This document shows positions 1 through 64,000 of a stretch of DNA of 64,000 nt, one piece after another. The stretch is from Candidatus Latescibacterota bacterium. GTDB taxonomy: Bacteria; Latescibacterota; UBA2968. A program made the translations under genes and the position numbers. Each line of letters starts with the position of its first letter. The stretch's first letter is position 1. Location of the stretch: NCBI GenBank assembly GCA_965222605.1, contig OZ244960.1, forward strand, positions 4,832,001 through 4,896,000, read 5' to 3'. Below the pieces are notes generated by a model, which saw only the letters and a list, made by a program, of their open reading frames with translations, did not search any database and was not told the origin of the DNA.

Positions 1-792
1 CTCAAAGCGCGGATTGTTCCCAATTTGCTCAAGCTAAATCCCAGTTATATGACGGTTACGTATGGTGCAGGTGGCTCTACCCGCGCCAAGACGCTGGAGA
101 TTGCTTCGCTTATCCAGAATGAATTTGGTCTGACTGCGGCGTGTCATCTCACCTGTGTAGGATCGTCCCGAACAGATATCGATGATATTTTGAAGGCGAT
201 TCGCGGGGAAGGCATTCGCAATATTGTCGCGCTTCGCGGCGATCCCCCTCGCGGAGAAGATACTTTTGTTCCCGCAAGAGATGGATTTGCATACGGCAAT
301 GAGCTTGTGGCGCATATTCGCGGTACGGAACCCAAAGGCGATGGATTTGGATTGGCTGTTGCGGGTTATCCCGAAAAACACCTCGAAGCGCCCGATTTCG
401 ATACGGATATTGCAAGTCTTAAGCGCAAGGTCGAGTCCGGTGGGGATATTGTTATTACACAGCTTTTTTACAATAACGATTACTTTTTCCGCTTTGTTGA
501 TCGCGTGCGCGCAGCCAATGTCACAGCACCTATTGTTCCGGGTCTGATGCCGATTCTTTCGGCGGGGCAGATCCAGCGCATCGCATCTTTGTGCGGGTCT
601 GAGATTCCCAGGGATTTGCAGGATCAACTCAATGGCGCTGTTGATGATGAAGACAAGGCGATGAAAATCGGTATTGATCAGTGCATCGCGCAGGCAACCG
701 AATTGCTCGAACAGGGCGTGCCGGGTATTCACTTTTACGTGCTCAACAAATCGACTCACATGCGCCAGATTATTAAGGCGCTTCCTCTCTAA
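1..792 (+). CDS. metF: 5,10-methylenetetrahydrofolate reductase (5' end truncated by window)
   Basis: VTYGAGGS, HLTCVG, ALRGDPP, AGYPEKH, ITQLF and GIHFY motifs; the frame is open from base 1. Confidence 0.95.
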   Translation, partial: LKARIVPNLLKLNPSYMTVTYGAGGSTRAKTLEIASLIQNEFGLTAACHLTCVGSSRTDIDDILKAIRGEGIRNIVALRGDPPRGEDTFVPARDGFAYGNELVAHIRGTEPKGDGFGLAVAGYPEKHLEAPDFDTDIASLKRKVESGGDIVITQLFYNNDYFFRFVDRVRAANVTAPIVPGLMPILSAGQIQRIASLCGSEIPRDLQDQLNGAVDDEDKAMKIGIDQCIAQATELLEQGVPGIHFYVLNKSTHMRQIIKALPL

Positions 793-1390
793 GTGGAAAT
801 TTTTCAGTGATCAGCATGATTGGCTTTTTATTGGCAAATACCCTGTAGGTGCGGCAGAGAAGAGGTTCTCCTTCAAGGTGCGCGATGGCCTCTGGCAAAT
901 TTCGTGCGGTTTCACAGCAGCACCACAATAATTCACGGCGGGTTTCCAATCCGCTGTTTTGCAGAATTCCTCCCAATCCCGCAGGATCTGATTCCAATCC
1001 GTCTAAAATGCCTTTTGGCAAGTGTTGTGGCACAATGAGAGATGTAGCATATGCCTGAATTTTCGGCATGTGGTTACCTGTTGGGGGCGTTTGTAGTACC
1101 ACTTGTCGCGCGATGACGTGTGTTCCTACCGGCAGTTCAAGCCAGACCTGCTCGGTGCATAGTGTCTGTTTCGCCTGGTGGAGGAGCACGACTTCCACCG
1201 GTGCGAGTGCATAGGCTTCAATGAGCCTTGTGACGGTGCCGTCAGTGACGATCAATGCCCGCTGAAATGGCGTTAACTGCGCGATGTTTATTTCTCTCGA
1301 TGTTGTCGGTCTTTCTGCCTGTGCGACAAATATATTTTTTACGCGATTGTCAACAAAGTTTGTCGAATTGAAAATTGGGTCTGTCTTCAT
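773..1390 (-). CDS. chorismate pyruvate-lyase-like (UbiC/DUF98 fold) protein
   Basis: QRALIVTDGTVTRLIEA and C-terminal RTYRV...PIMLITEKF; ATG at 1390 has a GGAAGGA RBS. Confidence 0.7.
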   Translation of the reverse strand: MKTDPIFNSTNFVDNRVKNIFVAQAERPTTSREINIAQLTPFQRALIVTDGTVTRLIEAYALAPVEVVLLHQAKQTLCTEQVWLELPVGTHVIARQVVLQTPPTGNHMPKIQAYATSLIVPQHLPKGILDGLESDPAGLGGILQNSGLETRRELLWCCCETARNLPEAIAHLEGEPLLCRTYRVFANKKPIMLITEKFPLREEAP

Positions 1391-1537
1391 CAAGCCTCGT
1401 CCTTCCGTATATACAGCTATTGCGTAACGTAAGTGAGCTTTAGACACATAAGTAGAAAAAAAGTTCTTTGAAACATTGCATATGAGATTTTAATCAGTTA
1501 TTTTGAGTTGGAAACTGACTTTGACGGAAAGAGCGCG

Positions 1538-2302
1538 ATGCGTATTGTAACGTGGAATGTAAACGGGTTGCGGGCGGCACTTCGCAAGGGGTTTGTCGAT
1601 CACATTAAAATACTAAACCCCGATGTGATCCTTTTGCAAGAAATTCGGGTCTTGCCCGAGCAACTGCCCGAAAGCGAGCGCAATCCCGATGGATGGCATG
1701 TTATCTGGCATCCGGCCGAGCGCAAGGGCTATGCGGGTACAGCGGTATGGTCTCGCACGCCTTTAAGAGAGGAAGAACGCGGCGCGGGGGAGGGCGATTT
1801 TGAAGGTCGGATTTTGCGGGTGAGCACTCGAGGTATTCAATTTGTCAGTGTGTACCTGCCTTCGGGGTCATCGGGCGACGAGCGCCAGGCGATCAAGGAG
1901 TGCTGGATGGATCGCTTTCGCGTTTGGGCGGACTGCCTGGTCAAAAAACAGATTCCCACAATTATGGGCGGTGATTTTAATATCGCGCATACCGAACGCG
2001 ATATTTTTTATGCTAGGAGCAACAAAAAGAATTCGGGTTTTTTGCCCCATGAACGCGCGTGGATGGGCGATCTCATCGCATCGGGCTGGCGCGATTTTAC
2101 ACGGGAACACTACGGCGATATTCAGGGACCATATTCGTGGTGGTCCAACCGGGGAAGAGCCAGAGAATTGGACCGTGGCTGGCGTATCGACTATTTGTTG
2201 GGTAATGCGGCAGCCGCAAAACGCGTTCAGTCTGCCTATGTTGACCGCAAAGGCGGCTTGACCATATCTGACCACGCACCGGTTGTTGTCGATTTGAAAT
2301 AG
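1538..2302 (+). CDS. xth: exodeoxyribonuclease III
   Basis: TWNVNGLRA, LQE, GDFN, GWRIDY and SDHAP motifs. Confidence 0.95.
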   Translation: MRIVTWNVNGLRAALRKGFVDHIKILNPDVILLQEIRVLPEQLPESERNPDGWHVIWHPAERKGYAGTAVWSRTPLREEERGAGEGDFEGRILRVSTRGIQFVSVYLPSGSSGDERQAIKECWMDRFRVWADCLVKKQIPTIMGGDFNIAHTERDIFYARSNKKNSGFLPHERAWMGDLIASGWRDFTREHYGDIQGPYSWWSNRGRARELDRGWRIDYLLGNAAAAKRVQSAYVDRKGGLTISDHAPVVVDLK

Positions 2303-2322
2303 CTAATACACAGGAGATTTCC

Positions 2323-3753
2323 ATGCACACTCTTGAAACACATCCTTTTGCAACGCTATTCGGTATTGATGAAAGCGTGGTTGCACAGGCATTGTCCGAA
2401 GCGATGTCCAGAGGTGCCGAATTTGCCGATCTGTATTTTCAGCATGTGCGTACCACTTCACTCAGTTTGGAAGATGGCATTATTTCCCGTGCAAGTACAG
2501 GCATTGATCAGGGCGTGGGGATTCGCGCGGTGATTGGGGATCAGGTTGGCTATGCTTTCTCCGAAAGTTTAGAGGCAGATGCGATTTATGCGGCTGCACG
2601 GACAGCGGCTGCGATAGCAGAGGGCACAAAAAATGTGCCGCCGCAACATCTGCAAGGTAGAGACGTTGACAATTATTACGCGATTGACCGCGGCTGGGAT
2701 GAGGTCAATATTACCGAACGCCTGCCACTGGTGCAAAGTGCCGAGACTATGACTCGCGCAATGGATCCCTCAATAGAAAAGGTGTCTGTGGGGTGGATGG
2801 ACAGGGATGAGCGCGTGCTCATTGTGACCAGTGATGGCGTTTTCAGTACGGATCGGCGGCCTATGGCGACGCTGTATTGCTCCGTGACTGCCAACAAGAA
2901 TGGCGTGCGGCAGAGCAATGGGGCTTCGGTTTCTCGGCGCGAGGGTATTGACTATTTTACTGAGGAAAACATCAGAGAGGTCTGCCATAAGGCAGTTGAT
3001 CGCACGATGACTCTCTTTGAGGCGCAGCGTCCACCTGCCGGCGAAATGCCTGTGGTGCTCGCGGCAGGTGCTTCGGGTATTTTGCTCCACGAAGCTATTG
3101 GGCACGGTCTGGAAGCGGATTTCAACCGCAAGGGTACGTCCATTTACGCGACGATGATGAACGAGAAAGTCGCCCCGGATTTTGTAACGATTGTCGATGA
3201 TGGCTTGCAGGAAAATGATCGCGGGGCACTCAATGTAGATGACGAGGGTCAGGCTACCGCGTGTACGACACTTATCGAAAACGGTGTTTTAAAAAGCTAT
3301 TTGCACGACCGCATTTCGGCAAAGCACTATGGGGTTTCACCCACGGGATCAGGCCGCCGCGAGAGCTTCCGCCATGTTCCTATGCCGCGTATGCGATCTA
3401 CGTATATGCTCGACGGACCCCACTCCCGCGACGAGATTATTCGCGCTGTTGATTACGGTATTATTGCCGATACGTTTACCAATGGACAGGTGCAAATTGG
3501 CGCGGGCGATTTTACTTTTTATATCAAGAATGGATGGCTTATCGAAGGTGGCAAAATCACCGCGCCGATCAAGGATGTCAATATTATTGGCAATGGTCCC
3601 GAGGCGTTGAAAAATGTCGTTATGGCAGCAGGCGATGCCGTGTTGGATGATGGTAGCTGGACGTGTGGAAAAAACGGACAGGGCGTGCCCGTTTCGATGG
3701 GCGTTCCGACGATGCTGGTGGAAAAGAGTATGACTGTGGGTGGGGTGAATTGA
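2323..3753 (+). CDS. tldD: TldD metalloprotease
   Basis: LLHEAIGHGLEAD, PMPRM and CGKNGQGVPVS motifs. Confidence 0.93.
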   Translation: MHTLETHPFATLFGIDESVVAQALSEAMSRGAEFADLYFQHVRTTSLSLEDGIISRASTGIDQGVGIRAVIGDQVGYAFSESLEADAIYAAARTAAAIAEGTKNVPPQHLQGRDVDNYYAIDRGWDEVNITERLPLVQSAETMTRAMDPSIEKVSVGWMDRDERVLIVTSDGVFSTDRRPMATLYCSVTANKNGVRQSNGASVSRREGIDYFTEENIREVCHKAVDRTMTLFEAQRPPAGEMPVVLAAGASGILLHEAIGHGLEADFNRKGTSIYATMMNEKVAPDFVTIVDDGLQENDRGALNVDDEGQATACTTLIENGVLKSYLHDRISAKHYGVSPTGSGRRESFRHVPMPRMRSTYMLDGPHSRDEIIRAVDYGIIADTFTNGQVQIGAGDFTFYIKNGWLIEGGKITAPIKDVNIIGNGPEALKNVVMAAGDAVLDDGSWTCGKNGQGVPVSMGVPTMLVEKSMTVGGVN

Positions 3754-3784
3754 GATAGGACTATAAATATAGAAACGGAATAAA

Positions 3785-5101
3785 ATGGAACGAGAACTTC
3801 TCCAACAGGCTGAGCAGGCGGTTGAGCAGGCGCGAAGGGCAGGGGCAAATAATGCGATAGCGCGGGTGCGGGATGAAAATAGCACGGAATACACGTATCG
3901 CGATGGAAATATTGAGCAGGTTCAACAAAGTGCTACCCGCGGCTTGAGTATTCAATTGTATGTCAATGGGCGGTATTCAACACACCAAACCTCGGATTTG
4001 CGCGCGGCGTCGGTTGCCCGGTTTATCGAAGATGCGGTTGCGCTGACGCAGTATCTGGCCGAAGATCCGCATCGCGTTATTCCCGATGCTGCGCTGTATG
4101 CAAATCGTCCGGATACCGATCTCCAATCCGACGATGCTATGGTGCTCGATCTGCCTCGCGAAGCGTGTATCGATTGGCTAAAAAAAATGGATGCTGTCAC
4201 CCATACAGATGACCGTGTGGTGAGTGCTACCGCCGATGTTTACTATGGTTGGAATACTTCGGCTCGGGTGAGTTCAAATGGATTTTCGGGGATACAGAGC
4301 GGGACTTCGATAGGCTATGGCACGAGTGTGACGCTCAAAGAGGGCGCGCATGGGCGTCCCGAAGATCATCGCTATGTGCGGGCGCATCATTTGTCGGATT
4401 TGCTCGATCCGGAGACGGTTGCGCGCGAGGGCCTCGCCCGCGCGATTGCCCGGTTGGGCAGTGAAAAAGCACCGAGCGGGCGAGCGACTATGGTGGTTGA
4501 TCCCGAAGCGGGCGGGCGTTTGATTGGCGCGATATGGGGTGCGTTGCAGGCGCATAGCATTCAGCAGAACCGGTCTTTTCTCGCTGATAAAAAAGACGCG
4601 CAAATTGCCAGTTCGCTCCTGACGGTGACAGATGATCCCCTGATGGTGCGCGGCCTCGCATCTCGACATTACGATGGCGAGGGGATTTCGGCAAAGCGCA
4701 GGTGCGTCGTCAATCAGGGCGTTTTGCAAATGTATTACGTCGATACGTATTACGGGCGAAAACTCGGTTGGGAGCCTACAACTGGAACATCGTCCAATCT
4801 CGTTTTTGCGCCTGGCGATAAAGATCTCAATGGTCTGATTGCAGAGATTAAAGACGGCTTTCACGTCACGTCGTGGCTCGGTGGCAATGCCGATACGACG
4901 ACTGGGGATTTTTCTTATGGTTTTCGCGGCTTTCGCATTGCCAACGGGCGAAAAATGGGTGCGGTATCGGAAATGAATATTGCCGGTAATTTTCTCGATC
5001 TGTTGCAAAATCTCGTCGCCGTGGGCAATGATCCCAATGTCTATTCCAGCCTGCAAACGCCCACTTTGGTTTTTGACAATGTGGCGTTTAGTGGAAAGTA
5101 G
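3785..5101 (+). CDS. pmbA: TldE/PmbA partner subunit
   Basis: Follows tldD; DGEG and TGDFS motifs; no HExxH. Confidence 0.88.
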   Translation: MERELLQQAEQAVEQARRAGANNAIARVRDENSTEYTYRDGNIEQVQQSATRGLSIQLYVNGRYSTHQTSDLRAASVARFIEDAVALTQYLAEDPHRVIPDAALYANRPDTDLQSDDAMVLDLPREACIDWLKKMDAVTHTDDRVVSATADVYYGWNTSARVSSNGFSGIQSGTSIGYGTSVTLKEGAHGRPEDHRYVRAHHLSDLLDPETVAREGLARAIARLGSEKAPSGRATMVVDPEAGGRLIGAIWGALQAHSIQQNRSFLADKKDAQIASSLLTVTDDPLMVRGLASRHYDGEGISAKRRCVVNQGVLQMYYVDTYYGRKLGWEPTTGTSSNLVFAPGDKDLNGLIAEIKDGFHVTSWLGGNADTTTGDFSYGFRGFRIANGRKMGAVSEMNIAGNFLDLLQNLVAVGNDPNVYSSLQTPTLVFDNVAFSGK

Positions 5102-5127
5102 AATAAGTGGCACACAGAGGTAAAATA

Positions 5128-6414
5128 ATGTCTGCCGCGTCAAAAAAGCCGCGCCATATTGCGCTGGATATTCTCTGCCGCGTTGAGCGGGGAGCATATC
5201 TCGACCGCTTGCTCGACGCGCAGCGCGAACATATCCGCGACCCCGATGGCGATTTGTTTCAACATCTCGTGCGGGGTACGCTGACCTATCGGTCGCGTCT
5301 TGACTATATTTTGACGCCCTATCTCAAAAAACCCCTGTCCAGACAGCACGCCAAACTTCGCAATATCCTGCGCCTTGGTGTTTATCAACTCCAATATCTC
5401 GACCGCGTGCCGCCTTATGCGGTTGTTTCTGAAGCTGTTATTCTCGCCCGTCACATTCTCGGGGAGCCGGTTGCCAAACTGGTCAATGCGGTGTTGCGCG
5501 GTGTGTCCGAAAACCGCAAGCCCGTTGTCTTTCCCGATTTTGATAGTGATCCCGTCAAATATCTCGCCATTACTACTTCACATCCCCGGTGGCTTGTCGC
5601 GCGATGGATCAAACGCTACGGCGTGGATGAAACACGCACCCTGTGTGAGTTTGACAATGTCCAACCCGCTCTGACCATTCGCCCCAATGCGTTGCGAACG
5701 ACGTCTGATGCCCTGCGCGAGCAACTCGCAGTCGAAGGGATTGAGGCCGAATTTGTAGCGTCTGATCTTCTCGCCGTATCCCATGTGGGCGGCCTTTTTC
5801 AGAGCAGGGCTTATTGCGATGGTCTCTTTAGCGTTCAAGGCGCGGGGGCTGCGATGGTTGTTCCTCTGCTCGATCCCCAACCCGGCGAGGCTGTTCTCGA
5901 CTTGTGCAGTGCGCCCGGTGGCAAAGCCACTGCTATGGCCGAGCGCATGAAAAATCGAGGTTTTATTCTCGCGACAGATCTCTACCCGCGCCGTCTCGAA
6001 ATTCTTAAAAAAAACACGCACCGGCTCGGGGTTACATGTGTTTGCCCACTCGCTGCCGATGCGCGTTATTTGGCTGTCAGTCGCTTATTTGATCGGGTTC
6101 TGGTCGATGTGCCCTGTTCCTCACTGGGTATTCTGAACCACCATCCCGACCTGCGCTGGCGGGAATGTGATATTCACGGTCTTGCGCGCTTGCAGCGCGC
6201 TCTAATCGAACGCGCTGCCGAGTACGTGTGCCCGGGTGGCGTTCTCGTTTATAGCACTTGCACCCTCGAACCGGAAGAAAATGAGCGTGTTGTCGAAGCC
6301 TTTTTAAGCGATCATCCGGGCTTTCAGATTACCCATCCCTATCTGCAATTGCTGCCCCACCAAACTGGCAATGACGGTGTTTTTGCCGCGCGGTTGCAAC
6401 GGACGGCTTCTTAG
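5128..6414 (+). CDS. rsmB: 16S rRNA m5C967 methyltransferase with N-terminal NusB-like domain
   Basis: LDLCSAPGGK, VDVPCS and YSTCT motifs; N-terminal LRLGVYQL and VNAVLR. Confidence 0.93.
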   Translation: MSAASKKPRHIALDILCRVERGAYLDRLLDAQREHIRDPDGDLFQHLVRGTLTYRSRLDYILTPYLKKPLSRQHAKLRNILRLGVYQLQYLDRVPPYAVVSEAVILARHILGEPVAKLVNAVLRGVSENRKPVVFPDFDSDPVKYLAITTSHPRWLVARWIKRYGVDETRTLCEFDNVQPALTIRPNALRTTSDALREQLAVEGIEAEFVASDLLAVSHVGGLFQSRAYCDGLFSVQGAGAAMVVPLLDPQPGEAVLDLCSAPGGKATAMAERMKNRGFILATDLYPRRLEILKKNTHRLGVTCVCPLAADARYLAVSRLFDRVLVDVPCSSLGILNHHPDLRWRECDIHGLARLQRALIERAAEYVCPGGVLVYSTCTLEPEENERVVEAFLSDHPGFQITHPYLQLLPHQTGNDGVFAARLQRTAS

Positions 6415-7895
6415 GCCAGTTCGTAGTGGCCGGGGTCAGGTAGAGGCACTGGCCGGGCATCTTCGGTGCTGATACTCCAGTCGGCTAACCGCAGGCGCAT
6501 GGCGGCGAGGGCGTCGCGATGTTGATCTTCGTCGATCACATTGACCAACTCGCCTGGGTCGGCGACGAGGTCGTAGAGTTCGTCGCGATCTCCCATGGGG
6601 TCGTGGACGTACTTCCACTGGCGGGTGCGGACCATCTTGCACCGACCGGCTGCCTCGCGCCACTGCAAGGTGTCAATCAGGGTCTTGCGGCCCCAGGGTT
6701 CAGGCAGTTTTTGCAAGTCGGACATGGTAAAGAGCGGCCCTCCGCTTCCGTATTCGGAAAAAGTCGCGTCCCGGGGGGCGGCTGCGGTCACAGTGGGCAG
6801 CGGTATTCCGTGCATGGAATGCGGCTGCGCCAGCCCTTGCAAGTGCAACAGCGTGGGCACGACATCAATCAGATTGGCCATGCTCTGATCGCGCACCCCG
6901 GCCGTGACCTGCCCGGGCCAAGAGACGATTAGCGGCACCCGCGTCAGGCTGTCGTAGAAGACTCCGCCCTTGCACTGCATGGCGTGTTCCCCCATAAAGT
7001 CGCCGTGGTCCGAACAAAAGACCACAATCGTCTGTTCTCGCAGCCCCAATGCGTCGAGTTTGTCGAGTATTTGGCCGAGCGCGTCGTCGATAAAGCGCAC
7101 CATACCAAAATACGAGGCCATGACGCCGTAGAGGTCTTCGGGCGGGTCGCGGCGTACCCCCAGCATTTGGTAGAGTGCTCGGTTGCGTTCGGGGGCGCGC
7201 TCGTCGTCGAATTCGTCGTCGCGCCAGGGGGGAAGGTCAATGTTCGCGGGCGGAAACAAGGCCGCGTATTCGGCCGGGCACAGCCACGGCTCGTGTGGGT
7301 CGGGAAAGGAAACCCACAGGGCAAAGGGCTGGTCTCGGTGCTTTTCGATAAAGCGCGTCGCCTGTCCGGCGATCAGGCCGGTGGAGTGGTCCTCTAACGG
7401 CAGTTCGGAGGTGCCGTAGCTGAAGCGGGGATTCTGGTGGGCGAGCTGGCGATGCTCGGCGGCGACCTTGCGGCGACCTTCTTCCGGCCGGAACCAATCC
7501 ATGCCTCGCGTCCCCTCGCCGCGCCCGCCGTGGGTGAAGGCGTTCCACACATCGAAGAGTGCCAAATCCTCCTCCCGCTGGAAGCAGTGGTTTTTGCCGA
7601 TCAGGCCCGTGGCGTAGCCCGCCGCTTTCCAGAGTTGCCAGGCGTGTTCGGCACCGGCTGGCATCAAGGTCTGGTTGCGCCTGCCCCCGTGCGAGTGGGG
7701 AAACTGCGAGGTCCAAAATGAGATGCGTGCCGGCACGCAGAGTGGGTGCGGGGTGATGGCGTTTTCAAAGAGGACCCCGCTGGCTGATAGGCGTTCCATC
7801 GACGGGGTTTGGCAAAAGGTGTTGCCGTAGAGGTGGCTGGCTGTGGCGCGCTGTTGGTCGGTCATTATTACGAGGATGTTGGGGCGATCAGTCAT
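6411..7895 (-). CDS. sulfatase (formylglycine type)
   Basis: PNILVIMTDQQR, CVPAR (CxPxR) and SDHGD; visibly more GC-rich than neighbours. Confidence 0.9.
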   Translation of the reverse strand: MTDRPNILVIMTDQQRATASHLYGNTFCQTPSMERLSASGVLFENAITPHPLCVPARISFWTSQFPHSHGGRRNQTLMPAGAEHAWQLWKAAGYATGLIGKNHCFQREEDLALFDVWNAFTHGGRGEGTRGMDWFRPEEGRRKVAAEHRQLAHQNPRFSYGTSELPLEDHSTGLIAGQATRFIEKHRDQPFALWVSFPDPHEPWLCPAEYAALFPPANIDLPPWRDDEFDDERAPERNRALYQMLGVRRDPPEDLYGVMASYFGMVRFIDDALGQILDKLDALGLREQTIVVFCSDHGDFMGEHAMQCKGGVFYDSLTRVPLIVSWPGQVTAGVRDQSMANLIDVVPTLLHLQGLAQPHSMHGIPLPTVTAAAPRDATFSEYGSGGPLFTMSDLQKLPEPWGRKTLIDTLQWREAAGRCKMVRTRQWKYVHDPMGDRDELYDLVADPGELVNVIDEDQHRDALAAMRLRLADWSISTEDARPVPLPDPGHYELA

Positions 7896-7915
7896 GGTGT
7901 TTTGGCTCGTCTTTT

Positions 7916-9178
7916 TTATGTGGCTGCTGACATGGCTTTGCTCAATATCTCCGATGTGCTCGGGCGCATGATTCGGGGATCGACTTGAGATCCATTGCTC
8001 AGTGTTTCGCGCACTTGAGAGCCAGAGATAAAGACCGGTTGTTCATCGGGGTGGTTTTCCATCAAATCCACGCGCCCGATGGATTCGTAATAGGCGGCAA
8101 ATCCCACGTTCACGGGCTGAATTTGGAGTTCGCCATTCAGATTTTCAAAAATTTCCTGTGCATCAAAGTCTCCCCAGATCGCGCTGCCGTCGTGATAGGG
8201 GGCATCGGCGTGTTTGCGGCCGATAATGATGTCGGTAAATCCAAAGTTCTGGCGATAAATGGCGTGCATGACGGCTTCTTTGGGACCGGCGTAAAACATT
8301 TTGATATCCAGCCCGAGCAAAATTACTCTGTCCGGTACAGATTCCCCGCGTTTTTGCCATAGTTTCGCGTCGCTATCTCCTTCTCCCAGTCCTCGAGATG
8401 CGATGAGTGCTTCGTAAGTTTGCATGCGAATCTCTGCGCGCACATCGTCTGATTTGGTTTCGCCCATTAGGGGATTTAAGCACGCGCCTGCGTTGTGTCC
8501 CTGGCGCAGGAGGGTTTCCAAACCATATACCAGTGCGTATTCGTGTGCGCGATGCAGGGCATTGCGCGTTTGAAATGCCACAACGCGGTTCCAGCCTTTT
8601 TGTGCGAGGAGGGGCCTGACTTCTCGCGGGCTGAGGACGTATTGTCCAAAATGTGGGTTTTTGGGCTGGGAGAGGGCTTGAATTTCACCGCCCAGGAGAT
8701 GGGTTTTGTCGCCATCGCCATTCAGGACCATATCGGCACCTGGATGATCTGTGCGGTCCGTTAAATATACGCGTTTGAGATATTTGGTTTTATCCCATTC
8801 AAAAATGTCACTGATGTCCAACACCGCCACTATTTCGCCAGATGTGTTTTCCAATGCGACTTTTTGTTCAATCGAAAGGGTTTTGGCAAGGTCGGGACTC
8901 ACGGGCAATGATATTGGGATCGTCCAGGCATAGCGCTTGCCATTCACTTCGATGACGGCTTCGTCGAGTACCCGATGATATGTTTGTGCATCCATCGGTC
9001 CTGTAAGCGGACTCAATCCGCCGTCGCCAAAACGATAGACCGAGGATAGATCTGCATCGCTGACCGGGACGCGCGTCAGTCCGTTTGCACTGGATAAAAA
9101 TGTTTCAACATCTGCTACCATGCGATTGACCGGTTCGGATAGACCACCGTGGGGTGCAATCAGGTGTGTATCGGACAT
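7916..9178 (-). CDS. sat: sulfate adenylyltransferase
   Basis: [37 protein letters not shown] and IGRKHA. Confidence 0.93.
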
Positions 9179-9284
9179 TCGGATAAACCTCCTGTTATTA
9201 TGATATTCTTGATTTACTAAGTAATGAATATATCTTTGACCTGTTTTCTGTCAAGAAATAAAGCGGTTTTGGGCATTTACTGCT

Positions 9285-10355
9285 TCAACGCAATTCATCC
9301 CATTTGAATTCCAGGCGGATGAGATCTGGGGGCGATTCGCGGTGGTGGAGGGATTTATAGGTTATGATATTGAAATACACTTTTTGGACGCGCGTTGTGA
9401 AATAAGGCATCGCATAATACCCGTCGGGTACGACTGCGCCTTCGTAATTGTCCAATATGGCATAGGTGAGGATTTCGAGTGATTCGGGATCGAACTTGAA
9501 TAGACACAATTTCATGCCGCGTATTGTATCCATGTAGTTTCTACCGATGAAGTAGTAGTTGCCATCTCGCTTGAAAAGTCGCGGTCTGCCTATCTGGGCG
9601 CGTATGAATTTGTAGGTCTGTGTCAGGTTCACTTCTCTGATTAATCGGAACGATCCATCGGTGAGATGCATTCGCTGGATGCCGTCCAGGCCTCGCGTGT
9701 TGAAGATGTATCCGTCTTCATATCGCAGGATGGATGTTTCATTGATGGGTGCGTTGCCAAAGGCTTTTGTGAGGTTTGCTACAAACTGCCAACTTTTTCC
9801 ATTGTCATCGGATCGAATCACATCGACATTGGGACTGTTATTTTGATAATGCCGGTAGGGCGTCAAGAGCATCCAGGTTGTTTCGCCCTCTGTCAGAGAT
9901 TCAAACCCATAGACATATTCTGTGCCGTTGATGGGATCGAGTTTTTCGCCACCTTCAAAGTGCATACCATTATCCGAAGACCGATATGCGAGTAGCCCGA
10001 ATTTGTCTTTGGAGTTTGGGAAATGCGGATCTACGTACAGGCCAATATCGCCATTGGCGAATCGGGCAAATTCTCCGTTCTGGATCGTGAAACCATCCAG
10101 ATGCGCGACAATTTTTCGATCCGAAATTGTCTCTGTGGTGGGATTGTAGCGAAACATCTCCCAGTCAGCCGCGGGTTCTGTGTTGTGCCGAGTGCCGCGT
10201 TTGTAGGCGATCAGGATATTATGCTTGTCCAGAAACAATATGTGAGGCGCCTTCACATAGGGCAGTGTCTTTTGTTCTGCGGCTCGTATGAGGATTTCCT
10301 GGGTTTTGTAATAAGGCAGGATGGGAGTATGGGGTTGAGGCGTTACAGGTCTCAT
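9285..10355 (-). CDS. sialidase-like (BNR/Asp-box) beta-propeller protein
   Basis: Asp-box motifs SSDNGMHF and SDDNGKSW. Confidence 0.6.
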   Translation of the reverse strand: MRPVTPQPHTPILPYYKTQEILIRAAEQKTLPYVKAPHILFLDKHNILIAYKRGTRHNTEPAADWEMFRYNPTTETISDRKIVAHLDGFTIQNGEFARFANGDIGLYVDPHFPNSKDKFGLLAYRSSDNGMHFEGGEKLDPINGTEYVYGFESLTEGETTWMLLTPYRHYQNNSPNVDVIRSDDNGKSWQFVANLTKAFGNAPINETSILRYEDGYIFNTRGLDGIQRMHLTDGSFRLIREVNLTQTYKFIRAQIGRPRLFKRDGNYYFIGRNYMDTIRGMKLCLFKFDPESLEILTYAILDNYEGAVVPDGYYAMPYFTTRVQKVYFNIITYKSLHHRESPPDLIRLEFKWDELR

Positions 10356-10419
10356 TCTTTTCCTCGAAGATATTTACCGCGATCCGAAAGTGGATGTCGC
10401 CGCTGCCCATTGTTGAATA

Positions 10420-11340
10420 TCAAATGAGGCCATGTTGTTCCAGAAACTCGATAGTCATTTCTACGCATTTTTCCGGAAATTCGAGTGGCAGGAGATGGGT
10501 TGATTCGGGAATAAAGTCATAGTCCAGTATGGTAAGCGCAGCGAAGTGCATGCCGGGCAGAAATGAGAATGGGACGGTGGGGTCGGCGCCGATTGCTTTT
10601 GCGGGACAGGAAAGGCCCTGGCGTTCCATATTTTCGTACGCTTGCATTGTCCAGCCAAAGTAGTAGTCGCAGACTTGCGCTTCGTGCCCTCGCGGACAAC
10701 GCAATTCATATCCTCCGTCGCTGTCGGGGCGCAGCGTAGTCTGACTGAACAGCTCGATCACACCCGATTGGAGACGCTGGAACGTACGCGAACGCCTGAG
10801 GGATTCGTTAAAGTCCTCCAAACTATTGAATTTGACCGTGCGCTGGCGTGCGCGTTCTCCCATTGTGTATCCAATTTCTACATTGTCTTCGGGCGTGTTG
10901 CCGGAGGGACAAATGGGCATGTCGAGCAGCACCAGGCCCGCAAAGCCGTTTTTATCCCGCAGTTGATGCAGCAACGCGACCAACGCCGACATGGAATGAA
11001 ATATGCCAATAAGTGGTTTTGATCCAAAGTTGGTGTGGATCTCTTGTACGATGCTTTGGCTGTCGCTGACGAATGTGGGGATATTATGCGTTAGGCGGTC
11101 CCAGACTGGATTCCAGCCATGGCTGCGGAAATCATAGAGAATGATGTCAAAGCGATCGGTTAGCAGTGACCAGAATGGATAGTACAGATCAGCAGCGAGG
11201 GCGTTGCCGTGGCTGAAAACAATCCGAGGACCAGATGGGTTGCCGTGCCTGCGCAGCGTGATGGGTGCGCCGTCCGCCATGTGAACCTTCACAGTGTCCA
11301 AAGGCGTGGGTACGTTCCATTGTTCGGGTGATGTTGACAT
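10420..11340 (-). CDS. alpha/beta hydrolase
   Basis: FSHGN oxyanion region, YDFRSHG, nucleophile elbow FHSMS and C-terminal His. Confidence 0.85.
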   Translation of the reverse strand: MSTSPEQWNVPTPLDTVKVHMADGAPITLRRHGNPSGPRIVFSHGNALAADLYYPFWSLLTDRFDIILYDFRSHGWNPVWDRLTHNIPTFVSDSQSIVQEIHTNFGSKPLIGIFHSMSALVALLHQLRDKNGFAGLVLLDMPICPSGNTPEDNVEIGYTMGERARQRTVKFNSLEDFNESLRRSRTFQRLQSGVIELFSQTTLRPDSDGGYELRCPRGHEAQVCDYYFGWTMQAYENMERQGLSCPAKAIGADPTVPFSFLPGMHFAALTILDYDFIPESTHLLPLEFPEKCVEMTIEFLEQHGLI

Positions 11341-11423
11341 TTGATTTTGTCATCTCCCAATGGTTGCAGTTGCCTGCTGTAATTGAGGGCGAAAGCGTCG
11401 TGACTGGCCGTCCAAAGGTTGAT

Positions 11424-12032
11424 CTACTGACAGCTATCGCCTAAAAAAAAGGGAATGCCCTGAAGCCATGTCTGAAAAGTAGCATTGAGCGGCGCGCATA
11501 GCTCCGTGTCTTGAAAGATGAATTCCTTTAGATTTGTCAGATTCGTCAGGCTTTGCGGGAGTGGGCCTGTCAAGATATTCTGGTCGAGATGCAGTCCCGT
11601 GAGGTTGGACAGGTTGCTCAATTTAGAGGGGACTGATCCACTCAACGCATTTCTGGAAAGATACAGGTCAGTGAGGTTGGTCAGATCGCCCAATTCGGAT
11701 GGGATCGGGCCATGCAGCTGATTGTCGGAAAGATTTAGTGTTTTGAGGTCGGACAGGTTGCCCAATGCCCCTGGAAGCTCGCCCGTCAGGTTATTGTTGG
11801 CAAGGTCCAGGTATATGATCTGTCCGTTAGAAATTGTGACACCATGCCAGGTCGAAAGGTCGTTGTCGGTCAGCCAATTTGTCTTGTTCGTCCAGTTTGT
11901 CCCATTGGTCGCATTGTACAGGGCTACCAATACATCGCGGTCTGCCGCCAGTGACTGTTCTGGCCCCGTGCTGTTATTCCCACAACTGAAAAGGAAAAGA
12001 AACAGCAGAATGTAAATGGGGAATGGTCGCAT
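11424..12032 (-). CDS. leucine-rich-repeat lipoprotein (plant-type LRR)
   Basis: Lipobox-like LFSC; 24-aa repeats LxxLxLxxNxLxGxIPxxLGxL. Confidence 0.88.
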   Translation of the reverse strand: MRPFPIYILLFLFLFSCGNNSTGPEQSLAADRDVLVALYNATNGTNWTNKTNWLTDNDLSTWHGVTISNGQIIYLDLANNNLTGELPGALGNLSDLKTLNLSDNQLHGPIPSELGDLTNLTDLYLSRNALSGSVPSKLSNLSNLTGLHLDQNILTGPLPQSLTNLTNLKEFIFQDTELCAPLNATFQTWLQGIPFFLGDSCQ

Positions 12033-12226
12033 TATGCCATACTCAACAAAAAAAGGCCACCGAAAATGCGAAATCGATGACCTTTTTTAATACCTATCTT
12101 CTCATAGCGTTTTTTGAGCTTCCATATATGTTTGCAGAACTGCATTCATTTACCAAAAGGTGAAGTAAGTAATTGAACTATGAGCAAATTGACTTTTACC
12201 GTGGGAAGAAGTTCTGGTATGCGAGT

Positions 12227-13219
12227 TTATGGATTGTTGGGAGACGGTTGTTGAGGAATGGGTGGAGAGGTCGGAATAAGGATCTGCTGTTGTTGTTTAA
12301 CCCACATTTTTCCTGTATCGCTGGCAATGAATTTTAAGGAAGGTGTACGTTCAAAAATCAAGGTCATTAAATGGTATGCAGTTAGAACATAATTTTGTAA
12401 ATCTTGGTCTTTCTCAAGGAATTCCAGTTTTAGGCCGAGTTCCTTAAGCTTGTCCACACCAATCCTTTGACCATGAGCATGAATTTGACCGTGGTCAGGT
12501 GTATCTTCCGCATTGAAGTATGCCGCAATGGCATTGGTTTTCTTCCTTCTTTCTTTTTCATCTTCTATGTCTTTGAGCATTCTATTATTAAGCCAGTTTA
12601 CCACTAATTCTTTGCTGTATGTCAAAGCTTTGTCGGCTTCCAAAACAAGCGAAGGTCCCATATTCTGTAAAATAGGTGCCCAAAGATGTGCTAATTTTAT
12701 GTCATTTTCAATATCCTCTCTCGCCTTGTTAAATCCTTCCTGAATTGCTCTGGCTGAGTGGACTTTATTGCTAATGATGAACTGAGGATCAATCGGCCCA
12801 AGCTGACTCTGCTTACCGAGGATCAATAGATCGCTTGCAAGGCTTATCATCGCACCGCCAGACATTGCCAAGTATGGCACGATCACATCTATTCTACCAA
12901 ACTTAGCGTGTAAATACTCAACTATACTCTCAACAGCGTTCGGATCTCCGCCAGGGGTATGAAGTATCAGTACGAGACCCTTATTCGTCGGAGTGCCGGA
13001 GAGTGCGTTCATGAAACCGTTTATATCCTCTCTTGTAATGGACACATCATCATTGGCTTTTTGCAGAAAAGCCGATGCGTAGAAGATAACGGTAGCATCG
13101 TTACGGCAATTTGAGATAGCATCCAAATACTCTTTCAGTTGTTTATCAAGCCAGTTAGGGTCGGGCGTTTTGGATGCCTCTACATTGAACGCCTCTAAAA
13201 GTTCACTCCAAGAAGGCAT
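12227..13219 (-). CDS. SDH-family ClpP-fold serine proteinase
   Basis: LILHTPGGD, AMSGG (Ser), LGPIDPQ (Asp) and HAHGQRI (His); low GC; AGGAG RBS. Confidence 0.85.
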   Translation of the reverse strand: MPSWSELLEAFNVEASKTPDPNWLDKQLKEYLDAISNCRNDATVIFYASAFLQKANDDVSITREDINGFMNALSGTPTNKGLVLILHTPGGDPNAVESIVEYLHAKFGRIDVIVPYLAMSGGAMISLASDLLILGKQSQLGPIDPQFIISNKVHSARAIQEGFNKAREDIENDIKLAHLWAPILQNMGPSLVLEADKALTYSKELVVNWLNNRMLKDIEDEKERRKKTNAIAAYFNAEDTPDHGQIHAHGQRIGVDKLKELGLKLEFLEKDQDLQNYVLTAYHLMTLIFERTPSLKFIASDTGKMWVKQQQQILIPTSPPIPQQPSPNNP

Positions 13220-13232
13220 GGATACTCCTGTT

Positions 13233-13427
13233 TTACTGGGTGCGAATTGTATTTGTCGTCAGAGGATGTTCCATGCTGGGAGGTTGATATTGCAATGGCT
13301 CCTCCTTCTGCATCGGCAACTTATAAAGCTCGCTGACTTCTACGTATTGCTGGTATTGCTTTTTGACCTTTTCTAATGTCTTCAGGTAATCATCTGAGAC
13401 GTTTTCTGTTTTAGTTCTTTCACTCAT
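13233..13427 (-). CDS. small hypothetical protein (64 aa) upstream of the SDH proteinase
   Basis: AGGAGG RBS; TTGCAA/TGTATATT promoter-like boxes upstream; 13-nt gap to the protease. Confidence 0.65.
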   Translation of the reverse strand: MSERTKTENVSDDYLKTLEKVKKQYQQYVEVSELYKLPMQKEEPLQYQPPSMEHPLTTNTIRTQ

Positions 13428-13516
13428 GACATTTCCTCCTAATTAGACGAAAATATACATAATTCATTACAAATTGCAAGTTATCTGCAAACCTGTTTGA
13501 TGGCGTTCTACCTCGC

Positions 13517-13698
13517 CTACATCTCCACCATCGTCTCCGTATCTCCAACCGCGAGCGCGTTCATGTAAGCCAAGATCAGGTCGCGTGTGCGGTATTTTCT
13601 GAATGTTGTCTCATCTTCCCGCTGGATTATGGGAAATGTGCTCAAAACGTACCGGCGTCTTCCCGCGACAGGCTGTAGCGATGGAAGTAGAGCGCGTC
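13517..13698 (-). pseudogene. frameshifted duplicate of the 3' end of the type IIG R-M gene
   Basis: Translates DALYFHRYSLSREDA/YVLSTFPIIQREDETTFRKYRTRDLILAYMNALAVGDTETMVEM, a diverged copy of 15163-15345 with a 1-nt deletion. Confidence 0.92.
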
Positions 13699-15119
13699 TA
13701 TTCAATCCCCTGTCCCAGAAGTAGTTCATTCCAGTCCGGTTGCTTTTCCTCCTCAATGATTTTCAGGATGCCGCGACGGCATACATCTCTCGCCTGTTCA
13801 AGCCACTTGAGGTCTCCCTTCTTCTTATTGATTGCTTCTCCGTGGACGACGTTTGAGGCGGCTCTATAGAACTGTGTCAATACCCGTTGTATCTTTTTGC
13901 GTTCGGACCAGTCACTTCCCAAGTGCCATGCCCCTGTGAGCGCGAGCCGGAATGTGTGTCCTCCTGTGTTACGATCAAGATATAAAGCTTCCAGAGCGAT
14001 TCGAAGATCAATAAATTGGTCGGTTACTTCCAAGTCGGGACGCGTTGCTCTTATCCACCGACTGACAGCAGTTCTAAATCTGCGGTCACATCTCTTACGG
14101 CTATCAAGCACGCCGTGTATCTTCCATGCTTTCTTTAGGTCTTCCAGAGACAGGCTTGGTACCACATCTCTGTACGTTAGCATTGTCACGCCCGTGGAAT
14201 GATAGATGCGCCATCCTATTCTCTGTCTGTCATTAAAGAAGGGTCTTGGTCGCCAACTGTTGTTCTGATATTTACCTGAAAATGCGTTCACTTCTTCGTA
14301 ATCGTTCCAGTACAGTTTGGAGTGAACGTAGCTATCACATATGAGTGATAATGCTTCACAGAGAGTGTCTAACGATGCGACCCCCGGATCTGATAGGACA
14401 TGAGGACCTTTGTCCGTTGGTTGACTGTCCTGAAATTGGGAGAATACGGGGCACACTGTTGTATCGACTGATAACACAACTCTTTCCAAATAATCTCTAA
14501 CTGATGTTGAGGTATCTCTGGGCAAAGAAACTGGTAAGGCGTCCGACGATATGGGTAGAGGTGTCACGCGGACGCCATTACACAAATCGAGTTCTTGTTC
14601 GACAGTTACGCCGACGAGTAACGCTGAGGTAAGGTACATAAGCGGTTTTTCATCAATCCAATCGTAGAGTAACTTGGCTGCGCGATCAGGTCCCAAAATG
14701 GTTGCCCCCCTTATTAACCCCTTTGCTAAGTCGGATATAGTGGACACGTACTCGTATTTTTTAAATCCATTATTTTCCAACTTTATAGAACAATAATCCA
14801 CTGAGGGCTCGAACACAGGAAACAGGTGTCGGATGCGGTCGGTTTCTACCGTAATATAATTGGTCAGTAGTTCACGGAGTTTCCCGATCAGTTCTGTCAC
14901 CAGATGATCGGGACTCACTGGGCGGGCAGATTCTGCTTTGAGTCGTTCGTCGGAATCCCAACAGGCTCTTTCGAGTGTGTCACGCAACTGCGCCGGTGAA
15001 AGTTTGTCCAGTTTCCCGTCGAAGGTTATCAGCGTAGTTCCACCCGCAATTAGAGTCTGTCCAACTTCAAAGGATGTCTGCTGCACGATTTCATGCAGCA
15101 ACGTCGTCAGTTCTCTCAT
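13698..15119 (-). CDS. protein with C-terminal ApeA-like HEPN domain
   Basis: FIDLRIALEALY...FRLAL...FYRAASNVVHG pattern. Confidence 0.7.
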   Translation of the reverse strand: MRELTTLLHEIVQQTSFEVGQTLIAGGTTLITFDGKLDKLSPAQLRDTLERACWDSDERLKAESARPVSPDHLVTELIGKLRELLTNYITVETDRIRHLFPVFEPSVDYCSIKLENNGFKKYEYVSTISDLAKGLIRGATILGPDRAAKLLYDWIDEKPLMYLTSALLVGVTVEQELDLCNGVRVTPLPISSDALPVSLPRDTSTSVRDYLERVVLSVDTTVCPVFSQFQDSQPTDKGPHVLSDPGVASLDTLCEALSLICDSYVHSKLYWNDYEEVNAFSGKYQNNSWRPRPFFNDRQRIGWRIYHSTGVTMLTYRDVVPSLSLEDLKKAWKIHGVLDSRKRCDRRFRTAVSRWIRATRPDLEVTDQFIDLRIALEALYLDRNTGGHTFRLALTGAWHLGSDWSERKKIQRVLTQFYRAASNVVHGEAINKKKGDLKWLEQARDVCRRGILKIIEEEKQPDWNELLLGQGIE

Positions 15120-15162
15120 AGTGGTTATTTCCTTTAATATCCATCATGCTGTATCTGGCTCC

Positions 15163-18100
15163 CTATACTTTCACCATTGACTCTGTATCCCCCGCTGCCA
15201 AGGCGTTCATGTAAGCCAAGATCAGGTCGCGCGTGCGATAGCGGCCGAATGTAGCCTTGTCTTTCTGCTGGACTATGGGGAATGTGCTCAGGACGTACTC
15301 GGCATCTTCCCGCGACAGGCCGTAGAGGTGGAAGTAGAGGGCGTCGAGACGGGCGCGCAGGTGGCGGCGTTCCTCTTCGTCCCAGATAAAGGGAGGGCCG
15401 TCGTAGCCGAGGTCACGGGCGAAGGGTGACATGTCGTGCGCGGTGTACGTGAGGCGGAGCACATGATCGCGGACGAGGTCGCGGGCGGTCTTGTTTCCGA
15501 ACTGGCGATTGTAATCGGCGGGTGCGATGACGGGAAGTTGCTCGACGATGAACCAATTTAGGTGTTGTCCTTGTACCTTCTGCCGGCCTACAAAATCGAG
15601 TGCAAAAGAATTGAGGCATGCAGCCAAGAGCCAAGCGTTTTCTCTATAAGTAGCTATCTCAACTGCATCAGGCATCAGGAGAGGCAATGTATTACCGAAA
15701 CCTGACCGCGGTACCACAGATGCGATCATGGTGCGAACATTCGTCGGTGCAGTTACGTCCTTGAAGGCCACAGCCCACCCCAAGCCTTCAGGCCATTCGG
15801 CTGCGTCCACGCTAACCCAAAACTGGGGATTAGGTAACCAATCTGGGTTGTTGTGTTCTTCTCTGGTAGTTTCTCGTGGCTGAGCGGGCCGGTTCAGGTT
15901 CTTCGGGTTGACTACGACGCTGGCAGCGCGATGGTCGAATGCCTGTACCATTTTGCCCTCATACAACGGCAAATATAGCTCTTTGCCCCGTTTATAGCAG
16001 TTACCTTCAACGGGGTAGAAACCCTCCTCATCTAACTGATCAGCAGTGTGAAAGAGGTGAGAGTCGGATGTCATGTTAAATAATCCCTGCATAAATCGCA
16101 CCGGCCATGCCTTGCATTCTTCACCTCCTGAGTAATCCACCAGTACCGGATGTTGTTCATAGATGCGGCGGGTGATGTCGACGTCGCGTCGGGTGCGAAA
16201 AATGGGTGCAGTGCCTGTGTTGGGATTTACGCGAGCGAAGTCATCCGGCGTCAATGGAAAACAGCGGTCCGGATCATTGATGGTTTTTGTGTCGTGAAGG
16301 AAGAAGGCGCATTCGGTCTGGCCGAACTTTCGCTCCTCGCCACCAAAGATGAGGGCACAGAATTTGAACGAAGCGTGGATATCCTTAAAGAAAATTTTCT
16401 TGTTTTCAAAATCGAACAGACTGCTTACTCGTCCGCTTGTGGAAACGGACTTGAAGAAGGGGACCGCGGTTTTGTCGGCGTAGATGCCCGATGGCGTGAA
16501 CAGGCCGACAAAGCCATCCGGCTTAATCAGGTTCATTGCACGCTCGACGAATAGCGAGTAAAGATTTATTCGGCCTCCGCTCAGAAGTGGATATTTGTCA
16601 GATAAACGTACGAACATGCGCATCTCTGCTGCGCGTTTCTTCATCATTTCATACTCTAAGGCGAGTTTGTCGTCTGCCTCTTTTTTCTGTTTAATCAATG
16701 CCTTTCGCTTTGCTCCAGTCGCCGCATGGGATATCTCTTCATCACGGGTTGCGAACCATTCTACCTCCGGCTGCTCAATGTGGTCCCACGGCGGGTTGCC
16801 AATGATCGCATCAAAGCCTCCTTGCGGGCAGGTATTTGTCCAATGATGCCAGACCCCTGGGAAAGCCACCTCCCAGTGCAGGAAGCCTTCCCGGTCGGCA
16901 ATAGCTCTGGCCTCGTGCCACAGTTTGGCAAATTGCGACCATGTGGTAGTATCGGAACTAGGCAGCGCGTCGCTCATGTGATCTGGCCCCCGGGCCAGAA
17001 GCTTGTACGCGACCTCTATATGCCGCCCGAGCGTTGTGACCAGTGGCCCTTCAAATGTGGCAAGTGCTCTCTTCTTCATCCCCGCCGTCAGGTAGCGATA
17101 GCCGCAGAGGAAGTCGAGAAGACCGCGGAGGTCTGCGGTTGTGTCCTCCACCCCATGGAATAGCAGAGCCGATTCTTGCACTTCGGCTATGTCAGCATCT
17201 GATTTTTCTTCAATGAGTTGCATGCTTTCCGTGGCCTTCTCTGCACCCGCGACGGTGGAACCGGCAAAAAGCCCTCCGCCCAACTCGCGCAAGTCCTGAA
17301 GTGCCTCTGAAACTCGCAACCCAAGCAGCGAGTCCCCACAGCGCAGGTGGTGGTCAAGGAAGGATAGCGGTGCGCCCACGGTAAAGCTGTGAAGCCACAG
17401 CGACACCTTGGCAAGTTCCACGGTTAGAGGGTTTTTATCGACCCCGTATATGCAGCGTTTGAGTACCATGCGACGAATGATAGCCTGATCGGTAAGCAGG
17501 GTCTCGTCCAGGATCCAGTCCGATTCTTTGGCTCTTTGAATGATCTCACTGCGAATCGTCTCCACACGTTTTACGAGCGGTGACACGTAGTTACCATTGA
17601 GCCAGTCTGGGACCGTAGGGACGTACTCGATTAACTCGGCGATGTAGTCAGATAAGAAATCTACAGCGGTGACCAGGAAGTGTCCGCTTCCCATTGCCGG
17701 GTCAAGTACCTTCAGATTCAGAACTGCTTCTGCCGGGTCGAGTTTTTGCAATTCGGCTTCTCGTTCTGCCTTGGGGCGGCGGATGCTCTTGAGCGAGACG
17801 GCTTTGTCTTCGAAGGCTTTGAGTCGCTCTTCTGCCAGCGGTTTCAGAGTGCGATCAACGATTAGATCGACGAGTTCTTGCAAGGTATAGAAACTGCCGC
17901 TGTCCTTGCGGGCGTAAGGGTTGAGACGGATGCTGATCTCGCCATCTTCGCGCACAGGCTCGTGCTCAAGCAGGCGTTCGTAGATGGAGCCGAGTTGCTG
18001 CGCGGACATATCGCGGTAGTTGACAAATCGATGCGTTCCATGCGGAACTTGGGCGTGACTTAGATTGTAAATGATAGGGGCGACTTTCGCATCGGGCAGG

Positions 18101-19200
18101 CGCACTTCCTCCAACATTGGAGCGGCTTTAGACGCGAATAGTCCCCCGTTGTAGGGCGGTAGGCCAATGGACGGATCCCCTTCGTCAATAATTCTAAAAA
18201 GATTGACGAGGCGATCGTAGTAGTTGGAGACTCTGGTGGAGAAAGTGTCTTTCTGTTCTGTCCTGCGTGCGATATCGTCCCGCACTTTTCGCAAGCCATA
18301 GTCGTCGTAACGCGAGTCGTTGACGGGCAGAAGGCCCCTGTCTTCGGCGTAGAGCACGAAGAGCAGTCTGTAGAGGAAGATCAGGGCGGATTCTCGGATT
18401 TGTGAGAGGGGTTCCTTTGTGGCGTCCGCAAGTGCCGAGACGAGATCGGGGAATACAAGTTTGAAGACAATGCTCGAAAGATCTTTGGCGACTTGTTCTT
18501 CGTATTGCCGTCCTTCTGCAAGTGCCGCTTCGAGGAAGGTAGTCGTTGCACCAGACTGACGTGTGAGGGCATCGCGGCGAAAAAGCAGATAAAAAATGCG
18601 GAGTTCGTCTTCATTGCCGGATTCGATAAGTGCAGCCAGGTCAGCCTCGTAGTAGCCGCTGACTCGGGGGCGGGCACGGTAGTCGTAGAGTCGCCAGACT
18701 CTGCCGTTGGTGAGGATGCCCCACCTAATTTGGCTCTCTGACTCGATATCGGCCGTTGCGAGGTATCTGAGGATTTGGCCGTGTGGCGAATTAGGCTGGA
18801 CTTTGTCGGTCTTGTCACGGGAATCCAGAGAAAGACCTAACCGCTTGCTCTCTTCGACTACTGTAGCATACTGAAAGCGTTCCCCGGCTTTGCGTTCAGC
18901 AGCACGTTGCTTGGAGTCAGCATCAGTGAAAAGTAGATAGTCGGGAATGTCCTCATTGCGGGCTGTGCCTTGCTGTGGCAGATAGTCCATCCATCCGAGC
19001 AACTTCAGAACAAGACAGATTAGATCCTGTTCGGTGACGGCTTCATTGGGATCTTTGAAGCGAGCAAATTTCTCGAATAGGTCCGAAATATCGGTACTGA
19101 ACTTGTCGAATGTATCTGGCTGGGAGACCGAGGTTTTCCACTCGTCTGTAGCTTTTATGCCGTCGGTTAGGAAGTAATGAGTGAATAATTGTCCGGGCAT
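15163..19200 (-). CDS. type IIG restriction-modification fusion (endonuclease + N6-adenine MTase + specificity region)
   Basis: N-terminal PD...ESK and WGILTNG; motif I LDPAMGSGHFL; motif IV IGNPPW; 1345 aa. Confidence 0.9.
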   Translation of the reverse strand: MPGQLFTHYFLTDGIKATDEWKTSVSQPDTFDKFSTDISDLFEKFARFKDPNEAVTEQDLICLVLKLLGWMDYLPQQGTARNEDIPDYLLFTDADSKQRAAERKAGERFQYATVVEESKRLGLSLDSRDKTDKVQPNSPHGQILRYLATADIESESQIRWGILTNGRVWRLYDYRARPRVSGYYEADLAALIESGNEDELRIFYLLFRRDALTRQSGATTTFLEAALAEGRQYEEQVAKDLSSIVFKLVFPDLVSALADATKEPLSQIRESALIFLYRLLFVLYAEDRGLLPVNDSRYDDYGLRKVRDDIARRTEQKDTFSTRVSNYYDRLVNLFRIIDEGDPSIGLPPYNGGLFASKAAPMLEEVRLPDAKVAPIIYNLSHAQVPHGTHRFVNYRDMSAQQLGSIYERLLEHEPVREDGEISIRLNPYARKDSGSFYTLQELVDLIVDRTLKPLAEERLKAFEDKAVSLKSIRRPKAEREAELQKLDPAEAVLNLKVLDPAMGSGHFLVTAVDFLSDYIAELIEYVPTVPDWLNGNYVSPLVKRVETIRSEIIQRAKESDWILDETLLTDQAIIRRMVLKRCIYGVDKNPLTVELAKVSLWLHSFTVGAPLSFLDHHLRCGDSLLGLRVSEALQDLRELGGGLFAGSTVAGAEKATESMQLIEEKSDADIAEVQESALLFHGVEDTTADLRGLLDFLCGYRYLTAGMKKRALATFEGPLVTTLGRHIEVAYKLLARGPDHMSDALPSSDTTTWSQFAKLWHEARAIADREGFLHWEVAFPGVWHHWTNTCPQGGFDAIIGNPPWDHIEQPEVEWFATRDEEISHAATGAKRKALIKQKKEADDKLALEYEMMKKRAAEMRMFVRLSDKYPLLSGGRINLYSLFVERAMNLIKPDGFVGLFTPSGIYADKTAVPFFKSVSTSGRVSSLFDFENKKIFFKDIHASFKFCALIFGGEERKFGQTECAFFLHDTKTINDPDRCFPLTPDDFARVNPNTGTAPIFRTRRDVDITRRIYEQHPVLVDYSGGEECKAWPVRFMQGLFNMTSDSHLFHTADQLDEEGFYPVEGNCYKRGKELYLPLYEGKMVQAFDHRAASVVVNPKNLNRPAQPRETTREEHNNPDWLPNPQFWVSVDAAEWPEGLGWAVAFKDVTAPTNVRTMIASVVPRSGFGNTLPLLMPDAVEIATYRENAWLLAACLNSFALDFVGRQKVQGQHLNWFIVEQLPVIAPADYNRQFGNKTARDLVRDHVLRLTYTAHDMSPFARDLGYDGPPFIWDEEERRHLRARLDALYFHLYGLSREDAEYVLSTFPIVQQKDKATFGRYRTRDLILAYMNALAAGDTESMVKV

Positions 19201-19274
19201 GTCAATTCCTCAGTAGCGTTGAAGGGCGAACCTGGATGTCCCCGAATGCTAGTCAGAATTTGGATATTATCAAG

Positions 19275-19307
19275 AAAACAGGCACTTAATGTACATAAGT
19301 GCCTGTT
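19275..19307 (-). terminator. rho-independent terminator after tRNA-Lys
   Basis: 12-bp stem aacaggcactta/taagtgcctgtt followed by a T-run on the minus strand. Confidence 0.75.
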
Positions 19308-19313
19308 AGATTA

Positions 19314-19389
<76 letters not shown>

Positions 19390-19408
19390 GTTTTTTTGCG
19401 CGATTGAA

Positions 19409-19437
19409 AATGTAAAGAAGCCTGTGTGCGATGTCAA
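19409..19437 (-). promoter_or_regulatory. sigma70-like promoter of tRNA-Lys
   Basis: TTGACA-N17-TACATT on the minus strand. Confidence 0.65.
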
Positions 19438-19907
19438 GTCTTGCGAACATAAGTTCCGCTGCGTCCACCGCTTTTTTGTAAGAGACAGATTTCTCTGATG
19501 ACCATGCCGCGATCTACTGCTTTGCACATGTCGTAAATGGTCAACAGAGCGACACTCACCGCGGTGAGCGCTTCCATTTCGACACCTGTGCGGTCGGGTA
19601 CTCGCACTGTCGCACGCGCTATAATGCCCATTTTATCTATCTCAAAATTGAGTTCAACGCCCGTAATGCACAGTGGGTGACACATTGGGATGAGGTCAGG
19701 CGTACGTTTGGCTGCCATGATGCCCGCAATGCGCGCTGTTTCCAGTACATTGCCCTTGGGCATATTTCCTCCGGTGACGAGTTGCAGGGTTTCGGGCTGC
19801 ATTTCAATTTTGCCCGATGCTGTTGCCTCGCGGTCTGTCACATCTTTGTCTGTGACATCCACCATCTTCACGGATCCCTGTTCGTCAATATGTGTCAATT
19901 TTGCCAT
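19434..19907 (-). CDS. moaC: cyclic pyranopterin monophosphate synthase
   Basis: [32 protein letters not shown] and KSGG. Confidence 0.96.
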
Positions 19908-19923
19908 TGTCTGCACGCGCCTT

Positions 19924-21147
19924 TTACCAACTGTTTAGCAAAATGAGATCCAATTCTGTGCCTGCACGCACATGGGCATCTTCGGCATTGACTACGAATA
20001 AGCTGTTTGCGCGGGCCATTGAGAATAGATCAGCCGAGCCGTGGTGTCCGACCCATGTGCTTTGCCACGCGCCGTTTTTGTCTTGAACACTGTGCGCGGG
20101 TACAAATTGCTTTCGCCCGGGCGTTTGTCGAAAATCTGCACTGAGCACCGTGCGGACGGTGGGGAGGTGCAATTCTGTTATGCACTGCATTTTCCTGATT
20201 GCAGGGCGCATGAGCAATTCCAGACCGACCACAGAGGATACCGGATTGCCGGGCAATCCAAAGACCTGTCGGGAGCCTTTTACGCCAAATGTCAGGGGTT
20301 TGCCGGGTTTCATGCGGATGCGGTCAAATAATACTTCGACACCCAGATCCCGCATGCCGTCTTGTACCAGATCGTAATCGCCAGCGGAGACACCGCCCGA
20401 AAGGGCGACTATATCACAGGTCTCCAGACCTTCGCCAATGGTTTGTATCAATGCATGGATGTCGTCTTCTACAATGCCGAGATAACGCGCCTGCGCCCCT
20501 GAGCGCAAGACTTGAGCCATCATTGAGTATCCATTGCTGTTTCGAATTTGCCCGGGTTTGGGTTTGTGTTGTGGTTCAACCACTTCGCTGCCGGTTGCTA
20601 CAATGCCGACCACAGGCTGGCGATAGACCTCGACATGGATATGTCCCACAGCGGCGAGAATGCCAACTTCGGGGGGGCGTATGACCGTGTTGGCGTGTAA
20701 TACCACTTGATTGACGCGCACATCTTCACCGAGGCGGGCGATATTTCTGCCTGTTTCCGTGGTGTCGAGTACTCGCACCTTTTTGGCGTCTGTATGTGGT
20801 TCTGTATCCTCTACCATAATCACCGTATCTGCGCCATCGGGCACGGGTGCGCCTGTCATAATTTGAGATGCTTGCCCGCATTTCACGCGCTTTTGCGGCA
20901 CGGTGCCCGCTGGAATTTCTTCGATCACATCGAGTATGACCGGTGTATTTTGGGATGCGGATGCGATATCTGCTCCCTGAAGGGCATAACCATCCATGAG
21001 GGCTTTGTCAAAGGGCGGCATGTCGATATCCGAATGCACGTCTTCGGATAAAACGCGCCCGAGCACATCGTCCAGACCAACGCGGATTTTGTCAATTGCC
21101 TGGGTGTTTTCGAGTACAATGCGAATGGCGTCGTCCATTTCAATCAT
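19924..21147 (-). CDS. moeA: molybdopterin molybdotransferase
   Basis: [30 protein letters not shown] and GLPGNPVS; true start at 21147 behind AGGAG. Confidence 0.94.
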
Positions 21148-21276
21148 AACTTTTACTCCTTGTTTTATTTTCATTAATCGCGCATAATATACGTAAACTT
21201 GCCCGAAGTATCTGAGATTTTTTTTGTATTTTTTATGGGAAAATCGCGATAGAGTGTATCTTATATGAGGAGTATT

Positions 21277-21996
21277 ATGTCCAAAACAGCTATTATTACT
21301 GGCGCAGGCACTGGTATTGGTGCGAGCATTGCCATTGCATTTGCCGAAGCGGGCTATAATCTCGCGCTCGTGGGTCGGCGCATAGAACCTTTGGAAGAGA
21401 TAGCGCGGCAATGCGACACTGACAATATCGAGATTTGTGCTACCGATGTTGCCGACCGCCAGGCGGTTCAAGTGCTTGCCGAACAGACGGTCGCGGCTTT
21501 TGGGTGCATTGATATTTTGGTGAACAACGCGGGCATCAATACCAAAAAGCGCCACTTGGCTGATATTGCGGATGAAGACTGGGACCGCGTTATGGAGATC
21601 AATCTCACGGGTGCTTTTAATGCGTTTCGCGCTGTTTTGCCGCAAATGAAAGTGCAAAATGACGGTCTGGTTATCAATATCTCATCTATGGCTGGCAAAC
21701 GAGCGGGTATGATCAGTGGTGTGGCTTATAGCGCGTCCAAATTTGGCATGGCCGCGCTGAATCAATCGATCAATGTCGAGTTTCGAGAAGATGGCATTCG
21801 CGCCTGCTGTATTTATCCCGGCGAAGTCGATACACCTATCTTAGACCACCGCCCCAATCCCGTCTCAGATGAAAAACGCGCCGCCGCTCTTTTGCCCGAA
21901 GACATTGCCGCCGCCGCACTTATGGTCGCTCAGATGCCAGACCGCGTCATTGTCGAAGAAATTACCATTTTTCCACGCCGGGTGGTCGGGAGATAG
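21277..21996 (+). CDS. short-chain dehydrogenase/reductase
   Basis: TGAGTGIG, NNAG and YSASK. Confidence 0.92.
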   Translation: MSKTAIITGAGTGIGASIAIAFAEAGYNLALVGRRIEPLEEIARQCDTDNIEICATDVADRQAVQVLAEQTVAAFGCIDILVNNAGINTKKRHLADIADEDWDRVMEINLTGAFNAFRAVLPQMKVQNDGLVINISSMAGKRAGMISGVAYSASKFGMAALNQSINVEFREDGIRACCIYPGEVDTPILDHRPNPVSDEKRAAALLPEDIAAAALMVAQMPDRVIVEEITIFPRRVVGR

Positions 21997-22053
21997 TATG
22001 TCCGTCGTATCTACTCATGTGCGTGCGTTAGAATCAGTAAGGAAAAAAATAAA

Positions 22054-23595
22054 ATGAAAACGGAAATCATTATCAATGTCGCTTCACACGAGTCGAGAAT
22101 TGCTATTCTCGAAGATGGCCGGCTCGCGGAAATTCTCGTTGAACGCGCTGAAAAAGAACGCATGGTTGGCGATATTTATCAGGGTGTTGTCACCGCTGTT
22201 CTGCCTGGCTTACAGGCCGGTTTTGTCGATATTGGGCAGGAAAAAGCGGCTTTTTTGCACGTTTCTGATATGCCTGGCTCGCCCGGCTCAATGGTCGAAC
22301 TCGACTCGGAAATCCTTGAAGACATCCGAGTTCAGGCCAATGGGCAGGGCAAATTCTCTATTGATGAGCTTTTGTCCAAAGGCCAGGAAATTATTGTGCA
22401 GATTAAAAAAGAGTCTATCAGTACAAAAGGGCCGCGCATTACTGCTGTGCCATCGCTTGCCGGTCGGTTTATGGTGCTTGTACCGGATGGGGATAAAGTG
22501 GGTGTGTCGCGCAAAATTACCAACTGGCGTGAAAAGCGGCGTCTTCGGGATATGGGGGGCAATATCAAGCCCGAGGGCTTTGGCCTTATTGTGCGTACCG
22601 AAGCCCGTGACAAGGGCGAGCGAGAACTCAGGCGCGACCTCAAGCAACTTTTGACAACGTGGAAACGACTTCAAAAACAGGGTAAGAAGAGCAGCGGTCC
22701 CAAATTGCTCCACAAAGAAATAGGCATGACGTCTGGCCTTATTCGCGATTTGTTCACTGAGGATGTTCACCGCCTGGTCATCGATTCGAAACGCGAATAC
22801 AAGCAAATTCAGACATATCTCAAAGGGGTCTCGCCAGAGTTGCGCCAGACCGTTGAATACTACGGCGATACGCGGCCGATTTTCGACGCTTTTGGTATTG
22901 AGGCAGAAATCGAAAAACTCGCCGAACGCAGAGTCTGGTTCAAAGGTGGTGGTTATCTGGTTATTGATCCGACAGAAGCTCTGGTTGCCATTGATATCAA
23001 CAGTGGACGCAGTGTGGGTAAAGGGCGTGCCAACCAGGATGAAACCATGCTCAAGACCAATTTGGAGGCCGCCCGAGAAGTTGCTCGCCAACTTCGCTTG
23101 CGCGATATGGGCGGGCTTGTGGTTGTCGATTTTATCGATATGAACCACGCGCGAGATCGCAAGCGCGTCGAAGAAGAAATGCGCCAGGCCATTCGCCGAG
23201 ATCGGTCCAAAATTCGGTATTCGCGCATTACGGAGTTTGGTCTCATGGAGATGACCCGCCAGCGGGTGCGTCCCAGTTTGATGGCCACTTATTCTGCGCC
23301 CTGCCCGCAATGCCATGGCACGGGACATATTCCGAGCCAGGAAACCGTGCTGTCGAGCATCGAACGCTGGCTCAAACGCTCTCGCGCCGCCGCGCTCGAA
23401 CGACGGCTTACCGTTCAGGTTCACCCCACACTCGGGTTTTATTTACTCGAAAATCGCCGGGAACGCCTGAAAGCTATTCGCAAATCTACTCGGGTTTGGC
23501 TCGATGTTGAATCATCTCCGGATTTGACCGAAGAAGATTATCGCATTTTTTCCAGAAAACGGAAGATCGATGTGACAAATGAAGTTCAAACTTGA
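22054..23595 (+). CDS. rng: ribonuclease G/E family
   Basis: S1 domain, AIDINSG, LRLRDMGGLVVVDFIDM, LMEMTRQR and CPQCHGTG. Confidence 0.92.
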   Translation: MKTEIIINVASHESRIAILEDGRLAEILVERAEKERMVGDIYQGVVTAVLPGLQAGFVDIGQEKAAFLHVSDMPGSPGSMVELDSEILEDIRVQANGQGKFSIDELLSKGQEIIVQIKKESISTKGPRITAVPSLAGRFMVLVPDGDKVGVSRKITNWREKRRLRDMGGNIKPEGFGLIVRTEARDKGERELRRDLKQLLTTWKRLQKQGKKSSGPKLLHKEIGMTSGLIRDLFTEDVHRLVIDSKREYKQIQTYLKGVSPELRQTVEYYGDTRPIFDAFGIEAEIEKLAERRVWFKGGGYLVIDPTEALVAIDINSGRSVGKGRANQDETMLKTNLEAAREVARQLRLRDMGGLVVVDFIDMNHARDRKRVEEEMRQAIRRDRSKIRYSRITEFGLMEMTRQRVRPSLMATYSAPCPQCHGTGHIPSQETVLSSIERWLKRSRAAALERRLTVQVHPTLGFYLLENRRERLKAIRKSTRVWLDVESSPDLTEEDYRIFSRKRKIDVTNEVQT

Positions 23596-23620
23596 CATAA
23601 AGTGATACTTCGGATAAATT
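23592..23620 (+). promoter_or_regulatory. sigma70-like promoter for rplU-rpmA
   Basis: TTGACA-N17-TAAATT. Confidence 0.55.
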
Positions 23621-23721
23621 CGACTCTCTTTGGGTTTTCCGATCCACGCTGGGTCGGGAAGTCTGTTTGTAAATGGCAAAAGTTGGAACTTGGGACTGAA
23701 ACTGTTTCTGGAGGTTTAAGT

Positions 23722-24033
23722 ATGTATGCAGTAGTCGATATCGCTGGCAGCCAATACAAGGTGCAAGAGGGCGATCATATCCGCGTGGCCCGGATCGATG
23801 CCGAGGAGGGGGCTTCTCTCACTTTGCCCCATGTGTTGCTCGTAGGTGGCAGCGATGAAATCAAAGTGGGTACGCCTCAAGTTGAAGGGGCTGCTGTCGA
23901 AGCTCTTGTCAAAGGACATGGTCGGGCAGATAAAATCACGGTTTTTAAGATGAAGCGCCGCAAGACTTACCGCCGCAAAAATGGGCATCGGCAATCTTAT
24001 ACCGAACTTCAGATTGAAAAAATTGTAGCGTGA
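23722..24033 (+). CDS. rplU: 50S ribosomal protein L21
   Basis: MYAVV..GSQYKV...GHRQ; GGAGG RBS. Confidence 0.97.
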   Translation: MYAVVDIAGSQYKVQEGDHIRVARIDAEEGASLTLPHVLLVGGSDEIKVGTPQVEGAAVEALVKGHGRADKITVFKMKRRKTYRRKNGHRQSYTELQIEKIVA

Positions 24034-24057
24034 GAGCTAGAATCAAGGAGGCTTTTC

Positions 24058-24309
24058 ATGGCACACAAAAAAGGTGTTGGTAGCTCGAGAAATGGCAGGG
24101 ATAGTCAAGGAAGACGCCTGGGTGTAAAATCCTATGGCGGCCAAAATGTCTCTGCGGGTACAATTATTATGCGCCAGCGCGGCACAAAAGTCCATCCTGG
24201 CAATAATGTTGGCAGGGGTAGAGACGATACGTTGTATTCGCTCATTGATGGGCGTGTCCAATTTGAGCACCTCGGCAAGAAGCGCAAAAAAGTCAGTGTT
24301 TACGCGTAA
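24058..24309 (+). CDS. rpmA: 50S ribosomal protein L27
   Basis: [16 protein letters not shown]. Confidence 0.98.
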
Positions 24310-24326
24310 GAGGCGAGAGGCGTGAG

Positions 24327-25253
24327 GTGAACAAAATTGGGATTGTTGGTGCTGGCAATGTGGGGGCGACTTCTGCACAGCGCATTGCCGAGAGAGAGTT
24401 GGCCCGCGAGGTTGTGCTTCTCGATGTGGCTGAGGGTATTCCGCAGGGCAAGGGCCTCGATATGGCGGAATCTGCACCTGTCGAGCGTTTTGATACCCGC
24501 CTGATTGGCACCAATGACCCCAGCGTGCTTTCGGGATGTGATCTCGTGGTGATTACCGCTGGGATTGCGCGCAAGCCCGGCATGAGCCGCGATGATTTGC
24601 AGGCGACCAATGCCGATATTGTCGGTACGGTTTCCGAAGGGGTGCGGGATGTGGCTCCTCAGGCTATTGTTGTCGTGGTCTCGAATCCGCTCGATGTGAT
24701 GACGTATGTGGCGTTGAAAAAAACCGGCTTTCCTCCGCATCGCGTGGTTGGGATGGCCGGTATTCTCGATTCTGCGCGTTTTCGCTTTTTTGTTGCCGAG
24801 GCGCTCGATGTTTCTGTTGAAGATGTGACGGCTTTTGTGCTGGGCGGACACGGGGATTCTATGGTTCCCCTGCCTCGCTATTCTTCTGTTGCGGGGATTC
24901 CTCTGACCGAATTGCTCGATGGGTCCACCATTGATGCGATTGTGCAGCGGACGCGGGATGGCGGCGCGGAGATTGTGGGACATCTCAAAACGGGGAGTGC
25001 GTATTATGCGCCGGCTTCGGCGGTTGCCGAAATGACCACGGCGATTGTGCGCGATAAAAAACGCATTTTGCCCTGTGCGGCGTATCTCACCGGGCAATAC
25101 GGTATCCACGATCTGTTTGTCGGTGTGCCCATCAAGCTCGGCGCCAAAGGCGTTGAGAGCATTATCGAAATTGGCCTGACCCCAGAAGAAACCGCTGCCC
25201 TGCAAAAATCTGCCGATGAGGTGCGAGAAAATATTGCGAAACTTGAGTTGTGA
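24327..25253 (+). CDS. mdh: malate dehydrogenase (LDH-like)
   Basis: [23 protein letters not shown] and TGSAYYAP. Confidence 0.95.
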
Positions 25254-25289
25254 GAGTTGACAGAATAAAATAAAAACGGTTTCTTAATC

Positions 25290-25335
25290 AGCCCGTTCAA
25301 TCCCCCAAATAGAAGGGTAGTTGGACGGGCTTTTA
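25290..25335 (+). terminator. hairpin after mdh (agcccgtYcaa...ttggacgggct family)
   Basis: Inverted repeat followed by TTTT; related hairpins inside the repeats at 42580-42636 and 44851-44907. Confidence 0.55.
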
Positions 25336-25366
25336 TCTTATGAGCAAAAAATGAGAGGACGATCAA

Positions 25367-27502
25367 ATGCAAGATAGCCAGGTCAATCGCATTCCCAACT
25401 TTATCTGGGGCATTGCCGACGATGTGTTGCGCGATCTGTATGTGCGGGGCAAGTACCGCGATATTATTCTGCCGATGACGGTGATTCGGCGGCTGGACGC
25501 GGCGCTTGAGCCGACCAAGCAGGCTGTTCTCGCTATGCAAGCCAGGCTCGACGCTGATGGCGTTGTTGAACAGGAAGCCGCCCTGAAGCAAGCTGCTGGG
25601 CACGCTTTTTACAACGCATCTCCATTCACTTTGCGCGATCTTCGTTCCCGCGCCAACCGACAGCAGCTGCGCGCTGATTTTGAGGCGTACCTGGATGGAT
25701 TTTCGTCCAATGTGCAGGATATTCTGAAGAATTTCGAGTTTCGCAACCAGATTCCGCGTTTGTCCGATGCCGATGCTCTGGGCGCGCTGATTGAAAAATT
25801 TCTGTCGCCGGATATCAATCTCAGTCCCTATCCGGTTGAGAATGGCGATGGCTCTGTGCGATTTTCCGGTCTGGACAATCACGCGATGGGTACTATTTTT
25901 GAGGAATTGGTGCGGCGGTTTAACGAGGAGAATAACGAGGAGGCCGGCGAACACTGGACGCCACGCGACGCTGTCAAGCTGATGGCGAGTCTGATTTTTC
26001 TTCCGGTTGCCGACGAGATTGAGTCGAGTACCTATTTGCTCTACGATGGTGCTTGCGGTACGGGTGGCATGCTAACTGTCGCAGAGGAGACGCTTCGAGA
26101 TCTCGCCCAGGCGCGTGGCAAGCAGGTTTCTACGCATCTTTACGGTCAGGAGATCAATGCCGAGACTTATGCTATTTGCAAGGCGGATCTGCTGCTGAAG
26201 GGCGAGGGCAGCGCGGCGGATAATATTATCGGCGGACCGGAATATTCGACGCTTTCAAACGATGCTTTCCCATCCCACAAGTTTGATTTTATGCTCAGCA
26301 ATCCGCCTTATGGCAAGAGTTGGAAGAATGATCTGGCTCGCCTGGGGGGTAAGAGTGGCTTATCCGATCCGCGCTTTCTCATCGTTCACGATAGCGACCC
26401 GGAGTATTCTCTGCTCACCCGCTCCAGCGATGGGCAGATGTTGTTCCTCGCCAATATGCTTTCGAAGATGAAGCGCGGTACCAGTCTGGGTAGCCGTATC
26501 GCCGAGGTCCACAATGGGAGTTCTCTGTTCACTGGCGACGCCGGGCAGGGCGAGAGCAATATCCGCCGCTGGATTATCGAGAATGACTATCTGGAGGCGA
26601 TTGTCGCGCTGCCGCTCAATATGTTCTACAATACCGGTATTGCCACGTATATCTGGGTGCTGACCAACCGCAAGCCAGCGCATCGGCAGGGTAAGGTGCA
26701 ACTTATTGATGCGACCGAGTGGTACAGCTCCCTGCGTAAGAATCTGGGTGCTAAGAACTGTGAGTTGTCCAATGATGACATCCGCCGCATTTGCGACGCT
26801 TTTCTCTCGTTTGAGGAGACGGAGCAGTCGAAGATTTTTCCCAATAAGGCTTTCGGCTACTATAAGGTGACGGTTGAACGACCGCTGAGGCTCGCTGTCG
26901 ATCTGTCGCCAGAGCACCGCGTGAGATTTCGGGATGTCTGCGGTGAAGCAAAGGAAGAACCGCTCGCCGATGTGGTTGATGGGGTAGCGGAGACTATCGG
27001 CAACGGTTCCCATCTCGATTTCAACAGTTTTATAGATGCGGTCGCCGCAGAGGCTTCTGAGCAGGGCGTCAAGCTGATCGCCAAGCGAAAGAAGCTGTTG
27101 CAAACGTCGCTGGCATTTCGGGATGAAGCTGCCGAACCGATTATTAAGAAGGTGCATAAACTCGGGAAGATGGAGCCAGACCCGATTCGCGGTCTGGTAG
27201 AGGCAACTGTGAACGGTCAGAGCGTTGTCGTTGAATATGAGCCAGATAGTGAGTTGCGCGATACCGAACAGGTGCCCCTGCTCGACGAGGGCGGTATTGA
27301 GGGTTTCTTGAGACACGAGGTATTGCCTTATGCTCCGGATGCATGGTACGTTTCGACGAGTGTTAAAATCGGCTATGAGATCAGCTTTACCCGCCACTTC
27401 TACAAGCCACAACCCATGCGTTCGCGAGAAGAAATCCGTGCTGATATAATGGTGCTGGAGCGGGAGAGTGAAGGGGTGTTGGCGGAGATTATTGGGGAGT
27501 AA
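25367..27502 (+). CDS. hsdM: type I R-M methyltransferase subunit
   Basis: FIWGIADDVLR, GEHWTPRD, YDGACGTGGML and SNPPY. Confidence 0.95.
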   Translation: MQDSQVNRIPNFIWGIADDVLRDLYVRGKYRDIILPMTVIRRLDAALEPTKQAVLAMQARLDADGVVEQEAALKQAAGHAFYNASPFTLRDLRSRANRQQLRADFEAYLDGFSSNVQDILKNFEFRNQIPRLSDADALGALIEKFLSPDINLSPYPVENGDGSVRFSGLDNHAMGTIFEELVRRFNEENNEEAGEHWTPRDAVKLMASLIFLPVADEIESSTYLLYDGACGTGGMLTVAEETLRDLAQARGKQVSTHLYGQEINAETYAICKADLLLKGEGSAADNIIGGPEYSTLSNDAFPSHKFDFMLSNPPYGKSWKNDLARLGGKSGLSDPRFLIVHDSDPEYSLLTRSSDGQMLFLANMLSKMKRGTSLGSRIAEVHNGSSLFTGDAGQGESNIRRWIIENDYLEAIVALPLNMFYNTGIATYIWVLTNRKPAHRQGKVQLIDATEWYSSLRKNLGAKNCELSNDDIRRICDAFLSFEETEQSKIFPNKAFGYYKVTVERPLRLAVDLSPEHRVRFRDVCGEAKEEPLADVVDGVAETIGNGSHLDFNSFIDAVAAEASEQGVKLIAKRKKLLQTSLAFRDEAAEPIIKKVHKLGKMEPDPIRGLVEATVNGQSVVVEYEPDSELRDTEQVPLLDEGGIEGFLRHEVLPYAPDAWYVSTSVKIGYEISFTRHFYKPQPMRSREEIRADIMVLERESEGVLAEIIGE

Positions 27503-27547
27503 ACCCACAGCAAATGCAATGTCCTGCCCAAAACATGTAGGGGTGTG

Positions 27548-27593
27548 CTTGAATATACGCATAAAGTTAGCTATACTAAATGCAGCATTAAAT
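27548..27593 (+). promoter_or_regulatory. sigma70-like promoter module, copy 1
   Basis: TTGAAT-N17-TATACT; 36/46 identical to 42641-42686. Confidence 0.7.
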
Positions 27594-27799
27594 TGAACTC
27601 TGATGTGTACAATAACGTCATGTGTGACTTCAGGATCAGTGGTCAGTTGCACTGTCATTCTGAGCGGAGCGTAGCGGAGTCGAAGGAGCGGTGATTGCTA
27701 TAATAAAGGGTAAAGAAAAAAGTTGAGTAAACAGGCCATAGTTGCCAAATTCGAAGATTGCAAAAAAACCATTTAATTATCTTCTTCGAGGAGGCAACC

Positions 27800-29068
27800 A
27801 TGGCCAAGCATCACAAGCAAATCGAGTATGTAGAACCCAACACCTTGATCGTTGGCATTGATATCGGTAAATCGGTTCACTTCGTCAAGATGATGTTAGA
27901 AGGCAGGCAGATCGCCGCATTCAAACTCTACAATGAAGGTATGTCCTTTATGTCATTGCTCGACAAAATCCGACAGGTTGAAAAGCACCATCAGTGTGCG
28001 GCAACCCTGATTGGTATGGAACCTACTGGACATTATTGGTTGCCGTTGGCCTACTTTCTGCGGGCTCATAAACAGCCCTTCGTCCTGATTCAGCCTTCCC
28101 ATGTGCGCTGGTCGAAAGAGATGGGGGACAACAGTCCCTTAAAAACAGACGACAAGGATGCTGGTGTCATCGCTGAACTGGTACGCCAGGGCAAGTCTCA
28201 CAGGGCCTATCTGCCTGAAGGGGTCTATGCCGATTTGCGTGCCTTGACAGCGATGCGCTATGAAAAGAAAGATCAAATCACAGCGGCTAAAAACGTGCTT
28301 CATCGTATCCTGGATGTCCTCTTTCCTGAGTTTGTGTCCCTCTTCAGCGATATAACAGGCAAAACCGCACAACAGATCCTCAACGTAGCACCTACGCCTT
28401 TGCAGATACAAGCCCTTGGCATTGATGAACTTACTCTCCTGATCCAAAAGGCATCAAATCGTCGCCTCTCCAAAGCCAAAGCACAGGCCGTCCTTGAAGC
28501 GGCTTCCACCTCCATTGGCGTGAACCAGGCCATAGACAGTATCTGCCTCGAACTGATGCAAACCCTCTGCTTAATGGATCTGCTTAAAACCCAACTGCAA
28601 GAAATCGAAACCCAAATGAACGAACACCTACAACATATACCCCAAGCAGGATATATGTGCTCAATCCCTGGACTGGGACCAATCAGTGTGGCATCTATAC
28701 TCGGCGAAACAGGCCCCTTTGAGGCTTATCAAGCACCTGAACAACTCATCAAACTGGCTGGCTTAAACCTCTTTGAAATCTCTTCAGGATATAAAAAGGG
28801 CACACGAAGAATCGCCAAAAGGGGACGCGCAAGACTTAGACGCATCCTCTATACAGCGGTCTTTCCTCTCATCTTCCATAATCCCATCTTCAAGGAGGCC
28901 TATCACCGATTTAAAGGGGCAGGAAAACCCACACAAAAAGCCATTATTGCCCTTTGCTCTAAACTCTTACGCATCCTCTTCGCGCTGGTCAATAAACAAG
29001 AAACTTTCAACATAAACTGCAACACCAAAAAGGAAAAGGTAGTATCTCAAGTAAAAAAAGCAGCTTAA
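27800..29068 (+). CDS. IS110 DEDD recombinase/transposase
   Basis: VGIDIGK, GMEPTG, KTDDKDA, SIPGLG and SSG motifs; GAGGAGG RBS. Confidence 0.95.
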   Translation: MAKHHKQIEYVEPNTLIVGIDIGKSVHFVKMMLEGRQIAAFKLYNEGMSFMSLLDKIRQVEKHHQCAATLIGMEPTGHYWLPLAYFLRAHKQPFVLIQPSHVRWSKEMGDNSPLKTDDKDAGVIAELVRQGKSHRAYLPEGVYADLRALTAMRYEKKDQITAAKNVLHRILDVLFPEFVSLFSDITGKTAQQILNVAPTPLQIQALGIDELTLLIQKASNRRLSKAKAQAVLEAASTSIGVNQAIDSICLELMQTLCLMDLLKTQLQEIETQMNEHLQHIPQAGYMCSIPGLGPISVASILGETGPFEAYQAPEQLIKLAGLNLFEISSGYKKGTRRIAKRGRARLRRILYTAVFPLIFHNPIFKEAYHRFKGAGKPTQKAIIALCSKLLRILFALVNKQETFNINCNTKKEKVVSQVKKAA

Positions 29069-29421
29069 GCTCCTGGGATGAGCAGGATAGAACGAAGTTG
29101 TACATACGGGCTTTGACCCTGAAGCGGTGACCTATTCGCCTGCCTTCTCAGGAGCTTGAATGAAGCAATTTAAGGGCACTGACCCTGAATGACATACCTG
29201 TGTAAAGCCCTGAGATATATCTGGCAGGAATACCTGCTCGCGCTCGAATTTGGCACTTTTTCTACTTGACTTTCTTATACCTGTACAACTGCGATAGCAG
29301 TTTATCTGTTGCCTGAACGATATGCATGGGTAAAGATGCTTCGTCAGCCTATCGGGTGTTGGGCGCAGGAGATTCATTGCGCCCGCCTCAGCATGACATA
29401 GCGTAGTAGCACATTCAATTT
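29067..29421 (+). ncRNA. putative bridge/seek RNA region of the IS110 element
   Basis: Long stem 29067-29078/29146-29157 and two copies of gggc..tgaccctgaa (29108, 29174); boundaries uncertain. Confidence 0.6.
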
Positions 29422-29524
29422 TGAAGTCACACATCATGTGTACAATAATATTTCGGGACAATATTGAAGATTGAGTGGACGAAGCAATCTCAATTCGAAA
29501 CCAGTATCCGAATGGCGCAGTACC

Positions 29525-29977
29525 ATGACCGAAAACAGGACACAGTTTGACGAGGAGTCATCCGCAGTCCACGCTCATCTTTCCATCATGCAGGGCGTAA
29601 TCCAGCGGATGGCGGAGAATAGTCGTTACTGCAAGACCTGGTGCATCATAATAGTCTCGGCTGTCCTCATTTTCGTAGCGTGGGTAGAGAAGCCTGACTA
29701 CATACTGATCGCTCTGGTTCCGACGGTCCTATTCCTATTTCTCGACACGTACTATTTGGCTCTGGAACGCGGCTTCAGAGCATCTTATGAAATATTTGTT
29801 GAGAAGTTACATGTAGCCGATGAAGACATATCTTCGGACCTTTATGTTGTGAGGCTGACCGGTTCAATCCGAAGTCATTTCTTGCGAAGTCTGTTATCCC
29901 CTGCAATTTGGCCCTTCTATCTCATGCTATTCCTCATGATAGGAATACTGTTCTTTTGGCTAGCAAGATGCGCGTGA
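29525..29977 (+). CDS. small 3-TM membrane protein (HLxxxQxVIxRMAxNS...KxW type), putative defence effector
   Basis: Hydrophobic helices, LDTYYLALER motif and position inside the R-M operon. Confidence 0.7.
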   Translation: MTENRTQFDEESSAVHAHLSIMQGVIQRMAENSRYCKTWCIIIVSAVLIFVAWVEKPDYILIALVPTVLFLFLDTYYLALERGFRASYEIFVEKLHVADEDISSDLYVVRLTGSIRSHFLRSLLSPAIWPFYLMLFLMIGILFFWLARCA

Positions 29978-29999
29978 GACCGTCACGAGGAGAATAACA

Positions 30000-30308
30000 A
30001 TGGCAATGAAATCTTTAGACCAACATATCGAGATTACCCCCGGTATATGCAGCGGCAAGCCGCGTATTGCCGGCCATCGCATTACCGTGGCGCACATCGC
30101 CATCTGGCATGAACGCATGGGCAAATGTGCAGATGAAATCGCCACAGAATACGATTTGACACTGGCCGATGTGTATGCAGCATTGGCCTACTATTTTGAT
30201 CACCGCGAGGAGATTGACCAATCGATTCAAGAGAGTGAAGAATTTGTGAAGGCCTTCCGCCAACAGACCTTCTCAAAGCTGGCTGAAAAGCTGCAAGAAA
30301 AGAGATAA
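30000..30308 (+). CDS. DUF433 antitoxin (VapB45-like), copy 1
   Basis: IEITPGICSGKPRIAGHRITV...LTLADVYAALAYY. Confidence 0.92.
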   Translation: MAMKSLDQHIEITPGICSGKPRIAGHRITVAHIAIWHERMGKCADEIATEYDLTLADVYAALAYYFDHREEIDQSIQESEEFVKAFRQQTFSKLAEKLQEKR

Positions 30309-30309
30309 T

Positions 30310-30648
30310 GTGGCGAAGATTAAATTCTACACGGATGAGCATATCTCAAACTCTGTGGGGATGGGGCTTCGCCAAAGGGGCGTGGATGTATTGACTGTTC
30401 CAGAAGCGGGAATGCGGGGCGCATCTGACGAAGATCATTTGAGAAAGGCGTGGGAAGAAGGGCGCGTATTCTTTACGCAAGATGATGATTTTCTCCGCTT
30501 GGCAGCAGCAAGTGTAGATCATGCTGGAATTGTTTACGCAACTCAAGCATATACGATTGGCACAATTATCTCTGGTTTAATGTTAATCCATGAGGTATTG
30601 GAAGCGGACGAGATGATCGGTCATGTAGAGTATCTCATCAGAATATGA
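30310..30648 (+). CDS. DUF5615 PIN-like toxin (VapC45-like)
   Basis: FYTDEHI, GASDEDHL, FTQDDDF and HAGI. Confidence 0.9.
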   Translation: MAKIKFYTDEHISNSVGMGLRQRGVDVLTVPEAGMRGASDEDHLRKAWEEGRVFFTQDDDFLRLAAASVDHAGIVYATQAYTIGTIISGLMLIHEVLEADEMIGHVEYLIRI

Positions 30649-30758
30649 TAGTATGACTGACCTCAGTGGAACCGCGAGACAACTAACGCATCTGGTGGCA
30701 CTATTCGGCTGGCTTCCTGTTGACACGGACAAAACCCGACGGAGGAATTGAGATAGCA

Positions 30759-31067
30759 ATGAAATCTTTAGATCAACATATTGAGATTACCCCCGGTATA
30801 TGCAGCGGAAAGCCTCGTATTGCTGGCCATCGAATTACTGTGGCAAATATTGTCATCTGGCATGAGTACATGGGCAAATGTGCAGATGAAATCGCTACGG
30901 AATACGATTTGACACTGGCCGATGTGTATGCGGCGTTGGCCTACTATTTCGATCACCTCGATGAGATCAATCAATCGATTGAAGAGAGTAAAGAATTTGT
31001 GAGGACCTTACGCCAACGAACCTTTTCAAAGCTCGCTGAAAAGCTTCAAGAAAAGAGAGGTACCTGA
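30759..31067 (+). CDS. DUF433 antitoxin, copy 2
   Basis: Near-identical paralog of 30000-30308; its first ATG is changed to ATA. Confidence 0.88.
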   Translation: MKSLDQHIEITPGICSGKPRIAGHRITVANIVIWHEYMGKCADEIATEYDLTLADVYAALAYYFDHLDEINQSIEESKEFVRTLRQRTFSKLAEKLQEKRGT

Positions 31068-31865
31068 ATGCAGTTTCAACATTACAATCTCGGACACCAA
31101 TCACAAGGTGCTGTTGTTGAAGTAACATTGTCGGGAAATGCCGCCAATGTTCGGCTACTTGATAGCACAAACTTCCAAAATTATCGCTCTGGTCGTACAC
31201 ATCGTTGTATCGGTGGTCTAATTAGACGTTCTCCTGCTCGTTTGACGATTCCACACACAGGAAATTGGCATGTAGTTGTTGACTTCCAAGGCCTGCGAGG
31301 TCAATGCCGTTCTTCGGTTCGTGTAATTCCCCGGACAGCACTGTCTCCACTCCCAGAATATTCATCCTCGTCCTCACTATCACCTCTGGTGAAGGCTGTA
31401 CACCAAGAAAACTCTACCGAGCGTACACTTGAAGGTTCTGGGCAATCTGAACATTATGACGTCTTCATTTGTCACGCTACTGAAGATAAGGACGACATTG
31501 TACGTCCGCTGACCAACGCACTAATTGCAGAGGATCTTAGGGTTTGGTACGACGAATTTGAACTTCGAATAGGTGACAGCCTGCGCCGAAAAATTGATAG
31601 TGGTCTCTCACGGAGCCGATTCGGAGTAGTTATAATTTCACATTCCTTTTTTGCGAAAAACTGGACTCAATACGAATTGGATGGACTCGTGACACGAGAA
31701 ATGACTGGTGAACAGGTAATTCTTCCGATTTGGCACCAAATCAGTAAGAGTGAGGTTATTGAAAAGAGTCCTTCGCTGGCGGACAAAGTCGCTCGCAACA
31801 CTTCGGAATTCACTATCGACGAGATTGCATGCGAAATCGCTGAAGTCACAAGGGCAAGTTTGTAA
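31068..31865 (+). CDS. DUF1883-TIR domain protein (putative NADase)
   Basis: N-terminal ANVRLLD..NFQNYRSG; TIR YDVFICHATEDK...WYDEF...GDSLRRKIDSGL...WTQYELDGL with catalytic Glu. Confidence 0.88.
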   Translation: MQFQHYNLGHQSQGAVVEVTLSGNAANVRLLDSTNFQNYRSGRTHRCIGGLIRRSPARLTIPHTGNWHVVVDFQGLRGQCRSSVRVIPRTALSPLPEYSSSSSLSPLVKAVHQENSTERTLEGSGQSEHYDVFICHATEDKDDIVRPLTNALIAEDLRVWYDEFELRIGDSLRRKIDSGLSRSRFGVVIISHSFFAKNWTQYELDGLVTREMTGEQVILPIWHQISKSEVIEKSPSLADKVARNTSEFTIDEIACEIAEVTRASL

Positions 31866-31886
31866 ATCCTAGCTGGATAATGTCAT

Positions 31887-33224
31887 ATGATGTCCAACCT
31901 TAAACCCTACCCCCACTACAAACCCTCCGGTGTTAAGTGGCTCGGTGATGTGCCTGCCCATTGGGATGTGCAACGGCTTAAGTATCTATTGCAGGAGAGA
32001 GACATCCGATCTGCTGACGGAAGCGAGCAGTTGCTTAGTGTGTCACAATACACCGGGGTCACGCAGCGTAAGCGAGTAGATGGTGGAGATAACCCTGACA
32101 CTCGAGCAGAATCATTGATCGGCTACAAGTGTGTCGAACACAATGACCTTGTAGTGAATATCATGCTCGCCTGGAATGGTAGCATGGGCGTTTCACAATT
32201 CCGTGGTATTGCGAGTCCTGCTTACTGTGTCTACCGATTTTTGGCTGGTGTAAATCCATGGTTCTTTCACTATCTACTTCGTTCGCCGATTTACAAGGCA
32301 TATATCAAAACGGCATCCACTGGTGTAGTGGATAGTAGGCTTCGTTTGTACACTGATGATCTCTATTGTCTTTATGCTTTTGTCCCTCCCCTCGCTGAAC
32401 AAACCGCCATCGTCCGTTATCTCGACCAAGCCGATGAACGCATTCGTCGCTACGTCAGCAGCAGGGAGCGGCTTATCGAACTGTTGGAGGAATATCGGCA
32501 GGCGGTCATCCACCACGCAGTCACGCGCGGCCTTGCTCCCGATGTGCGCCTCAAGCCCTCGGGTGTGGAGTGGCTTGGTGATGTGCCAGCGCATTGGGAG
32601 GTGAGGCGGCTACGCTACTTGGTGAAAGGAAAACTGACATACGGTGCCAATGCTGCGGCTGAATATACAGACCCCGATTGGCCTCGCTATTTGCGGATTA
32701 CAGATTTTGATCAGGATGGAGTACTCAAAAGCAATACGTTTCGATCTCTACCTCCACAGGTAGCGAGAGATTACTTAGTTCAACCTGGAGATATTTTATT
32801 GGCACGGAGTGGTGCCACAGTGGGAAAAGCATTCTTAGTTCCAGCAGATGCTGGCGAAGCATGTTATGCTGGCTATTTGATCCGTGTCCGTCCTCATCGG
32901 TCACTAATCGAACCGCACTTTCTATTCGCTTTCACTCAAAGCACAGGCTTTACTCATTGGAAGAACTCGGCATTTATTTTATCCACAATTCAGAATATCA
33001 GTGCCGAGAAGTATGCTAATTTGCACGTTCCGTGTCCGCCGTTATCGGAACAGTTACAGATTATTCGCTATCTCGACAAGGCGACTGCTGATATTGACGC
33101 CACTATTGACCGCGCCCGGCGAGAAATTGGGTTGCTGGGCGAATACCGCACGCGGCTGATTGCCGATGTGGTTACGGGCAAAGTAGATGTGCGCGAGGCA
33201 GCGGCAGAGTTGTCCGCTGTTTAA
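31887..33224 (+). CDS. hsdS: type I R-M specificity subunit
   Basis: Two KPSGVxWLGDVPAHW repeats, two PPLxEQ spacers and a C-terminal LIADVVTGKVDVR. Confidence 0.95.
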   Translation: MMSNLKPYPHYKPSGVKWLGDVPAHWDVQRLKYLLQERDIRSADGSEQLLSVSQYTGVTQRKRVDGGDNPDTRAESLIGYKCVEHNDLVVNIMLAWNGSMGVSQFRGIASPAYCVYRFLAGVNPWFFHYLLRSPIYKAYIKTASTGVVDSRLRLYTDDLYCLYAFVPPLAEQTAIVRYLDQADERIRRYVSSRERLIELLEEYRQAVIHHAVTRGLAPDVRLKPSGVEWLGDVPAHWEVRRLRYLVKGKLTYGANAAAEYTDPDWPRYLRITDFDQDGVLKSNTFRSLPPQVARDYLVQPGDILLARSGATVGKAFLVPADAGEACYAGYLIRVRPHRSLIEPHFLFAFTQSTGFTHWKNSAFILSTIQNISAEKYANLHVPCPPLSEQLQIIRYLDKATADIDATIDRARREIGLLGEYRTRLIADVVTGKVDVREAAAELSAV

Positions 33225-33859
33225 TGGATAGAAATAGAGGTTATATGGACAATCGAGCAGTTCTTAAGATGACGCCCGGACGCGCCGCGCTGGTGGGGCT
33301 GATGAATTGCTATCTTCGCGGCTTAATGGATCCATTCGTGACGCTGCTGGAAGTGCATAAGCTCATGTATTTTATGCAGGCTGCAGGCGAGCCGTTGAAA
33401 CTGCAATTCGCCAAAGGCACTTATGGCCCTTATGCTGAGAACCTGCGGCATGTGTTGAACGCTGTTGATGGGTATCTGGTATCCGGATATGCCGATGGCG
33501 GCGATGCCCCCGATAAGGAATTGGAATTGGTTCCGGGTGCGCTCGATGATGCCCATGCGTTTCTCGAAACCGCACCTGAAACGCAGGCGTGCTTTGAAAG
33601 GGTTTCCGCGCTTATTGAAGGGTTCGAGTCGTCGTTTGGTCTGGAATTGCTCTCTACGGTGCATTGGATCGCCAGCGAGGAGAAGATATTGGTCTTTGAC
33701 GACATCGTGAATTACGCTTACGCTTGGAACGAAAGAAAGAAACAGTTTTCGCGGCGTCAGATTAAGATCGCATTTGATATTTTGTTGGAGAAGGGATGGA
33801 TTGAGCATCCCGATGTGGGTGAGACAGCGCATCCGGGCAGGACATCTCACAAAAAATAA
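33224..33859 (+). CDS. stand-alone DarG C-terminal domain (macrodomain absent)
   Basis: MTPGRAAL...EVHKLMYFMQ..GEPL.L.F...YGPYAENLRHVL...GFES.FGLELLSTVHW matches the DarG C-terminal half as recalled; TAATG coupling to hsdS. Confidence 0.8.
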   Translation: MDRNRGYMDNRAVLKMTPGRAALVGLMNCYLRGLMDPFVTLLEVHKLMYFMQAAGEPLKLQFAKGTYGPYAENLRHVLNAVDGYLVSGYADGGDAPDKELELVPGALDDAHAFLETAPETQACFERVSALIEGFESSFGLELLSTVHWIASEEKILVFDDIVNYAYAWNERKKQFSRRQIKIAFDILLEKGWIEHPDVGETAHPGRTSHKK

Positions 33860-34116
33860 GTAAAGAAAACGAGTCTGAAAAAGGATATTATAGAAAAGGA
33901 AAATATATAAATATTTGTTTTAAAAAGACTTGTTCTTTACTAAATTTTAGAATATTTTGAGATTTTAGTAAAGGATTTAGTAAAGAAGCGTTGTTTTTCA
34001 AACTCTTAATCGACTGTGGGCCTGAATCTTTTAACTTTGTTTGATGGTTGTTTGATGGAAAACCCGAAAAATGATTCGGCAAAGCAGGTTCAATTTTTTA
34101 ACTTATTGTTATACAA

Positions 34117-35502
34117 CAATGGTTCGGACAGTTTTAAGCGGCGATATTGCCATAATTGAGTAGATATTGATATTGAGACGATTTTTTTATGCAATTAAGG
34201 TCGAGATCAAACATTGAAAAAATCTTTTCGAGGAAAAATGTGTTGAAATAACAGGCTTTAATGCTTGCCATAGAAAAAGGGTTTGGCAGGGTATCGCAAT
34301 CGGCTTTTATGTGCTCTACTTTGGCTAAATTGAGAGTTGAAAGAGATGCATTGAAATGGAAATCAAGGCGTTTCTTATCTCTTGTCTGAGCGTTGGACAA
34401 GCCTGTAAACTGTTTGGCATCTCGAAAAATAAATTCAATCTGGAAACGCGCTTTGTAATACGTGAGGATTGTTTTTGCATCCAAGTTCTTATCGGTAGAA
34501 AACAAGAGGGCATAATTTTTCTTATCTTTGATCTTCTCAGTGACCAGGACGACGACTTTGACATTGCGTTTGAAGCATTGATGATTCAGCACCAAGCTGT
34601 AAAGCGCGATCCCATCTTGTGTGTGATGATAGGTAAAGCGCGATAAGTCTTGCCAGTCGACTTTTCCATCGTAAGTCTTTTGGTTGCCACTGCCTTTCTC
34701 ACGCTTGGGGCCTGTGTAAAGATAACGCATGTTGGCATCGCATCGCAGTTTGCCGATTTGGTGTAGCTTGAGGTTGGCGACGCCATCAATGAATTTCTTC
34801 TTGCTAAAATAGCCATCCACCGCGAGATATGTTTCATCGGCTTCGAGGCAAGGGTGGACCTCTCGCAGGTGCGCTAAATACTGGTCTATTCGGGTTTCAT
34901 CCTCTGTTTGGGCGTTCTTATTCGTCTTTGTGGCAGTGGTTTTTTTCTGCTTCGCGGTGTCCGTTTTGGGTACGGTTTGACAAACCGATAGGGTAAAGCC
35001 TGTGTTTTTGTCCACATCCACAAGCGCAACCCCCAAGATTTCTAAGCCCTTTTCTCGACGCGACTGGCAGCCATTCCAAAAGTGATCCAGGCCATAGGTC
35101 TTTTTGCCAGCCTTGGGCACAAAGGACGCATCTAAGACCAGAATACGCCCATGTGCTTGGTCTTGGTCTCTGCTTTCATTGATGATGGCACGGTTGAAAT
35201 CCATAAATCGAAAGGGCTTGTCAAACTGACGGGTGTATGTGCGTTCGCAAAGGTGAGAATACCGTGACAGGTTGCGAAAATTGATTTTGCCTCGTGCAAT
35301 CAGTATGGTAGTAAATAGGGTCATGAGAAACTTTTTTTGGGGCTTGGAAATGTTGAGCCGATTGAGTATCTTTTTTGCGATTGCCATTGTGCCGTCTCAC
35401 TCGTTTGGGTTGTCAGTGATCTGGAATATCTTTGACATCCAATCTGCGTGAACGGCACTTTTTTGTCTATTCTTTTTTTACTCAAAACTGTCCGAAGTAT
35501 TG
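34117..35502 (-). mobile_element. IS4/IS701-like insertion sequence, 1386 bp
   Basis: 19-bp TIR (17/19) caatggttcggacagtttt/aaaactgtccgaagtattg; 6-bp TSD ATACAA at 34111 and 35503. Confidence 0.92.
34134..35387 (-). CDS. DDE transposase
   Basis: VLDASFVPKAGK, AVDGYF and YKARFQIEFIFRDAKQ (YREK) motifs. Confidence 0.93.
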   Translation of the reverse strand: MAIAKKILNRLNISKPQKKFLMTLFTTILIARGKINFRNLSRYSHLCERTYTRQFDKPFRFMDFNRAIINESRDQDQAHGRILVLDASFVPKAGKKTYGLDHFWNGCQSRREKGLEILGVALVDVDKNTGFTLSVCQTVPKTDTAKQKKTTATKTNKNAQTEDETRIDQYLAHLREVHPCLEADETYLAVDGYFSKKKFIDGVANLKLHQIGKLRCDANMRYLYTGPKREKGSGNQKTYDGKVDWQDLSRFTYHHTQDGIALYSLVLNHQCFKRNVKVVVLVTEKIKDKKNYALLFSTDKNLDAKTILTYYKARFQIEFIFRDAKQFTGLSNAQTRDKKRLDFHFNASLSTLNLAKVEHIKADCDTLPNPFSMASIKACYFNTFFLEKIFSMFDLDLNCIKKSSQYQYLLNYGNIAA

Positions 35503-35598
35503 ATACAACTGTTTACTGTTTTGTAATTTGTTTGATGGTTGTTTGATGGAAAGCCAAATGACCATTGACACCACCGAGCGCGGTGCGGAGGTTTTGAC

Positions 35599-37077
35599 AT
35601 GAACGGTCAACGTTCCCCCGAGTACCTGGAAGGTCTTCTCCGAGAGCTATGTGCTTTGCCGCACGAGACCGAGTGGTTAGAATTTAAGGAAGGCGACACC
35701 GACCCACAGGAGATCGGCGAGTATCTTTCTGCCCTTGCCAACTCGGCTGCACTTGTGGGCAAAGCCGCGGCTTATCTGGTGTGGGGTGTGCGCGATCAAG
35801 ACCACGCAGTCGTGGGGAGCAACTTCGATCCCAGGTCCGCCAGGAAGGGAAATGAGGAACTGGAAAATTGGCTGTTGCGTTTGCTTGAACCGAAGATTGA
35901 TTTTCATTTTTTTCCCTTGAGTACCGAGAAGGGGTCAGTCATTCTGACGGAAATTAACCGGGCTACGCGGCATCCGGTGCGCTTTGCTGGTCAGGAATAC
36001 ATCCGCGTGGGCAGCTATAAGAAAAAACTCAAGGATCATCCCGAAAAAGAACGGGCACTGTGGCGCATTTTTGACCAGACGCCATTCGAGGAAGGCGTAG
36101 CACTTGAACGGGCAACGGGCGACGATGTTGTTCGCCTGCTGGATTGTCAGGCATATTTCGACCTGCTGGAACTGCCACAGCCGAGGACCCAGCGCGGCCT
36201 TCTTGAGGTACTGGCAAGCGACGAATTGATCCGGCCTTCGGTCGCAGGTGGATGGGACATCACCAATCTCGGGGCGATACTCTTTGCCAAAGATCTCGAC
36301 GATTTTCGAACCTTGCGTCGAAAGGCCGTGCGTGTCATTCATTACAAGGGCAGTGGCCGGTTGGAGACCTTGAAGGAACGCGAAGTGCCCAAGGGCTATG
36401 CCTGTGGATTTGAAGGGCTGAACGAATACATCCACGCGTTATTACCGGAGAACGAGGTTATTGAACAGGCTCTACGTCGAACAGTAGCGACATTCCCAAT
36501 CGTAGCCGTGCGCGAACTGGTCGCCAACGCACTCATCCATCAGGATTTTTCGATTACTGGCGCAGGGCCAATGGTAGAAATATTCGATCGACATCTGGAG
36601 ATTACCAACCCCGGCGTGCCCCTCGTTGATATCGACCGATTGGTGGATGCGGCACCGAAATCGCGCAATGATAAACTGGCATCGCTCATGCGGCGCTTCA
36701 ACTTGTGTGAGGAGCGCGGCAGCGGCATCGACAAGGTGGTATTCCAAGTTGAGTTGTTCCAACTTCCTGCGCCGTTGTTCGAGACACCAGGAGACGCTAC
36801 CCGTGCCACGCTTTTTGCGCCTAAGGCACTGAGAGACATGGGGCGGCAGGAACGGATTCGCGCCTGTTATTTTCACGCCTGTCTGAATTATGTGATGAAC
36901 AAACCTGTCACCAACACCTCAATTCGCAGGCGATTTGGCATCCCGGACCACAATGCTTCGACAGCCTCACGGCTACTGAGTGAAGCCGTCGAAGCGGGTT
37001 TCATCGCCGTTGAGGAGGTCAACAGCGGCACCAGGAATCGCCGCTATGTGCCCTTCTGGGCTGCCCAGGCAGATTGA
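35599..37077 (+). CDS. Schlafen/AlbA_2 + HATPase_c_4 + wHTH protein
   Basis: ETEWLEFKE, SALAN, RELVANALIHQDF, EITNPG, RN..LA and EERGSGI. Confidence 0.88.
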   Translation: MNGQRSPEYLEGLLRELCALPHETEWLEFKEGDTDPQEIGEYLSALANSAALVGKAAAYLVWGVRDQDHAVVGSNFDPRSARKGNEELENWLLRLLEPKIDFHFFPLSTEKGSVILTEINRATRHPVRFAGQEYIRVGSYKKKLKDHPEKERALWRIFDQTPFEEGVALERATGDDVVRLLDCQAYFDLLELPQPRTQRGLLEVLASDELIRPSVAGGWDITNLGAILFAKDLDDFRTLRRKAVRVIHYKGSGRLETLKEREVPKGYACGFEGLNEYIHALLPENEVIEQALRRTVATFPIVAVRELVANALIHQDFSITGAGPMVEIFDRHLEITNPGVPLVDIDRLVDAAPKSRNDKLASLMRRFNLCEERGSGIDKVVFQVELFQLPAPLFETPGDATRATLFAPKALRDMGRQERIRACYFHACLNYVMNKPVTNTSIRRRFGIPDHNASTASRLLSEAVEAGFIAVEEVNSGTRNRRYVPFWAAQAD

Positions 37078-37083
37078 CGGCCA

Positions 37084-37260
37084 TTTGTTTGATGGTTGTT
37101 TGACGGTTGCTTGATGGTTGTTTGATAGAAAACCCGAAAAATGACTCAGTAGAGCAGATTCGATTTTTTAAATTATTGTTATTAAAATACTTACTGTTTT
37201 GTAATTTGCTTGATGGTTGTTTGATAGAAACCAAATGATCATCGACATTACCGAGCGCGT
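37084..37260 (+). repeat. direct repeat copy 2 with 4+2 tandem 11-mers
   Basis: ttgtttgatgg ttgtttgacgg ttgcttgatgg ttgtttgatag, then two more copies 99 bp downstream. Confidence 0.9.
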
Positions 37261-37427
37261 TTGATGTCTATTGCAGAGCGTCCCGATATTGGATATACTC
37301 TCACAGACTGGAATAGGCCCTGATGAGGCCACGCGAAATAATTTGGGGTGGAGGTCTTTGAAGAGGCTATGGAAGAATTGGGTGATGTGAAGATTGTGGT
37401 AGAGGACAACAATAAAGGTTGAAACCC

Positions 37428-38591
37428 ATGAGTAGCCGACGCTTGCAAATAACATTGCAGCCTGCTGTGTTGAGGTGGGCGCGGGAGCGGGCGCGCATTG
37501 ATGCTGAGCAATTGGCGGACAAGATGCAGGTGAAGCCGGAGCGCGTGTTGGATTGGGAGCGCGATGGCAAGATCAGTATAGCCCAGGCAGACAGACTTGC
37601 TCAACGCACGCATACCGCTCTGGGCTTACTATACTTGACAGAGCCGCCCAAAGACCTTTTGCCAATACCCGATTTTCGCGCCCGTGGCAATGAGCAGCAA
37701 CCGAGTGTCAATCTCCTCGAGACTATTTATCTTATGCAGCGTCGTCAAGCCTGGATGCGCGAGGAGTTGATCGGGGAAGGTGCCAGGCCGCTGAATTTTA
37801 TTGAGAGTTATGAGATAGATGGCGATCCCCTGCAAGTCGCCAGTGCGATGCGCGATGCACTCCAACTTGCTGACGATTGGGCAGCATCTGTATCTAACTG
37901 GTCTAATGCACTTGGGCATTTGCGGAGTAGAGCCGAGGATGCCGGTGTGCTGGTGGTTTTCAATGGCGTTGTGGGGAACAATACAAGCCGCAAACTCGAT
38001 CCAGATGAATTTCAGGGCTTTGCTCTCGTAGATGAGTATGCCCCGTTGGTCTTTGTGAACAATGCCGACTTCAAAGCAGCGCAGATGTTCACCCTGGCTC
38101 ACGAACTCGCACATCTTTTTGTGGGAAAGACCGGGGTATCCTGTTTTGAAGATCTCCAGTCCGCATCCAATGACACAGAGAAATTTTGTGATCAGGCAGC
38201 AGCGGAGTTTTTGGTGCCAGAGGCGGAGTTGCGTGATTTTTGGCCTACAGCTAAGCAGGCAAGCAATCCTTATGAGTCTGTTGCACGTCAATTCAAAGTG
38301 AGTTCTCTCGTAGCCGCACGCCGAGCGTGCGACCTCGGCTTGATTGACGCGGATGACTTTTTCGAATTTTATAAAAAATATATGGATAAGGAATGGTACA
38401 GTCAGCAAAGTCAAGCAAGTGGTGGAAATTTCTGGAATACTCAGAAATGGCGCATCGGCACCCGATTTGGCACTGCAATCTTTCGTGCGGTCAAGGAAGG
38501 CCGTCTGCTTTATCGCGAGGCGTACAATCTCACCGGTCTAAAGAGGGAGACTTTTGAAAACATGCCAGAAAAGATGGGGATATCGGTGTGA
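37428..38591 (+). CDS. XRE-HTH + ImmA/IrrE zinc metallopeptidase
   Basis: VLRWARER HTH; FTLAHELAH (HExxH); EKFCDQAAAEFLVP. Confidence 0.9.
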   Translation: MSSRRLQITLQPAVLRWARERARIDAEQLADKMQVKPERVLDWERDGKISIAQADRLAQRTHTALGLLYLTEPPKDLLPIPDFRARGNEQQPSVNLLETIYLMQRRQAWMREELIGEGARPLNFIESYEIDGDPLQVASAMRDALQLADDWAASVSNWSNALGHLRSRAEDAGVLVVFNGVVGNNTSRKLDPDEFQGFALVDEYAPLVFVNNADFKAAQMFTLAHELAHLFVGKTGVSCFEDLQSASNDTEKFCDQAAAEFLVPEAELRDFWPTAKQASNPYESVARQFKVSSLVAARRACDLGLIDADDFFEFYKKYMDKEWYSQQSQASGGNFWNTQKWRIGTRFGTAIFRAVKEGRLLYREAYNLTGLKRETFENMPEKMGISV

Positions 38592-39109
38592 TAAATCAGG
38601 CTCCATCCTTGTTCGTGCTGGATACAAATGTTTTTATAGAGGCGCATCGTCGCTATTACGCGCAAGACCTATGCCCGGGATTCTGGGATTGTCTGACGTA
38701 TTATTGTGGCGAGGGGCGGGTGTTAAGCATTGATCGCGTTCGTGCCGAAATACTCAGTAGTCCAGATCAACTATCTCAGTGGATCAACCAAGCACCGAGC
38801 AATCTATTTGTCTCATCAGCGGAACCATCAGTTGTAAATACTTTTACGAACATGATGAACTGGGTACAGGGGAATAATCAGTTTCTGCCTGCAGCAAAAA
38901 TGGATTTCGCAAATGTAGCTGATGGGTGGCTCGCGGCCTACGCGAGGGTTCACAACGCGGTTGTGGTTACTCAAGAGGTATATAGTCCAGGCGTGAGGAA
39001 AAGGGTACCCCTGCCAAATGTATGTAGGCAGTTTGATGTTGATTATCGAGACACTTTTGCGATGTTGCGCGAACTTGAGGTCAGTTTTGACTGGAGACGT
39101 TCTCCATGA
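38588..39109 (+). CDS. DUF4411 PIN-domain protein
   Basis: VLDTNVFIEA..RYY, ADGWLAAYA, VVTQE and LPNVC; 4-nt overlap with the peptidase gene. Confidence 0.88.
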   Translation: MINQAPSLFVLDTNVFIEAHRRYYAQDLCPGFWDCLTYYCGEGRVLSIDRVRAEILSSPDQLSQWINQAPSNLFVSSAEPSVVNTFTNMMNWVQGNNQFLPAAKMDFANVADGWLAAYARVHNAVVVTQEVYSPGVRKRVPLPNVCRQFDVDYRDTFAMLRELEVSFDWRRSP

Positions 39110-39134
39110 CCACTTTGACCTGAGTTGCCATCCA

Positions 39135-39326
39135 GTACTTGATTGGTACTTGACTGGTACTTGACTGACGACCAACGATGCGAGGTCACATTTTCCATAA
39201 GTTATTGAATATACGACGGTTATTTTATTTGACTGGTACTTGACTGACGATCAGGGATATGAGATCGTATTTTTCATAAACTGTTGAATATACGACGGTT
39301 ATTTTTCTTGACTGGTACTTGACTGA
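39135..39326 (+). repeat. 79-bp period tandem repeat built on gtacttgactg 11-mers
   Basis: ttgactggtacttgactga at 39150, 39229 and 39308; ttgaatatacgacggttatttt occurs twice. Confidence 0.92.
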
Positions 39327-39342
39327 AACCCCATTTCGAACG

Positions 39343-39408
39343 ATATATTTTCGTACTCGAAAAGCAATCCGAAGTGAGAGAGTAAGGTATGAAGGATCGG
39401 GATATTAA
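39343..39408 (+). pseudogene. putative 3' remnant of a brnT toxin gene
   Basis: Reads IYFRTRKAIRSERVRYEGSGY*, resembling the BrnT end IISARKAxxxERxxYE; its TAT-GAA codons overlap the next ATG. Confidence 0.5.
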
Positions 39409-42400
39409 ACTAACACAAGCTCAGAGAGAAGATTTGGACGCGCTTGCGGCGCTGCCCGATGACGAGATAGATACCTCTGATATTCCCGAGGTTTCCGGGG
39501 GGTCTAATTCTGTACGCGGGCTGTTTCATAAGTCCGCCAGTGAGCGGAGTAAGGCGATGGATGAACTTAGAAGCGGACGTCCGTCGGTTACGGATACCTC
39601 TGAACGCGGTTTGGAAGATCGCATTTGCGAGATGTTGGCTGGTAGGGCGGATGAATCGAGTGCGGGTGATGTCGGGGAACGTCCGGCTACTTATGATGTG
39701 GGTTGGCGTTATGGGGATCGCGAGGATTACGACCGCGAGGATTGCGTGGATCTGGCGCAGTTGACGGCTTTTCTGAAGGCGACGCAGCCGAAGGTTGCTG
39801 ACGCGCTGTCTTTGGAGAGCGATGATCCGACGCGGCGCCGGTTTCTCGCCCGGCTGAAGAGCGAGGTTGGCAGGCGCGGTATTGTCGATGCGCTTCGCAA
39901 AGGCGTCAAGCACGGGCCGTATGATATTACGCTTTTTTACGGCGCGCCGTCGCCGGGCAACCGACGGGCAGCGGAGTTTTACGAACAGAATCGCTTTTCG
40001 GTCACGCGCCAGTTGTCATATAGCAATGCCAATAAGCGGCTTGCGCTTGATCTTGCGCTGTTTATCAATGGCTTGCCGGTGGCGACTTTTGAGTTGAAAA
40101 ATAGTCTCACCAAACAGACGGTGGCAGATGCGGTTGAGCAGTACAAACGCGATCGAGATCCGAGGGAGGAACTTTTTCGCATTGGTCGTTGTTTGGCGCA
40201 CTTTGCCGTAGATGAACACGAGGTGATGTTCTGTACGCATCTCAGGGGCAAGTCGTCCTGGTTCCTGCCTTTCAATAAGGGTTGGGATGACGGCGCTGGC
40301 AATCCGCCTAATCCCAATGGTCTCAAGACCGATTATCTGTGGCAGGAGGTTCTGACCCGGCAGAGTTTGACCGATATTATCGAAAATTACGCTCTGCTGG
40401 TGGAATCTGCCGATGTAAAGACGGGGCGCAAGACGCGGACGCAGATTTGGCCGCGCTATCACCAACTGGATGTGGTGCGAAAATTACTGGCGGATGCTGG
40501 AAAAAACGGAGCGGGGCCGCGCTATCTTATCCAGCATTCGGCGGGTAGCGGGAAGTCCAATTCCATCGCCTGGTTGGCGCACCGGCTCATCGGGCTGGAA
40601 AAGGGTGGTGAGACGGTTTTTGATTCTATGATTGTTGTAACTGATCGGATTATTCTGGACCGGCAGATCAATGATACCATCCGGCAATTCGCGCAAGTGG
40701 GTGCGACGGTTGGGCATGCCGAAAGATCTGGCGACTTGCGGCGCTTTATCGACGAAGGTAAGAAAATTATTATTTCTACCGTGCAGAAGTTTCCGTTTAT
40801 TCTGGATGAGATTGGGACAGATCATCGAGGAAGCCGATTTGCCATCATAATTGACGAAGCGCATTCCAGCCAGGGTGGGCGCACGTCCTCGGCGATGGCG
40901 CAGGCACTGGGCGACCATGAGGACGGGGATGATGACGATACTTTTGAAGATAAGATCAACCGCATCATTGAGCAAAAGCGTCTGTTGACCAATGCCAGTT
41001 ATTTTGCCTTTACCGCTACGCCAAAGAATAAGACGCTGGAGTTATTTGGCACACCGTCGCCGCAGCCCGATGGCGCGACAAAGCATCGGTCGTTCCACAA
41101 CTATGCGATGAAACAGGCGATTGAGGAGGGGTTTATTCTGGATGTGCTGGGTAATTATACGCCGGTAACGAGCTACTACCATCTCGCCAAGACGATAGCA
41201 GATGACCCGGAATTTGATACGAAAAAGGCGAAGAAAAAGCTCATCCACTATGTGGAAACACACAGCCATGCCATCCGACTCAAAGCGGAGATTATGGTTG
41301 ATCACTTCCACGAGCAGGTGCTGGCACCGCGCAAAATCGGCGGACAGGCGCGGGCGATGGTCGTAACCGGTGGTATTCAGATGGCGATTGAATACTATCA
41401 CGCCATCCGCGACTATCTGAACGAGCGCAATAGCCCGCACAAAGCTATTGTCGCCTTCTCCGGTGAGACGGATTACGGCGGTGAGAGGGTGAGTGAAGCG
41501 TCGTTGAACGGTTTTCCGTCATCGCAGATTGCCAACAAGATTCAGGAAGATCCCTATCGGCTTCTGGTCTGCGCGGATAAGTTTCAGACGGGCTACGACG
41601 AGCCTCTGCTGCATGTGATGTACGTAGATAAGGTGCTGTCTGGTATCAAAGCAGTGCAAACTCTCTCGCGTCTCAACCGCGCCCACCCCGATAAGCGCGA
41701 TACGTTTGTGCTGGATTTCTACAATGACACTGACATGATAAAGGACGCTTTTGCTGACTACTACCGCACGACTATTTTGGCGGATGAAACCGATCCCAAC
41801 AAGTTGCACGATCTCAAGGCTGCGCTGGATGGCCGGCAGGTTTATTCCGATGAGCAAGTCCAAAATTTAGTAGAGTCGTATTTGAATGGCGATGACCGCG
41901 GGGCTTTCGATCCAATTCTGGACGTCTGCGTGGCGGTCTATCGAAGTGAGCTGGATGAGGACGGGCAAGTTGAATTTAAGGGCAATGCCAAAGCGTTTGT
42001 CCGTTCCTACACCTTCTTAGCTCAAGTGCTTCCCTATGAGAATGTAGCGTGGGAAAAGCTTTCCATTTTTTTGAATTTTCTCGTTCCGAAGCTGCCGACG
42101 CCCGTTACTGAAGATATGTCGCTGGGTATTGAAGGTGCTATTGATATGGATAGCTATCGCGCCGAGAAACAGGCGACGATGCATATTCTGCTGTCTGATG
42201 AGGATGCCGAAATCGAGCCGGTGCCCACAGGTGGTGGCGGCCATAAGCCAGATCCGGAAATGGACCGGCTTTCCAATATTCTCCAGGCGTTTAACGACCT
42301 TTTTGGCGATATTCCGTGGACCAATGAAGACCGCATACGCAGAATGATTACCGAGGATGTTCCGAGGATGGTTGATGCTGATAGTGCCTATCGCAATGCG

Positions 42401-42568
42401 CGGGAACACTCAGATGATCAGAATACGCGCATTGAACACGATAAGGCATTGGAGAAAGCGATCATGGCCCTGCTCACGGATGATACCGAACTCTACAAGC
42501 AATACTCTCAGAATGAAGCGTTTAAGCGTTGGCTGGAAAATAGCGTGTTCGAACTGACCAATCGCTAA
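39389..42568 (+). CDS. hsdR: type I R-M restriction subunit with BrnA-like N-terminal extension
   Basis: LDLALFINGLPVATFELKN, QHSAGSGKS, IIDEAH, FTATP and KFQTGYD; the usual start region TDTSERGLE lies about 67 aa in. Confidence 0.95.
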   Translation: MKDRDIKLTQAQREDLDALAALPDDEIDTSDIPEVSGGSNSVRGLFHKSASERSKAMDELRSGRPSVTDTSERGLEDRICEMLAGRADESSAGDVGERPATYDVGWRYGDREDYDREDCVDLAQLTAFLKATQPKVADALSLESDDPTRRRFLARLKSEVGRRGIVDALRKGVKHGPYDITLFYGAPSPGNRRAAEFYEQNRFSVTRQLSYSNANKRLALDLALFINGLPVATFELKNSLTKQTVADAVEQYKRDRDPREELFRIGRCLAHFAVDEHEVMFCTHLRGKSSWFLPFNKGWDDGAGNPPNPNGLKTDYLWQEVLTRQSLTDIIENYALLVESADVKTGRKTRTQIWPRYHQLDVVRKLLADAGKNGAGPRYLIQHSAGSGKSNSIAWLAHRLIGLEKGGETVFDSMIVVTDRIILDRQINDTIRQFAQVGATVGHAERSGDLRRFIDEGKKIIISTVQKFPFILDEIGTDHRGSRFAIIIDEAHSSQGGRTSSAMAQALGDHEDGDDDDTFEDKINRIIEQKRLLTNASYFAFTATPKNKTLELFGTPSPQPDGATKHRSFHNYAMKQAIEEGFILDVLGNYTPVTSYYHLAKTIADDPEFDTKKAKKKLIHYVETHSHAIRLKAEIMVDHFHEQVLAPRKIGGQARAMVVTGGIQMAIEYYHAIRDYLNERNSPHKAIVAFSGETDYGGERVSEASLNGFPSSQIANKIQEDPYRLLVCADKFQTGYDEPLLHVMYVDKVLSGIKAVQTLSRLNRAHPDKRDTFVLDFYNDTDMIKDAFADYYRTTILADETDPNKLHDLKAALDGRQVYSDEQVQNLVESYLNGDDRGAFDPILDVCVAVYRSELDEDGQVEFKGNAKAFVRSYTFLAQVLPYENVAWEKLSIFLNFLVPKLPTPVTEDMSLGIEGAIDMDSYRAEKQATMHILLSDEDAEIEPVPTGGGGHKPDPEMDRLSNILQAFNDLFGDIPWTNEDRIRRMITEDVPRMVDADSAYRNAREHSDDQNTRIEHDKALEKAIMALLTDDTELYKQYSQNEAFKRWLENSVFELTNR

Positions 42569-42579
42569 CGCCAAATACG

Positions 42580-42636
42580 CCGCGTAGTTTAAAAAACAGC
42601 CCGTCTAAAAAATTGGATGGGTTATTTTTTTATTCG
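42580..42636 (+). repeat. hairpin direct repeat, left of the second Schlafen gene (terminator-like)
   Basis: ccgcgtagtttaaaaaacagcccgtctaaaaaattggatgggttatttttt. Confidence 0.85.
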
Positions 42637-42640
42637 CAGT

Positions 42641-42686
42641 CTTGAAGATGCGGGCAAAGTTGACTATACTAAACGCAGCCTTGAAT
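42641..42686 (+). promoter_or_regulatory. sigma70-like promoter module, copy 2
   Basis: TTGAAG-N17-TATACT; homologous to 27548-27593. Confidence 0.7.
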
Positions 42687-42787
42687 ATGCGTTCTTTGAG
42701 TGTCTGGGCGAGAACAGTGTCGCGGACATTCTGACGTTGGTGCGGAGGCAAAGGGCTATTGAGCCAAATTATCGCAGGCGGTTTCTA

Positions 42788-44710
42788 ATGGCAGAACTAC
42801 GATTCGACATCACGCCGTTTCTGAATCAAGACGAAGGTCAGCACTTTGATCGCAAGTCTTTGTATGAAGGGATAGGTGAGGCCAAACGGTCACGTAATCG
42901 CCGCGCCGTGCGGGACCAGGTTGCGGAGTACATCGCTGCTTTCGCTAATGCCGAAGGTGGCGTATTGATCCTGGGCATAGAGGATGACCGCACCATTACT
43001 GGACACCGGCTACCGCAGGATGCCTTGAGCAATATCCTGAATACCCCGGGCACTCGTTTGCAGCCCGCACAACCCGATGGTTTTATTATGCATGTTGAAG
43101 GGCGCGAACTGATTGTTTTTGATGTACCGGCTTCGGATGTTCCCGTTCAAGTAATCGGGGATGGATTCCCGTTGCGAATGGGTGACCAGACAGTGCAATC
43201 CAGCGAGAGCCAAATCAATACGCTCAAGTTTGAAGGTATGGCGGAGAGTTGGGAAAGCCGACGGTCATCAATTACTTTGGCTGATTTGGATGAGCGACTG
43301 TTAGAGCGCGCGCGACAAGGGGCGGGTTTATCCGCTTTGAGTGATGAGGAGTACTTGCTCAAGCGCAAATTGGCCGACCGCCGTGGGCAAGGGATCGTGC
43401 TTCGAAATGCTGCGGAGTTGCTCTTTGCCCGTTATGGACCGGACCATCCCAATGCCGGTGTTCGCCTTTTTCGCGTCATTGGCACCCAGCGACATACTGG
43501 ACCCGAGCACAATGTCGAAGAACGCCCGCGTTGTGAAGGCAACTTGCCTGCGGTCATATCGGAAATTCGCACTGTCATCAGCAGTTTGCTGCGACGTCCT
43601 ATGCGGCTCGTGGGTAGCCGCTTTCAGGAATCCGCCGAATATCCGGATTTTGCGTGGCTGGAGGCATTGCTCAATGCCATCGCGCACCGCGATTATAGAG
43701 TTGAAGGCGCAGGCATTGAGGTCTGGCTATTCGATGACCGCATGGAAGTGGTCAGTCCCGGCGGTCTGGTAGGCAACTTGACTACAGAAGAGTTGCTCAC
43801 GCTCAAGCGCGTTCATCACAGCCGCAATCCTCGCGTTATTCGAGTGCTTGTAGATCTCGGTCTCGCACGCGACCAGGGCGAGGGTATTCCGCGGATGTTT
43901 GCAGAGATGGAAGACGCTTTTTTGCCAAGGCCAGATATAGATGCTACCAACCGAAGTGTTACAGTTACGCTTCGGAATACGCTTACCCTAAATGCTATCG
44001 ATCGAGAATTTATCTCGGCTCTCGGCGACCTTGAGCTTTCTCGCAATGAGTTTCGGACATTGCTTTACACCTATCGTCATGGTCAGATAGACAATGCCAG
44101 GTTGCGTGCTTTATCCGGTCTCGACACTTTAAATGCCAGTTACCTTTTGCGCGGCCTCCGCGACCGGGATTTGTTGGCGCTTCATTCTCACGGTCCCAAC
44201 AGCTACTACACACTGACTTCTGTTCTGACATCGAAAGTTGGAGATTACAAAGCGAAAGGTGAGGAGCTCGGCACGGATGCAGAGGAGTTCAGTACGGATA
44301 TAGAGGAGCTCGGCACGGATGCAGAGGAGTTCAGTACGGATATAGAGGAGCTCGGCACGGATGCAGAGGAGTTCAGTACGGATATAGAGGAGCTCGGCAC
44401 GGATGCAGAGGAGTTCAGTACGGATACGGGTAAGCTTCCCAACGACATCAAAGCAGCTATTGACCAACTTGGCCGGCGACCACGTCGAGAGAATCTACGC
44501 CCCGTCATTCGTGCAATATGCGATCAAGGGAGATGGGTAACTTCCGCTGAACTCGCCCAACTCCTCAACTTCCACCAAAATAACCTGATGTCGGCACACA
44601 TCACTCCGATGATACATAGCGGAGAACTTGAGTCACGCTTTCCAGACAAGCCTAATCATCCTCGCCAAGCTTACCGAGCCGTTGTATCCCAACACCCTGA
44701 AACAAGTTAG
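42788..44710 (+). CDS. Schlafen/AlbA_2 + HATPase_c_4 + wHTH protein with acidic repeat linker
   Basis: EGQHFDRKS, AAFANAEGGVLILGI, EALLNAIAHRDY, EVVSPGG, GEGIPRM and C-terminal PDKPNHPRQAY. Confidence 0.88.
   Translation: MAELRFDITPFLNQDEGQHFDRKSLYEGIGEAKRSRNRRAVRDQVAEYIAAFANAEGGVLILGIEDDRTITGHRLPQDALSNILNTPGTRLQPAQPDGFIMHVEGRELIVFDVPASDVPVQVIGDGFPLRMGDQTVQSSESQINTLKFEGMAESWESRRSSITLADLDERLLERARQGAGLSALSDEEYLLKRKLADRRGQGIVLRNAAELLFARYGPDHPNAGVRLFRVIGTQRHTGPEHNVEERPRCEGNLPAVISEIRTVISSLLRRPMRLVGSRFQESAEYPDFAWLEALLNAIAHRDYRVEGAGIEVWLFDDRMEVVSPGGLVGNLTTEELLTLKRVHHSRNPRVIRVLVDLGLARDQGEGIPRMFAEMEDAFLPRPDIDATNRSVTVTLRNTLTLNAIDREFISALGDLELSRNEFRTLLYTYRHGQIDNARLRALSGLDTLNASYLLRGLRDRDLLALHSHGPNSYYTLTSVLTSKVGDYKAKGEELGTDAEEFSTDIEELGTDAEEFSTDIEELGTDAEEFSTDIEELGTDAEEFSTDTGKLPNDIKAAIDQLGRRPRRENLRPVIRAICDQGRWVTSAELAQLLNFHQNNLMSAHITPMIHSGELESRFPDKPNHPRQAYRAVVSQHPETS
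44261..44426 (+). repeat. in-frame 42-bp tandem repeat (about 4 copies)
   Basis: gaggagctcggcacggatgcagaggagttcagtacggatata, encoding EELGTDAEEFSTDI. Confidence 0.97.
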
Positions 44711-44850
44711 GCTTTCCCTTCCTTGGCCGACAAATAACGTGTGACCAATCCCTAATTGGTCTATCAAAAAATTTGCTAATATTTTTTTTTGATAGACTGG
44801 ATTACGGCTCAACACCATGCCGCAATGACACCCGTTGTTCGTCAGGTACT

Positions 44851-44907
44851 CCGCGTAGTTAAAAAATAGCCCGTCCAAAAAGTTGGATGGGCTGTTTTGT
44901 TCGTTCG
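44851..44907 (+). repeat. hairpin direct repeat, right of the second Schlafen gene
   Basis: ccgcgtagttaaaaaatagcccgtccaaaaagttggatgggctgttttg. Confidence 0.85.
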
Positions 44908-44919
44908 TACACTGAATCG

Positions 44920-45249
44920 TTATTCGGGCCACTTCATGATGGGTTCTTCATCTTCCTTTTCCAAAGATAAAGTTTCCTGAAAAGGTTCGTGGTCGAGGCG
45001 ATCACCCAGGATAACGGTTAGCACGGCACCGCCTACAAATGCGGTTATGAATCGCGCACCTGAAAAGAAGGCGATGGCCGCAGCTATGAGGCTGTTGCTG
45101 ATTACAGCGGTGATTATGAGGTCATCTGGCTCAGAAGTGCTGCGGCGTTTATAGGTTTTATCAAATAGCATGCGGAGGGCATTGCCAGCTACTGTGCCGA
45201 TCAAGGCGAAGATTACGAGCAAAATTATGGAAAATAGTCGAAAGATCAT
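44920..45249 (-). CDS. small membrane protein
   Basis: Three hydrophobic segments; AAGGA RBS. Confidence 0.6.
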   Translation of the reverse strand: MIFRLFSIILLVIFALIGTVAGNALRMLFDKTYKRRSTSEPDDLIITAVISNSLIAAAIAFFSGARFITAFVGGAVLTVILGDRLDHEPFQETLSLEKEDEEPIMKWPE

Positions 45250-45275
45250 GGGGTGTCCTTAGAAATAATGGGTCA

Positions 45276-45677
45276 TTATGGATTATTGTCAAACCCGCCT
45301 TCACGCGCCTGGCGGGTCATTTCTTGGATGAGTTTGGGGGCGGGGTCTTCCCATCCTTCGGGTTTGAGTATTTTGCCGTCTTCTCGGCGAATGACTTTTC
45401 CGTTTACGACTTTTTGCATGTTTGCATTGTGAACGATATCGAACAACGGGTCGAGGTTGATGCCGTTGCGTACGGCAAAATCGCAGATGTAGTAAATCGC
45501 ATCGACGAGCGCGTCAGCCTGTTCTGTGACGGTCTGCGCGGCCATTAGCTCGTCCAGTTCGTCGTTGACCATTTGTCGTATAAATGCGATGCCTTCTGGT
45601 GTCATATTTTGCGGATGCGCTGGCAGGTCGTCGTTACAGGCCATTGTAAATTCGCGCACTTGAGCTGTGTATCCCAT
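45276..45677 (-). CDS. MazG-like/PRA-PH all-alpha NTP pyrophosphohydrolase
   Basis: DELDEL, ADALVDAIYY, VHNANMQK and REDGKILKPEGW. Confidence 0.85.
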   Translation of the reverse strand: MGYTAQVREFTMACNDDLPAHPQNMTPEGIAFIRQMVNDELDELMAAQTVTEQADALVDAIYYICDFAVRNGINLDPLFDIVHNANMQKVVNGKVIRREDGKILKPEGWEDPAPKLIQEMTRQAREGGFDNNP

Positions 45678-45903
45678 GCGTACTCCTGGTGAAAGGTAAG
45701 GGAGCCTGCCCCTGCATGTTTTAAGCAGGGGTGAGACGTGTGCGTTAGAAATTACTCTGATCGGGGGGGCTATGCAACACAATGTTTATGCGGTTCATTT
45801 TGATTGCGCGTTTTTGGTCTTTGACTTTTGGGCGTTGCGTCTATATTTTTTGGCGCGATATTTTGTTGTCTGGTGAACTATGATGCGAAAGGATTTAGAT
45901 TAC

Positions 45904-47130
45904 ATGGCGAGTATTAATGCAAATTATGACAAATTGGCTGCGGGGTATTTGTTTCCCGAGATTGCGCGGCGGACGCAGATTTTTCTCGATGCCCATCCAG
46001 AAGTTTCCGTGATGCGGTTGGGCATTGGCAATACGACTGAACCGCTGACCAAAAGCGTGATTGCCGGTTTGCACGATGCGGTGGATCAGATGGCGCGTGT
46101 GGAGACGTATCGCGGCTATGCCGATGGTGGAGAAGGCGAGCCTGAGATGCGGGAGGCTCTGGCGAAACGCTATGCAAAATACGGGGTTGAACTCGATGCG
46201 TCTGAGGTTTTTGTGAGTGATGGGGCCAAGTCGGATTCGGCGAATATTCAGTCGATTTTTGGTATGGATAATGTGATTGCTGTGCAGGATCCGGCATATC
46301 CGGTATATGTTGATAGCAATGTGATTTCCGGACGGACGGGCGATGCGGTGAACGATCAGTACGAAGGACTGGTTTATATGCCGTGTAAAGAAGAGAATGG
46401 TTTTATACCCGAGGTGCCAGATCAAAAGGTGGATTTGATCTATATTTGCAGCCCGAATAATCCAACAGGTGCCGTGGCAACCCGAGCGCAGCTTCAGGCG
46501 TTTGTAGATTATGCGATAGAACACAAGGCGGTGATTATTTACGATGCGGCTTATGCCGGGTACATCTCCGATGCGGCTTTGCCGCGGAGTATTTACGAGG
46601 TTGAGGGGGCAAAGTCCTGCGCGATTGAGATCAATAGTTTTTCCAAAGATACCGGGTTTACGGGCGTGCGTCTGGGATGGACGGTTGTGCCGATGGATCT
46701 CATTGTGGAAGATGCAGGGGCGGGCAAATTGAATACGCTGTGGGGCAGGCGCCAAAATACGTTTTTTAACGGTGCTTCGAATATTGTGCAACTGGGTGCT
46801 TTGTCGGTGTTTACAGAAGAAGGCGAGCGAGAATGCCAGGAGATGATTGCGTATTATATGGAAAATGCACGCATTATTCGGGCGGGTCTGAGAAGTATTG
46901 GGCTGACGGTTTTTGGCGGTGTACACGCGCCCTATTTGTGGCTCAAGACGCCGAATAGCATGTCGTCGTGGGACTTTTTTGACAAGTTGTTGTCAGAAGC
47001 CCATGTCGTCGGTACACCGGGGTCGGGTTTTGGACCTGCTGGCGAAGGTTATTTTCGCTTGAGTTCGTTTGGACATCGAGAAGATGTCGAGCGGGCAGTG
47101 GCGAGTATTCAGGCGAATTTGAAGATTTGA
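45904..47130 (+). CDS. dapL: LL-diaminopimelate aminotransferase
   Basis: GYLFPEI, LGIG, SDGAKSD, PNNPTG, SFSK..GFTGVR and GTPGSGFG. Confidence 0.95.
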   Translation: MASINANYDKLAAGYLFPEIARRTQIFLDAHPEVSVMRLGIGNTTEPLTKSVIAGLHDAVDQMARVETYRGYADGGEGEPEMREALAKRYAKYGVELDASEVFVSDGAKSDSANIQSIFGMDNVIAVQDPAYPVYVDSNVISGRTGDAVNDQYEGLVYMPCKEENGFIPEVPDQKVDLIYICSPNNPTGAVATRAQLQAFVDYAIEHKAVIIYDAAYAGYISDAALPRSIYEVEGAKSCAIEINSFSKDTGFTGVRLGWTVVPMDLIVEDAGAGKLNTLWGRRQNTFFNGASNIVQLGALSVFTEEGERECQEMIAYYMENARIIRAGLRSIGLTVFGGVHAPYLWLKTPNSMSSWDFFDKLLSEAHVVGTPGSGFGPAGEGYFRLSSFGHREDVERAVASIQANLKI

Positions 47131-47139
47131 GGTGAACAG

Positions 47140-48585
47140 ATGACGCAGTCCAATCCGAACATCATTTTTATTCTGGCTGATGATATGGGCTATGGGGATC
47201 TGGCGTGCCAGAATGCGGAGTCTAAAATCCCAACGCCCAATCTGGACCGGCTGGCGTCGCAGGGGGTTCGCTTTACCGATGCCCACGCGCCGTCCAGCGT
47301 TTGCACGCCGTCGCGCTATGCGATTCTTACAGGGCGGTATTCGTGGCGCACCCGGTTGCAAGGCGGCGTGTTGTGGCCCTGGGATCCGCCTTTGATTGAA
47401 CCGGGGCGAACGACGGTGGCGGCATTGCTGCGAGATCAAGGGTATCGCACGGCCTGTATTGGGAAGTGGCATTTGGGATGGAACTGGGAGACGAAGAATG
47501 GACGTGCGGCCTATGAAGGCGCGGAATACGGGGTGCTGGATAGGGATCAGCGGTATGAATTGGGCAAGAATATCGATTTTAGTAAGCCGGTCACTGGCGG
47601 GCCTATAGAATGTGGATTTGATTATTATTTTGGCGATGATGTACCCAATTTCCCACCTTATACATGGTTTGAAAACGATGGGTTGGTGGATGCGCCAGTT
47701 GAAGAGAAGCCCGAGGAGATGTTTGGATCGCCCGGGGCTATGGCGCCGGGCTGGTCTCTCGAAGCGGTGATGCCAACGTTGACCCAACGCGCGGTTCAAT
47801 ATATTGAGGCGGCGGATGAACAACCGTTTTTTTTGTATTTTCCACTGACTGCGCCGCATACGCCGATTGTTCCAATAGATGAGTTTAAGGGTATGAGCGA
47901 GGCTGGTGATTACGGAGATTTTGTGTGTGAGGTGGATTGGACTGTGGGCGAGGTGATGGCGGCACTTGATCGAAAAGGGATTGCCGAGAATACGCTGATT
48001 ATTTTTACCAGCGATAATGGGCCGGAGAGTTTTGCCTATAGACGGGTCCAGGAATACGATCATTACAGTATGGATGGCTTGCGGGGGTTAAAACGCGATG
48101 TGTGGGAAGGCGGGCACCGGGTTCCGTTTATTGCGAGCTGGCCCGATCAGATTGAGGGGGGCAGGGTTTGCGATGAAGTGATTTGCCTGTCCGATTTTAT
48201 GACTACGGCGGCGGCGATAAGCGGCGCGTCTTTGTCGGAAGATATGGGTGAAGATAGTTATGATATATTGCCCGCATTTTTAGATGAGACTTTTGATACG
48301 CCCATCCGAGAGGCGACTGTGCATCACAGCATTCGGGGGAAGTTCGCCATTCGAAAGGGGCGTTGGGTGTTGATTGATGCGCCGAGTGGAGATGATAATG
48401 CAGAACCGGATTGGTTTGTGGAAGAACGCGGGTATGTGCCACACGATCATCCGGGCGAACTTTTTGATCTCGAACGCGATCGGATTGAGCGATTTAATTG
48501 TTATGCAGACTATCCCGAGATTGTTGAAGAACTCAAGACATTGCTCGAGAGGTATAAGCGAGAAGGTCGAAGTGTTTCGCGCTGA
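47140..48585 (+). CDS. arylsulfatase
   Basis: ILADDMGYGD, CTPSR, GKWHLG and TSDNG. Confidence 0.92.
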   Translation: MTQSNPNIIFILADDMGYGDLACQNAESKIPTPNLDRLASQGVRFTDAHAPSSVCTPSRYAILTGRYSWRTRLQGGVLWPWDPPLIEPGRTTVAALLRDQGYRTACIGKWHLGWNWETKNGRAAYEGAEYGVLDRDQRYELGKNIDFSKPVTGGPIECGFDYYFGDDVPNFPPYTWFENDGLVDAPVEEKPEEMFGSPGAMAPGWSLEAVMPTLTQRAVQYIEAADEQPFFLYFPLTAPHTPIVPIDEFKGMSEAGDYGDFVCEVDWTVGEVMAALDRKGIAENTLIIFTSDNGPESFAYRRVQEYDHYSMDGLRGLKRDVWEGGHRVPFIASWPDQIEGGRVCDEVICLSDFMTTAAAISGASLSEDMGEDSYDILPAFLDETFDTPIREATVHHSIRGKFAIRKGRWVLIDAPSGDDNAEPDWFVEERGYVPHDHPGELFDLERDRIERFNCYADYPEIVEELKTLLERYKREGRSVSR

Positions 48586-48606
48586 TCTGAGATGAGGGAT
48601 GATTTT

Positions 48607-49536
48607 ATGAGACGTATTTTTTGCATCCTGATTGTATTTGCATGGGTTGGCATGGCCAAAGCAGAGGTGCAGGTCGCGTTTCGCTTTGAGGCTGTTTTTG
48701 GCGAAATAGGAGGCGGCGATGGGCAGTTTCTCGATCCCGAGGGATTGACTCTGGATACGTCGGGCAATGTGTTTGTGGTGGATACCGGGAATGATCGCGT
48801 CCAAAAATTGTCTCCAACTGGCACCTTTTTGAGGGCAGTGGGGGGACCGGGCTGGGAAGATGGGCAATTTAATAAACCGGGTGGTATTGCCGCGAGCAAG
48901 GGGTTGGAGATTTATGTGGCTGATGGCCGAAATCGCCGCATTCAGGTGTTTAATCTCAATTTGCGTCTCCTATCTGTGATTGGTGGGGCGGATGCTGGTG
49001 GTTCTATGGATCTGGGTACGCTCAGTGGTATTGCCGTGTCGGATGCAGATGAGATTTTGGTGAGCGATATCGATGCCGATCAACTGGTGCAGATCGATAC
49101 GTATAGCCGCCTTGATCGCAGTTTTGGCGGATTTGGGTATGGGGCTGGCAATTTGCGGCGACCTTTGGGGATCGCAATAGAGGGGCGTGAGGTGGTTTAT
49201 GTTTGTGATAGTGAGAATGATAGGATCGCGGTGTTCGACAGGTTTGGCAATTTTAAAAAGACAATGGGTAAAGATATTTTATTGCAGCCCTCGGCGCTGT
49301 GCGTGGGGCCTGAGCGGACGTTGATCGTAGCGGATACAGGCCACCATCGCATTGTGGTGTTTGATCTCGATTCAGGCGGTGTTGCAGGCTCTTTAGGCGG
49401 TCCCGATCCGGGAAAGGGAGCGATGGCATTTCAGTTTCCTCGGGGTGTCGCGCTTGGACGCGCTGGCAGGTTGTTCGTCCTGGATTCGGGCAATGGGCGC
49501 ATTCAGAAGTTGCAATTGCAAGTTTCAAGGCGGTGA
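48607..49536 (+). CDS. secreted NHL-repeat protein
   Basis: Signal peptide; repeated GQF..P.G...VxDxGNxRIQ. Confidence 0.88.
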   Translation: MRRIFCILIVFAWVGMAKAEVQVAFRFEAVFGEIGGGDGQFLDPEGLTLDTSGNVFVVDTGNDRVQKLSPTGTFLRAVGGPGWEDGQFNKPGGIAASKGLEIYVADGRNRRIQVFNLNLRLLSVIGGADAGGSMDLGTLSGIAVSDADEILVSDIDADQLVQIDTYSRLDRSFGGFGYGAGNLRRPLGIAIEGREVVYVCDSENDRIAVFDRFGNFKKTMGKDILLQPSALCVGPERTLIVADTGHHRIVVFDLDSGGVAGSLGGPDPGKGAMAFQFPRGVALGRAGRLFVLDSGNGRIQKLQLQVSRR

Positions 49537-49637
49537 GTTGGAGGGTAAGAAGTCCGCCCAACTATCCATTAAAACAACAGGCCGGGATGTTCCGCGGGGC
49601 GGGATGTCCTATTTTTTTTAGACGCAAGGGGTGAAAG

Positions 49638-52600
49638 GTGAGACGCGATACGCGAGAGATGAGTTTTAGCACCCTTTGTATCGCTCAGGGTATTGTACAT
49701 TTTTTATTATGTGTTGTGACGGCACACGCGCAGGTTCCCGTGCCAGAGCAGTTTACATTGTTTGATGGGGAACGGGTGTTTCAAGCGGATGGGAGCCGCG
49801 GACCTTTTGCGATTTCTGACCGTGCGATTGAGGTGGGGAGCGAACGGGTTTGGGTGGATGGGGTGTTGTTCATTCGGGACCGGGATTATGTGGTAGATGC
49901 CGATCGCGCGTTGCTGACGCTTTTGCGGGATGTTGCGCGGGGTGTGGAGATTGTGGTGCGTTTTAGACAGCGTCCTCTGGTGGCTGCGCCTGTGGTTCAG
50001 CGTCGCCAGTTTCAACCGGGGGAAGCCGGTGGTGACCAGCCGATTGTGCGTGTGTTTGCTCCACCTGTTGTGCGAGATAGGGATGAGGAGCAGAAATTGA
50101 CGATTGGCGGTCATAAGAGTATTTCTTTAACTGCAGGGTCTCAACACGCGGTTCATCAGGCTTTGCAGTTGCGTATTTCGGGCGAGGTTGCCGAGGGGGT
50201 CAATTTATTGGCCGTGCTGTCCGATCGCAATTTGCCAATAGGTGAGGGGGGTGGATCGAAGAGGTTGCAAGAATTGGATCGCGTGTTTTTTCAGGTTAAT
50301 GCCAATCAGGTGTCGGCTACGCTCGGCGATCTCGATGTGGCGTTTGACGGGACTGTGTTTGGGCGTTATCGAAGGCAGTTGCAGGGCGCGCGCGTGTTGG
50401 CTCATCGGGATAGGGGTCAGGTTGCGGCTTTTGGGGCGGTGTCGCGGGGGCGGTGGGAAACGCGGCGGCTGGTGACGGTTGAGGGGTTTCAGGGGCCTTA
50501 TTCATTGTCGGGTGGTGGGTTGAGGGGGCAAATTGTGCCAGAGTCCGAGCGGGTGTATCTCAATGGGCGGTTGCTCAAACGCGGAGATGGGGCAGATTAT
50601 ACGGTTGATTACGAGCGCGGGCATGTGGCGTTCACGCCTGAAATACCGATTGGGGTAGAGAGCCGCGTTATAGTGGAATATCAGGTGATTGATGCCGGTA
50701 TGAGAAGCCGGCTGATGGGTATAGAGTCCCGCGTGTCCCTCGCTGAGGGGGTGTCTGTGGGGACAACGCTGATTCGAGAGTCTGATCGTCCCGAATTATC
50801 GCCCGGGATAACTTCGGTGCATCGGCAGTTGGGGGTGGTGTACGCGACGTACACGCCGTGGTCAAATGCGCGTATTTCTGGGGAGTTTGCCCTGAGTGAT
50901 CGGGATATGGGAAGTGGGCGCGGGTTTCGCATGGATGGCGCGTGGAAAGCGCGCAATTTTGAAGTCACGGGTCGGTTTCGCCAGGTCGGAGCCAATTTTG
51001 AAGCATTTGAGAGATTGGACAGAGGGCGGGCTGCCGGACGATGGGGGTGGCAAGCCGATACTGCGCGAACCGCCCAACGCGAGGGCGAGATGGCTGTGCG
51101 TTGGGATTTGGGCAAGGCGTTTTTCGTTACCGGGGAATACGGACAGCATTTGGGTGCTGTGCTAACGGATCGGAAAAGTGTGGGGATTCACTCGCCCGTG
51201 GGGATGTACCGCTACGAGTCGCTCGGGCGCGGTAGTGGTGGGATGCGCCGGCACGAGGGGCAAGTCGAAGTGTCGGTGGGGGGTGTTGTGCCGGGGTTTC
51301 GTTTTTCGCTGGAAAATGGGGTGGGTGATGGGGTGGGGAGCAGTTCGCTTTTTTATGCCACACGTCCGCGCGTTTTGCCTCAGGGTATTGACAAACAGGA
51401 GTTGGTGTGGCACATGGGCGTTGGCGAAGGGCGAAATTGGTCGTGGGTATCGGAGTTGAAATATCGGAAGTTCAGGCAGCGAGAAACGGTGTGGCAGGAC
51501 AGTTTGCGCGGGTGGTTGCACACCCACAGGGCACAGATGACAAATTGGAAGGGCTGGATTTTTTCTGGTTCTTATACTCACGGAGAAATCCAGATCGGAC
51601 GCGAACATCAGCAGACGACACATCTGGGGCGCGTGCGGTTGGGGCATAATCGTCCTGGCTCGTCGCATCAGATAACGTATCGCGTTTCGAGTACGCGGGT
51701 CAGTCAGCCCATTTTTGTCGAGGTGGCGTCCGGGCTGGGGGAATATATTTGGAAGGATGCCAATGGCGATGGTTTGCGCGATGTGGAAGAGTTTGTGCCC
51801 GATGTCGATGGCAATTATGTGCGGGTTTATGATTATGGGCAGTTTGCCCCTGCACGCGATGGTGCGCTGGGCATGCGCGTGGAAATCGATTTTCGGCGTT
51901 TGATTGGAGATGAGCACATTTTGTCCGTTGTTGCGCTGGATGCGTCGTTGCGTGCGGAGCGGCAGATTGCGGTTGGGACAAAGCACGCGGCTCCCTGGGA
52001 TCTATTTGGCTTTGATGAAGATGCTGGGATTTTGGGTGCTCGCAGGGATGGACTGGTGCGTCTTTATTTGTTTCGGTATCACAGGCGTGGATCGCTGCGT
52101 TTGACTGCGCGCGTGCGCGATCAGGTCAATCGCGCTCTTTACGGGGGTGCTGCTGAAGTTTTTGTGCAGGGTGGTGCATTGGGAAAATTGAGACCTGTCA
52201 ATCGCCTTGAACTGGAGACGGAATTTGATCTGGGACACAGAGCGCGCGAAGGCGCGGGTGCTTTTGCCTATCGCATTGATGGGGCGAGTGGTGCGCTGCG
52301 CTGTGCGTTCAGGTCCGCGCATAAATGGTATTTGCGTTTGGGCGTTTTGAGCGGGCGAGATTGGGAACGCATCCGGGCGTTGCGCGTGTGGCATATCGGC
52401 GTCCAGCCAGAGGTGATTTACGCTTTGCCCGGTCGCGGGCGATTGCGCGGGCGATTGGATTGGACGCGGGTTTGGGCGACGGATATAACGCCCTTATTTT
52501 TGGGGTTGGCAAGGGGGAATCGCCAGGGGCAGAATTGGGCGTGGCGATTGGGGATGGATTACCGCTTTGGCAAATATGTATCGGCGCGGGTGATGTACGA

Positions 52601-52667
52601 TGGTCGCGTAAGGCCGGCTCGTCAGACCATACATCTCGGACGCGTGGAGATGCGGGCGGTGTTTTGA
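49638..52667 (+). CDS. large uncharacterised outer-membrane beta-barrel protein
   Basis: Signal peptide, amphipathic strands, SERV..G..L.R..DY.VD twice, DANGDG loop and terminal Phe. Confidence 0.65.
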   Translation: MRRDTREMSFSTLCIAQGIVHFLLCVVTAHAQVPVPEQFTLFDGERVFQADGSRGPFAISDRAIEVGSERVWVDGVLFIRDRDYVVDADRALLTLLRDVARGVEIVVRFRQRPLVAAPVVQRRQFQPGEAGGDQPIVRVFAPPVVRDRDEEQKLTIGGHKSISLTAGSQHAVHQALQLRISGEVAEGVNLLAVLSDRNLPIGEGGGSKRLQELDRVFFQVNANQVSATLGDLDVAFDGTVFGRYRRQLQGARVLAHRDRGQVAAFGAVSRGRWETRRLVTVEGFQGPYSLSGGGLRGQIVPESERVYLNGRLLKRGDGADYTVDYERGHVAFTPEIPIGVESRVIVEYQVIDAGMRSRLMGIESRVSLAEGVSVGTTLIRESDRPELSPGITSVHRQLGVVYATYTPWSNARISGEFALSDRDMGSGRGFRMDGAWKARNFEVTGRFRQVGANFEAFERLDRGRAAGRWGWQADTARTAQREGEMAVRWDLGKAFFVTGEYGQHLGAVLTDRKSVGIHSPVGMYRYESLGRGSGGMRRHEGQVEVSVGGVVPGFRFSLENGVGDGVGSSSLFYATRPRVLPQGIDKQELVWHMGVGEGRNWSWVSELKYRKFRQRETVWQDSLRGWLHTHRAQMTNWKGWIFSGSYTHGEIQIGREHQQTTHLGRVRLGHNRPGSSHQITYRVSSTRVSQPIFVEVASGLGEYIWKDANGDGLRDVEEFVPDVDGNYVRVYDYGQFAPARDGALGMRVEIDFRRLIGDEHILSVVALDASLRAERQIAVGTKHAAPWDLFGFDEDAGILGARRDGLVRLYLFRYHRRGSLRLTARVRDQVNRALYGGAAEVFVQGGALGKLRPVNRLELETEFDLGHRAREGAGAFAYRIDGASGALRCAFRSAHKWYLRLGVLSGRDWERIRALRVWHIGVQPEVIYALPGRGRLRGRLDWTRVWATDITPLFLGLARGNRQGQNWAWRLGMDYRFGKYVSARVMYDGRVRPARQTIHLGRVEMRAVF

Positions 52668-52717
52668 TAAGTGTGAAGTTTGAAGTGAGAAGGATGAAGG
52701 AGAAAGAAAAAATCAAG

Positions 52718-52745
52718 TGTAGGGGCGGTGCCCCTGTGCCCGCCC
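52718..52745 (+). repeat. GTAG-type REP-like palindrome
   Basis: gtaggggcggtgcccctgtgcccgccc in an intergenic space. Confidence 0.55.
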
Positions 52746-52765
52746 GTCGTCGTGCAAAGGTGCAG

Positions 52766-54427
52766 ATGAATACAGATGCGTACATAAAAGTGTGGCGATG
52801 CTTGCTTCTTGCGTTGTGGATGATCTGTGTCGTGTCCAACGCAGGGGGAGAGGTGCGTGCGATTGTGAAGCGCGTGCAGGTTGAAGGTGCGCGGTCTGTA
52901 AGTGCGCGCGATGTGCGGGGGTGGTTGGTTACGCGGGCGGGTGTTGCGGTGGATTCGGCGTTGTTGCGAAAGGATGTTCACCGCATTTTGAAGGGGTATC
53001 AGGCGCGTGGATTCTGGCATGTGTCGGTGGCTTTTCCCAGGGTTGCTATACGTGGGGACGACGCTGCGGTGGCTTTTGCAATTGTTGAAGGGGCGCGGAC
53101 GCGGGTCGCGTCTGTGGAGATAAAGGGTGATCTGGTCTTTGATCCATCGGAGGCTTTTGGCCTGGCGCGGGGTATGGTGTTGATCGAAAGCGATTTGGAC
53201 CAGCGGTTGGATCACCTGTTGCGTTTTTATGAAGACCGGGGCTATCCGTTTTGCGCGTTGCGTCCAGATGTGCGATTTGATAGTGATGGCGCGCGCGTGC
53301 AGGTGGTGGTGTCACCTGGTCCTCTGGTGCATGTCGATGTGGTGCGCTTTGAGGGCAATCAAACGACGCGGGAAGATGTTTTGTTGCGGCATATTTCGTT
53401 TGTTGTGGGGGAAGTTTATGACCAGCGGCGCGTGGATGCTTTTGTGAGGCAGTTGCAAAATTTGCCGTTTATTGACCGGGTTTATACGCCTGAACTCGTA
53501 TCTACCGGTGATGAGATGGCGCTTGTGATCGGTGTGGAGGAGTCGCGCCACACGCGTATTGAAGGGGTGTTCGGTGTGGGTTCCGGGCAGGGTTTGACCG
53601 GGGAGATCGCGCTCGATGTTTTGAATTTTTCCGGTGGGGGGCGAGAGGGTTACGCGCTGTGGTCGCGGCGGGGGGTGGGTTTGTCGAATTTGCGGGTTTC
53701 GTATCGCGAGCCTTATGTGTTAAATAGTCCGCTTTCCGGTTGGGGTGAAGTGGAAATGGTTGCGCGCACGGGGTACGTGACGCACAAGTTTGGGGGAGGT
53801 GCTGATGTTTCTGTGGGGGAGGGCACGCGATTTTTTGGCGGTGTTGTACACAGGCGCGTTTTGCCCGATTCCTCGGGGTTGGGATTTTTCGAGGCCGAGA
53901 GGATGTGGTCTCTCGAGTCAGGTGTTCGGTTTGGTCGGCGAGAGGGTGCTATGAGCGGCTGGCAGGCGGAGATCAGGGGAGAGGTTGGCGAGGTTTCAGA
54001 TGGGATCAGGCGCGTGCAGTGGGGTGTTGATGGGCAGGTGTTTTTGCCTGTGGGCAAGCAGTCTGTTATTGCGGGACGGGCGCGCGCTTTTTGGGTGGGG
54101 CAGAAGGGGGATGTGCCGCAGACTGCCGGTATCTGGCTGGGGGGGGCGCAATCGCTGCGGGGCTATCGGGAAGAGATGTTTTGGGGAACGAATGCGGGGT
54201 GGGTCAATGTGGAATGGCGGTGGTTGTTGGATCCGAAGGCGCGGCTTTTTGCATTTGTCGATGCGGGAAGGATTGAGGGGGCAGGGACGCGTTCATGGCC
54301 CGTGTCCTATGGCGTGGGGCTTTTGGCAAATGGACGGATGGGCGCGGTTGGGATAGATTATGGATTGCCACGGGGTGAGAGCCTGGGGCAGGGCATGGTG
54401 CATGTGCGGATGATCAGCGCGTTTTAG
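52766..54427 (+). CDS. Omp85 family (BamA/TamA-like) POTRA + barrel protein
   Basis: POTRA motifs YQARGF, YEDRGYPF and FEGNQTT; barrel GGAQSLRGY; terminal Phe. Confidence 0.85.
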   Translation: MNTDAYIKVWRCLLLALWMICVVSNAGGEVRAIVKRVQVEGARSVSARDVRGWLVTRAGVAVDSALLRKDVHRILKGYQARGFWHVSVAFPRVAIRGDDAAVAFAIVEGARTRVASVEIKGDLVFDPSEAFGLARGMVLIESDLDQRLDHLLRFYEDRGYPFCALRPDVRFDSDGARVQVVVSPGPLVHVDVVRFEGNQTTREDVLLRHISFVVGEVYDQRRVDAFVRQLQNLPFIDRVYTPELVSTGDEMALVIGVEESRHTRIEGVFGVGSGQGLTGEIALDVLNFSGGGREGYALWSRRGVGLSNLRVSYREPYVLNSPLSGWGEVEMVARTGYVTHKFGGGADVSVGEGTRFFGGVVHRRVLPDSSGLGFFEAERMWSLESGVRFGRREGAMSGWQAEIRGEVGEVSDGIRRVQWGVDGQVFLPVGKQSVIAGRARAFWVGQKGDVPQTAGIWLGGAQSLRGYREEMFWGTNAGWVNVEWRWLLDPKARLFAFVDAGRIEGAGTRSWPVSYGVGLLANGRMGAVGIDYGLPRGESLGQGMVHVRMISAF

Positions 54428-54505
54428 TTTGTGTGACACCTGCGCGCGGAGTATATTCTGAGGCGCAAAAATTCGTATGCAATTATCATTCACGAGGAGA
54501 GTTTT

Positions 54506-55975
54506 ATGTTGAGCAGGATTCGCAGTGTGATGCTGGTCGTTCTCGCCGCGGGTTTCATGTGGGGCTGTGGTGGCGAGCGCGGGATGGAGTCTTCCGAGGT
54601 GGAGGAGCAGATTGGACGCCCGCTGAGCAAAATAGCTGTAGCGGATGGGAGTGTGTCTCAGGCGATGGTGGTAGCGACTATGTCGCAAGATGACGCGCCT
54701 GTAGCGGGTGTAATGGTCGAGTTTGCGCGTTCTATTGCCGGGGAGGCACCCGATTATCAGTGGTCGGAGCTGACGGATGAGATGGGGCGCGTCACGGTGG
54801 AGATATCCGGTCAGGCGAGTGGTTATTATCAGGCGCGCGCGTCTTGGGATGGCTCTGTGATGGGGCGTTGGTCGAGTATCCCGATCAATGGGGGCTATAC
54901 GTCGATGGTTGCGTTGCCCATTGGTGGGAAGGCGCGGGTGACGGGTACATCTGAACTCATATCAGTTGGCATTGTCGTGTCTAAAACAGGACGGTTATCC
55001 GCGATTGGACAGAGGTTTATCAATGGCTTTGAAATGGCTCGCGAAGAGGTGAACTCACAACTGGGCAATGCGAGTTTGAGGTTTATTGTCGAGGATGACC
55101 AGAGCACAATAGAAGGTGCTAAGGCAGCGTACAATAAACTCATTCAAGATGGCGTGCCAGCCATTCTCGGTGTTTATACTTCTACCATGGTGCGCGCGGT
55201 ATTTCCCATTGCGCAGGAAAATGAGATTGTGGCGATTAGTCCTACCTCGGCCGCACGCGGCCTCAGCGCGATTGGCGATTTTGTTTTTCGCGTTAGCCTT
55301 ACCGTTGATGCGTTGATCCCGGGCAGTGTAAAACTGACTCGAGAAAAATTGGGCTATGAGCGCGTGGTCACGATGTTTGATCGCATTGATGTTTTTTCGC
55401 CAAGCAGCGACGCGGTGTTGAAGCAGGCCTTTAGTGAGAATGGGGTCGAGGTTTTGGCCTCGGAGACTTTTGAAACCGGCGAGACGGATTTTTCCGAGCA
55501 ATTTTCTCGGCTTGTGGCGCTGAATCCAGATGCTATTTTTGTTTCAGCTTTGCCAGCAGAGAGGGTCGTGGCTCTGACTGAGGGGCAGCAGTACGGCATT
55601 CCAATTCTGATTCCTCTGCTCACCCTGAGTGAGGTAGAACGCGCTGGGGAGGCTGCTGAAGGGGCAATTAGTTTTACGTCGTGGAGCAGCACGGCCGATA
55701 TACCTGACAACCGCGCCTTTGTTGAGAATTATAGGGCGAAATACGGTGCCGAGCCGAGCCGATACGCGGCCATGTCCTACGCGACGGTTCATATTTTGGC
55801 AAAAGCTATTGCAGATGCCCAGTCCTCCGATCCGCGTGCGATTCGGGACGCGCTGGCTCAAATCGAGAATTTGGATACGATTTTGGGCTCGTTTTCATTT
55901 GACGCCAATGGAGATGCGATTTACGATCCGGCGGTTCTGATTGTTAAGGATGGTAAATTTGAGGTTTTTGAGTGA
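54506..55975 (+). CDS. branched-chain amino acid ABC substrate-binding lipoprotein with extra N-terminal beta domain
   Basis: Lipobox MWGC; VGIVVSKTG, VEDDQS, FVFRVS and GSFSFDANGD. Confidence 0.82.
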   Translation: MLSRIRSVMLVVLAAGFMWGCGGERGMESSEVEEQIGRPLSKIAVADGSVSQAMVVATMSQDDAPVAGVMVEFARSIAGEAPDYQWSELTDEMGRVTVEISGQASGYYQARASWDGSVMGRWSSIPINGGYTSMVALPIGGKARVTGTSELISVGIVVSKTGRLSAIGQRFINGFEMAREEVNSQLGNASLRFIVEDDQSTIEGAKAAYNKLIQDGVPAILGVYTSTMVRAVFPIAQENEIVAISPTSAARGLSAIGDFVFRVSLTVDALIPGSVKLTREKLGYERVVTMFDRIDVFSPSSDAVLKQAFSENGVEVLASETFETGETDFSEQFSRLVALNPDAIFVSALPAERVVALTEGQQYGIPILIPLLTLSEVERAGEAAEGAISFTSWSSTADIPDNRAFVENYRAKYGAEPSRYAAMSYATVHILAKAIADAQSSDPRAIRDALAQIENLDTILGSFSFDANGDAIYDPAVLIVKDGKFEVFE

Positions 55976-56011
55976 TGTGGGGGAGGCTCGTTTGTGCAGA
56001 TAGCATGAAAG

Positions 56012-56039
56012 AAGGGCGCGTTTTAAACGCGCCCTTTTT
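56012..56039. terminator. bidirectional terminator
   Basis: aagggcgcgttt/aaacgcgccctt between convergent genes. Confidence 0.75.
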
Positions 56040-56057
56040 ATTTGTGGTCAGTGGGTT

Positions 56058-56876
56058 TTAAAAAAAGGGAAAAAGTTTTGGGATATTGTCGTCTGTGAGT
56101 GCGCTGCCGTATTCACAGCCTTCATAAGCTTCGGCATATTGGACTTTTGAGCCGCGTTCTTGACCGTAGTATTTGATCAATAGATCGCGATATCGATCGG
56201 CTACGGTGCGAAATTGATTGAGGCGATGCCGCAACCATTCGCGGCGGTTTTGCGGCGATTCGGGTACCTGGTCGAGGTGGCCCGCGTTGAAGGGCAACCA
56301 TTCGTACATTTGCGATGTGTGGCAGTGTAGCATGTCGAGTTTTTTTTCGATGACATCGTCAATAGCTATAACGACATCTGGAGAAAAAGGTTGCGGTTTT
56401 TTGAAGTTGTCGCTCAGGTAGGCGATGACGGGGTTGTACGACAGGGCGGGTGTGTCTGTGCAGATGTTGGGTACGGTGACCATGTATGCCGAGTCCTGTA
56501 CGAGGATGGATGTATAGCGGTGATCGGGGTGGTAGTCATTGGGGCGATGAGTCAGGATGAGGTCCGGCGTATAGTTGCGAATCAGGCGGATGATTTTTTT
56601 CCGATTTTCAAGGGTGGGTTCAAGCTCGCCGTCGTGGTTGTCGAGTACGCGGTATTCAATGCCCGCAACTGCACCTGCTGCCTGGGCTTCGGCGCGGCGA
56701 TGACGGGCGAGTTCAACGCCGCCAATTTCGTGATGGCCCGCGTCGCCATTGGTGACAGAGACAAATTTTACTTCGTGCCCGAGGTTCGCATATTTGATGG
56801 CGATGCCGCCCGCTTTGATATCGCAATCGTCGGGGTGGGCACCAAAGACAATGATTTTTAGTGGTTTGTTATTCAT
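56058..56876 (-). CDS. PIG-L family deacetylase
   Basis: GAHPDDCD, TNGDAG and DYHPDH. Confidence 0.9.
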   Translation of the reverse strand: MNNKPLKIIVFGAHPDDCDIKAGGIAIKYANLGHEVKFVSVTNGDAGHHEIGGVELARHRRAEAQAAGAVAGIEYRVLDNHDGELEPTLENRKKIIRLIRNYTPDLILTHRPNDYHPDHRYTSILVQDSAYMVTVPNICTDTPALSYNPVIAYLSDNFKKPQPFSPDVVIAIDDVIEKKLDMLHCHTSQMYEWLPFNAGHLDQVPESPQNRREWLRHRLNQFRTVADRYRDLLIKYYGQERGSKVQYAEAYEGCEYGSALTDDNIPKLFPFF

Positions 56877-56885
56877 GGTGATTCC

Positions 56886-58070
56886 TCAATTAAATGGGTT
56901 TTCGTTTTTTGCATGCAGGCGATAGAGGCCCACACCACAGGCGAGTGCGCCGAGGCAAAATAATACGGAGATGCCAAAGGGCCAGATGGGACCCCAGTCG
57001 ATGAGCTTTCCTCCACCGAGGCTGCCAGAGAGCATGCCCAGGCTCCAGGCGAGGTGGGCTGCGCCAACGACGCGGCCTTTTTCGTCTTCGCGAGCGATCA
57101 ATTGTATGAGGCCCGGCATGGTGGTCGAAAGAGACCAGGCCGAAGCGGTTGCGAGAATGCCAAAGACGTAGATGCCAGTAAGGGTGTGCGCGGTCAGGGC
57201 GAGGCCGAGGGCACTGATGGCGACGAGCGACGCGGATACGAGGATGGGACGCCAGCGCCCGATGCGGTCGCAAAGCCGACCGGTGAGTACCTGAAAACAA
57301 GCTGCAATGGCCAGGCTGATGGCGCTATAGGTTGTGGCTGCGGTGCTGGTGCCCGCAATGCGAAAAATGAGCAGGGGCAAGAGCAAGGTGACAGCACCCC
57401 AATAGCTGGTGGGCAGGTAGCGAATGCCCAACAGGAAGCACACGTCAAGACGGCGGAACAGTTGAATGAATGCGGACAGGTTGCGACCATTGTCAGCAGT
57501 TTTTGGCGAGGGAATCGCGGGGAGGATCAGGATGCTCATCAGGACGACCACTACCCCTGCAAGTGTGATGCAAAAACCGAGGGTTTGAAATCCAAATGTA
57601 TCGGCGATGGGGCCAGAGAGAAGGTTTCCGGAAGCGGATCCGAGGGTGTTGCCGAGGAAATAACCAGCCGATGCGATGCCGATAACAGACGATGGGGCTG
57701 CGCTGATCAAATAGCTTTGCCCTCCGGCGCTGTTAAATCCAGATGAGATGCCAATGCCGGTACACAGGGCAGTCAGGAGGAACGGATCGCCGCTGAAGAA
57801 AATAACTCCGGCGAGGATAGGTCCCAAAGTACCGAGGACGTAAACGGGTTTGACGCCCCAGGTATCGGCAAGGCGGCCCGCAGGTACGGCAAAGACACCG
57901 CCTAAAATGAGAAATGCCGCGCGCAATCCCCCAGAAAAGAGGGGCGTGCCGAGGAGGTCTGCTTCGACATATACGGGCAAGAGTGTGTTGAGGGGGGCAG
58001 AGACAAAGCTGCTAAAAAAAGAGACAATAAGCAGGGCGATGAAACGGCGATTGAGGAGTTCGGAGTACAT
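56886..58070 (-). CDS. MFS transporter
   Basis: About 12 TM segments; GRLADTWG and GRLCDRIGR motif A. Confidence 0.9.
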   Translation of the reverse strand: MYSELLNRRFIALLIVSFFSSFVSAPLNTLLPVYVEADLLGTPLFSGGLRAAFLILGGVFAVPAGRLADTWGVKPVYVLGTLGPILAGVIFFSGDPFLLTALCTGIGISSGFNSAGGQSYLISAAPSSVIGIASAGYFLGNTLGSASGNLLSGPIADTFGFQTLGFCITLAGVVVVLMSILILPAIPSPKTADNGRNLSAFIQLFRRLDVCFLLGIRYLPTSYWGAVTLLLPLLIFRIAGTSTAATTYSAISLAIAACFQVLTGRLCDRIGRWRPILVSASLVAISALGLALTAHTLTGIYVFGILATASAWSLSTTMPGLIQLIAREDEKGRVVGAAHLAWSLGMLSGSLGGGKLIDWGPIWPFGISVLFCLGALACGVGLYRLHAKNENPFN

Positions 58071-58094
58071 TTTTTTATTTTTTTGTTTTCGCCC

Positions 58095-58125
58095 TTGACT
58101 CTCCAGTTACTGGAAGGTGTATATT
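58095..58125 (+). promoter_or_regulatory. MerR-type promoter/operator
   Basis: TTGACT-N19-TATATT with dyad tccagt-t-actgga in the spacer. Confidence 0.85.
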
Positions 58126-58169
58126 GTCCGTTGAAGGCCTTCAAACATCCGTATCACATGGAGGAATCC

Positions 58170-58973
58170 ATGCTCAAAATAGGAGAATTTTCCAGGCTCG
58201 TTGACGTGCCGGTCAAGACGTTGCGCTACTACGACGAAATCGGTTTGTTCAAATCCGATCACATCGATGAGCAAACCGGCTACCGCTTTTACTCTTTTGA
58301 GCAACTCCCGCGGCTCAATCGCCTGCTGGCTCTCAAAGACCTGGGCCTGTCTCTAAGCCAGATTGATCAAATGCTGCAAGAAAATCTTTCGGCTGATCAA
58401 CTTCGCGGTATGCTTTTGCAGAAACAGGTCGAACTCGAAGATTTGGCGAGAGATATCCAGGAACGTGTTGCCCGCGTGGAAGCCCGATTGGGTCTTATCG
58501 AAATGGAGGATAAAATGCCAGATTATGAAGTTGTCATTAAAACAGTTGAACCGGTTCTGGTTGCTTCCAGGCAAGGAGCCATTCCCCACTTTGCAGCCAT
58601 CGGCTCTGTGATGGATCGTCTGTACAATGCGGTTGTCGCCCATATTGTGAAACACAAGGGACAGTTTGCGGGACCGGGCATTACGGTATGGCATGAAAAT
58701 TTCAAACCCGAGGCAAGCATACCGATTAAAAAAACCATACCAGAAGGTGATGATGTCAAGATCCACGAGTTGCCGGGTGATCAAATGGCGTGCCTGGCGC
58801 ATCACGGAGGCTTTGAAGGTTTTCCGCAGGCCTATCAAGCGGGCCTTCAATGGATTGAGATCAACGGCTATGAGATCACCGGACCGAACCGGGAAGTGTA
58901 TTTGCAATTTAGACCCGATGGCAATCCGAAGGATTATGTGACGGAAATACAGTTTCCCGTGGCAAAAGTATAA
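58170..58973 (+). CDS. MerR family regulator with GyrI-like ligand domain
   Basis: MLKIGEFS...TLRYYDEIGL...GYRFY; C-terminal REVYL...TEIQFPV. Confidence 0.93.
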   Translation: MLKIGEFSRLVDVPVKTLRYYDEIGLFKSDHIDEQTGYRFYSFEQLPRLNRLLALKDLGLSLSQIDQMLQENLSADQLRGMLLQKQVELEDLARDIQERVARVEARLGLIEMEDKMPDYEVVIKTVEPVLVASRQGAIPHFAAIGSVMDRLYNAVVAHIVKHKGQFAGPGITVWHENFKPEASIPIKKTIPEGDDVKIHELPGDQMACLAHHGGFEGFPQAYQAGLQWIEINGYEITGPNREVYLQFRPDGNPKDYVTEIQFPVAKV

Positions 58974-58993
58974 GTTTGAGCGTCTGACAAGGG

Positions 58994-59029
58994 AAATACC
59001 GGGATGGTTTTGTGTCCCGGTATTTTTTT
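58994..59029. terminator. terminator between convergent genes
   Basis: aaataccggga/tcccggtattt stem plus T-run. Confidence 0.7.
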
Positions 59030-59756
59030 AATATATGAAATCCGATTTGAATTTTTCAATGCAGTCGTGGCGCGTGCCTTCAAAGAGGTAGATTTTGCCA
59101 CGTATAGTCGCGGTTTCTCCAGGTTCGAGGGCACCTGCGCGAATTGACTGGTGCATGCAGCGCCAGGGGTTGTGACCTTGAACGGAGAGAAAGTCTGCCC
59201 AGGCTATGCCCGCTATCCATGTGCGATCTGTGGATTCGCGCATCAGAATGCCACCTGTGGCATTGGTGGGCGATGTGGGCCATTTGTCAGACCAGACGGT
59301 TTCGGTATCTATTGCGTTGCGATAGGTGTGGTTGTAGTGAATGTCGCGGTGGATGAGGGGGACCAGACCTTCTTCGGCGAGGAACCAGGTGCGCTCGTGG
59401 TCGTCGTCAAAAAATGTTTGGGTTTCGACGACTTCGGGCTGTTTGCCGGGGTTAAAGCAGGGGATGATCGCGGCAACTTCGGGCCAGGTGCGCTCGGTTT
59501 TGTTGGTGATAGAGAGCTGTAGGTTAGCCCCATTTTCACTGCCTGTGACATTGAGACGCAGACCGAGGTCGGGGTGTTCGAGGACACCCGCATTGTCGTC
59601 CAGTATTTTTTGCGGTACATGCGTGCCGCCCGTGTGCTGGCCCGGGTGTACAGCTTCAAACATGTTCCACTCGTAGAACCAGAGGTACATGGTCAAATCA
59701 TTTCGCCCCTCGGGCGAGAATGAAAATCCGCGTCGCCATTTATCTAATGTGATCAT
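59028..59756 (-). CDS. hypothetical protein
   Basis: 242-aa ORF filling the gap; no family recognised. Confidence 0.6.
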   Translation of the reverse strand: MITLDKWRRGFSFSPEGRNDLTMYLWFYEWNMFEAVHPGQHTGGTHVPQKILDDNAGVLEHPDLGLRLNVTGSENGANLQLSITNKTERTWPEVAAIIPCFNPGKQPEVVETQTFFDDDHERTWFLAEEGLVPLIHRDIHYNHTYRNAIDTETVWSDKWPTSPTNATGGILMRESTDRTWIAGIAWADFLSVQGHNPWRCMHQSIRAGALEPGETATIRGKIYLFEGTRHDCIEKFKSDFIY

Positions 59757-59766
59757 TCTTTAACTT

Positions 59767-59859
59767 TCAGCGGTCAGCAGTCAGCGGTTAGTCCCCGCTC
59801 AATTCCTCCGCCCTACGGGTTTCATCCTGCTCATCCTTTCATCCTGCTCATCCTGATCC
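59767..59859. repeat. short intergenic tandem repeats
   Basis: tcagcgg-type heptamer x3 and ttcatcctgctcatcct x2. Confidence 0.7.
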
Positions 59860-59863
59860 CGAT

Positions 59864-60631
59864 TCAGATATTTTTCTTCATCCCATTGGGCATGAAAATT
59901 TCGTGGCGTTTGGGGTCGGAGTAGCCTTCGATTTCCATGTGGGTGACGCCGGGGCTTTCGATAGCGGCTTTGACAATGTGTTTGTTAAATGTGCTTACAA
60001 TTTCGCTGGATAGATACTCTGGGACGGGCAACCAGAGGCATTCTTCGATTTCTTCGGCTTGAATGGAAATGTCTTCGCTCAGGGGCGAGAGGCGGCAGAC
60101 AAAGTAGATGTCCGATTTGTCGTAGCGGTAGCCGTGCCAGTGCCGGAAGCAGACCAATTTTTCAAATTTTGTACGTACCCCGGTTTCTTCGAAGACCTCG
60201 CGCTGGACGCAGTCGGCGATGTGTTCGCCCGGGTGCAGGGCACCTCCGGGAAGTTTGTAGTAGGGCCTTGAGGAGCTTCGGTGCAATTCGCTGACGACGA
60301 GGAGTTCTTCGCGTTCGTTGATGGCGACCCCGCCCGCACCTATGTAATGCGTGGCGTATTCGGGTATGAAGGCATTGGATTCGAGTTGTTTGGTGAGTAT
60401 AAGGTAGTCTGTTCCCGAGTGGTGAAATGAAAATCCCGCTTGTGTTGCCACTGGAATGAGCACGGCTCGTTCAATGGGGATGTTGATCCAAATGAGCTTA
60501 AATGCCTCGCGTTTCCATTCGTGGAGAGACGCAGAAAGGCGCGTGCGAAATTCTTCGGGATCGTGCGGCAATGCTGTTGGATCCAGTTCAATACCCTGAA
60601 AGCGGTTTGGCGTAGCTTCGAGTATTTGCAT
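59864..60631 (-). CDS. NUDT6-like Nudix hydrolase with pre-Nudix domain
   Basis: Nudix box GGALHPGEHIADCVQREVFEETG; LSASLHEW..., GFSFHH, YATHYIGAGG and KSDIYFVC. Confidence 0.88.
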   Translation of the reverse strand: MQILEATPNRFQGIELDPTALPHDPEEFRTRLSASLHEWKREAFKLIWINIPIERAVLIPVATQAGFSFHHSGTDYLILTKQLESNAFIPEYATHYIGAGGVAINEREELLVVSELHRSSSRPYYKLPGGALHPGEHIADCVQREVFEETGVRTKFEKLVCFRHWHGYRYDKSDIYFVCRLSPLSEDISIQAEEIEECLWLPVPEYLSSEIVSTFNKHIVKAAIESPGVTHMEIEGYSDPKRHEIFMPNGMKKNI

Positions 60632-60869
60632 AAGTTACCTCATAGATCAGTGCAAACCTGTAAAATTCAAAACAAGTCAATAGTATCGGATAGGATGGTT
60701 GTGAACCGGCACATGGTAAGGAACATCACAAAGGTGAGCAAGGGGTTTGCGGTGGGCAGTTCTACTTGACAGCGGTCATGAGGACAATCATATTGAATGA
60801 AGTAAAAAATGATGCGCGAGATTGAAACAGTTGATGCGTCAGAGGCGTTAAAGGCGAGAGAGGGATAAC

Positions 60870-62066
60870 ATGGTGTCTATTTTTGAACAGTTGGGTGTAC
60901 GCACTATTGTCAATGCTGCCGGGCCTGTCACGCGCTTGAGCGGAGCGCGCATGGATGCAGATGTGATCGATGCCATGTGCGAGGCTGCGCAGGTGTGTGT
61001 GGATATTGCAGAGCTACAGGCGGGAGCAGGGCAGTTGATTGCCGAGGTGACAGGTGCCGAAGCCGGGTATGTGACATCGGGCGCTGCTGCAGGTCTGGTG
61101 CTTGCGACAGCGGCGTGTGTTACGGGTATGGATCCGGGGAAGATGAACCGATTGCCCGATACGTCTGGGATGAAAAATGAGGTGATTATGCCCCGATCTC
61201 ATCGCAATTTTTACGATCACGCGGTGCGTTCGGTGGGTGTGTCACTCATTGAAGTGGGCATTCCAGATCGGTTTAGTGGCGCGGGGGTGCGCGATACAGA
61301 GGCCTGGGAAATTGCTGATGCGATGACCGATCAGACCGCGGCGATTGTTTATGTGGCGCAGTCTTTCGCGCAACCGCCTTTGCCACAGGTGACGGCTGTG
61401 GCGCACAAACACGGGGTGCCCGTCATCATCGATGCTGCTGGGCAGTTGCCGCCAGCGGCAAATTTGAAGCGGTTTATCAGCGAAGGCGCCGATGCAGTTT
61501 GTTTTAGTGGTGGGAAAACCATTGGCGGGCCTCAAGGGGCGGGCATCTTGTGTGGTCGCCGCGATCTGATTTCCGCAGCCGCATTGCAGCATCTCGATCT
61601 GGATGTGTATTATGATTTGTGGGATCCTCCGCCTGCGTTGATCGATAAATCCGCGTTGCCAGGTGCGCCACAGCACGGAATTGGGCGACCGTGCAAGGTG
61701 GGGAAAGAGCAGATTGCGGGTCTGATGGTTGCGCTGCAAAAGTTTGTCGCAGAGAGCGACGAGGCGCGGCAGTCCCGCTGGTCGCAGTGCCTTCAGAATT
61801 TGGCAGACGCGATAGGTAATTTGCCTGGGTGCGATATTCGCATGGAAGCTTATCGCACAATACCCATTTTGCGGCTTGCGCTTTCTTCTGCGGAAAGAGG
61901 CGTGGAGGTGGCGCAACAGTTAATGGAAGGTGATCCGAGTATTCACATTAGCACGTCGAGCGTTTATGATGGCGTGCTGATTTTTAATCCCGTGTGTTTG
62001 TCAGAAGATATGATCAAACCGATTGCCGATCGGTTAAAAGCGTTAATTACGAGTTGCGATTCATGA
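60870..62066 (+). CDS. SelA-like/DgaE-family PLP-dependent enzyme
   Basis: VNAAGPVTRLSG, TSGAAAG, FSGGK and IGRPCKVGKE. Confidence 0.85.
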   Translation: MVSIFEQLGVRTIVNAAGPVTRLSGARMDADVIDAMCEAAQVCVDIAELQAGAGQLIAEVTGAEAGYVTSGAAAGLVLATAACVTGMDPGKMNRLPDTSGMKNEVIMPRSHRNFYDHAVRSVGVSLIEVGIPDRFSGAGVRDTEAWEIADAMTDQTAAIVYVAQSFAQPPLPQVTAVAHKHGVPVIIDAAGQLPPAANLKRFISEGADAVCFSGGKTIGGPQGAGILCGRRDLISAAALQHLDLDVYYDLWDPPPALIDKSALPGAPQHGIGRPCKVGKEQIAGLMVALQKFVAESDEARQSRWSQCLQNLADAIGNLPGCDIRMEAYRTIPILRLALSSAERGVEVAQQLMEGDPSIHISTSSVYDGVLIFNPVCLSEDMIKPIADRLKALITSCDS

Positions 62067-62135
62067 GCTTCCCAACCATTGTACGCAGGCTTTGCCTGAG
62101 CGTTGATTATCCGCATTTTACGAAGGAGGCGTGCC

Positions 62136-62816
62136 ATGGGTGTTATCACTATTTCGAGGGAATACGGCAGTGATGGACGTACTGTTGCTCGGAAGGTTGC
62201 AGAGGCACTGTCCTATCACAATATAGATAAAGAATTGCTTGTCGAGGTGGCGCAAAAAGCCAAAGTGCCCGTGTCAGAAGTTGAACGCTATGACGAAATA
62301 CCCGAACATCCCGCGCTGAGAATTTTGCGAAAATTTCTCACGCCTGGATACGCAGATACCTTGACGGGGTTGTCGGAATACGAGTGGTGGGCAGCGGCGA
62401 CTGTGCCCGAGTTGTCGGAGCACAGGGATCAGGCACTGATAACTATGGATGAAGAGGTGTATGCGAAGTTGACCGCAGAAGTGGAGATACAGTTAGCCGA
62501 TCAGGGCGATGTGGTTTTACTGGGCAGAGGCGGGCAGGCTGTGTTGAAAGATCGCGAAGATACATTGCATGTGCGCGTGGTGGCGACACAAAATTTTAAG
62601 CTGGATGTGGTGAAAGATCGCGATCAATTGACTAATGACGAGGATGCAATAAGGCGGATGAGAGAAGTGGATGAGCGCCGCAGGACGTATATCAAACGCC
62701 ATTATAAGGTGAATTGGGATAATCCACATCTATACTCTGTCATAGTGAATACCGGCTTTCTGGGTGTTGACGGGGCCGTAGATGCGATTGTTTGTGCTGC
62801 GCAGAATGTGCTGTGA
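62136..62816 (+). CDS. cytidylate kinase-like family protein
   Basis: VITISREYGSDG, IDKELL, VVLLGRGG and D..R..Y. Confidence 0.85.
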   Translation: MGVITISREYGSDGRTVARKVAEALSYHNIDKELLVEVAQKAKVPVSEVERYDEIPEHPALRILRKFLTPGYADTLTGLSEYEWWAAATVPELSEHRDQALITMDEEVYAKLTAEVEIQLADQGDVVLLGRGGQAVLKDREDTLHVRVVATQNFKLDVVKDRDQLTNDEDAIRRMREVDERRRTYIKRHYKVNWDNPHLYSVIVNTGFLGVDGAVDAIVCAAQNVL

Positions 62817-62821
62817 CCCTA

Positions 62822-64000
62822 TCAAAGCCCCATTTCGATATACGCCCGTGCAATTTTTTCTATGGCGATGACAAAAGCAGCTGTGCGTAAATCCGGCACG
62901 TTGTCGCGAGAATTGCGGATTTCACTCATGGTTTGATATGCAGTGCTCATGGTGTCTTCGAGGCCAGAGCGTACGAGGTCCAGTTCATCTGAGCCGTAAG
63001 AGAGCTTTGATTTGAGATGGTCGGGAACGGGTTTGCCAATCATTTCTTCCAGGGCATTGATGATTTGTGCGCCGCGATGTGCTTCGTGGCGTCTGTCGAG
63101 GCGTCCGAAGCGGATGTGTGAGAGGTTCTTTATCCATTCAAAATAAGAAACCGTGACGCCGCCCGCATTGAGGTAGGCGTCGGGTATGATGGTTTTTCCG
63201 GCTTCGCGCAATACGTTGTCAGCCATGTAAGTGACAGGGCCGTTGGCCGCTTCTGCAATTACGGGCGCTTTGATGCGTCTGGCATTTTCAAGTGTGATCT
63301 GACCTTCAATGGCGGCTGGTATGAGCACATCGCATTCTGCTTCGAGCAGGCTTTTGCCATTTGCGATATAGGTGGCTCCCGGAAAGTGTTTTAATGATCC
63401 GCGTTCCGCGCGATAAGCAGCGACTTCTTCAACTGAGAATCCCTTCTCTGACAGGATTGCTCCTTCGCGTTCAATAATGCCGATGATGCGCGCACCACCT
63501 TCTTCTTCGAGAAATTTGGTCGCGTGAAAACCCACATTGCCCAATCCTTGCACGATAATGCGTTTGTCTTCCAAATTGCCTTCCAGTCCCGCGTTTTTGA
63601 CGTCTTCTGAGTTATTAAAAAATTCTTTGATGCCGTAAAATACACCCCGCCCTGTTGCTTCAACGCGCCCCTGAATACCGCCCTGGGAAAAGGGTTTGCC
63701 CGTTGTGCAGGCAATGGCGTTGATGTCTTCGGGGTGCAGGGTGCTATAGGTGTCTGAGATCCAGGCCATTTCTCGTTCTCCGGTTCCCATGTCGGGTGCT
63801 GGGACGTTGAGGGCTGGATTGATATATCCCTTTTTGATCAATTCTTGTGCAAAACGTCGGGTAATGCGTTCGAGTTCATGCTCGTTGTATTCGCGGGGAT
63901 CAATGCATAGGCCACCTTTGGCACCGCCAAAGGGCACATCGACGATCGCGCATTTGTACGTCATGAGCGCGGCGAGTGCTTCCACGTCGTCCTGGCTGAC
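62822..64000 (-). CDS. gdhA: Glu/Leu/Phe/Val dehydrogenase (glutamate dehydrogenase), 5' end outside window
   Basis: MTYKCA, PFGGAKGG, VPAPDMGT, QGLGNVG, EAANGP and NAGGVTVSYFEW. Confidence 0.93.
   Translation of the reverse strand, partial: VSQDDVEALAALMTYKCAIVDVPFGGAKGGLCIDPREYNEHELERITRRFAQELIKKGYINPALNVPAPDMGTGEREMAWISDTYSTLHPEDINAIACTTGKPFSQGGIQGRVEATGRGVFYGIKEFFNNSEDVKNAGLEGNLEDKRIIVQGLGNVGFHATKFLEEEGGARIIGIIEREGAILSEKGFSVEEVAAYRAERGSLKHFPGATYIANGKSLLEAECDVLIPAAIEGQITLENARRIKAPVIAEAANGPVTYMADNVLREAGKTIIPDAYLNAGGVTVSYFEWIKNLSHIRFGRLDRRHEAHRGAQIINALEEMIGKPVPDHLKSKLSYGSDELDLVRSGLEDTMSTAYQTMSEIRNSRDNVPDLRTAAFVIAIEKIARAYIEMGL

Follow-up and report, generated by a model that had tools for sequence, protein, structure and literature searches.

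Three antitoxin parts in one type I restriction-modification operon of a Candidatus Latescibacterota bacterium

Gene content of the operon

The DNA analysed, referred to here as the window, is a stretch of 64,000 nucleotides from Candidatus Latescibacterota bacterium (assembly GCA_965222605.1, contig OZ244960.1, positions 4,832,001-4,896,000, forward strand). The comparison sample consists of 21 genomes of the same Latescibacterota genus; the organism's own genome is labelled G000. The window contains a type I restriction-modification (R-M) operon in an island flanked by two housekeeping genes, mdh on the left (24327-25253) and a PRA-PH-like gene on the right (45276-45782).

The operon is intact; hsdM, hsdS and hsdR share one orientation and all three frames are open. 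At the left end, hsdM (25367..27502, plus strand) encodes 711 aa and matches Pfam N6_Mtase (E 9.5e-51) and HsdM_N (E 1.3e-21). The hsdS gene (31887..33224, plus strand; 445 aa) matches PADLOC Specificity_I (E 1e-118). The hsdR product (39389..42568, plus strand) has 1059 aa including an N-terminal extension; it matches TIGR00348 positions 103-670 from residue 198, as well as Pfam HSDR_N, SWI2_SNF2 and ResIII.

Two IS elements are found in the operon, both between genes and neither inside hsdM, hsdS or hsdR. An IS110-family transposase gene (27758..29068, plus strand; Pfam DEDD_Tnp_IS110 and Transposase_20) is inserted 3' of hsdM. An IS4-like DDE transposase gene (34134..35387, minus strand; Pfam DDE_5 and DDE_Tnp_1) lies within an intergenic repeat region; this element is missing in a relative, where an RNA-library contig joins 34110 to 35503. 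Evidence of expression is confined to RNA-library contigs of relatives (90-95% identity), with DNA carry-over possible; they cover parts of the locus, and neither their gaps nor their depth values are informative. A scan for promoters and terminators gives sites that are no commoner than in shuffled sequence.

Several accessory genes, all on the plus strand, are interspersed. A PDC-M50A-type defence candidate (29471..29977; 168 aa; PADLOC PDC-M50A, E 1e-28) has homologues upstream of a TIR gene also in loci L092 and L096. A DUF1883-TIR defence gene (31068..31865; Pfam DUF1883 and TIR_2; PADLOC PDC-S66, E 8e-72) precedes hsdS. Downstream of hsdS are an AlbA_2/HATPase_c_4 gene (35599..37077; 492 aa; Pfam) and a complete pair formed by an HTH-peptidase M78 repressor/antitoxin of ImmA/IrrE type (37419..38591; Pfam Peptidase_M78 and HTH_3; NCBIfam spr1629 family; PADLOC RmrA and capP) and its DUF4411 partner (38588..39109; Pfam E 1e-48), the two ORFs overlapping. 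An AlbA_2/HATPase_c_4/Fic-like_C gene (42617..44710; Pfam) forms the right end of the island.

Direct repeats TTGACTGGTACTTGACTG occur within a 79-nt tandem unit at 39139..39325 (plus strand), where relatives hold brnT; the pattern has 10 matches against 0 expected. Related repeats are located at 34022-34112, 35513-35557 and 37081-37235.

The first-pass annotation had reported three antitoxin parts in this operon. All three are real: a second DUF433 gene, a DarG C-terminal domain and a BrnA N-terminus on HsdR.

DUF433 genes

The first DUF433 gene, DUF433a (30000..30308, plus strand; Pfam E 9e-20), is the antitoxin of a complete DUF433/PIN pair. Its DUF5615/PIN-like toxin partner (30310..30648, plus strand; Pfam DUF5615 E 8.6e-16, PIN_10) has counterparts within the genus in just two genomes, G000 and G089 (identity at least 94%). 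The DUF433/DUF5615 pair was labelled VapBC45 in the first-pass annotation.

DUF433b (30759..31067, plus strand; Pfam E 7.7e-19) is 87% identical to DUF433a but, unlike it, has no PIN toxin downstream. Its ATG at 30759 is preceded by GGAGG, while the mechanically called ORF starts at a TTG at 30720. Its stop codon abuts the start of the DUF1883-TIR gene (TGAATG). Copy a with its PIN-like neighbour fits the known pair, whereas copy b and most copies in the genus precede unrelated defence genes: there are 11 copies of the window type in nine genomes, only two of them with PIN downstream, and the others precede a KAP NTPase, AAA_15/21, nSTAND (twice), a 210-aa gene or AAA_21. A conserved pairing of DUF433b with TIR was rejected, as DUF433 is nearby in none of 80 homologous TIR loci.

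Across these contexts the DUF433 proteins are 74-99% identical, with dN/dS of 0.02-0.26 across copies; between DUF433b and five other copies dN/dS is 0.12-0.26 at dS of 0.31-0.48. Judged by conservation and gene order, DUF433 is a conserved gene directly upstream of swappable defence genes (PIN, TIR, KAP, STAND and ABC-type ATPases) and no stray fragment. DUF433b is neither the spare described earlier nor in decay.

A stand-alone DarT-binding domain of DarG

Directly downstream of hsdS lies a gene for a stand-alone DarG C-terminal (DarT-binding) domain, CTD (33224..33859, plus strand; 211 aa), recognised by NCBIfam, PADLOC and PDB matches. It aligns with positions 158-337 of 338 of NCBIfam DarG (NF048014; E 7e-51); the lack of the macrodomain brings the score (173 bits) under the cut-off of 250 bits, and the protein has no Pfam Macro match. 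Positions 154-328 of 329 of PADLOC DarG are matched, and residues 16-188 align with residues 1-186 of the crystallised C-terminal domain 7yk3_B (E 1.6e-21). The ATG overlaps the hsdS stop codon (TAATG); the gene directly upstream is hsdS, not darT. The junction is identical in the window and in loci L010 and L011, and in every copy with this junction the CTD start overlaps the hsdS stop.

A full darT-darG pair occupies this site in three of the 21 genomes of the genus. At the same position, the relatives L016 and L054 (HsdR 91% identical) carry DarT (Pfam E 4e-60) and a macrodomain-containing DarG. The CTD alone, without DarT, is present in six genomes; five of the six copies are intact and one is broken by an in-frame TGA. 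Two genomes contain only a 66-aa remnant of the CTD, and the DarG-type C-terminal domain is missing from the remaining ten (no match in seven, a distant macrodomain match only in three). The genus forms a decay series leading from the full pair to the CTD only, the CTD with a stop codon, the 66-aa remnant and finally nothing.

Searches with tblastn and with proteins find DarT nowhere in G000. Three further CTD-only genomes that were tested gave no match either, while both genomes with the full-length genes, serving as positive controls, did; absence rests on these searches, as a Pfam DarT scan was blank for the controls as well. Within the genus, no genome has full DarT except the three with full DarG.

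Among the five intact CTD-only genes, dN/dS is 0.14-0.31 in ten non-independent pairs (dS 0.21-0.35; binomial p 1e-4 to 5e-12). These values indicate that the DarG piece is maintained by selection. A quick tree was built with 83 of 120 database proteins, 37 being left out; the hsdS/CTD junction is present in 37 of the 83. All 40 junction rows fall inside one clade of 44 (SH-aLRT 93). Two full-length DarG rows, L016 and P0042, nest within this CTD-only clade in the quick tree, so recombination with functional alleles could import part of the low dN/dS.

A BrnA-type segment at the N-terminus of HsdR

Codons 1-56 of hsdR (39389..39556, plus strand) form an in-frame segment of BrnA type, identified by phmmer and 7vd7_B. 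Residues 1 to about 50 resemble the toxin-binding N-terminal half of BrnA: phmmer ties residues 1-66 to genuine, Pfam-positive BrnA proteins (e.g. P0156, P0190 and P0145), and the segment matches 7vd7_B, an antitoxin chain of 44 residues (E 8.8e-4). Pfam BrnA (PF14384) has no match to this tail at E values up to 10, nor in the genome scan. Residues that are invariant or nearly so among BrnA relatives are retained. The RHH-type region (BrnA profile positions about 23-68) is absent and the sequence continues into HsdR; position 39556, the end given in the first-pass annotation, closes the codon before an internal hsdR ATG (M57), which has its own GGAG.

Of a deleted brnT, the final 16 codons are left, and they overlap the hsdR start (39358..39405, plus strand; tblastn with residues 79-94 of L016 BrnT, 81% identity). 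In L016, a locus from a genus genome, BrnT is intact (Pfam E 1.5e-23, positions 1-77 of 77) and overlaps the start of the fused hsdR. The same overlap is seen in L193 from Dehalococcoidia (HsdR 70% identical), where a BrnT frame of 103 codons is open but lacks any ATG, GTG or TTG close to where it begins. In L237 and L240 (Dehalococcoidia/SAR202), BrnT is followed by the same tail fused to a sacsin-domain protein. The RHH half is replaced in relatives by HsdR, a sacsin-like protein or an HATPase_c_4 protein, while of the 21 loci that have this type of BrnT, 14 encode an ordinary BrnA with RHH. A JGI metagenome scan with the tail alignment gave no long fusions among 80 loci, all of them ordinary short BrnA-like ORFs, and no new fusion partners.

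Within the genus, brnT is intact in only one of 14 genomes with the tail; seven genomes have brnT remnants of 15-43 codons, and in five the tail is a 73-74-aa ORF after loss of hsdR. The tail has dN/dS of 0.13-1.24 (with only 4-11 synonymous differences per pair) versus 0.07-0.12 for the HsdR body. Since brnT is reduced to 16 codons and the tail is under relaxed constraint, the tail in the window is probably a vestige.

Both truncated parts are toxin-binding parts, as the first-pass annotation had proposed, and end at true domain boundaries (7yk3_B; 7vd7_B; PMC7003065, in excerpt). No cognate toxin gene for either is left in the organism's own genome.

Origin of the antitoxin parts

Our preferred reading, to which we give a probability of about 0.6, is that the R-M operon is an exchange site and the three antitoxin parts are leftovers of three cassettes after toxin loss. 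The 19-kb operon, from mdh to the PRA-PH-like gene, would act in the genus as a place where defence and toxin-antitoxin (TA) cassettes are inserted and exchanged. In support, among 80 loci with a relative of the DarG CTD, 25 have a homologue of this HsdR downstream and 74 a full-length DarG. A darT-darG pair (DarTG2) would once have been located between hsdS and hsdR; a single deletion would have taken darT and the macrodomain and brought the hsdS stop up against the linker between the two domains. The DarT-binding-domain gene formed in this way has been preserved ever since by purifying selection, and its product would most likely be a stand-alone inhibitor of DarT, protecting against DarTG2 alleles that still circulate at this locus within the genus.

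A brnT-brnA pair 5' of hsdR would similarly have lost its RHH half, leaving the BrnT-binding peptide as the N-terminus of HsdR. In the few relatives with intact brnT, HsdR is the sole visible neutraliser and the toxin may be tethered to it; in the window the tail would survive without brnT mainly because it now carries the hsdR start. DUF433b, as a highly conserved small gene directly upstream of interchangeable effectors, would head the TIR cassette.

In general TA biology, deletion of the neutralising part ahead of the toxin should be lethal; this would explain why the toxin-binding part was kept in each truncated case. The parts were originally treated as a possible single system. Each is better seen as the leftover of a separate TA cassette with intact forms in relatives. 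Selective retention, which had been proposed for all three, is supported for the DarG CTD (dN/dS 0.14-0.31) and holds for BrnA only historically; for DUF433 the question was mis-framed. The dN/dS comparison suggested as a check for neutral evolution likewise gives a divided result, with purifying selection on the CTD after the deletion and relaxation in the HsdR tail.

A more elaborate possibility, which we put forward tentatively, is that HsdR doubles as an antitoxin. Its BrnA peptide would hold BrnT, and destruction or blockade of HsdR by phage would free BrnT and abort the infection; the same leash would have moved to sacsin-like and HATPase_c_4 proteins. The DarG CTD would be population-level immunity that lets cells shed or resist DarTG2, and the window would be an end state in which the toxins are lost and the leashes kept. 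It is the gene architecture in L016 and L193 that suggests such R-M-guarding toxin logic.

Neutral decay of a high-turnover hotspot is an unlikely explanation. It would make the parts functionless debris, domain-sized through survivorship and ascertainment. The DarG decay series, the brnT remnants of 15-43 codons in seven genomes, the two IS elements within the operon and the relaxed constraint on the HsdR tail are all in keeping with it, as is L042, in which DarT and macro fragments are fused into a single ORF. The search for CTD-only forms was also biased towards full-length CTD matches. However, neutral decay does not predict the low dN/dS of the CTD-only genes at dS of 0.21-0.35, with five of six genus copies intact, or the DUF433 copies at 74-99% identity and dN/dS of 0.02-0.26. 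Nor does it predict that the BrnA tail, including its core motif, is conserved on HsdR down to about 50% identity in another phylum.

It is improbable that the CTD was co-opted by the R-M system for a task unrelated to DarT, such as that of a DNA mimic which is produced in concert with HsdS and might tune restriction or counter phage anti-restriction. The overlap with the hsdS stop in all copies with the junction and purifying selection in a genome without DarT agree with this idea, and the DarG domain reportedly mimics ssDNA, going by the title of Deep et al. 2023. Against it, CTD-only genes have been lost from many genus genomes that retain hsdR, and other stand-alone copies (L014 and L069) are not adjacent to hsdS.

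Least probable is an active guard in the organism's own genome, in which the HsdR tail holds one of five BrnT-family genes' products in trans, with the CTD or DUF433b holding other toxins, and R-M damage frees the toxin: four of the five genes were tested and are homologous to 7vd7_A, and the tail retains the (near-)invariant BrnA residues, but each of the five adjoins a putative antitoxin of its own (assigned by eye) with an N-terminal sequence unlike the tail, identity between the relatives' cognate BrnT and the four that were aligned is only 34-40%, there is no second match to the tail in the genome, and DarT is absent. The earlier proposal of a tether to toxins in trans thus finds no support in this genome; in the relatives L016 and L193, a tether in cis is indicated by the overlap of brnT with the fused hsdR.

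Comparison with known systems

TA cassettes within R-M operons are already known. In EPEC, DarTG2 is located between hsdS and hsdR at a site described as a potential hotspot of recombination (Zhang et al. 2025, PMC12255303, in excerpt). The window resembles this RptR-RMS-DarTG-M48 island in the hsdS/hsdR position, the DarG2 family and the full pair in L016 and L054; it differs in that darT and the macrodomain are deleted and the DarT-binding domain overlaps the hsdS stop. EPEC DarG's C-terminal domain alone binds DarT and rescues E. coli cells, according to the excerpted text of Lawaree et al. 2020 (PMC7003065). The window protein aligns end to end with this DarT-sequestering domain as crystallised (7yk3). 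The isolated domain of those studies is a laboratory construct; the window's version is a naturally occurring gene, conserved in at least five DarT-free genomes of the genus.

The HsdR tail shares with BrnT/BrnA (7vd7 and 3u97) an N-terminal peptide homologous to 7vd7_B, which brnT of relatives overlaps as usual. In contrast to that system, HsdR takes the place of the RHH half that serves DNA binding and dimerisation, and brnT of the window is down to 16 codons. The gene for the PrrC anticodon nuclease is part of a type I R-M operon, and the restriction enzyme EcoprrI is believed to keep the nuclease silent (bioRxiv 10.1101/2024.01.29.577857, in excerpt). PrrC is an ABC-ATPase nuclease without an antitoxin peptide, whereas the link here would be a covalent antitoxin segment on HsdR.

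Orphan antitoxins, or anti-addiction modules, could neutralise toxins from elsewhere (PMC11825919, in excerpt). The phage orphan anti-DarT factors AdfB and AdfM are described as NADAR-like or macrodomain enzymes in the excerpted part of PMC13309987; unlike these phage-encoded enzymes, the window gene is chromosomal and encodes a non-enzymatic binding domain.

Implications for the genus

Selection on the CTD and the presence of DarTG2 alleles in 3/21 genus genomes are indirect pointers to a possible orphan immunity role of the DarG CTD. A natural, selected gene for the lone DarT-binding domain of DarG was not met in the literature searched. The same applies to the toxin-binding peptide of an antitoxin grafted on HsdR or further large defence proteins, where some genomes still have the toxin gene in overlap. 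Should the graft be functional, it would be a simple way of making a second-line toxin depend on whether a first-line defence enzyme is intact. The locus provides a natural series of intermediates in which TA modules are dismantled without death of the host.

Island structure and gene content

The region at 25.3-44.7 kb of the window forms one island, flanked by mdh and a PRA-PH-like gene, and lies within a single 6.34-Mb contig (98.7% complete). With the exception of one IS, all of its genes are on the + strand. It opens with hsdM, IS110, a PDC-M50A-like gene and DUF433a (30000-30308) with DUF5615/PIN; next come a second DUF433 gene (DUF433b) with DUF1883-TIR, then hsdS, a 211-aa gene for the DarG C-terminal domain (CTD) and an IS4-like element on the - strand. 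The island ends with an AlbA_2/HATPase_c_4 gene, HTH-M78 with DUF4411, hsdR and a second AlbA_2 gene.

The block hsdM - (PDC-M50A) - DUF1883-TIR - hsdS (25367-33224) is repeated in the Chloroflexota loci L091-L097, where HsdM is 65-69% identical and DarG or a tailed HsdR sometimes comes next; this suggests that a composite operon may have moved between phyla. The HTH-M78 gene has its DUF4411 partner in the window and in the related locus L054; it lacks the partner in four other relatives (L011, L016, L010 and L014), where it is another antitoxin-like gene without its putative toxin in the same hotspot. The second AlbA_2 gene (AlbA_2/HATPase_c_4/Fic-like_C) carries nine copies of a 21-nt tandem repeat, encoding 7-residue units, at 44219-44468. 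An Eco57I-type (type IIG-like) R-M gene of 1345 aa is found 6 kb upstream of the island (15163-19200, - strand); molybdopterin, RNase E/G, L21 and mdh genes lie between.

A stand-alone DarG C-terminal domain

The ORF at 33224-33859 covers only positions 158-337 of the 338-position DarG model (E 7e-51), and in the alignment with 7yk3_B, the C-terminal domain solved by crystallography, its residue 16 corresponds to residue 1. The ATG and the hsdS stop codon overlap. The gene therefore opens within the linker between the two domains, so that the domain boundary is cleanly respected. The domain is reportedly an ssDNA mimic, going by the title of a 2023 study by Deep et al. As published (PMC7003065), it binds DarT on its own and is sufficient for cell rescue.

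Of 80 species-level loci that encode a protein related to the CTD protein, 74 have full-length DarG; five have short forms (L010, L011, L014, L042 and L069) and one is cut by the contig end. An HsdR homologue of the window type lies downstream at 25 of the 80, matching the layout of the darT-darG pair (DarTG2) inside a type I R-M system of EPEC as published (PMC12255303). Where the window holds the CTD alone, L016 and L054 (HsdR 91% identical) have DarT and a macro-containing DarG.

The window, L010 and L011 have the hsdS/CTD junction in common at the DNA level, despite differences in the variable parts of hsdS and in neighbouring genes. Among the best 120 matches in a large protein collection, 83 could be placed (37 lacked a match to the anchor pattern) and 37 of these 83 carry the junction. 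In a quick tree, 40/40 junction rows fall within one clade of 44 (SH-aLRT 93), in which two full-length rows and two rows starting inside the macrodomain are nested. Different N-terminal junctions in L014/P0063, P0099/P0106, P0082 and P0114 (P-numbers are database proteins) point to further independent truncations.

Retention varies within the genus. Full DarG with full DarT is found in three of 21 genomes; six have the CTD only (five intact, one with an in-frame TGA), two a 66-aa CTD remnant, three a distant macrodomain match only (about 40% identity) and seven no match. DarT was found in none of the CTD-only genomes. The decay series means that CTD retention is not permanent. The dN/dS check proposed in the first-pass annotation gives values below neutral: among the five CTD-only genes, dN/dS is 0.14-0.31 at dS 0.21-0.35, and 10/10 pairwise comparisons are far under the neutral expectation, which argues for the CTD being functional after the deletion. 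Allele exchange with functional full-length darG may contribute to these low values, since dS from the L010 CTD is 0.22 to full-length L016, against 0.26 to the CTD of the window and 0.38 to that of L011.

A BrnA-type tail on HsdR

HsdR begins with a BrnA-type toxin-binding segment (codons 1-56, 39389-39556), here called the tail. Pfam BrnA does not match the tail; an exhaustive search by phmmer, with residues 1-66 of HsdR as the query, retrieved 249 proteins. Among the 79 that were scanned, six have Pfam BrnA and one is an HsdR; the majority are short unassigned ORFs. Full BrnA (e.g. database protein P0156) and the tail are alike up to '...RGxFYRP', after which the RHH part of BrnA starts. 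In 7vd7, the antitoxin chain (44 residues) is matched by the tail, and the toxin chain is homologous to all four tested BrnT proteins of the window genome. HsdR homologues at a greater distance begin at a point that corresponds to residues 57-68 of the window protein. The window, L016 and L054 also encode an internal Met57 with a separate GGAG; L011 lacks this. Two tandem tails precede HsdR in database protein P0125 and at the Dehalococcoidia locus L194:2501-2867, where the first copy is a separate 61-aa ORF.

The cognate toxin gene survives in some relatives. L016 encodes a BrnT of 94 aa (Pfam E 1.5e-23), whose gene shares 20 nt with the beginning of the fused hsdR. The Dehalococcoidia locus L193 (HsdR 70% identical) has the order hsdM-TIR-hsdS-brnT-hsdR; its BrnT frame is open for 103 codons with the same overlap and lacks a standard start codon near its beginning. 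In L237 and L240, BrnT is intact and the next protein, which has a sacsin-domain match, carries this tail as well. Ordinary BrnA is found at 14 of 21 loci of this BrnT type, and at three of the 21 no partner was found. Long tail fusions occur at none of 80 JGI metagenome loci; the graft is therefore rare.

The tail is present in 13 of the 20 other genus genomes. It is fused to HsdR in eight genus genomes, including that of the window, and to a 489-aa HATPase_c_4 protein in two. In five it is a 73-74-aa ORF that runs a few codons into the N-terminal part of hsdR and then stops, in front of the AlbA_2 gene found next after hsdR in the window; these ORFs can be read as a probable trace of hsdR deletion. 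Among the 14 tail-bearing genomes, brnT is intact in one and reduced to 3' remnants of 15-43 codons in seven (16 codons in the window, 39358-39405); no trace was found in six. The dN/dS of the tail is 0.13-1.24, based on small counts, versus 0.07-0.12 for the HsdR body. In our reading, the tail would be a working leash for BrnT where brnT survives and, elsewhere, a tolerated vestige that provides the hsdR start.

DUF433 as a probable head gene or flank

The spare DUF433b (30759-31067) starts with an ATG at 30759 that has a GGAGG of its own, and its stop codon lies directly against the start of the TIR gene. It differs from other DUF433 copies at dS 0.31-0.48 (dN/dS 0.12-0.26); this dS rules out a recent duplicate. 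The TIR gene needs no DUF433, as none is found near its homologues at 80 loci; it stands alone between hsdM and hsdS in five Chloroflexota loci.

Nine genus genomes contain 11 copies of the window-type DUF433, with PIN downstream of only two; the remaining copies are directly upstream of a KAP NTPase, an AAA_15/21 ATPase, a 1280-aa nSTAND (twice), a 210-aa gene or an AAA_21 ATPase. The proteins are 74-99% identical across these contexts, and their two C-terminal tail types do not track the partner one-to-one. Since conserved proteins precede varied effectors, DUF433 appears to behave as a conserved gene at the head, or on the flank, of a slot in which effectors are exchanged. Candidate roles are repressor, broad antitoxin or recombination anchor.

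Intergenic repeats and RNA-library contigs

Direct repeats (TTGAYGGTTGY / TTGACTGGTAC; period 11 nt) are found at 34022-34112, 35513-35557, 37081-37235 and 39139-39325, and occur solely in the intergenic stretches that precede the AlbA_2 gene, the M78 gene and hsdR. The pattern has 10 matches versus 0 expected, on the + strand only; arrays of a like kind precede cassettes in the relatives L182, L183 and L186. The repeats might serve as operators, with the HTH-M78 protein as a candidate binder, or might mark the junctions of cassettes. The IS4-like element (34134-35387) is lodged inside one repeat region.

RNA-library contigs from three studies match at 90-95% identity and hence come from relatives. 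They cover the CTD (33245-33893) and hsdR (39488-40000); one CTD contig extends into hsdS with a junction of 171 nt instead of 28 nt, and a contig joins 34110 to 35503 without the IS and continues into the AlbA_2 gene. These contigs weakly indicate expression of the CTD, the AlbA_2 gene and hsdR, as they record presence only and may reflect DNA carry-over. The deepest contigs or transcripts in two RNA runs are of the IS.

Three parts, probably from three cassettes

Neither a natural stand-alone DarG C-terminal-domain gene nor a BrnA-HsdR fusion is described in the literature searched, which included PMC7003065, PMC12255303, bioRxiv 10.1101/2024.01.29.577857, PMC11090510 and PMC13309987. The first-pass annotation reported three toxin-less antitoxin parts in one R-M operon, and this observation is confirmed. 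It also proposed that the parts had been selectively retained as a possible guard or anti-addiction system, which is partly right. Toxin-binding parts are indeed kept, at domain boundaries, and the DarG piece at least is under selection; the three are not one designed system but the leftovers of three independent cassettes. That the binding part is the one retained would be expected in large measure if deletions of other kinds are lethal.

What the first reader, a model, noticed from the sequence alone, without database searches (positions are those of the whole stretch)
39343..39600. BrnA antitoxin N-terminus fused in frame to HsdR, behind a brnT remnant
Seen: HsdR starts MKDRDIKLTQAQREDLDALAALPDDEIDTSDIPEVSGGSNSVRGLFHK, matching the BrnA pattern (L..L..LPD..ID.SDIPE......RG.F) as I recall it. 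It switches to HsdR just where the BrnA RHH domain would begin. The ATG is overlapped by a frame ending RKAIRSERVRYE, typical of brnT-brnA junctions. A second in-frame ATG (39557) has the same gagtaagg upstream, so long and short HsdR isoforms are possible. Inference: a restriction subunit carrying a toxin-neutralising peptide could hold a BrnT RNase in trans and release it when HsdR is degraded or inhibited. Alternatively it is a deletion scar that only supplies a start site.
Basis: partly seen in the sequence, partly recalled or inferred. Interest (0 to 1): 0.78.

Follow-up and report, generated by a model that had tools for sequence, protein, structure and literature searches.

The report
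Antitoxin peptide fused to restriction enzyme
The cutting subunit of this bacterium's type I restriction enzyme begins with the toxin-binding peptide of a BrnA antitoxin; related bacteria still keep the matching BrnT toxin gene just upstream, but here that gene is destroyed, so this copy is probably a leftover.

Summary
HsdR (39389-42568) starts with a 48-residue peptide homologous to the N-terminal segment of BrnA-type antitoxins. A 6-sequence profile of it finds 1620 proteins. Of the best 150, 20 carry Pfam BrnA_antitoxin. It also matches the 44-residue 'antitoxin' chain of PDB 7VD7, whose 'toxin' chain is a BrnT homologue. A 19-residue linker joins the peptide to a complete HsdR.

The frame overlapping the ATG is a true brnT 3' remnant (39358-39408).

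Nine related loci in two phyla keep an intact brnT whose stop overlaps the fused hsdR start, usually directly after hsdS. Other relatives keep unfused brnT-brnA upstream of hsdR. So brnT-brnA'::hsdR is a real, recurrent architecture. I found no paper describing it, and a word search of this scan's earlier findings returned nothing on it.

In this window the toxin gene is replaced by a 79-bp tandem repeat. The peptide lacks the usual aromatic residue, and the second ATG is not conserved. This copy is most likely an orphan tag that now mainly supplies the start codon. The tethered-toxin, PrrC-like reading is plausible for relatives but untested.

The parts
39136..39326 (+). Tandem repeat array: the 11-mer GTACTTGACTG x3, then a 79-bp unit x2.3. 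It occupies the place where relatives have brnT.
   Evidence: The 18-mer TTGACTGGTACTTGACTG occurs only here in the 6.3-Mb genome (4 of 4 hits). In the alignment with L011 it replaces the brnT body.
39358..39408 (+). brnT 3' remnant: the last 16 codons plus the stop (RKAIRSERVRYEGSGY*), overlapping the hsdR ATG by 20 nt. Weak similarity may extend back to about 39337.
   Evidence: By my reading, 13 of the last 16 residues are identical to the intact L011 BrnT C-terminus. DNA alignment. Three contig joints in other samples end exactly at 39358.
39389..39532 (+). HsdR aa 1-48: BrnA-type N-terminal, BrnT-binding peptide ('module').
   Evidence: Profile search. PDB 7vd7_B antitoxin chain, E 2.3e-8. 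The nearly invariant residues L19, I27, D28, D31, P33, E34, R43 and G44 are all present. G38 replaces the usual W or F.
39533..39589 (+). Linker, aa 49-67 (SASERSKAMDELRSGRPSV). It contains the second in-frame ATG (M57, 39557-39559).
   Evidence: A similar stretch follows the module in the non-HsdR proteins P0016 and P0017. M57 is I or L in P0005-P0008.
39590..42568 (+). Complete type I restriction subunit HsdR (aa 68-1059): nuclease domain, SF2 helicase-family motor and C-terminal region.
   Evidence: Pfam HSDR_N, SWI2_SNF2, ResIII and T1R_D3-like. PADLOC REase_I, 137.9 bits. GSGKS and DEAH motifs visible. dN/dS 0.07-0.12. Unfused relatives start MTTDTSE.
25367..27502 (+). hsdM of the same type I system.
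   Evidence: Pfam HsdM_N and N6_Mtase. PADLOC MTase_I, 819.8 bits.
31887..33224 (+). hsdS of the same type I system.
   Evidence: Pfam Methylase_S. PADLOC Specificity_I, 395.6 bits.

Best explanation
The first 48 residues of this HsdR are the BrnT-binding N-terminal peptide of a BrnA-type antitoxin. They are joined by a 19-residue linker to a complete HsdR.

Origin: the fusion arose from a brnT-brnA cassette nested between hsdS and hsdR, through loss of the antitoxin's RHH DNA-binding domain.

In relatives that keep brnT (nine loci, two phyla), the toxin gene's stop overlaps the fused hsdR start. There HsdR itself most likely acts as the antitoxin and holds the BrnT RNase on its N-terminal tail.

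In this window brnT has been replaced by a 79-bp tandem repeat, and only its last 16 codons survive. Here the peptide is an orphan tag whose main remaining role is to supply the start codon and 5' end of hsdR.

What is shown: the homology, the remnant, and the conserved architecture in relatives. What is inferred: toxin binding by the tail, and loss of that role here.
For: Homology of the peptide:
- Profile A1 finds 1620 proteins at E<=1e-3.
- Of the best 150, 20 carry PF14384 BrnA_antitoxin, 4 CopG_antitoxin, 1 MazE and 1 HicB-like.
- The profile matches 7vd7_B, a 44-residue 'antitoxin' chain, at E 2.3e-8. Its partner chain 7vd7_A, 'toxin', matches the L011 BrnT at E 2.1e-16 and the BrnT profile at 3.9e-25.

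Remnant:
- The window frame RKAIRSERVRYEGSGY* aligns with the L011 BrnT end RKATRSERLRYEESGY*, with the same 20-nt overlap.

Architecture in relatives:
- L011 has an intact BrnT (PF04365, 83.3 bits).
- A hidden Markov model (HMM) scan of 179 loci finds an intact brnT overlapping a module-fused hsdR in 9 loci: L011, L022-L025, L028, L029, L032 and L038.
- hsdS lies directly upstream of brnT in 6 of the 8 Chloroflexota loci.
- Unfused brnT-brnA lies upstream of hsdR in L057, L064, L065 and L079.
- D6, K9, R45 and E85 of these BrnTs align with four of the five residues reported as needed for RNase activity in Brucella BrnT (review passage in PMC5086665).
- All 5 HsdR homologue clusters found with aa 1-110 keep the peptide.

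Predicted complex of the L011-type BrnT with window aa 1-66: weak support.
- Score 0.47; best of 3 controls 0.01.
- The mark was reached by 58 of 80 solved complexes and 2 of 110 mismatched pairs. At 0.60 or under it was reached by only 7 of those 80, and by both mismatches that passed.
- The runs agree in at least 90% of contacts, and the partner's pLDDT is at least 70.
- A like complex (7VD7) is solved, so the pass may come from memory.

Relic status here:
- The module occurs once in the genome, and no BrnT or BrnA match lies in the window.
- brnT is intact in 1 of the 14 genomes of the genus that carry the module.
- G38 stands where 121 of 131 matched hits have W or F. All 8 Chloroflexota loci with brnT have W there.
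- dN/dS of the module is 0.13-1.24, against 0.07-0.12 for the HsdR body.
- Alleles with a canonical, tag-less hsdR start exist (L015; a contig in run X3).
Against: - The peptide ORF is intact in all 15 copies found in the genus. That includes four stand-alone 74-75-aa ORFs where the hsdR body is deleted, so some constraint unrelated to hsdR expression may persist.
- Most module dN/dS values are below 1.
- The one genome of the genus with an intact brnT (L011) also lacks the aromatic residue, so its absence need not mean loss of binding.
- The Pfam BrnA model does not recognise the peptide.
- Binding is supported only weakly in silico.
- No experiment bears on toxin activity or on neutralisation.
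Confidence: 0.7

Rival explanations
1. The tag still works in this genome in trans. It sequesters one of the four resident BrnT paralogues, or a BrnT brought in by a mobile element (anti-addiction). It would release the toxin when HsdR is degraded or inhibited.
For: - Four intact BrnT genes lie elsewhere in the genome.
- The module ORF is intact in all 15 copies in the genus, even where hsdR is deleted.
- The nearly invariant module residues are retained.
- The in-silico complex with a BrnT from another genome has weak support: 0.47, best control 0.01 (with the caveats given there).
Against: - The resident BrnTs are only 28-38% identical to the cognate type.
- Each is followed by a gene of its own.
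- The aromatic position is G.
- Module dN/dS is about five-fold higher than that of the HsdR body.
- Natural tag-less alleles exist.
Confidence: 0.12
2. The fusion is a neutral deletion scar everywhere. The peptide never served as an antitoxin on HsdR, and the upstream BrnTs in relatives are inactive or are neutralised by something else.
For: - Nothing has been tested at the bench.
- The Pfam BrnA model does not hit the peptide.
- The junction region is an insertion and rearrangement hotspot.
Against: - Nine intact brnT genes overlap the fused start by 8-29 nt, and no other module-bearing ORF lies in the DNA held for those loci.
- Residues aligning with those needed for RNase activity are conserved.
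- At least five different junction sequences occur. On a FastTree tree of the HsdR body the fused state needs at least 7 changes.
- The module core is invariant across HsdRs that are only about 50% identical.
Confidence: 0.1
3. Translation starts mainly at ATG 39557, giving a near-canonical HsdR. The upstream 56 codons are then untranslated leader in this genome.
For: - The same GAGTAAGG 8-mer lies 2 nt before ATG 39557.
- M57 sits 11 residues before the native HsdR N-terminus.
Against: - M57 is I or L in P0005-P0008 and is ATA in L016.
- The 56 codons are open in all 15 copies in the genus.
- The 8-mer sits too close to both ATGs to be a typical ribosome-binding site (my own reading).
- No data here show which start is used.
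Confidence: 0.08

Closest known systems
BrnT/BrnA type II toxin-antitoxin system (Brucella abortus; Pfam PF04365 and PF14384)
   Same: The same toxin family sits upstream in relatives, with overlapping toxin-then-antitoxin gene order. The N-terminal peptide is homologous to the one that precedes the RHH domain in module-bearing BrnA proteins.
   Different: The RHH DNA-binding domain is replaced by a 990-residue HsdR, so BrnA-type autoregulation is not possible. PF14384 does not score the peptide. In this window the toxin gene is gone.
PDB 7VD7 toxin-antitoxin complex (chains named 'toxin' and 'antitoxin'; I found no paper for it)
   Same: The 44-residue antitoxin chain aligns with HsdR profile positions 11-48. 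The toxin chain is the closest solved relative of the cognate BrnT.
   Different: It is a free peptide or construct, not a tail on an enzyme. It has the aromatic W that the window's peptide lacks.
PrrC anticodon nuclease held latent by the type Ic enzyme EcoprrI
   Same: An RNase gene is embedded in a type I hsd locus and kept silent by association with the restriction enzyme (abstract of PMC1484252; passage in PMC12707154). Relatives of this locus have hsdS-brnT-hsdR.
   Different: PrrC is an ABC-ATPase/ACNase unrelated to BrnT, and it binds non-covalently. Here the neutralising element is fused covalently to HsdR. No trigger is known.
brnAT cassettes accompanying type I hsd genes in the E. 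coli immigration control region
   Same: brnTA is linked to hsdRMS (passage in review PMC12707154). The unfused state is seen here in L057 and L065.
   Different: There the genes are separate, with a complete BrnA. No fusion to HsdR is mentioned in the passage I read.
BrnT-like genes immediately upstream of RtcR-associated CoCoNuT (type IV restriction) systems, and single-chain BrnT-BrnA fusions
   Same: A BrnT toxin without a classical partner next to a large restriction-type gene (passage in PMC11090510). BrnTA components enter fusions (passages in PMC11980606).
   Different: The partner proteins differ, and no antitoxin-peptide::HsdR fusion is described in the passages read. I could not see the supplementary tables of either paper.

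Membership tests
BrnA antitoxin (PF14384, type II TA) | N-terminal segment homologous to that of BrnA proteins and to a solved antitoxin chain bound to a BrnT-like toxin | tested here: met
   20 of the best 150 hits carry PF14384; 7vd7_B at E 2.3e-8.
BrnA antitoxin (PF14384, type II TA) | C-terminal RHH DNA-binding domain; Pfam model above its cut-off | tested here: not met
   No PF14384 hit on aa 1-60 or 1-70, or on the whole HsdR, even at E<=10. HsdR follows instead.
BrnA antitoxin (PF14384, type II TA) | Encoded directly downstream of, and overlapping, an intact brnT | tested here: not met
   The window holds only a 16-codon remnant. The feature is met in 9 related loci.
BrnA antitoxin (PF14384, type II TA) | Neutralises BrnT by direct binding | not testable with these tools
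   The only in-silico result is weak support: 0.47, best control 0.01.
Type I restriction subunit HsdR | N-terminal nuclease domain plus SF2 helicase-family motor | tested here: met
   HSDR_N 67.9 bits, SWI2_SNF2 88.5 bits and ResIII 55.1 bits. PADLOC REase_I 137.9 bits. GSGKS and DEAH motifs.
Type I restriction subunit HsdR | NCBIfam TIGR00348 hsdR above its curated cut-off | tested here: not met
   195.4 bits against a cut-off of 284.55. This is a divergent subfamily; the nearest solved HsdR is EcoR124I, at E 4e-11.
Type I restriction subunit HsdR | hsdM and hsdS partners in the neighbourhood | tested here: met
   hsdM 25367-27502 and hsdS 31887-33224, separated from hsdR by inserted genes.
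PrrC-type restriction-linked RNase ('RM guardian') | Homology to PrrC (ABC-ATPase plus anticodon nuclease) | tested here: not met
   The cognate toxin in relatives matches only PF04365 BrnT.
PrrC-type restriction-linked RNase ('RM guardian') | RNase gene embedded in a type I hsd operon and silenced by the enzyme; activated when restriction is inhibited | tested here: inconclusive
   The hsdS-brnT-hsdR order is seen in 6 of 8 Chloroflexota loci. Silencing and activation cannot be tested here. No toxin gene is left in the window.

The most novel reading that the evidence does not exclude
In the relatives that keep brnT, HsdR is the antitoxin. The BrnT RNase rides on the N-terminal tail of the restriction subunit and is set free when HsdR is lost, proteolysed (restriction alleviation) or disabled by a phage. 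That would turn failure of restriction into translational shutdown. It would be a covalently wired analogue of PrrC-EcoprrI that also makes the hsdR gene addictive. The window holds a decayed copy of that device.
Probability: 0.3. Interest if true: 0.8.

Novelty: new variant of a known kind. Interest (0 to 1): 0.6.

Why it matters
Type I restriction loci are known to host toxin-antitoxin and abortive-infection genes. PrrC shows that a restriction enzyme can keep an RNase silent. A BrnT toxin whose only visible antidote is a peptide built into HsdR would be a second, independent and much simpler solution of that kind. It would give a directly testable link between restriction failure or HsdR turnover and toxin release.

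It also shows that the BrnA N-terminal peptide is a portable tag. It is found on RHH, CopG, MazE and HicB-like domains, on a lysozyme, on a HATPase_c_4 protein and on HsdR.

For this genome alone the matter is modest: a decaying remnant inside a much-rearranged defence island.

Tried and rejected
- Pfam and NCBIfam on aa 1-60 and 1-70 gave no family, even at E<=10. This is not evidence against homology, because the Pfam model mostly covers the RHH part.
- Rfam on 38500-39700 gave nothing at E<=1.
- The sigma-70 promoter and terminator scan of 38900-39700 gave counts no higher than shuffles.
- The metagenome-contig scan found 0 of 80 loci with the module at E<=1e-3, and one BrnT hit, L117. The patterns mostly caught tag-less HsdRs.
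- Sequencing runs are all Logan contigs, so they show no start, strand or expression level. Record 17 of the RNA-library run X23 spans 39411-40152 at about 89% identity, but DNA can be present in such libraries. Parts without cover are not interpreted.
- The Atlas search is a lead only. The nearest clusters are 61-72-aa hypothetical proteins at 0.89-0.90, and a BrnA cluster ranks 23rd at 0.82.
- The scan's earlier findings held nothing on this fusion.
- Heaton et al. 2012 (PMC3320955) is not held. I found no paper for 7VD7.
- Script one search failed through my own bug. It was rerun.
- The identity count printed for the remnant was mis-registered by one codon. The 13 of 16 figure is my manual count.
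- Short-isoform idea: rejected as a conserved feature, because M57 is not conserved.
Full report
WHAT IS THERE

The window lies at 4,832,001-4,896,000 of a 6.3-Mb single-contig genome. Its nearest named relatives are Candidatus Latescibacterota metagenome-assembled genomes. The ORF 39389-42568 (+) encodes a 1059-residue HsdR. Pfam finds HSDR_N at aa 199-288, SWI2_SNF2 at 358-603, ResIII, and T1R_D3-like. PADLOC REase_I scores 137.9 bits. The GSGKS and DEAH motifs are visible. hsdM (25367-27502) and hsdS (31887-33224) lie upstream. They are separated from hsdR by an IS110 transposase, a DUF1883-TIR gene, a DarG C-terminal fragment, a DDE transposase, an AlbA_2/HATPase_c_4 gene and an HTH-ImmA/DUF4411 pair.

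THE N-TERMINAL PEPTIDE

Pfam and NCBIfam give nothing on aa 1-60 or 1-70, even at E<=10. All five homologue clusters found with aa 1-110 keep the extension. They are 1059-1076 aa long, cover 100% of the query region, and are 46-87% identical to it; they came from 668 candidates. In the 6-sequence alignment 23 of 58 columns are invariant.

A profile of that alignment, run against 1.84 billion representatives, finds 1620 proteins at E<=1e-3 and 177 at E<=1e-10. I scanned the best 150 against Pfam:
- 20 carry BrnA_antitoxin.
- 4 carry CopG_antitoxin.
- 2 carry HSDR_N.
- 1 each carries MazE, HicB-like and phage lysozyme.
- Most of the rest match no Pfam family at E<=0.01; a few match other single families.

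By a crude pattern of my own, 13 of the 150 show an HsdR N-terminus after the peptide and 62 are 80 aa or shorter.

In full BrnAs that carry the peptide, such as L057 and L065, it precedes the RHH domain. PF14384 covers only its second half plus the RHH. That explains why the Pfam model misses the peptide on HsdR.

The profile matches PDB chain 7vd7_B, a 44-residue 'antitoxin', at E 2.3e-8 over profile positions 11-48. Chain A of that entry, 'toxin', is the closest solved relative of the BrnT found upstream in relatives: E 2.1e-16, and 3.9e-25 with the BrnT profile. I found no paper for 7VD7.

The peptide therefore corresponds to the piece of antitoxin that was crystallised with a BrnT-like toxin. 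After aa 48 comes a 19-residue linker, then T68-D-T-S-E-R-G-L-E. Unfused relatives begin M-T-T-D-T-S-E, so the whole HsdR is retained.

THE brnT REMNANT

The frame overlapping the ATG reads RKAIRSERVRYEGSGY* and stops at 39406-39408. In L011, from a Latescibacterota genome, a 94-residue ORF ends RKATRSERLRYEESGY* with the same 20-nt overlap. It is a full-length BrnT: PF04365, 83.3 bits, profile positions 1-77 of 77. The DNA alignment shows that the window matches L011 from about 39358 onward. Upstream of that point the window has a tandem array instead of brnT. Three contig joints in other samples end exactly at 39358.

RELATIVES

I built HMMs for BrnT (5 seed sequences) and for the peptide, and scanned the six-frame ORFs of all 179 loci then held.

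- Nine loci have an intact brnT whose stop overlaps the start of a peptide-fused hsdR by 8-29 nt: L011 and the Chloroflexota/Dehalococcoidia loci L022, L023, L024, L025, L028, L029, L032 and L038. The overlap is exactly 20 nt in six of them.
- Six distinct loci have the fusion without brnT: the window, L012, L013 (the same contig as L021), L014 (the same contig as L020), L016 and L027. L026 and L034 are broken copies.
- In 6 of the 8 Chloroflexota loci with brnT, the gene directly upstream of brnT is hsdS.
- Four loci keep an unfused brnT-brnA pair upstream of a tag-less hsdR: L057, L064, L065 and L079. Three more have a small peptide-bearing ORF there: L037, L058 and L074.
- In L057 a fragment of the hsdR N-terminus follows brnA directly. 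This shows the adjacency from which a deletion would create the fusion.

The junction sequences differ between groups. On a FastTree tree of 76 HsdR bodies the fused state needs at least 7 changes. That tree carries local support values only, and long branches are flagged. The fusion is therefore old, recurrent or repeatedly exchanged.

The BrnTs of these loci keep D6 (11 of 12), K9, R45 and E85 (12 of 12 each). These align with Asp6, Lys9, Arg41 and Glu78 of Brucella BrnT. A review passage (PMC5086665) lists those four among the five residues important for RNase activity. Position 7 varies.

An intact toxin with no separate antidote in view argues that HsdR's tail neutralises it.

The complex prediction gave only weak support:
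- BrnT alignment with L011 as first row, plus window aa 1-66: score 0.47, best of 3 controls 0.01.
- The mark was reached by 58 of 80 solved complexes and 2 of 110 mismatches. At 0.60 or under it was reached by only 7 of those 80 and by both mismatches that passed.
- The runs agree in at least 90% of contacts, and the partner's pLDDT is at least 70.
- 7VD7 may be remembered by the model.

THIS COPY

The peptide occurs once in the genome, and no BrnT or BrnA model hit lies in the window. The four intact BrnT genes elsewhere are 28-38% identical to the L011 type. Each is followed by its own gene.

In a sample of 60 related genomes the peptide is found in 13 of 20 congeners and in 0 of 40 outside the genus. 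Its 15 copies sit as follows:
- on HsdR: 8, including the window
- on a 490-residue HATPase_c_4 protein: 2
- in 74-75-aa stand-alone ORFs ending TDTSEHR*, where the hsdR body is deleted: 4
- in a 102-aa ORF: 1

brnT is intact in one of the 14 genomes and partial in one.

At the position five residues before the RG motif, 110 of 131 pattern-matched hits have W and 11 have F (150 hits scanned). All 8 Chloroflexota loci with brnT have W there. By my reading of the sequences, none of the 15 copies in the genus has an aromatic residue at this position. The window has G38.

Pairwise dN/dS of codons 1-56 is 0.13-1.24, against 0.07-0.12 for codons 71-1059 (six sequences, and the pairs are not independent).

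L015 and a contig of run X3 carry an hsdR that starts at a canonical ATG without the peptide. M57 is not conserved.

Together these results say that the toxin partner is being lost in this genus, and that the tag is under relaxed, though perhaps not absent, constraint. The intact stand-alone ORFs are the main observation against a pure relic.

COMPARISON WITH WHAT IS KNOWN

- brnAT cassettes accompany type I hsd genes in the E. coli immigration control region (passage in PMC12707154).
- BrnT-like genes sit upstream of CoCoNuT systems (passage in PMC11090510).
- PrrC is held latent by EcoprrI and is activated by a phage inhibitor of that enzyme (abstract of PMC1484252).
- My searches found no description of a BrnA-peptide::HsdR fusion (I read listings, abstracts and passages only).

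VERDICT

I rate the novelty as a new variant of a known kind, and interest at 0.6.

Noticed in passing
window 35513-35584 and 37081-37259: Two further arrays of an 11-bp direct repeat (GGTTGTTTGAT type). Each is followed by a short copy of the canonical hsdR start (ATG ACC ATT GAC ACC ACC GAG CGC G = MTIDTTER, and MIIDITER). They lie just upstream of the AlbA_2 gene and the HTH-ImmA gene. With L015 and L057, this suggests that defence cassettes are inserted serially at the very 5' end of hsdR, duplicating its head each time.
   Followed up: partly
window 39136-39326: The repeat array has an 11-bp period, about one helical turn, and contains TTGACT boxes. It is unique to this locus in the genome. 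Variant arrays (GGTAATTGAC type) sit at the same place in relatives. Its role is unknown: a regulator-binding site or a recombination site are possibilities.
   Followed up: partly
L015 4203-5672; also L192 and L193: The same peptide plus linker is fused to a 489-residue HATPase_c_4 ('RecG C-terminal'-type) protein just upstream of a tag-less hsdR. The tag is therefore swapped between proteins of the island.
   Followed up: partly
L180, L186, L187, L190 (about 1498-1725 in each locus): A stand-alone 74-75-aa ORF made of the peptide, the linker and TDTSEHR*. The hsdR body is deleted and the downstream AlbA_2 gene follows. The ORF is intact in four genomes although brnT is absent.
   Followed up: partly
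window 33224-33859: A 211-residue ORF that matches only the C-terminal part of DarG (PADLOC, 168.8 bits, profile positions 154-328 of 329). No macro domain and no DarT are seen nearby. L011 has a complete DarT-DarG pair at the equivalent place. It is probably a decayed DarTG system.
   Followed up: no
window 31068-31865: A DUF1883-TIR protein (PADLOC PDC-S66, 240 bits; ThsB-like) inserted directly before hsdS.
   Followed up: no
window 35599-37077 and 42617-44710: Two AlbA_2 (Schlafen-like)/HATPase_c_4 genes flank the hsdR region. The second contains a 21-bp coding tandem repeat (44219-44468, 9 overlapping copies).
   Followed up: no
window 37419-39109: An HTH-ImmA/IrrE protein (RmrA- or CapP-like in PADLOC) overlaps a DUF4411 PIN-like gene by 4 nt. 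It is a likely two-gene toxin-antitoxin or defence pair directly upstream of the repeat array.
   Followed up: no
P0009 (163 aa); P0020, P0021 and P0049: Some proteins carry two tandem copies of the peptide: before an HsdR N-terminus (P0009) or before RHH-type domains.
   Followed up: no
L011, L023-L025, L028, L029, L032, L038 (brnT starts): The only start codon available to the BrnT ORFs of 8 of the 9 fused loci is TTG. L022 has none of ATG, GTG or TTG. This may keep toxin translation low.
   Followed up: no
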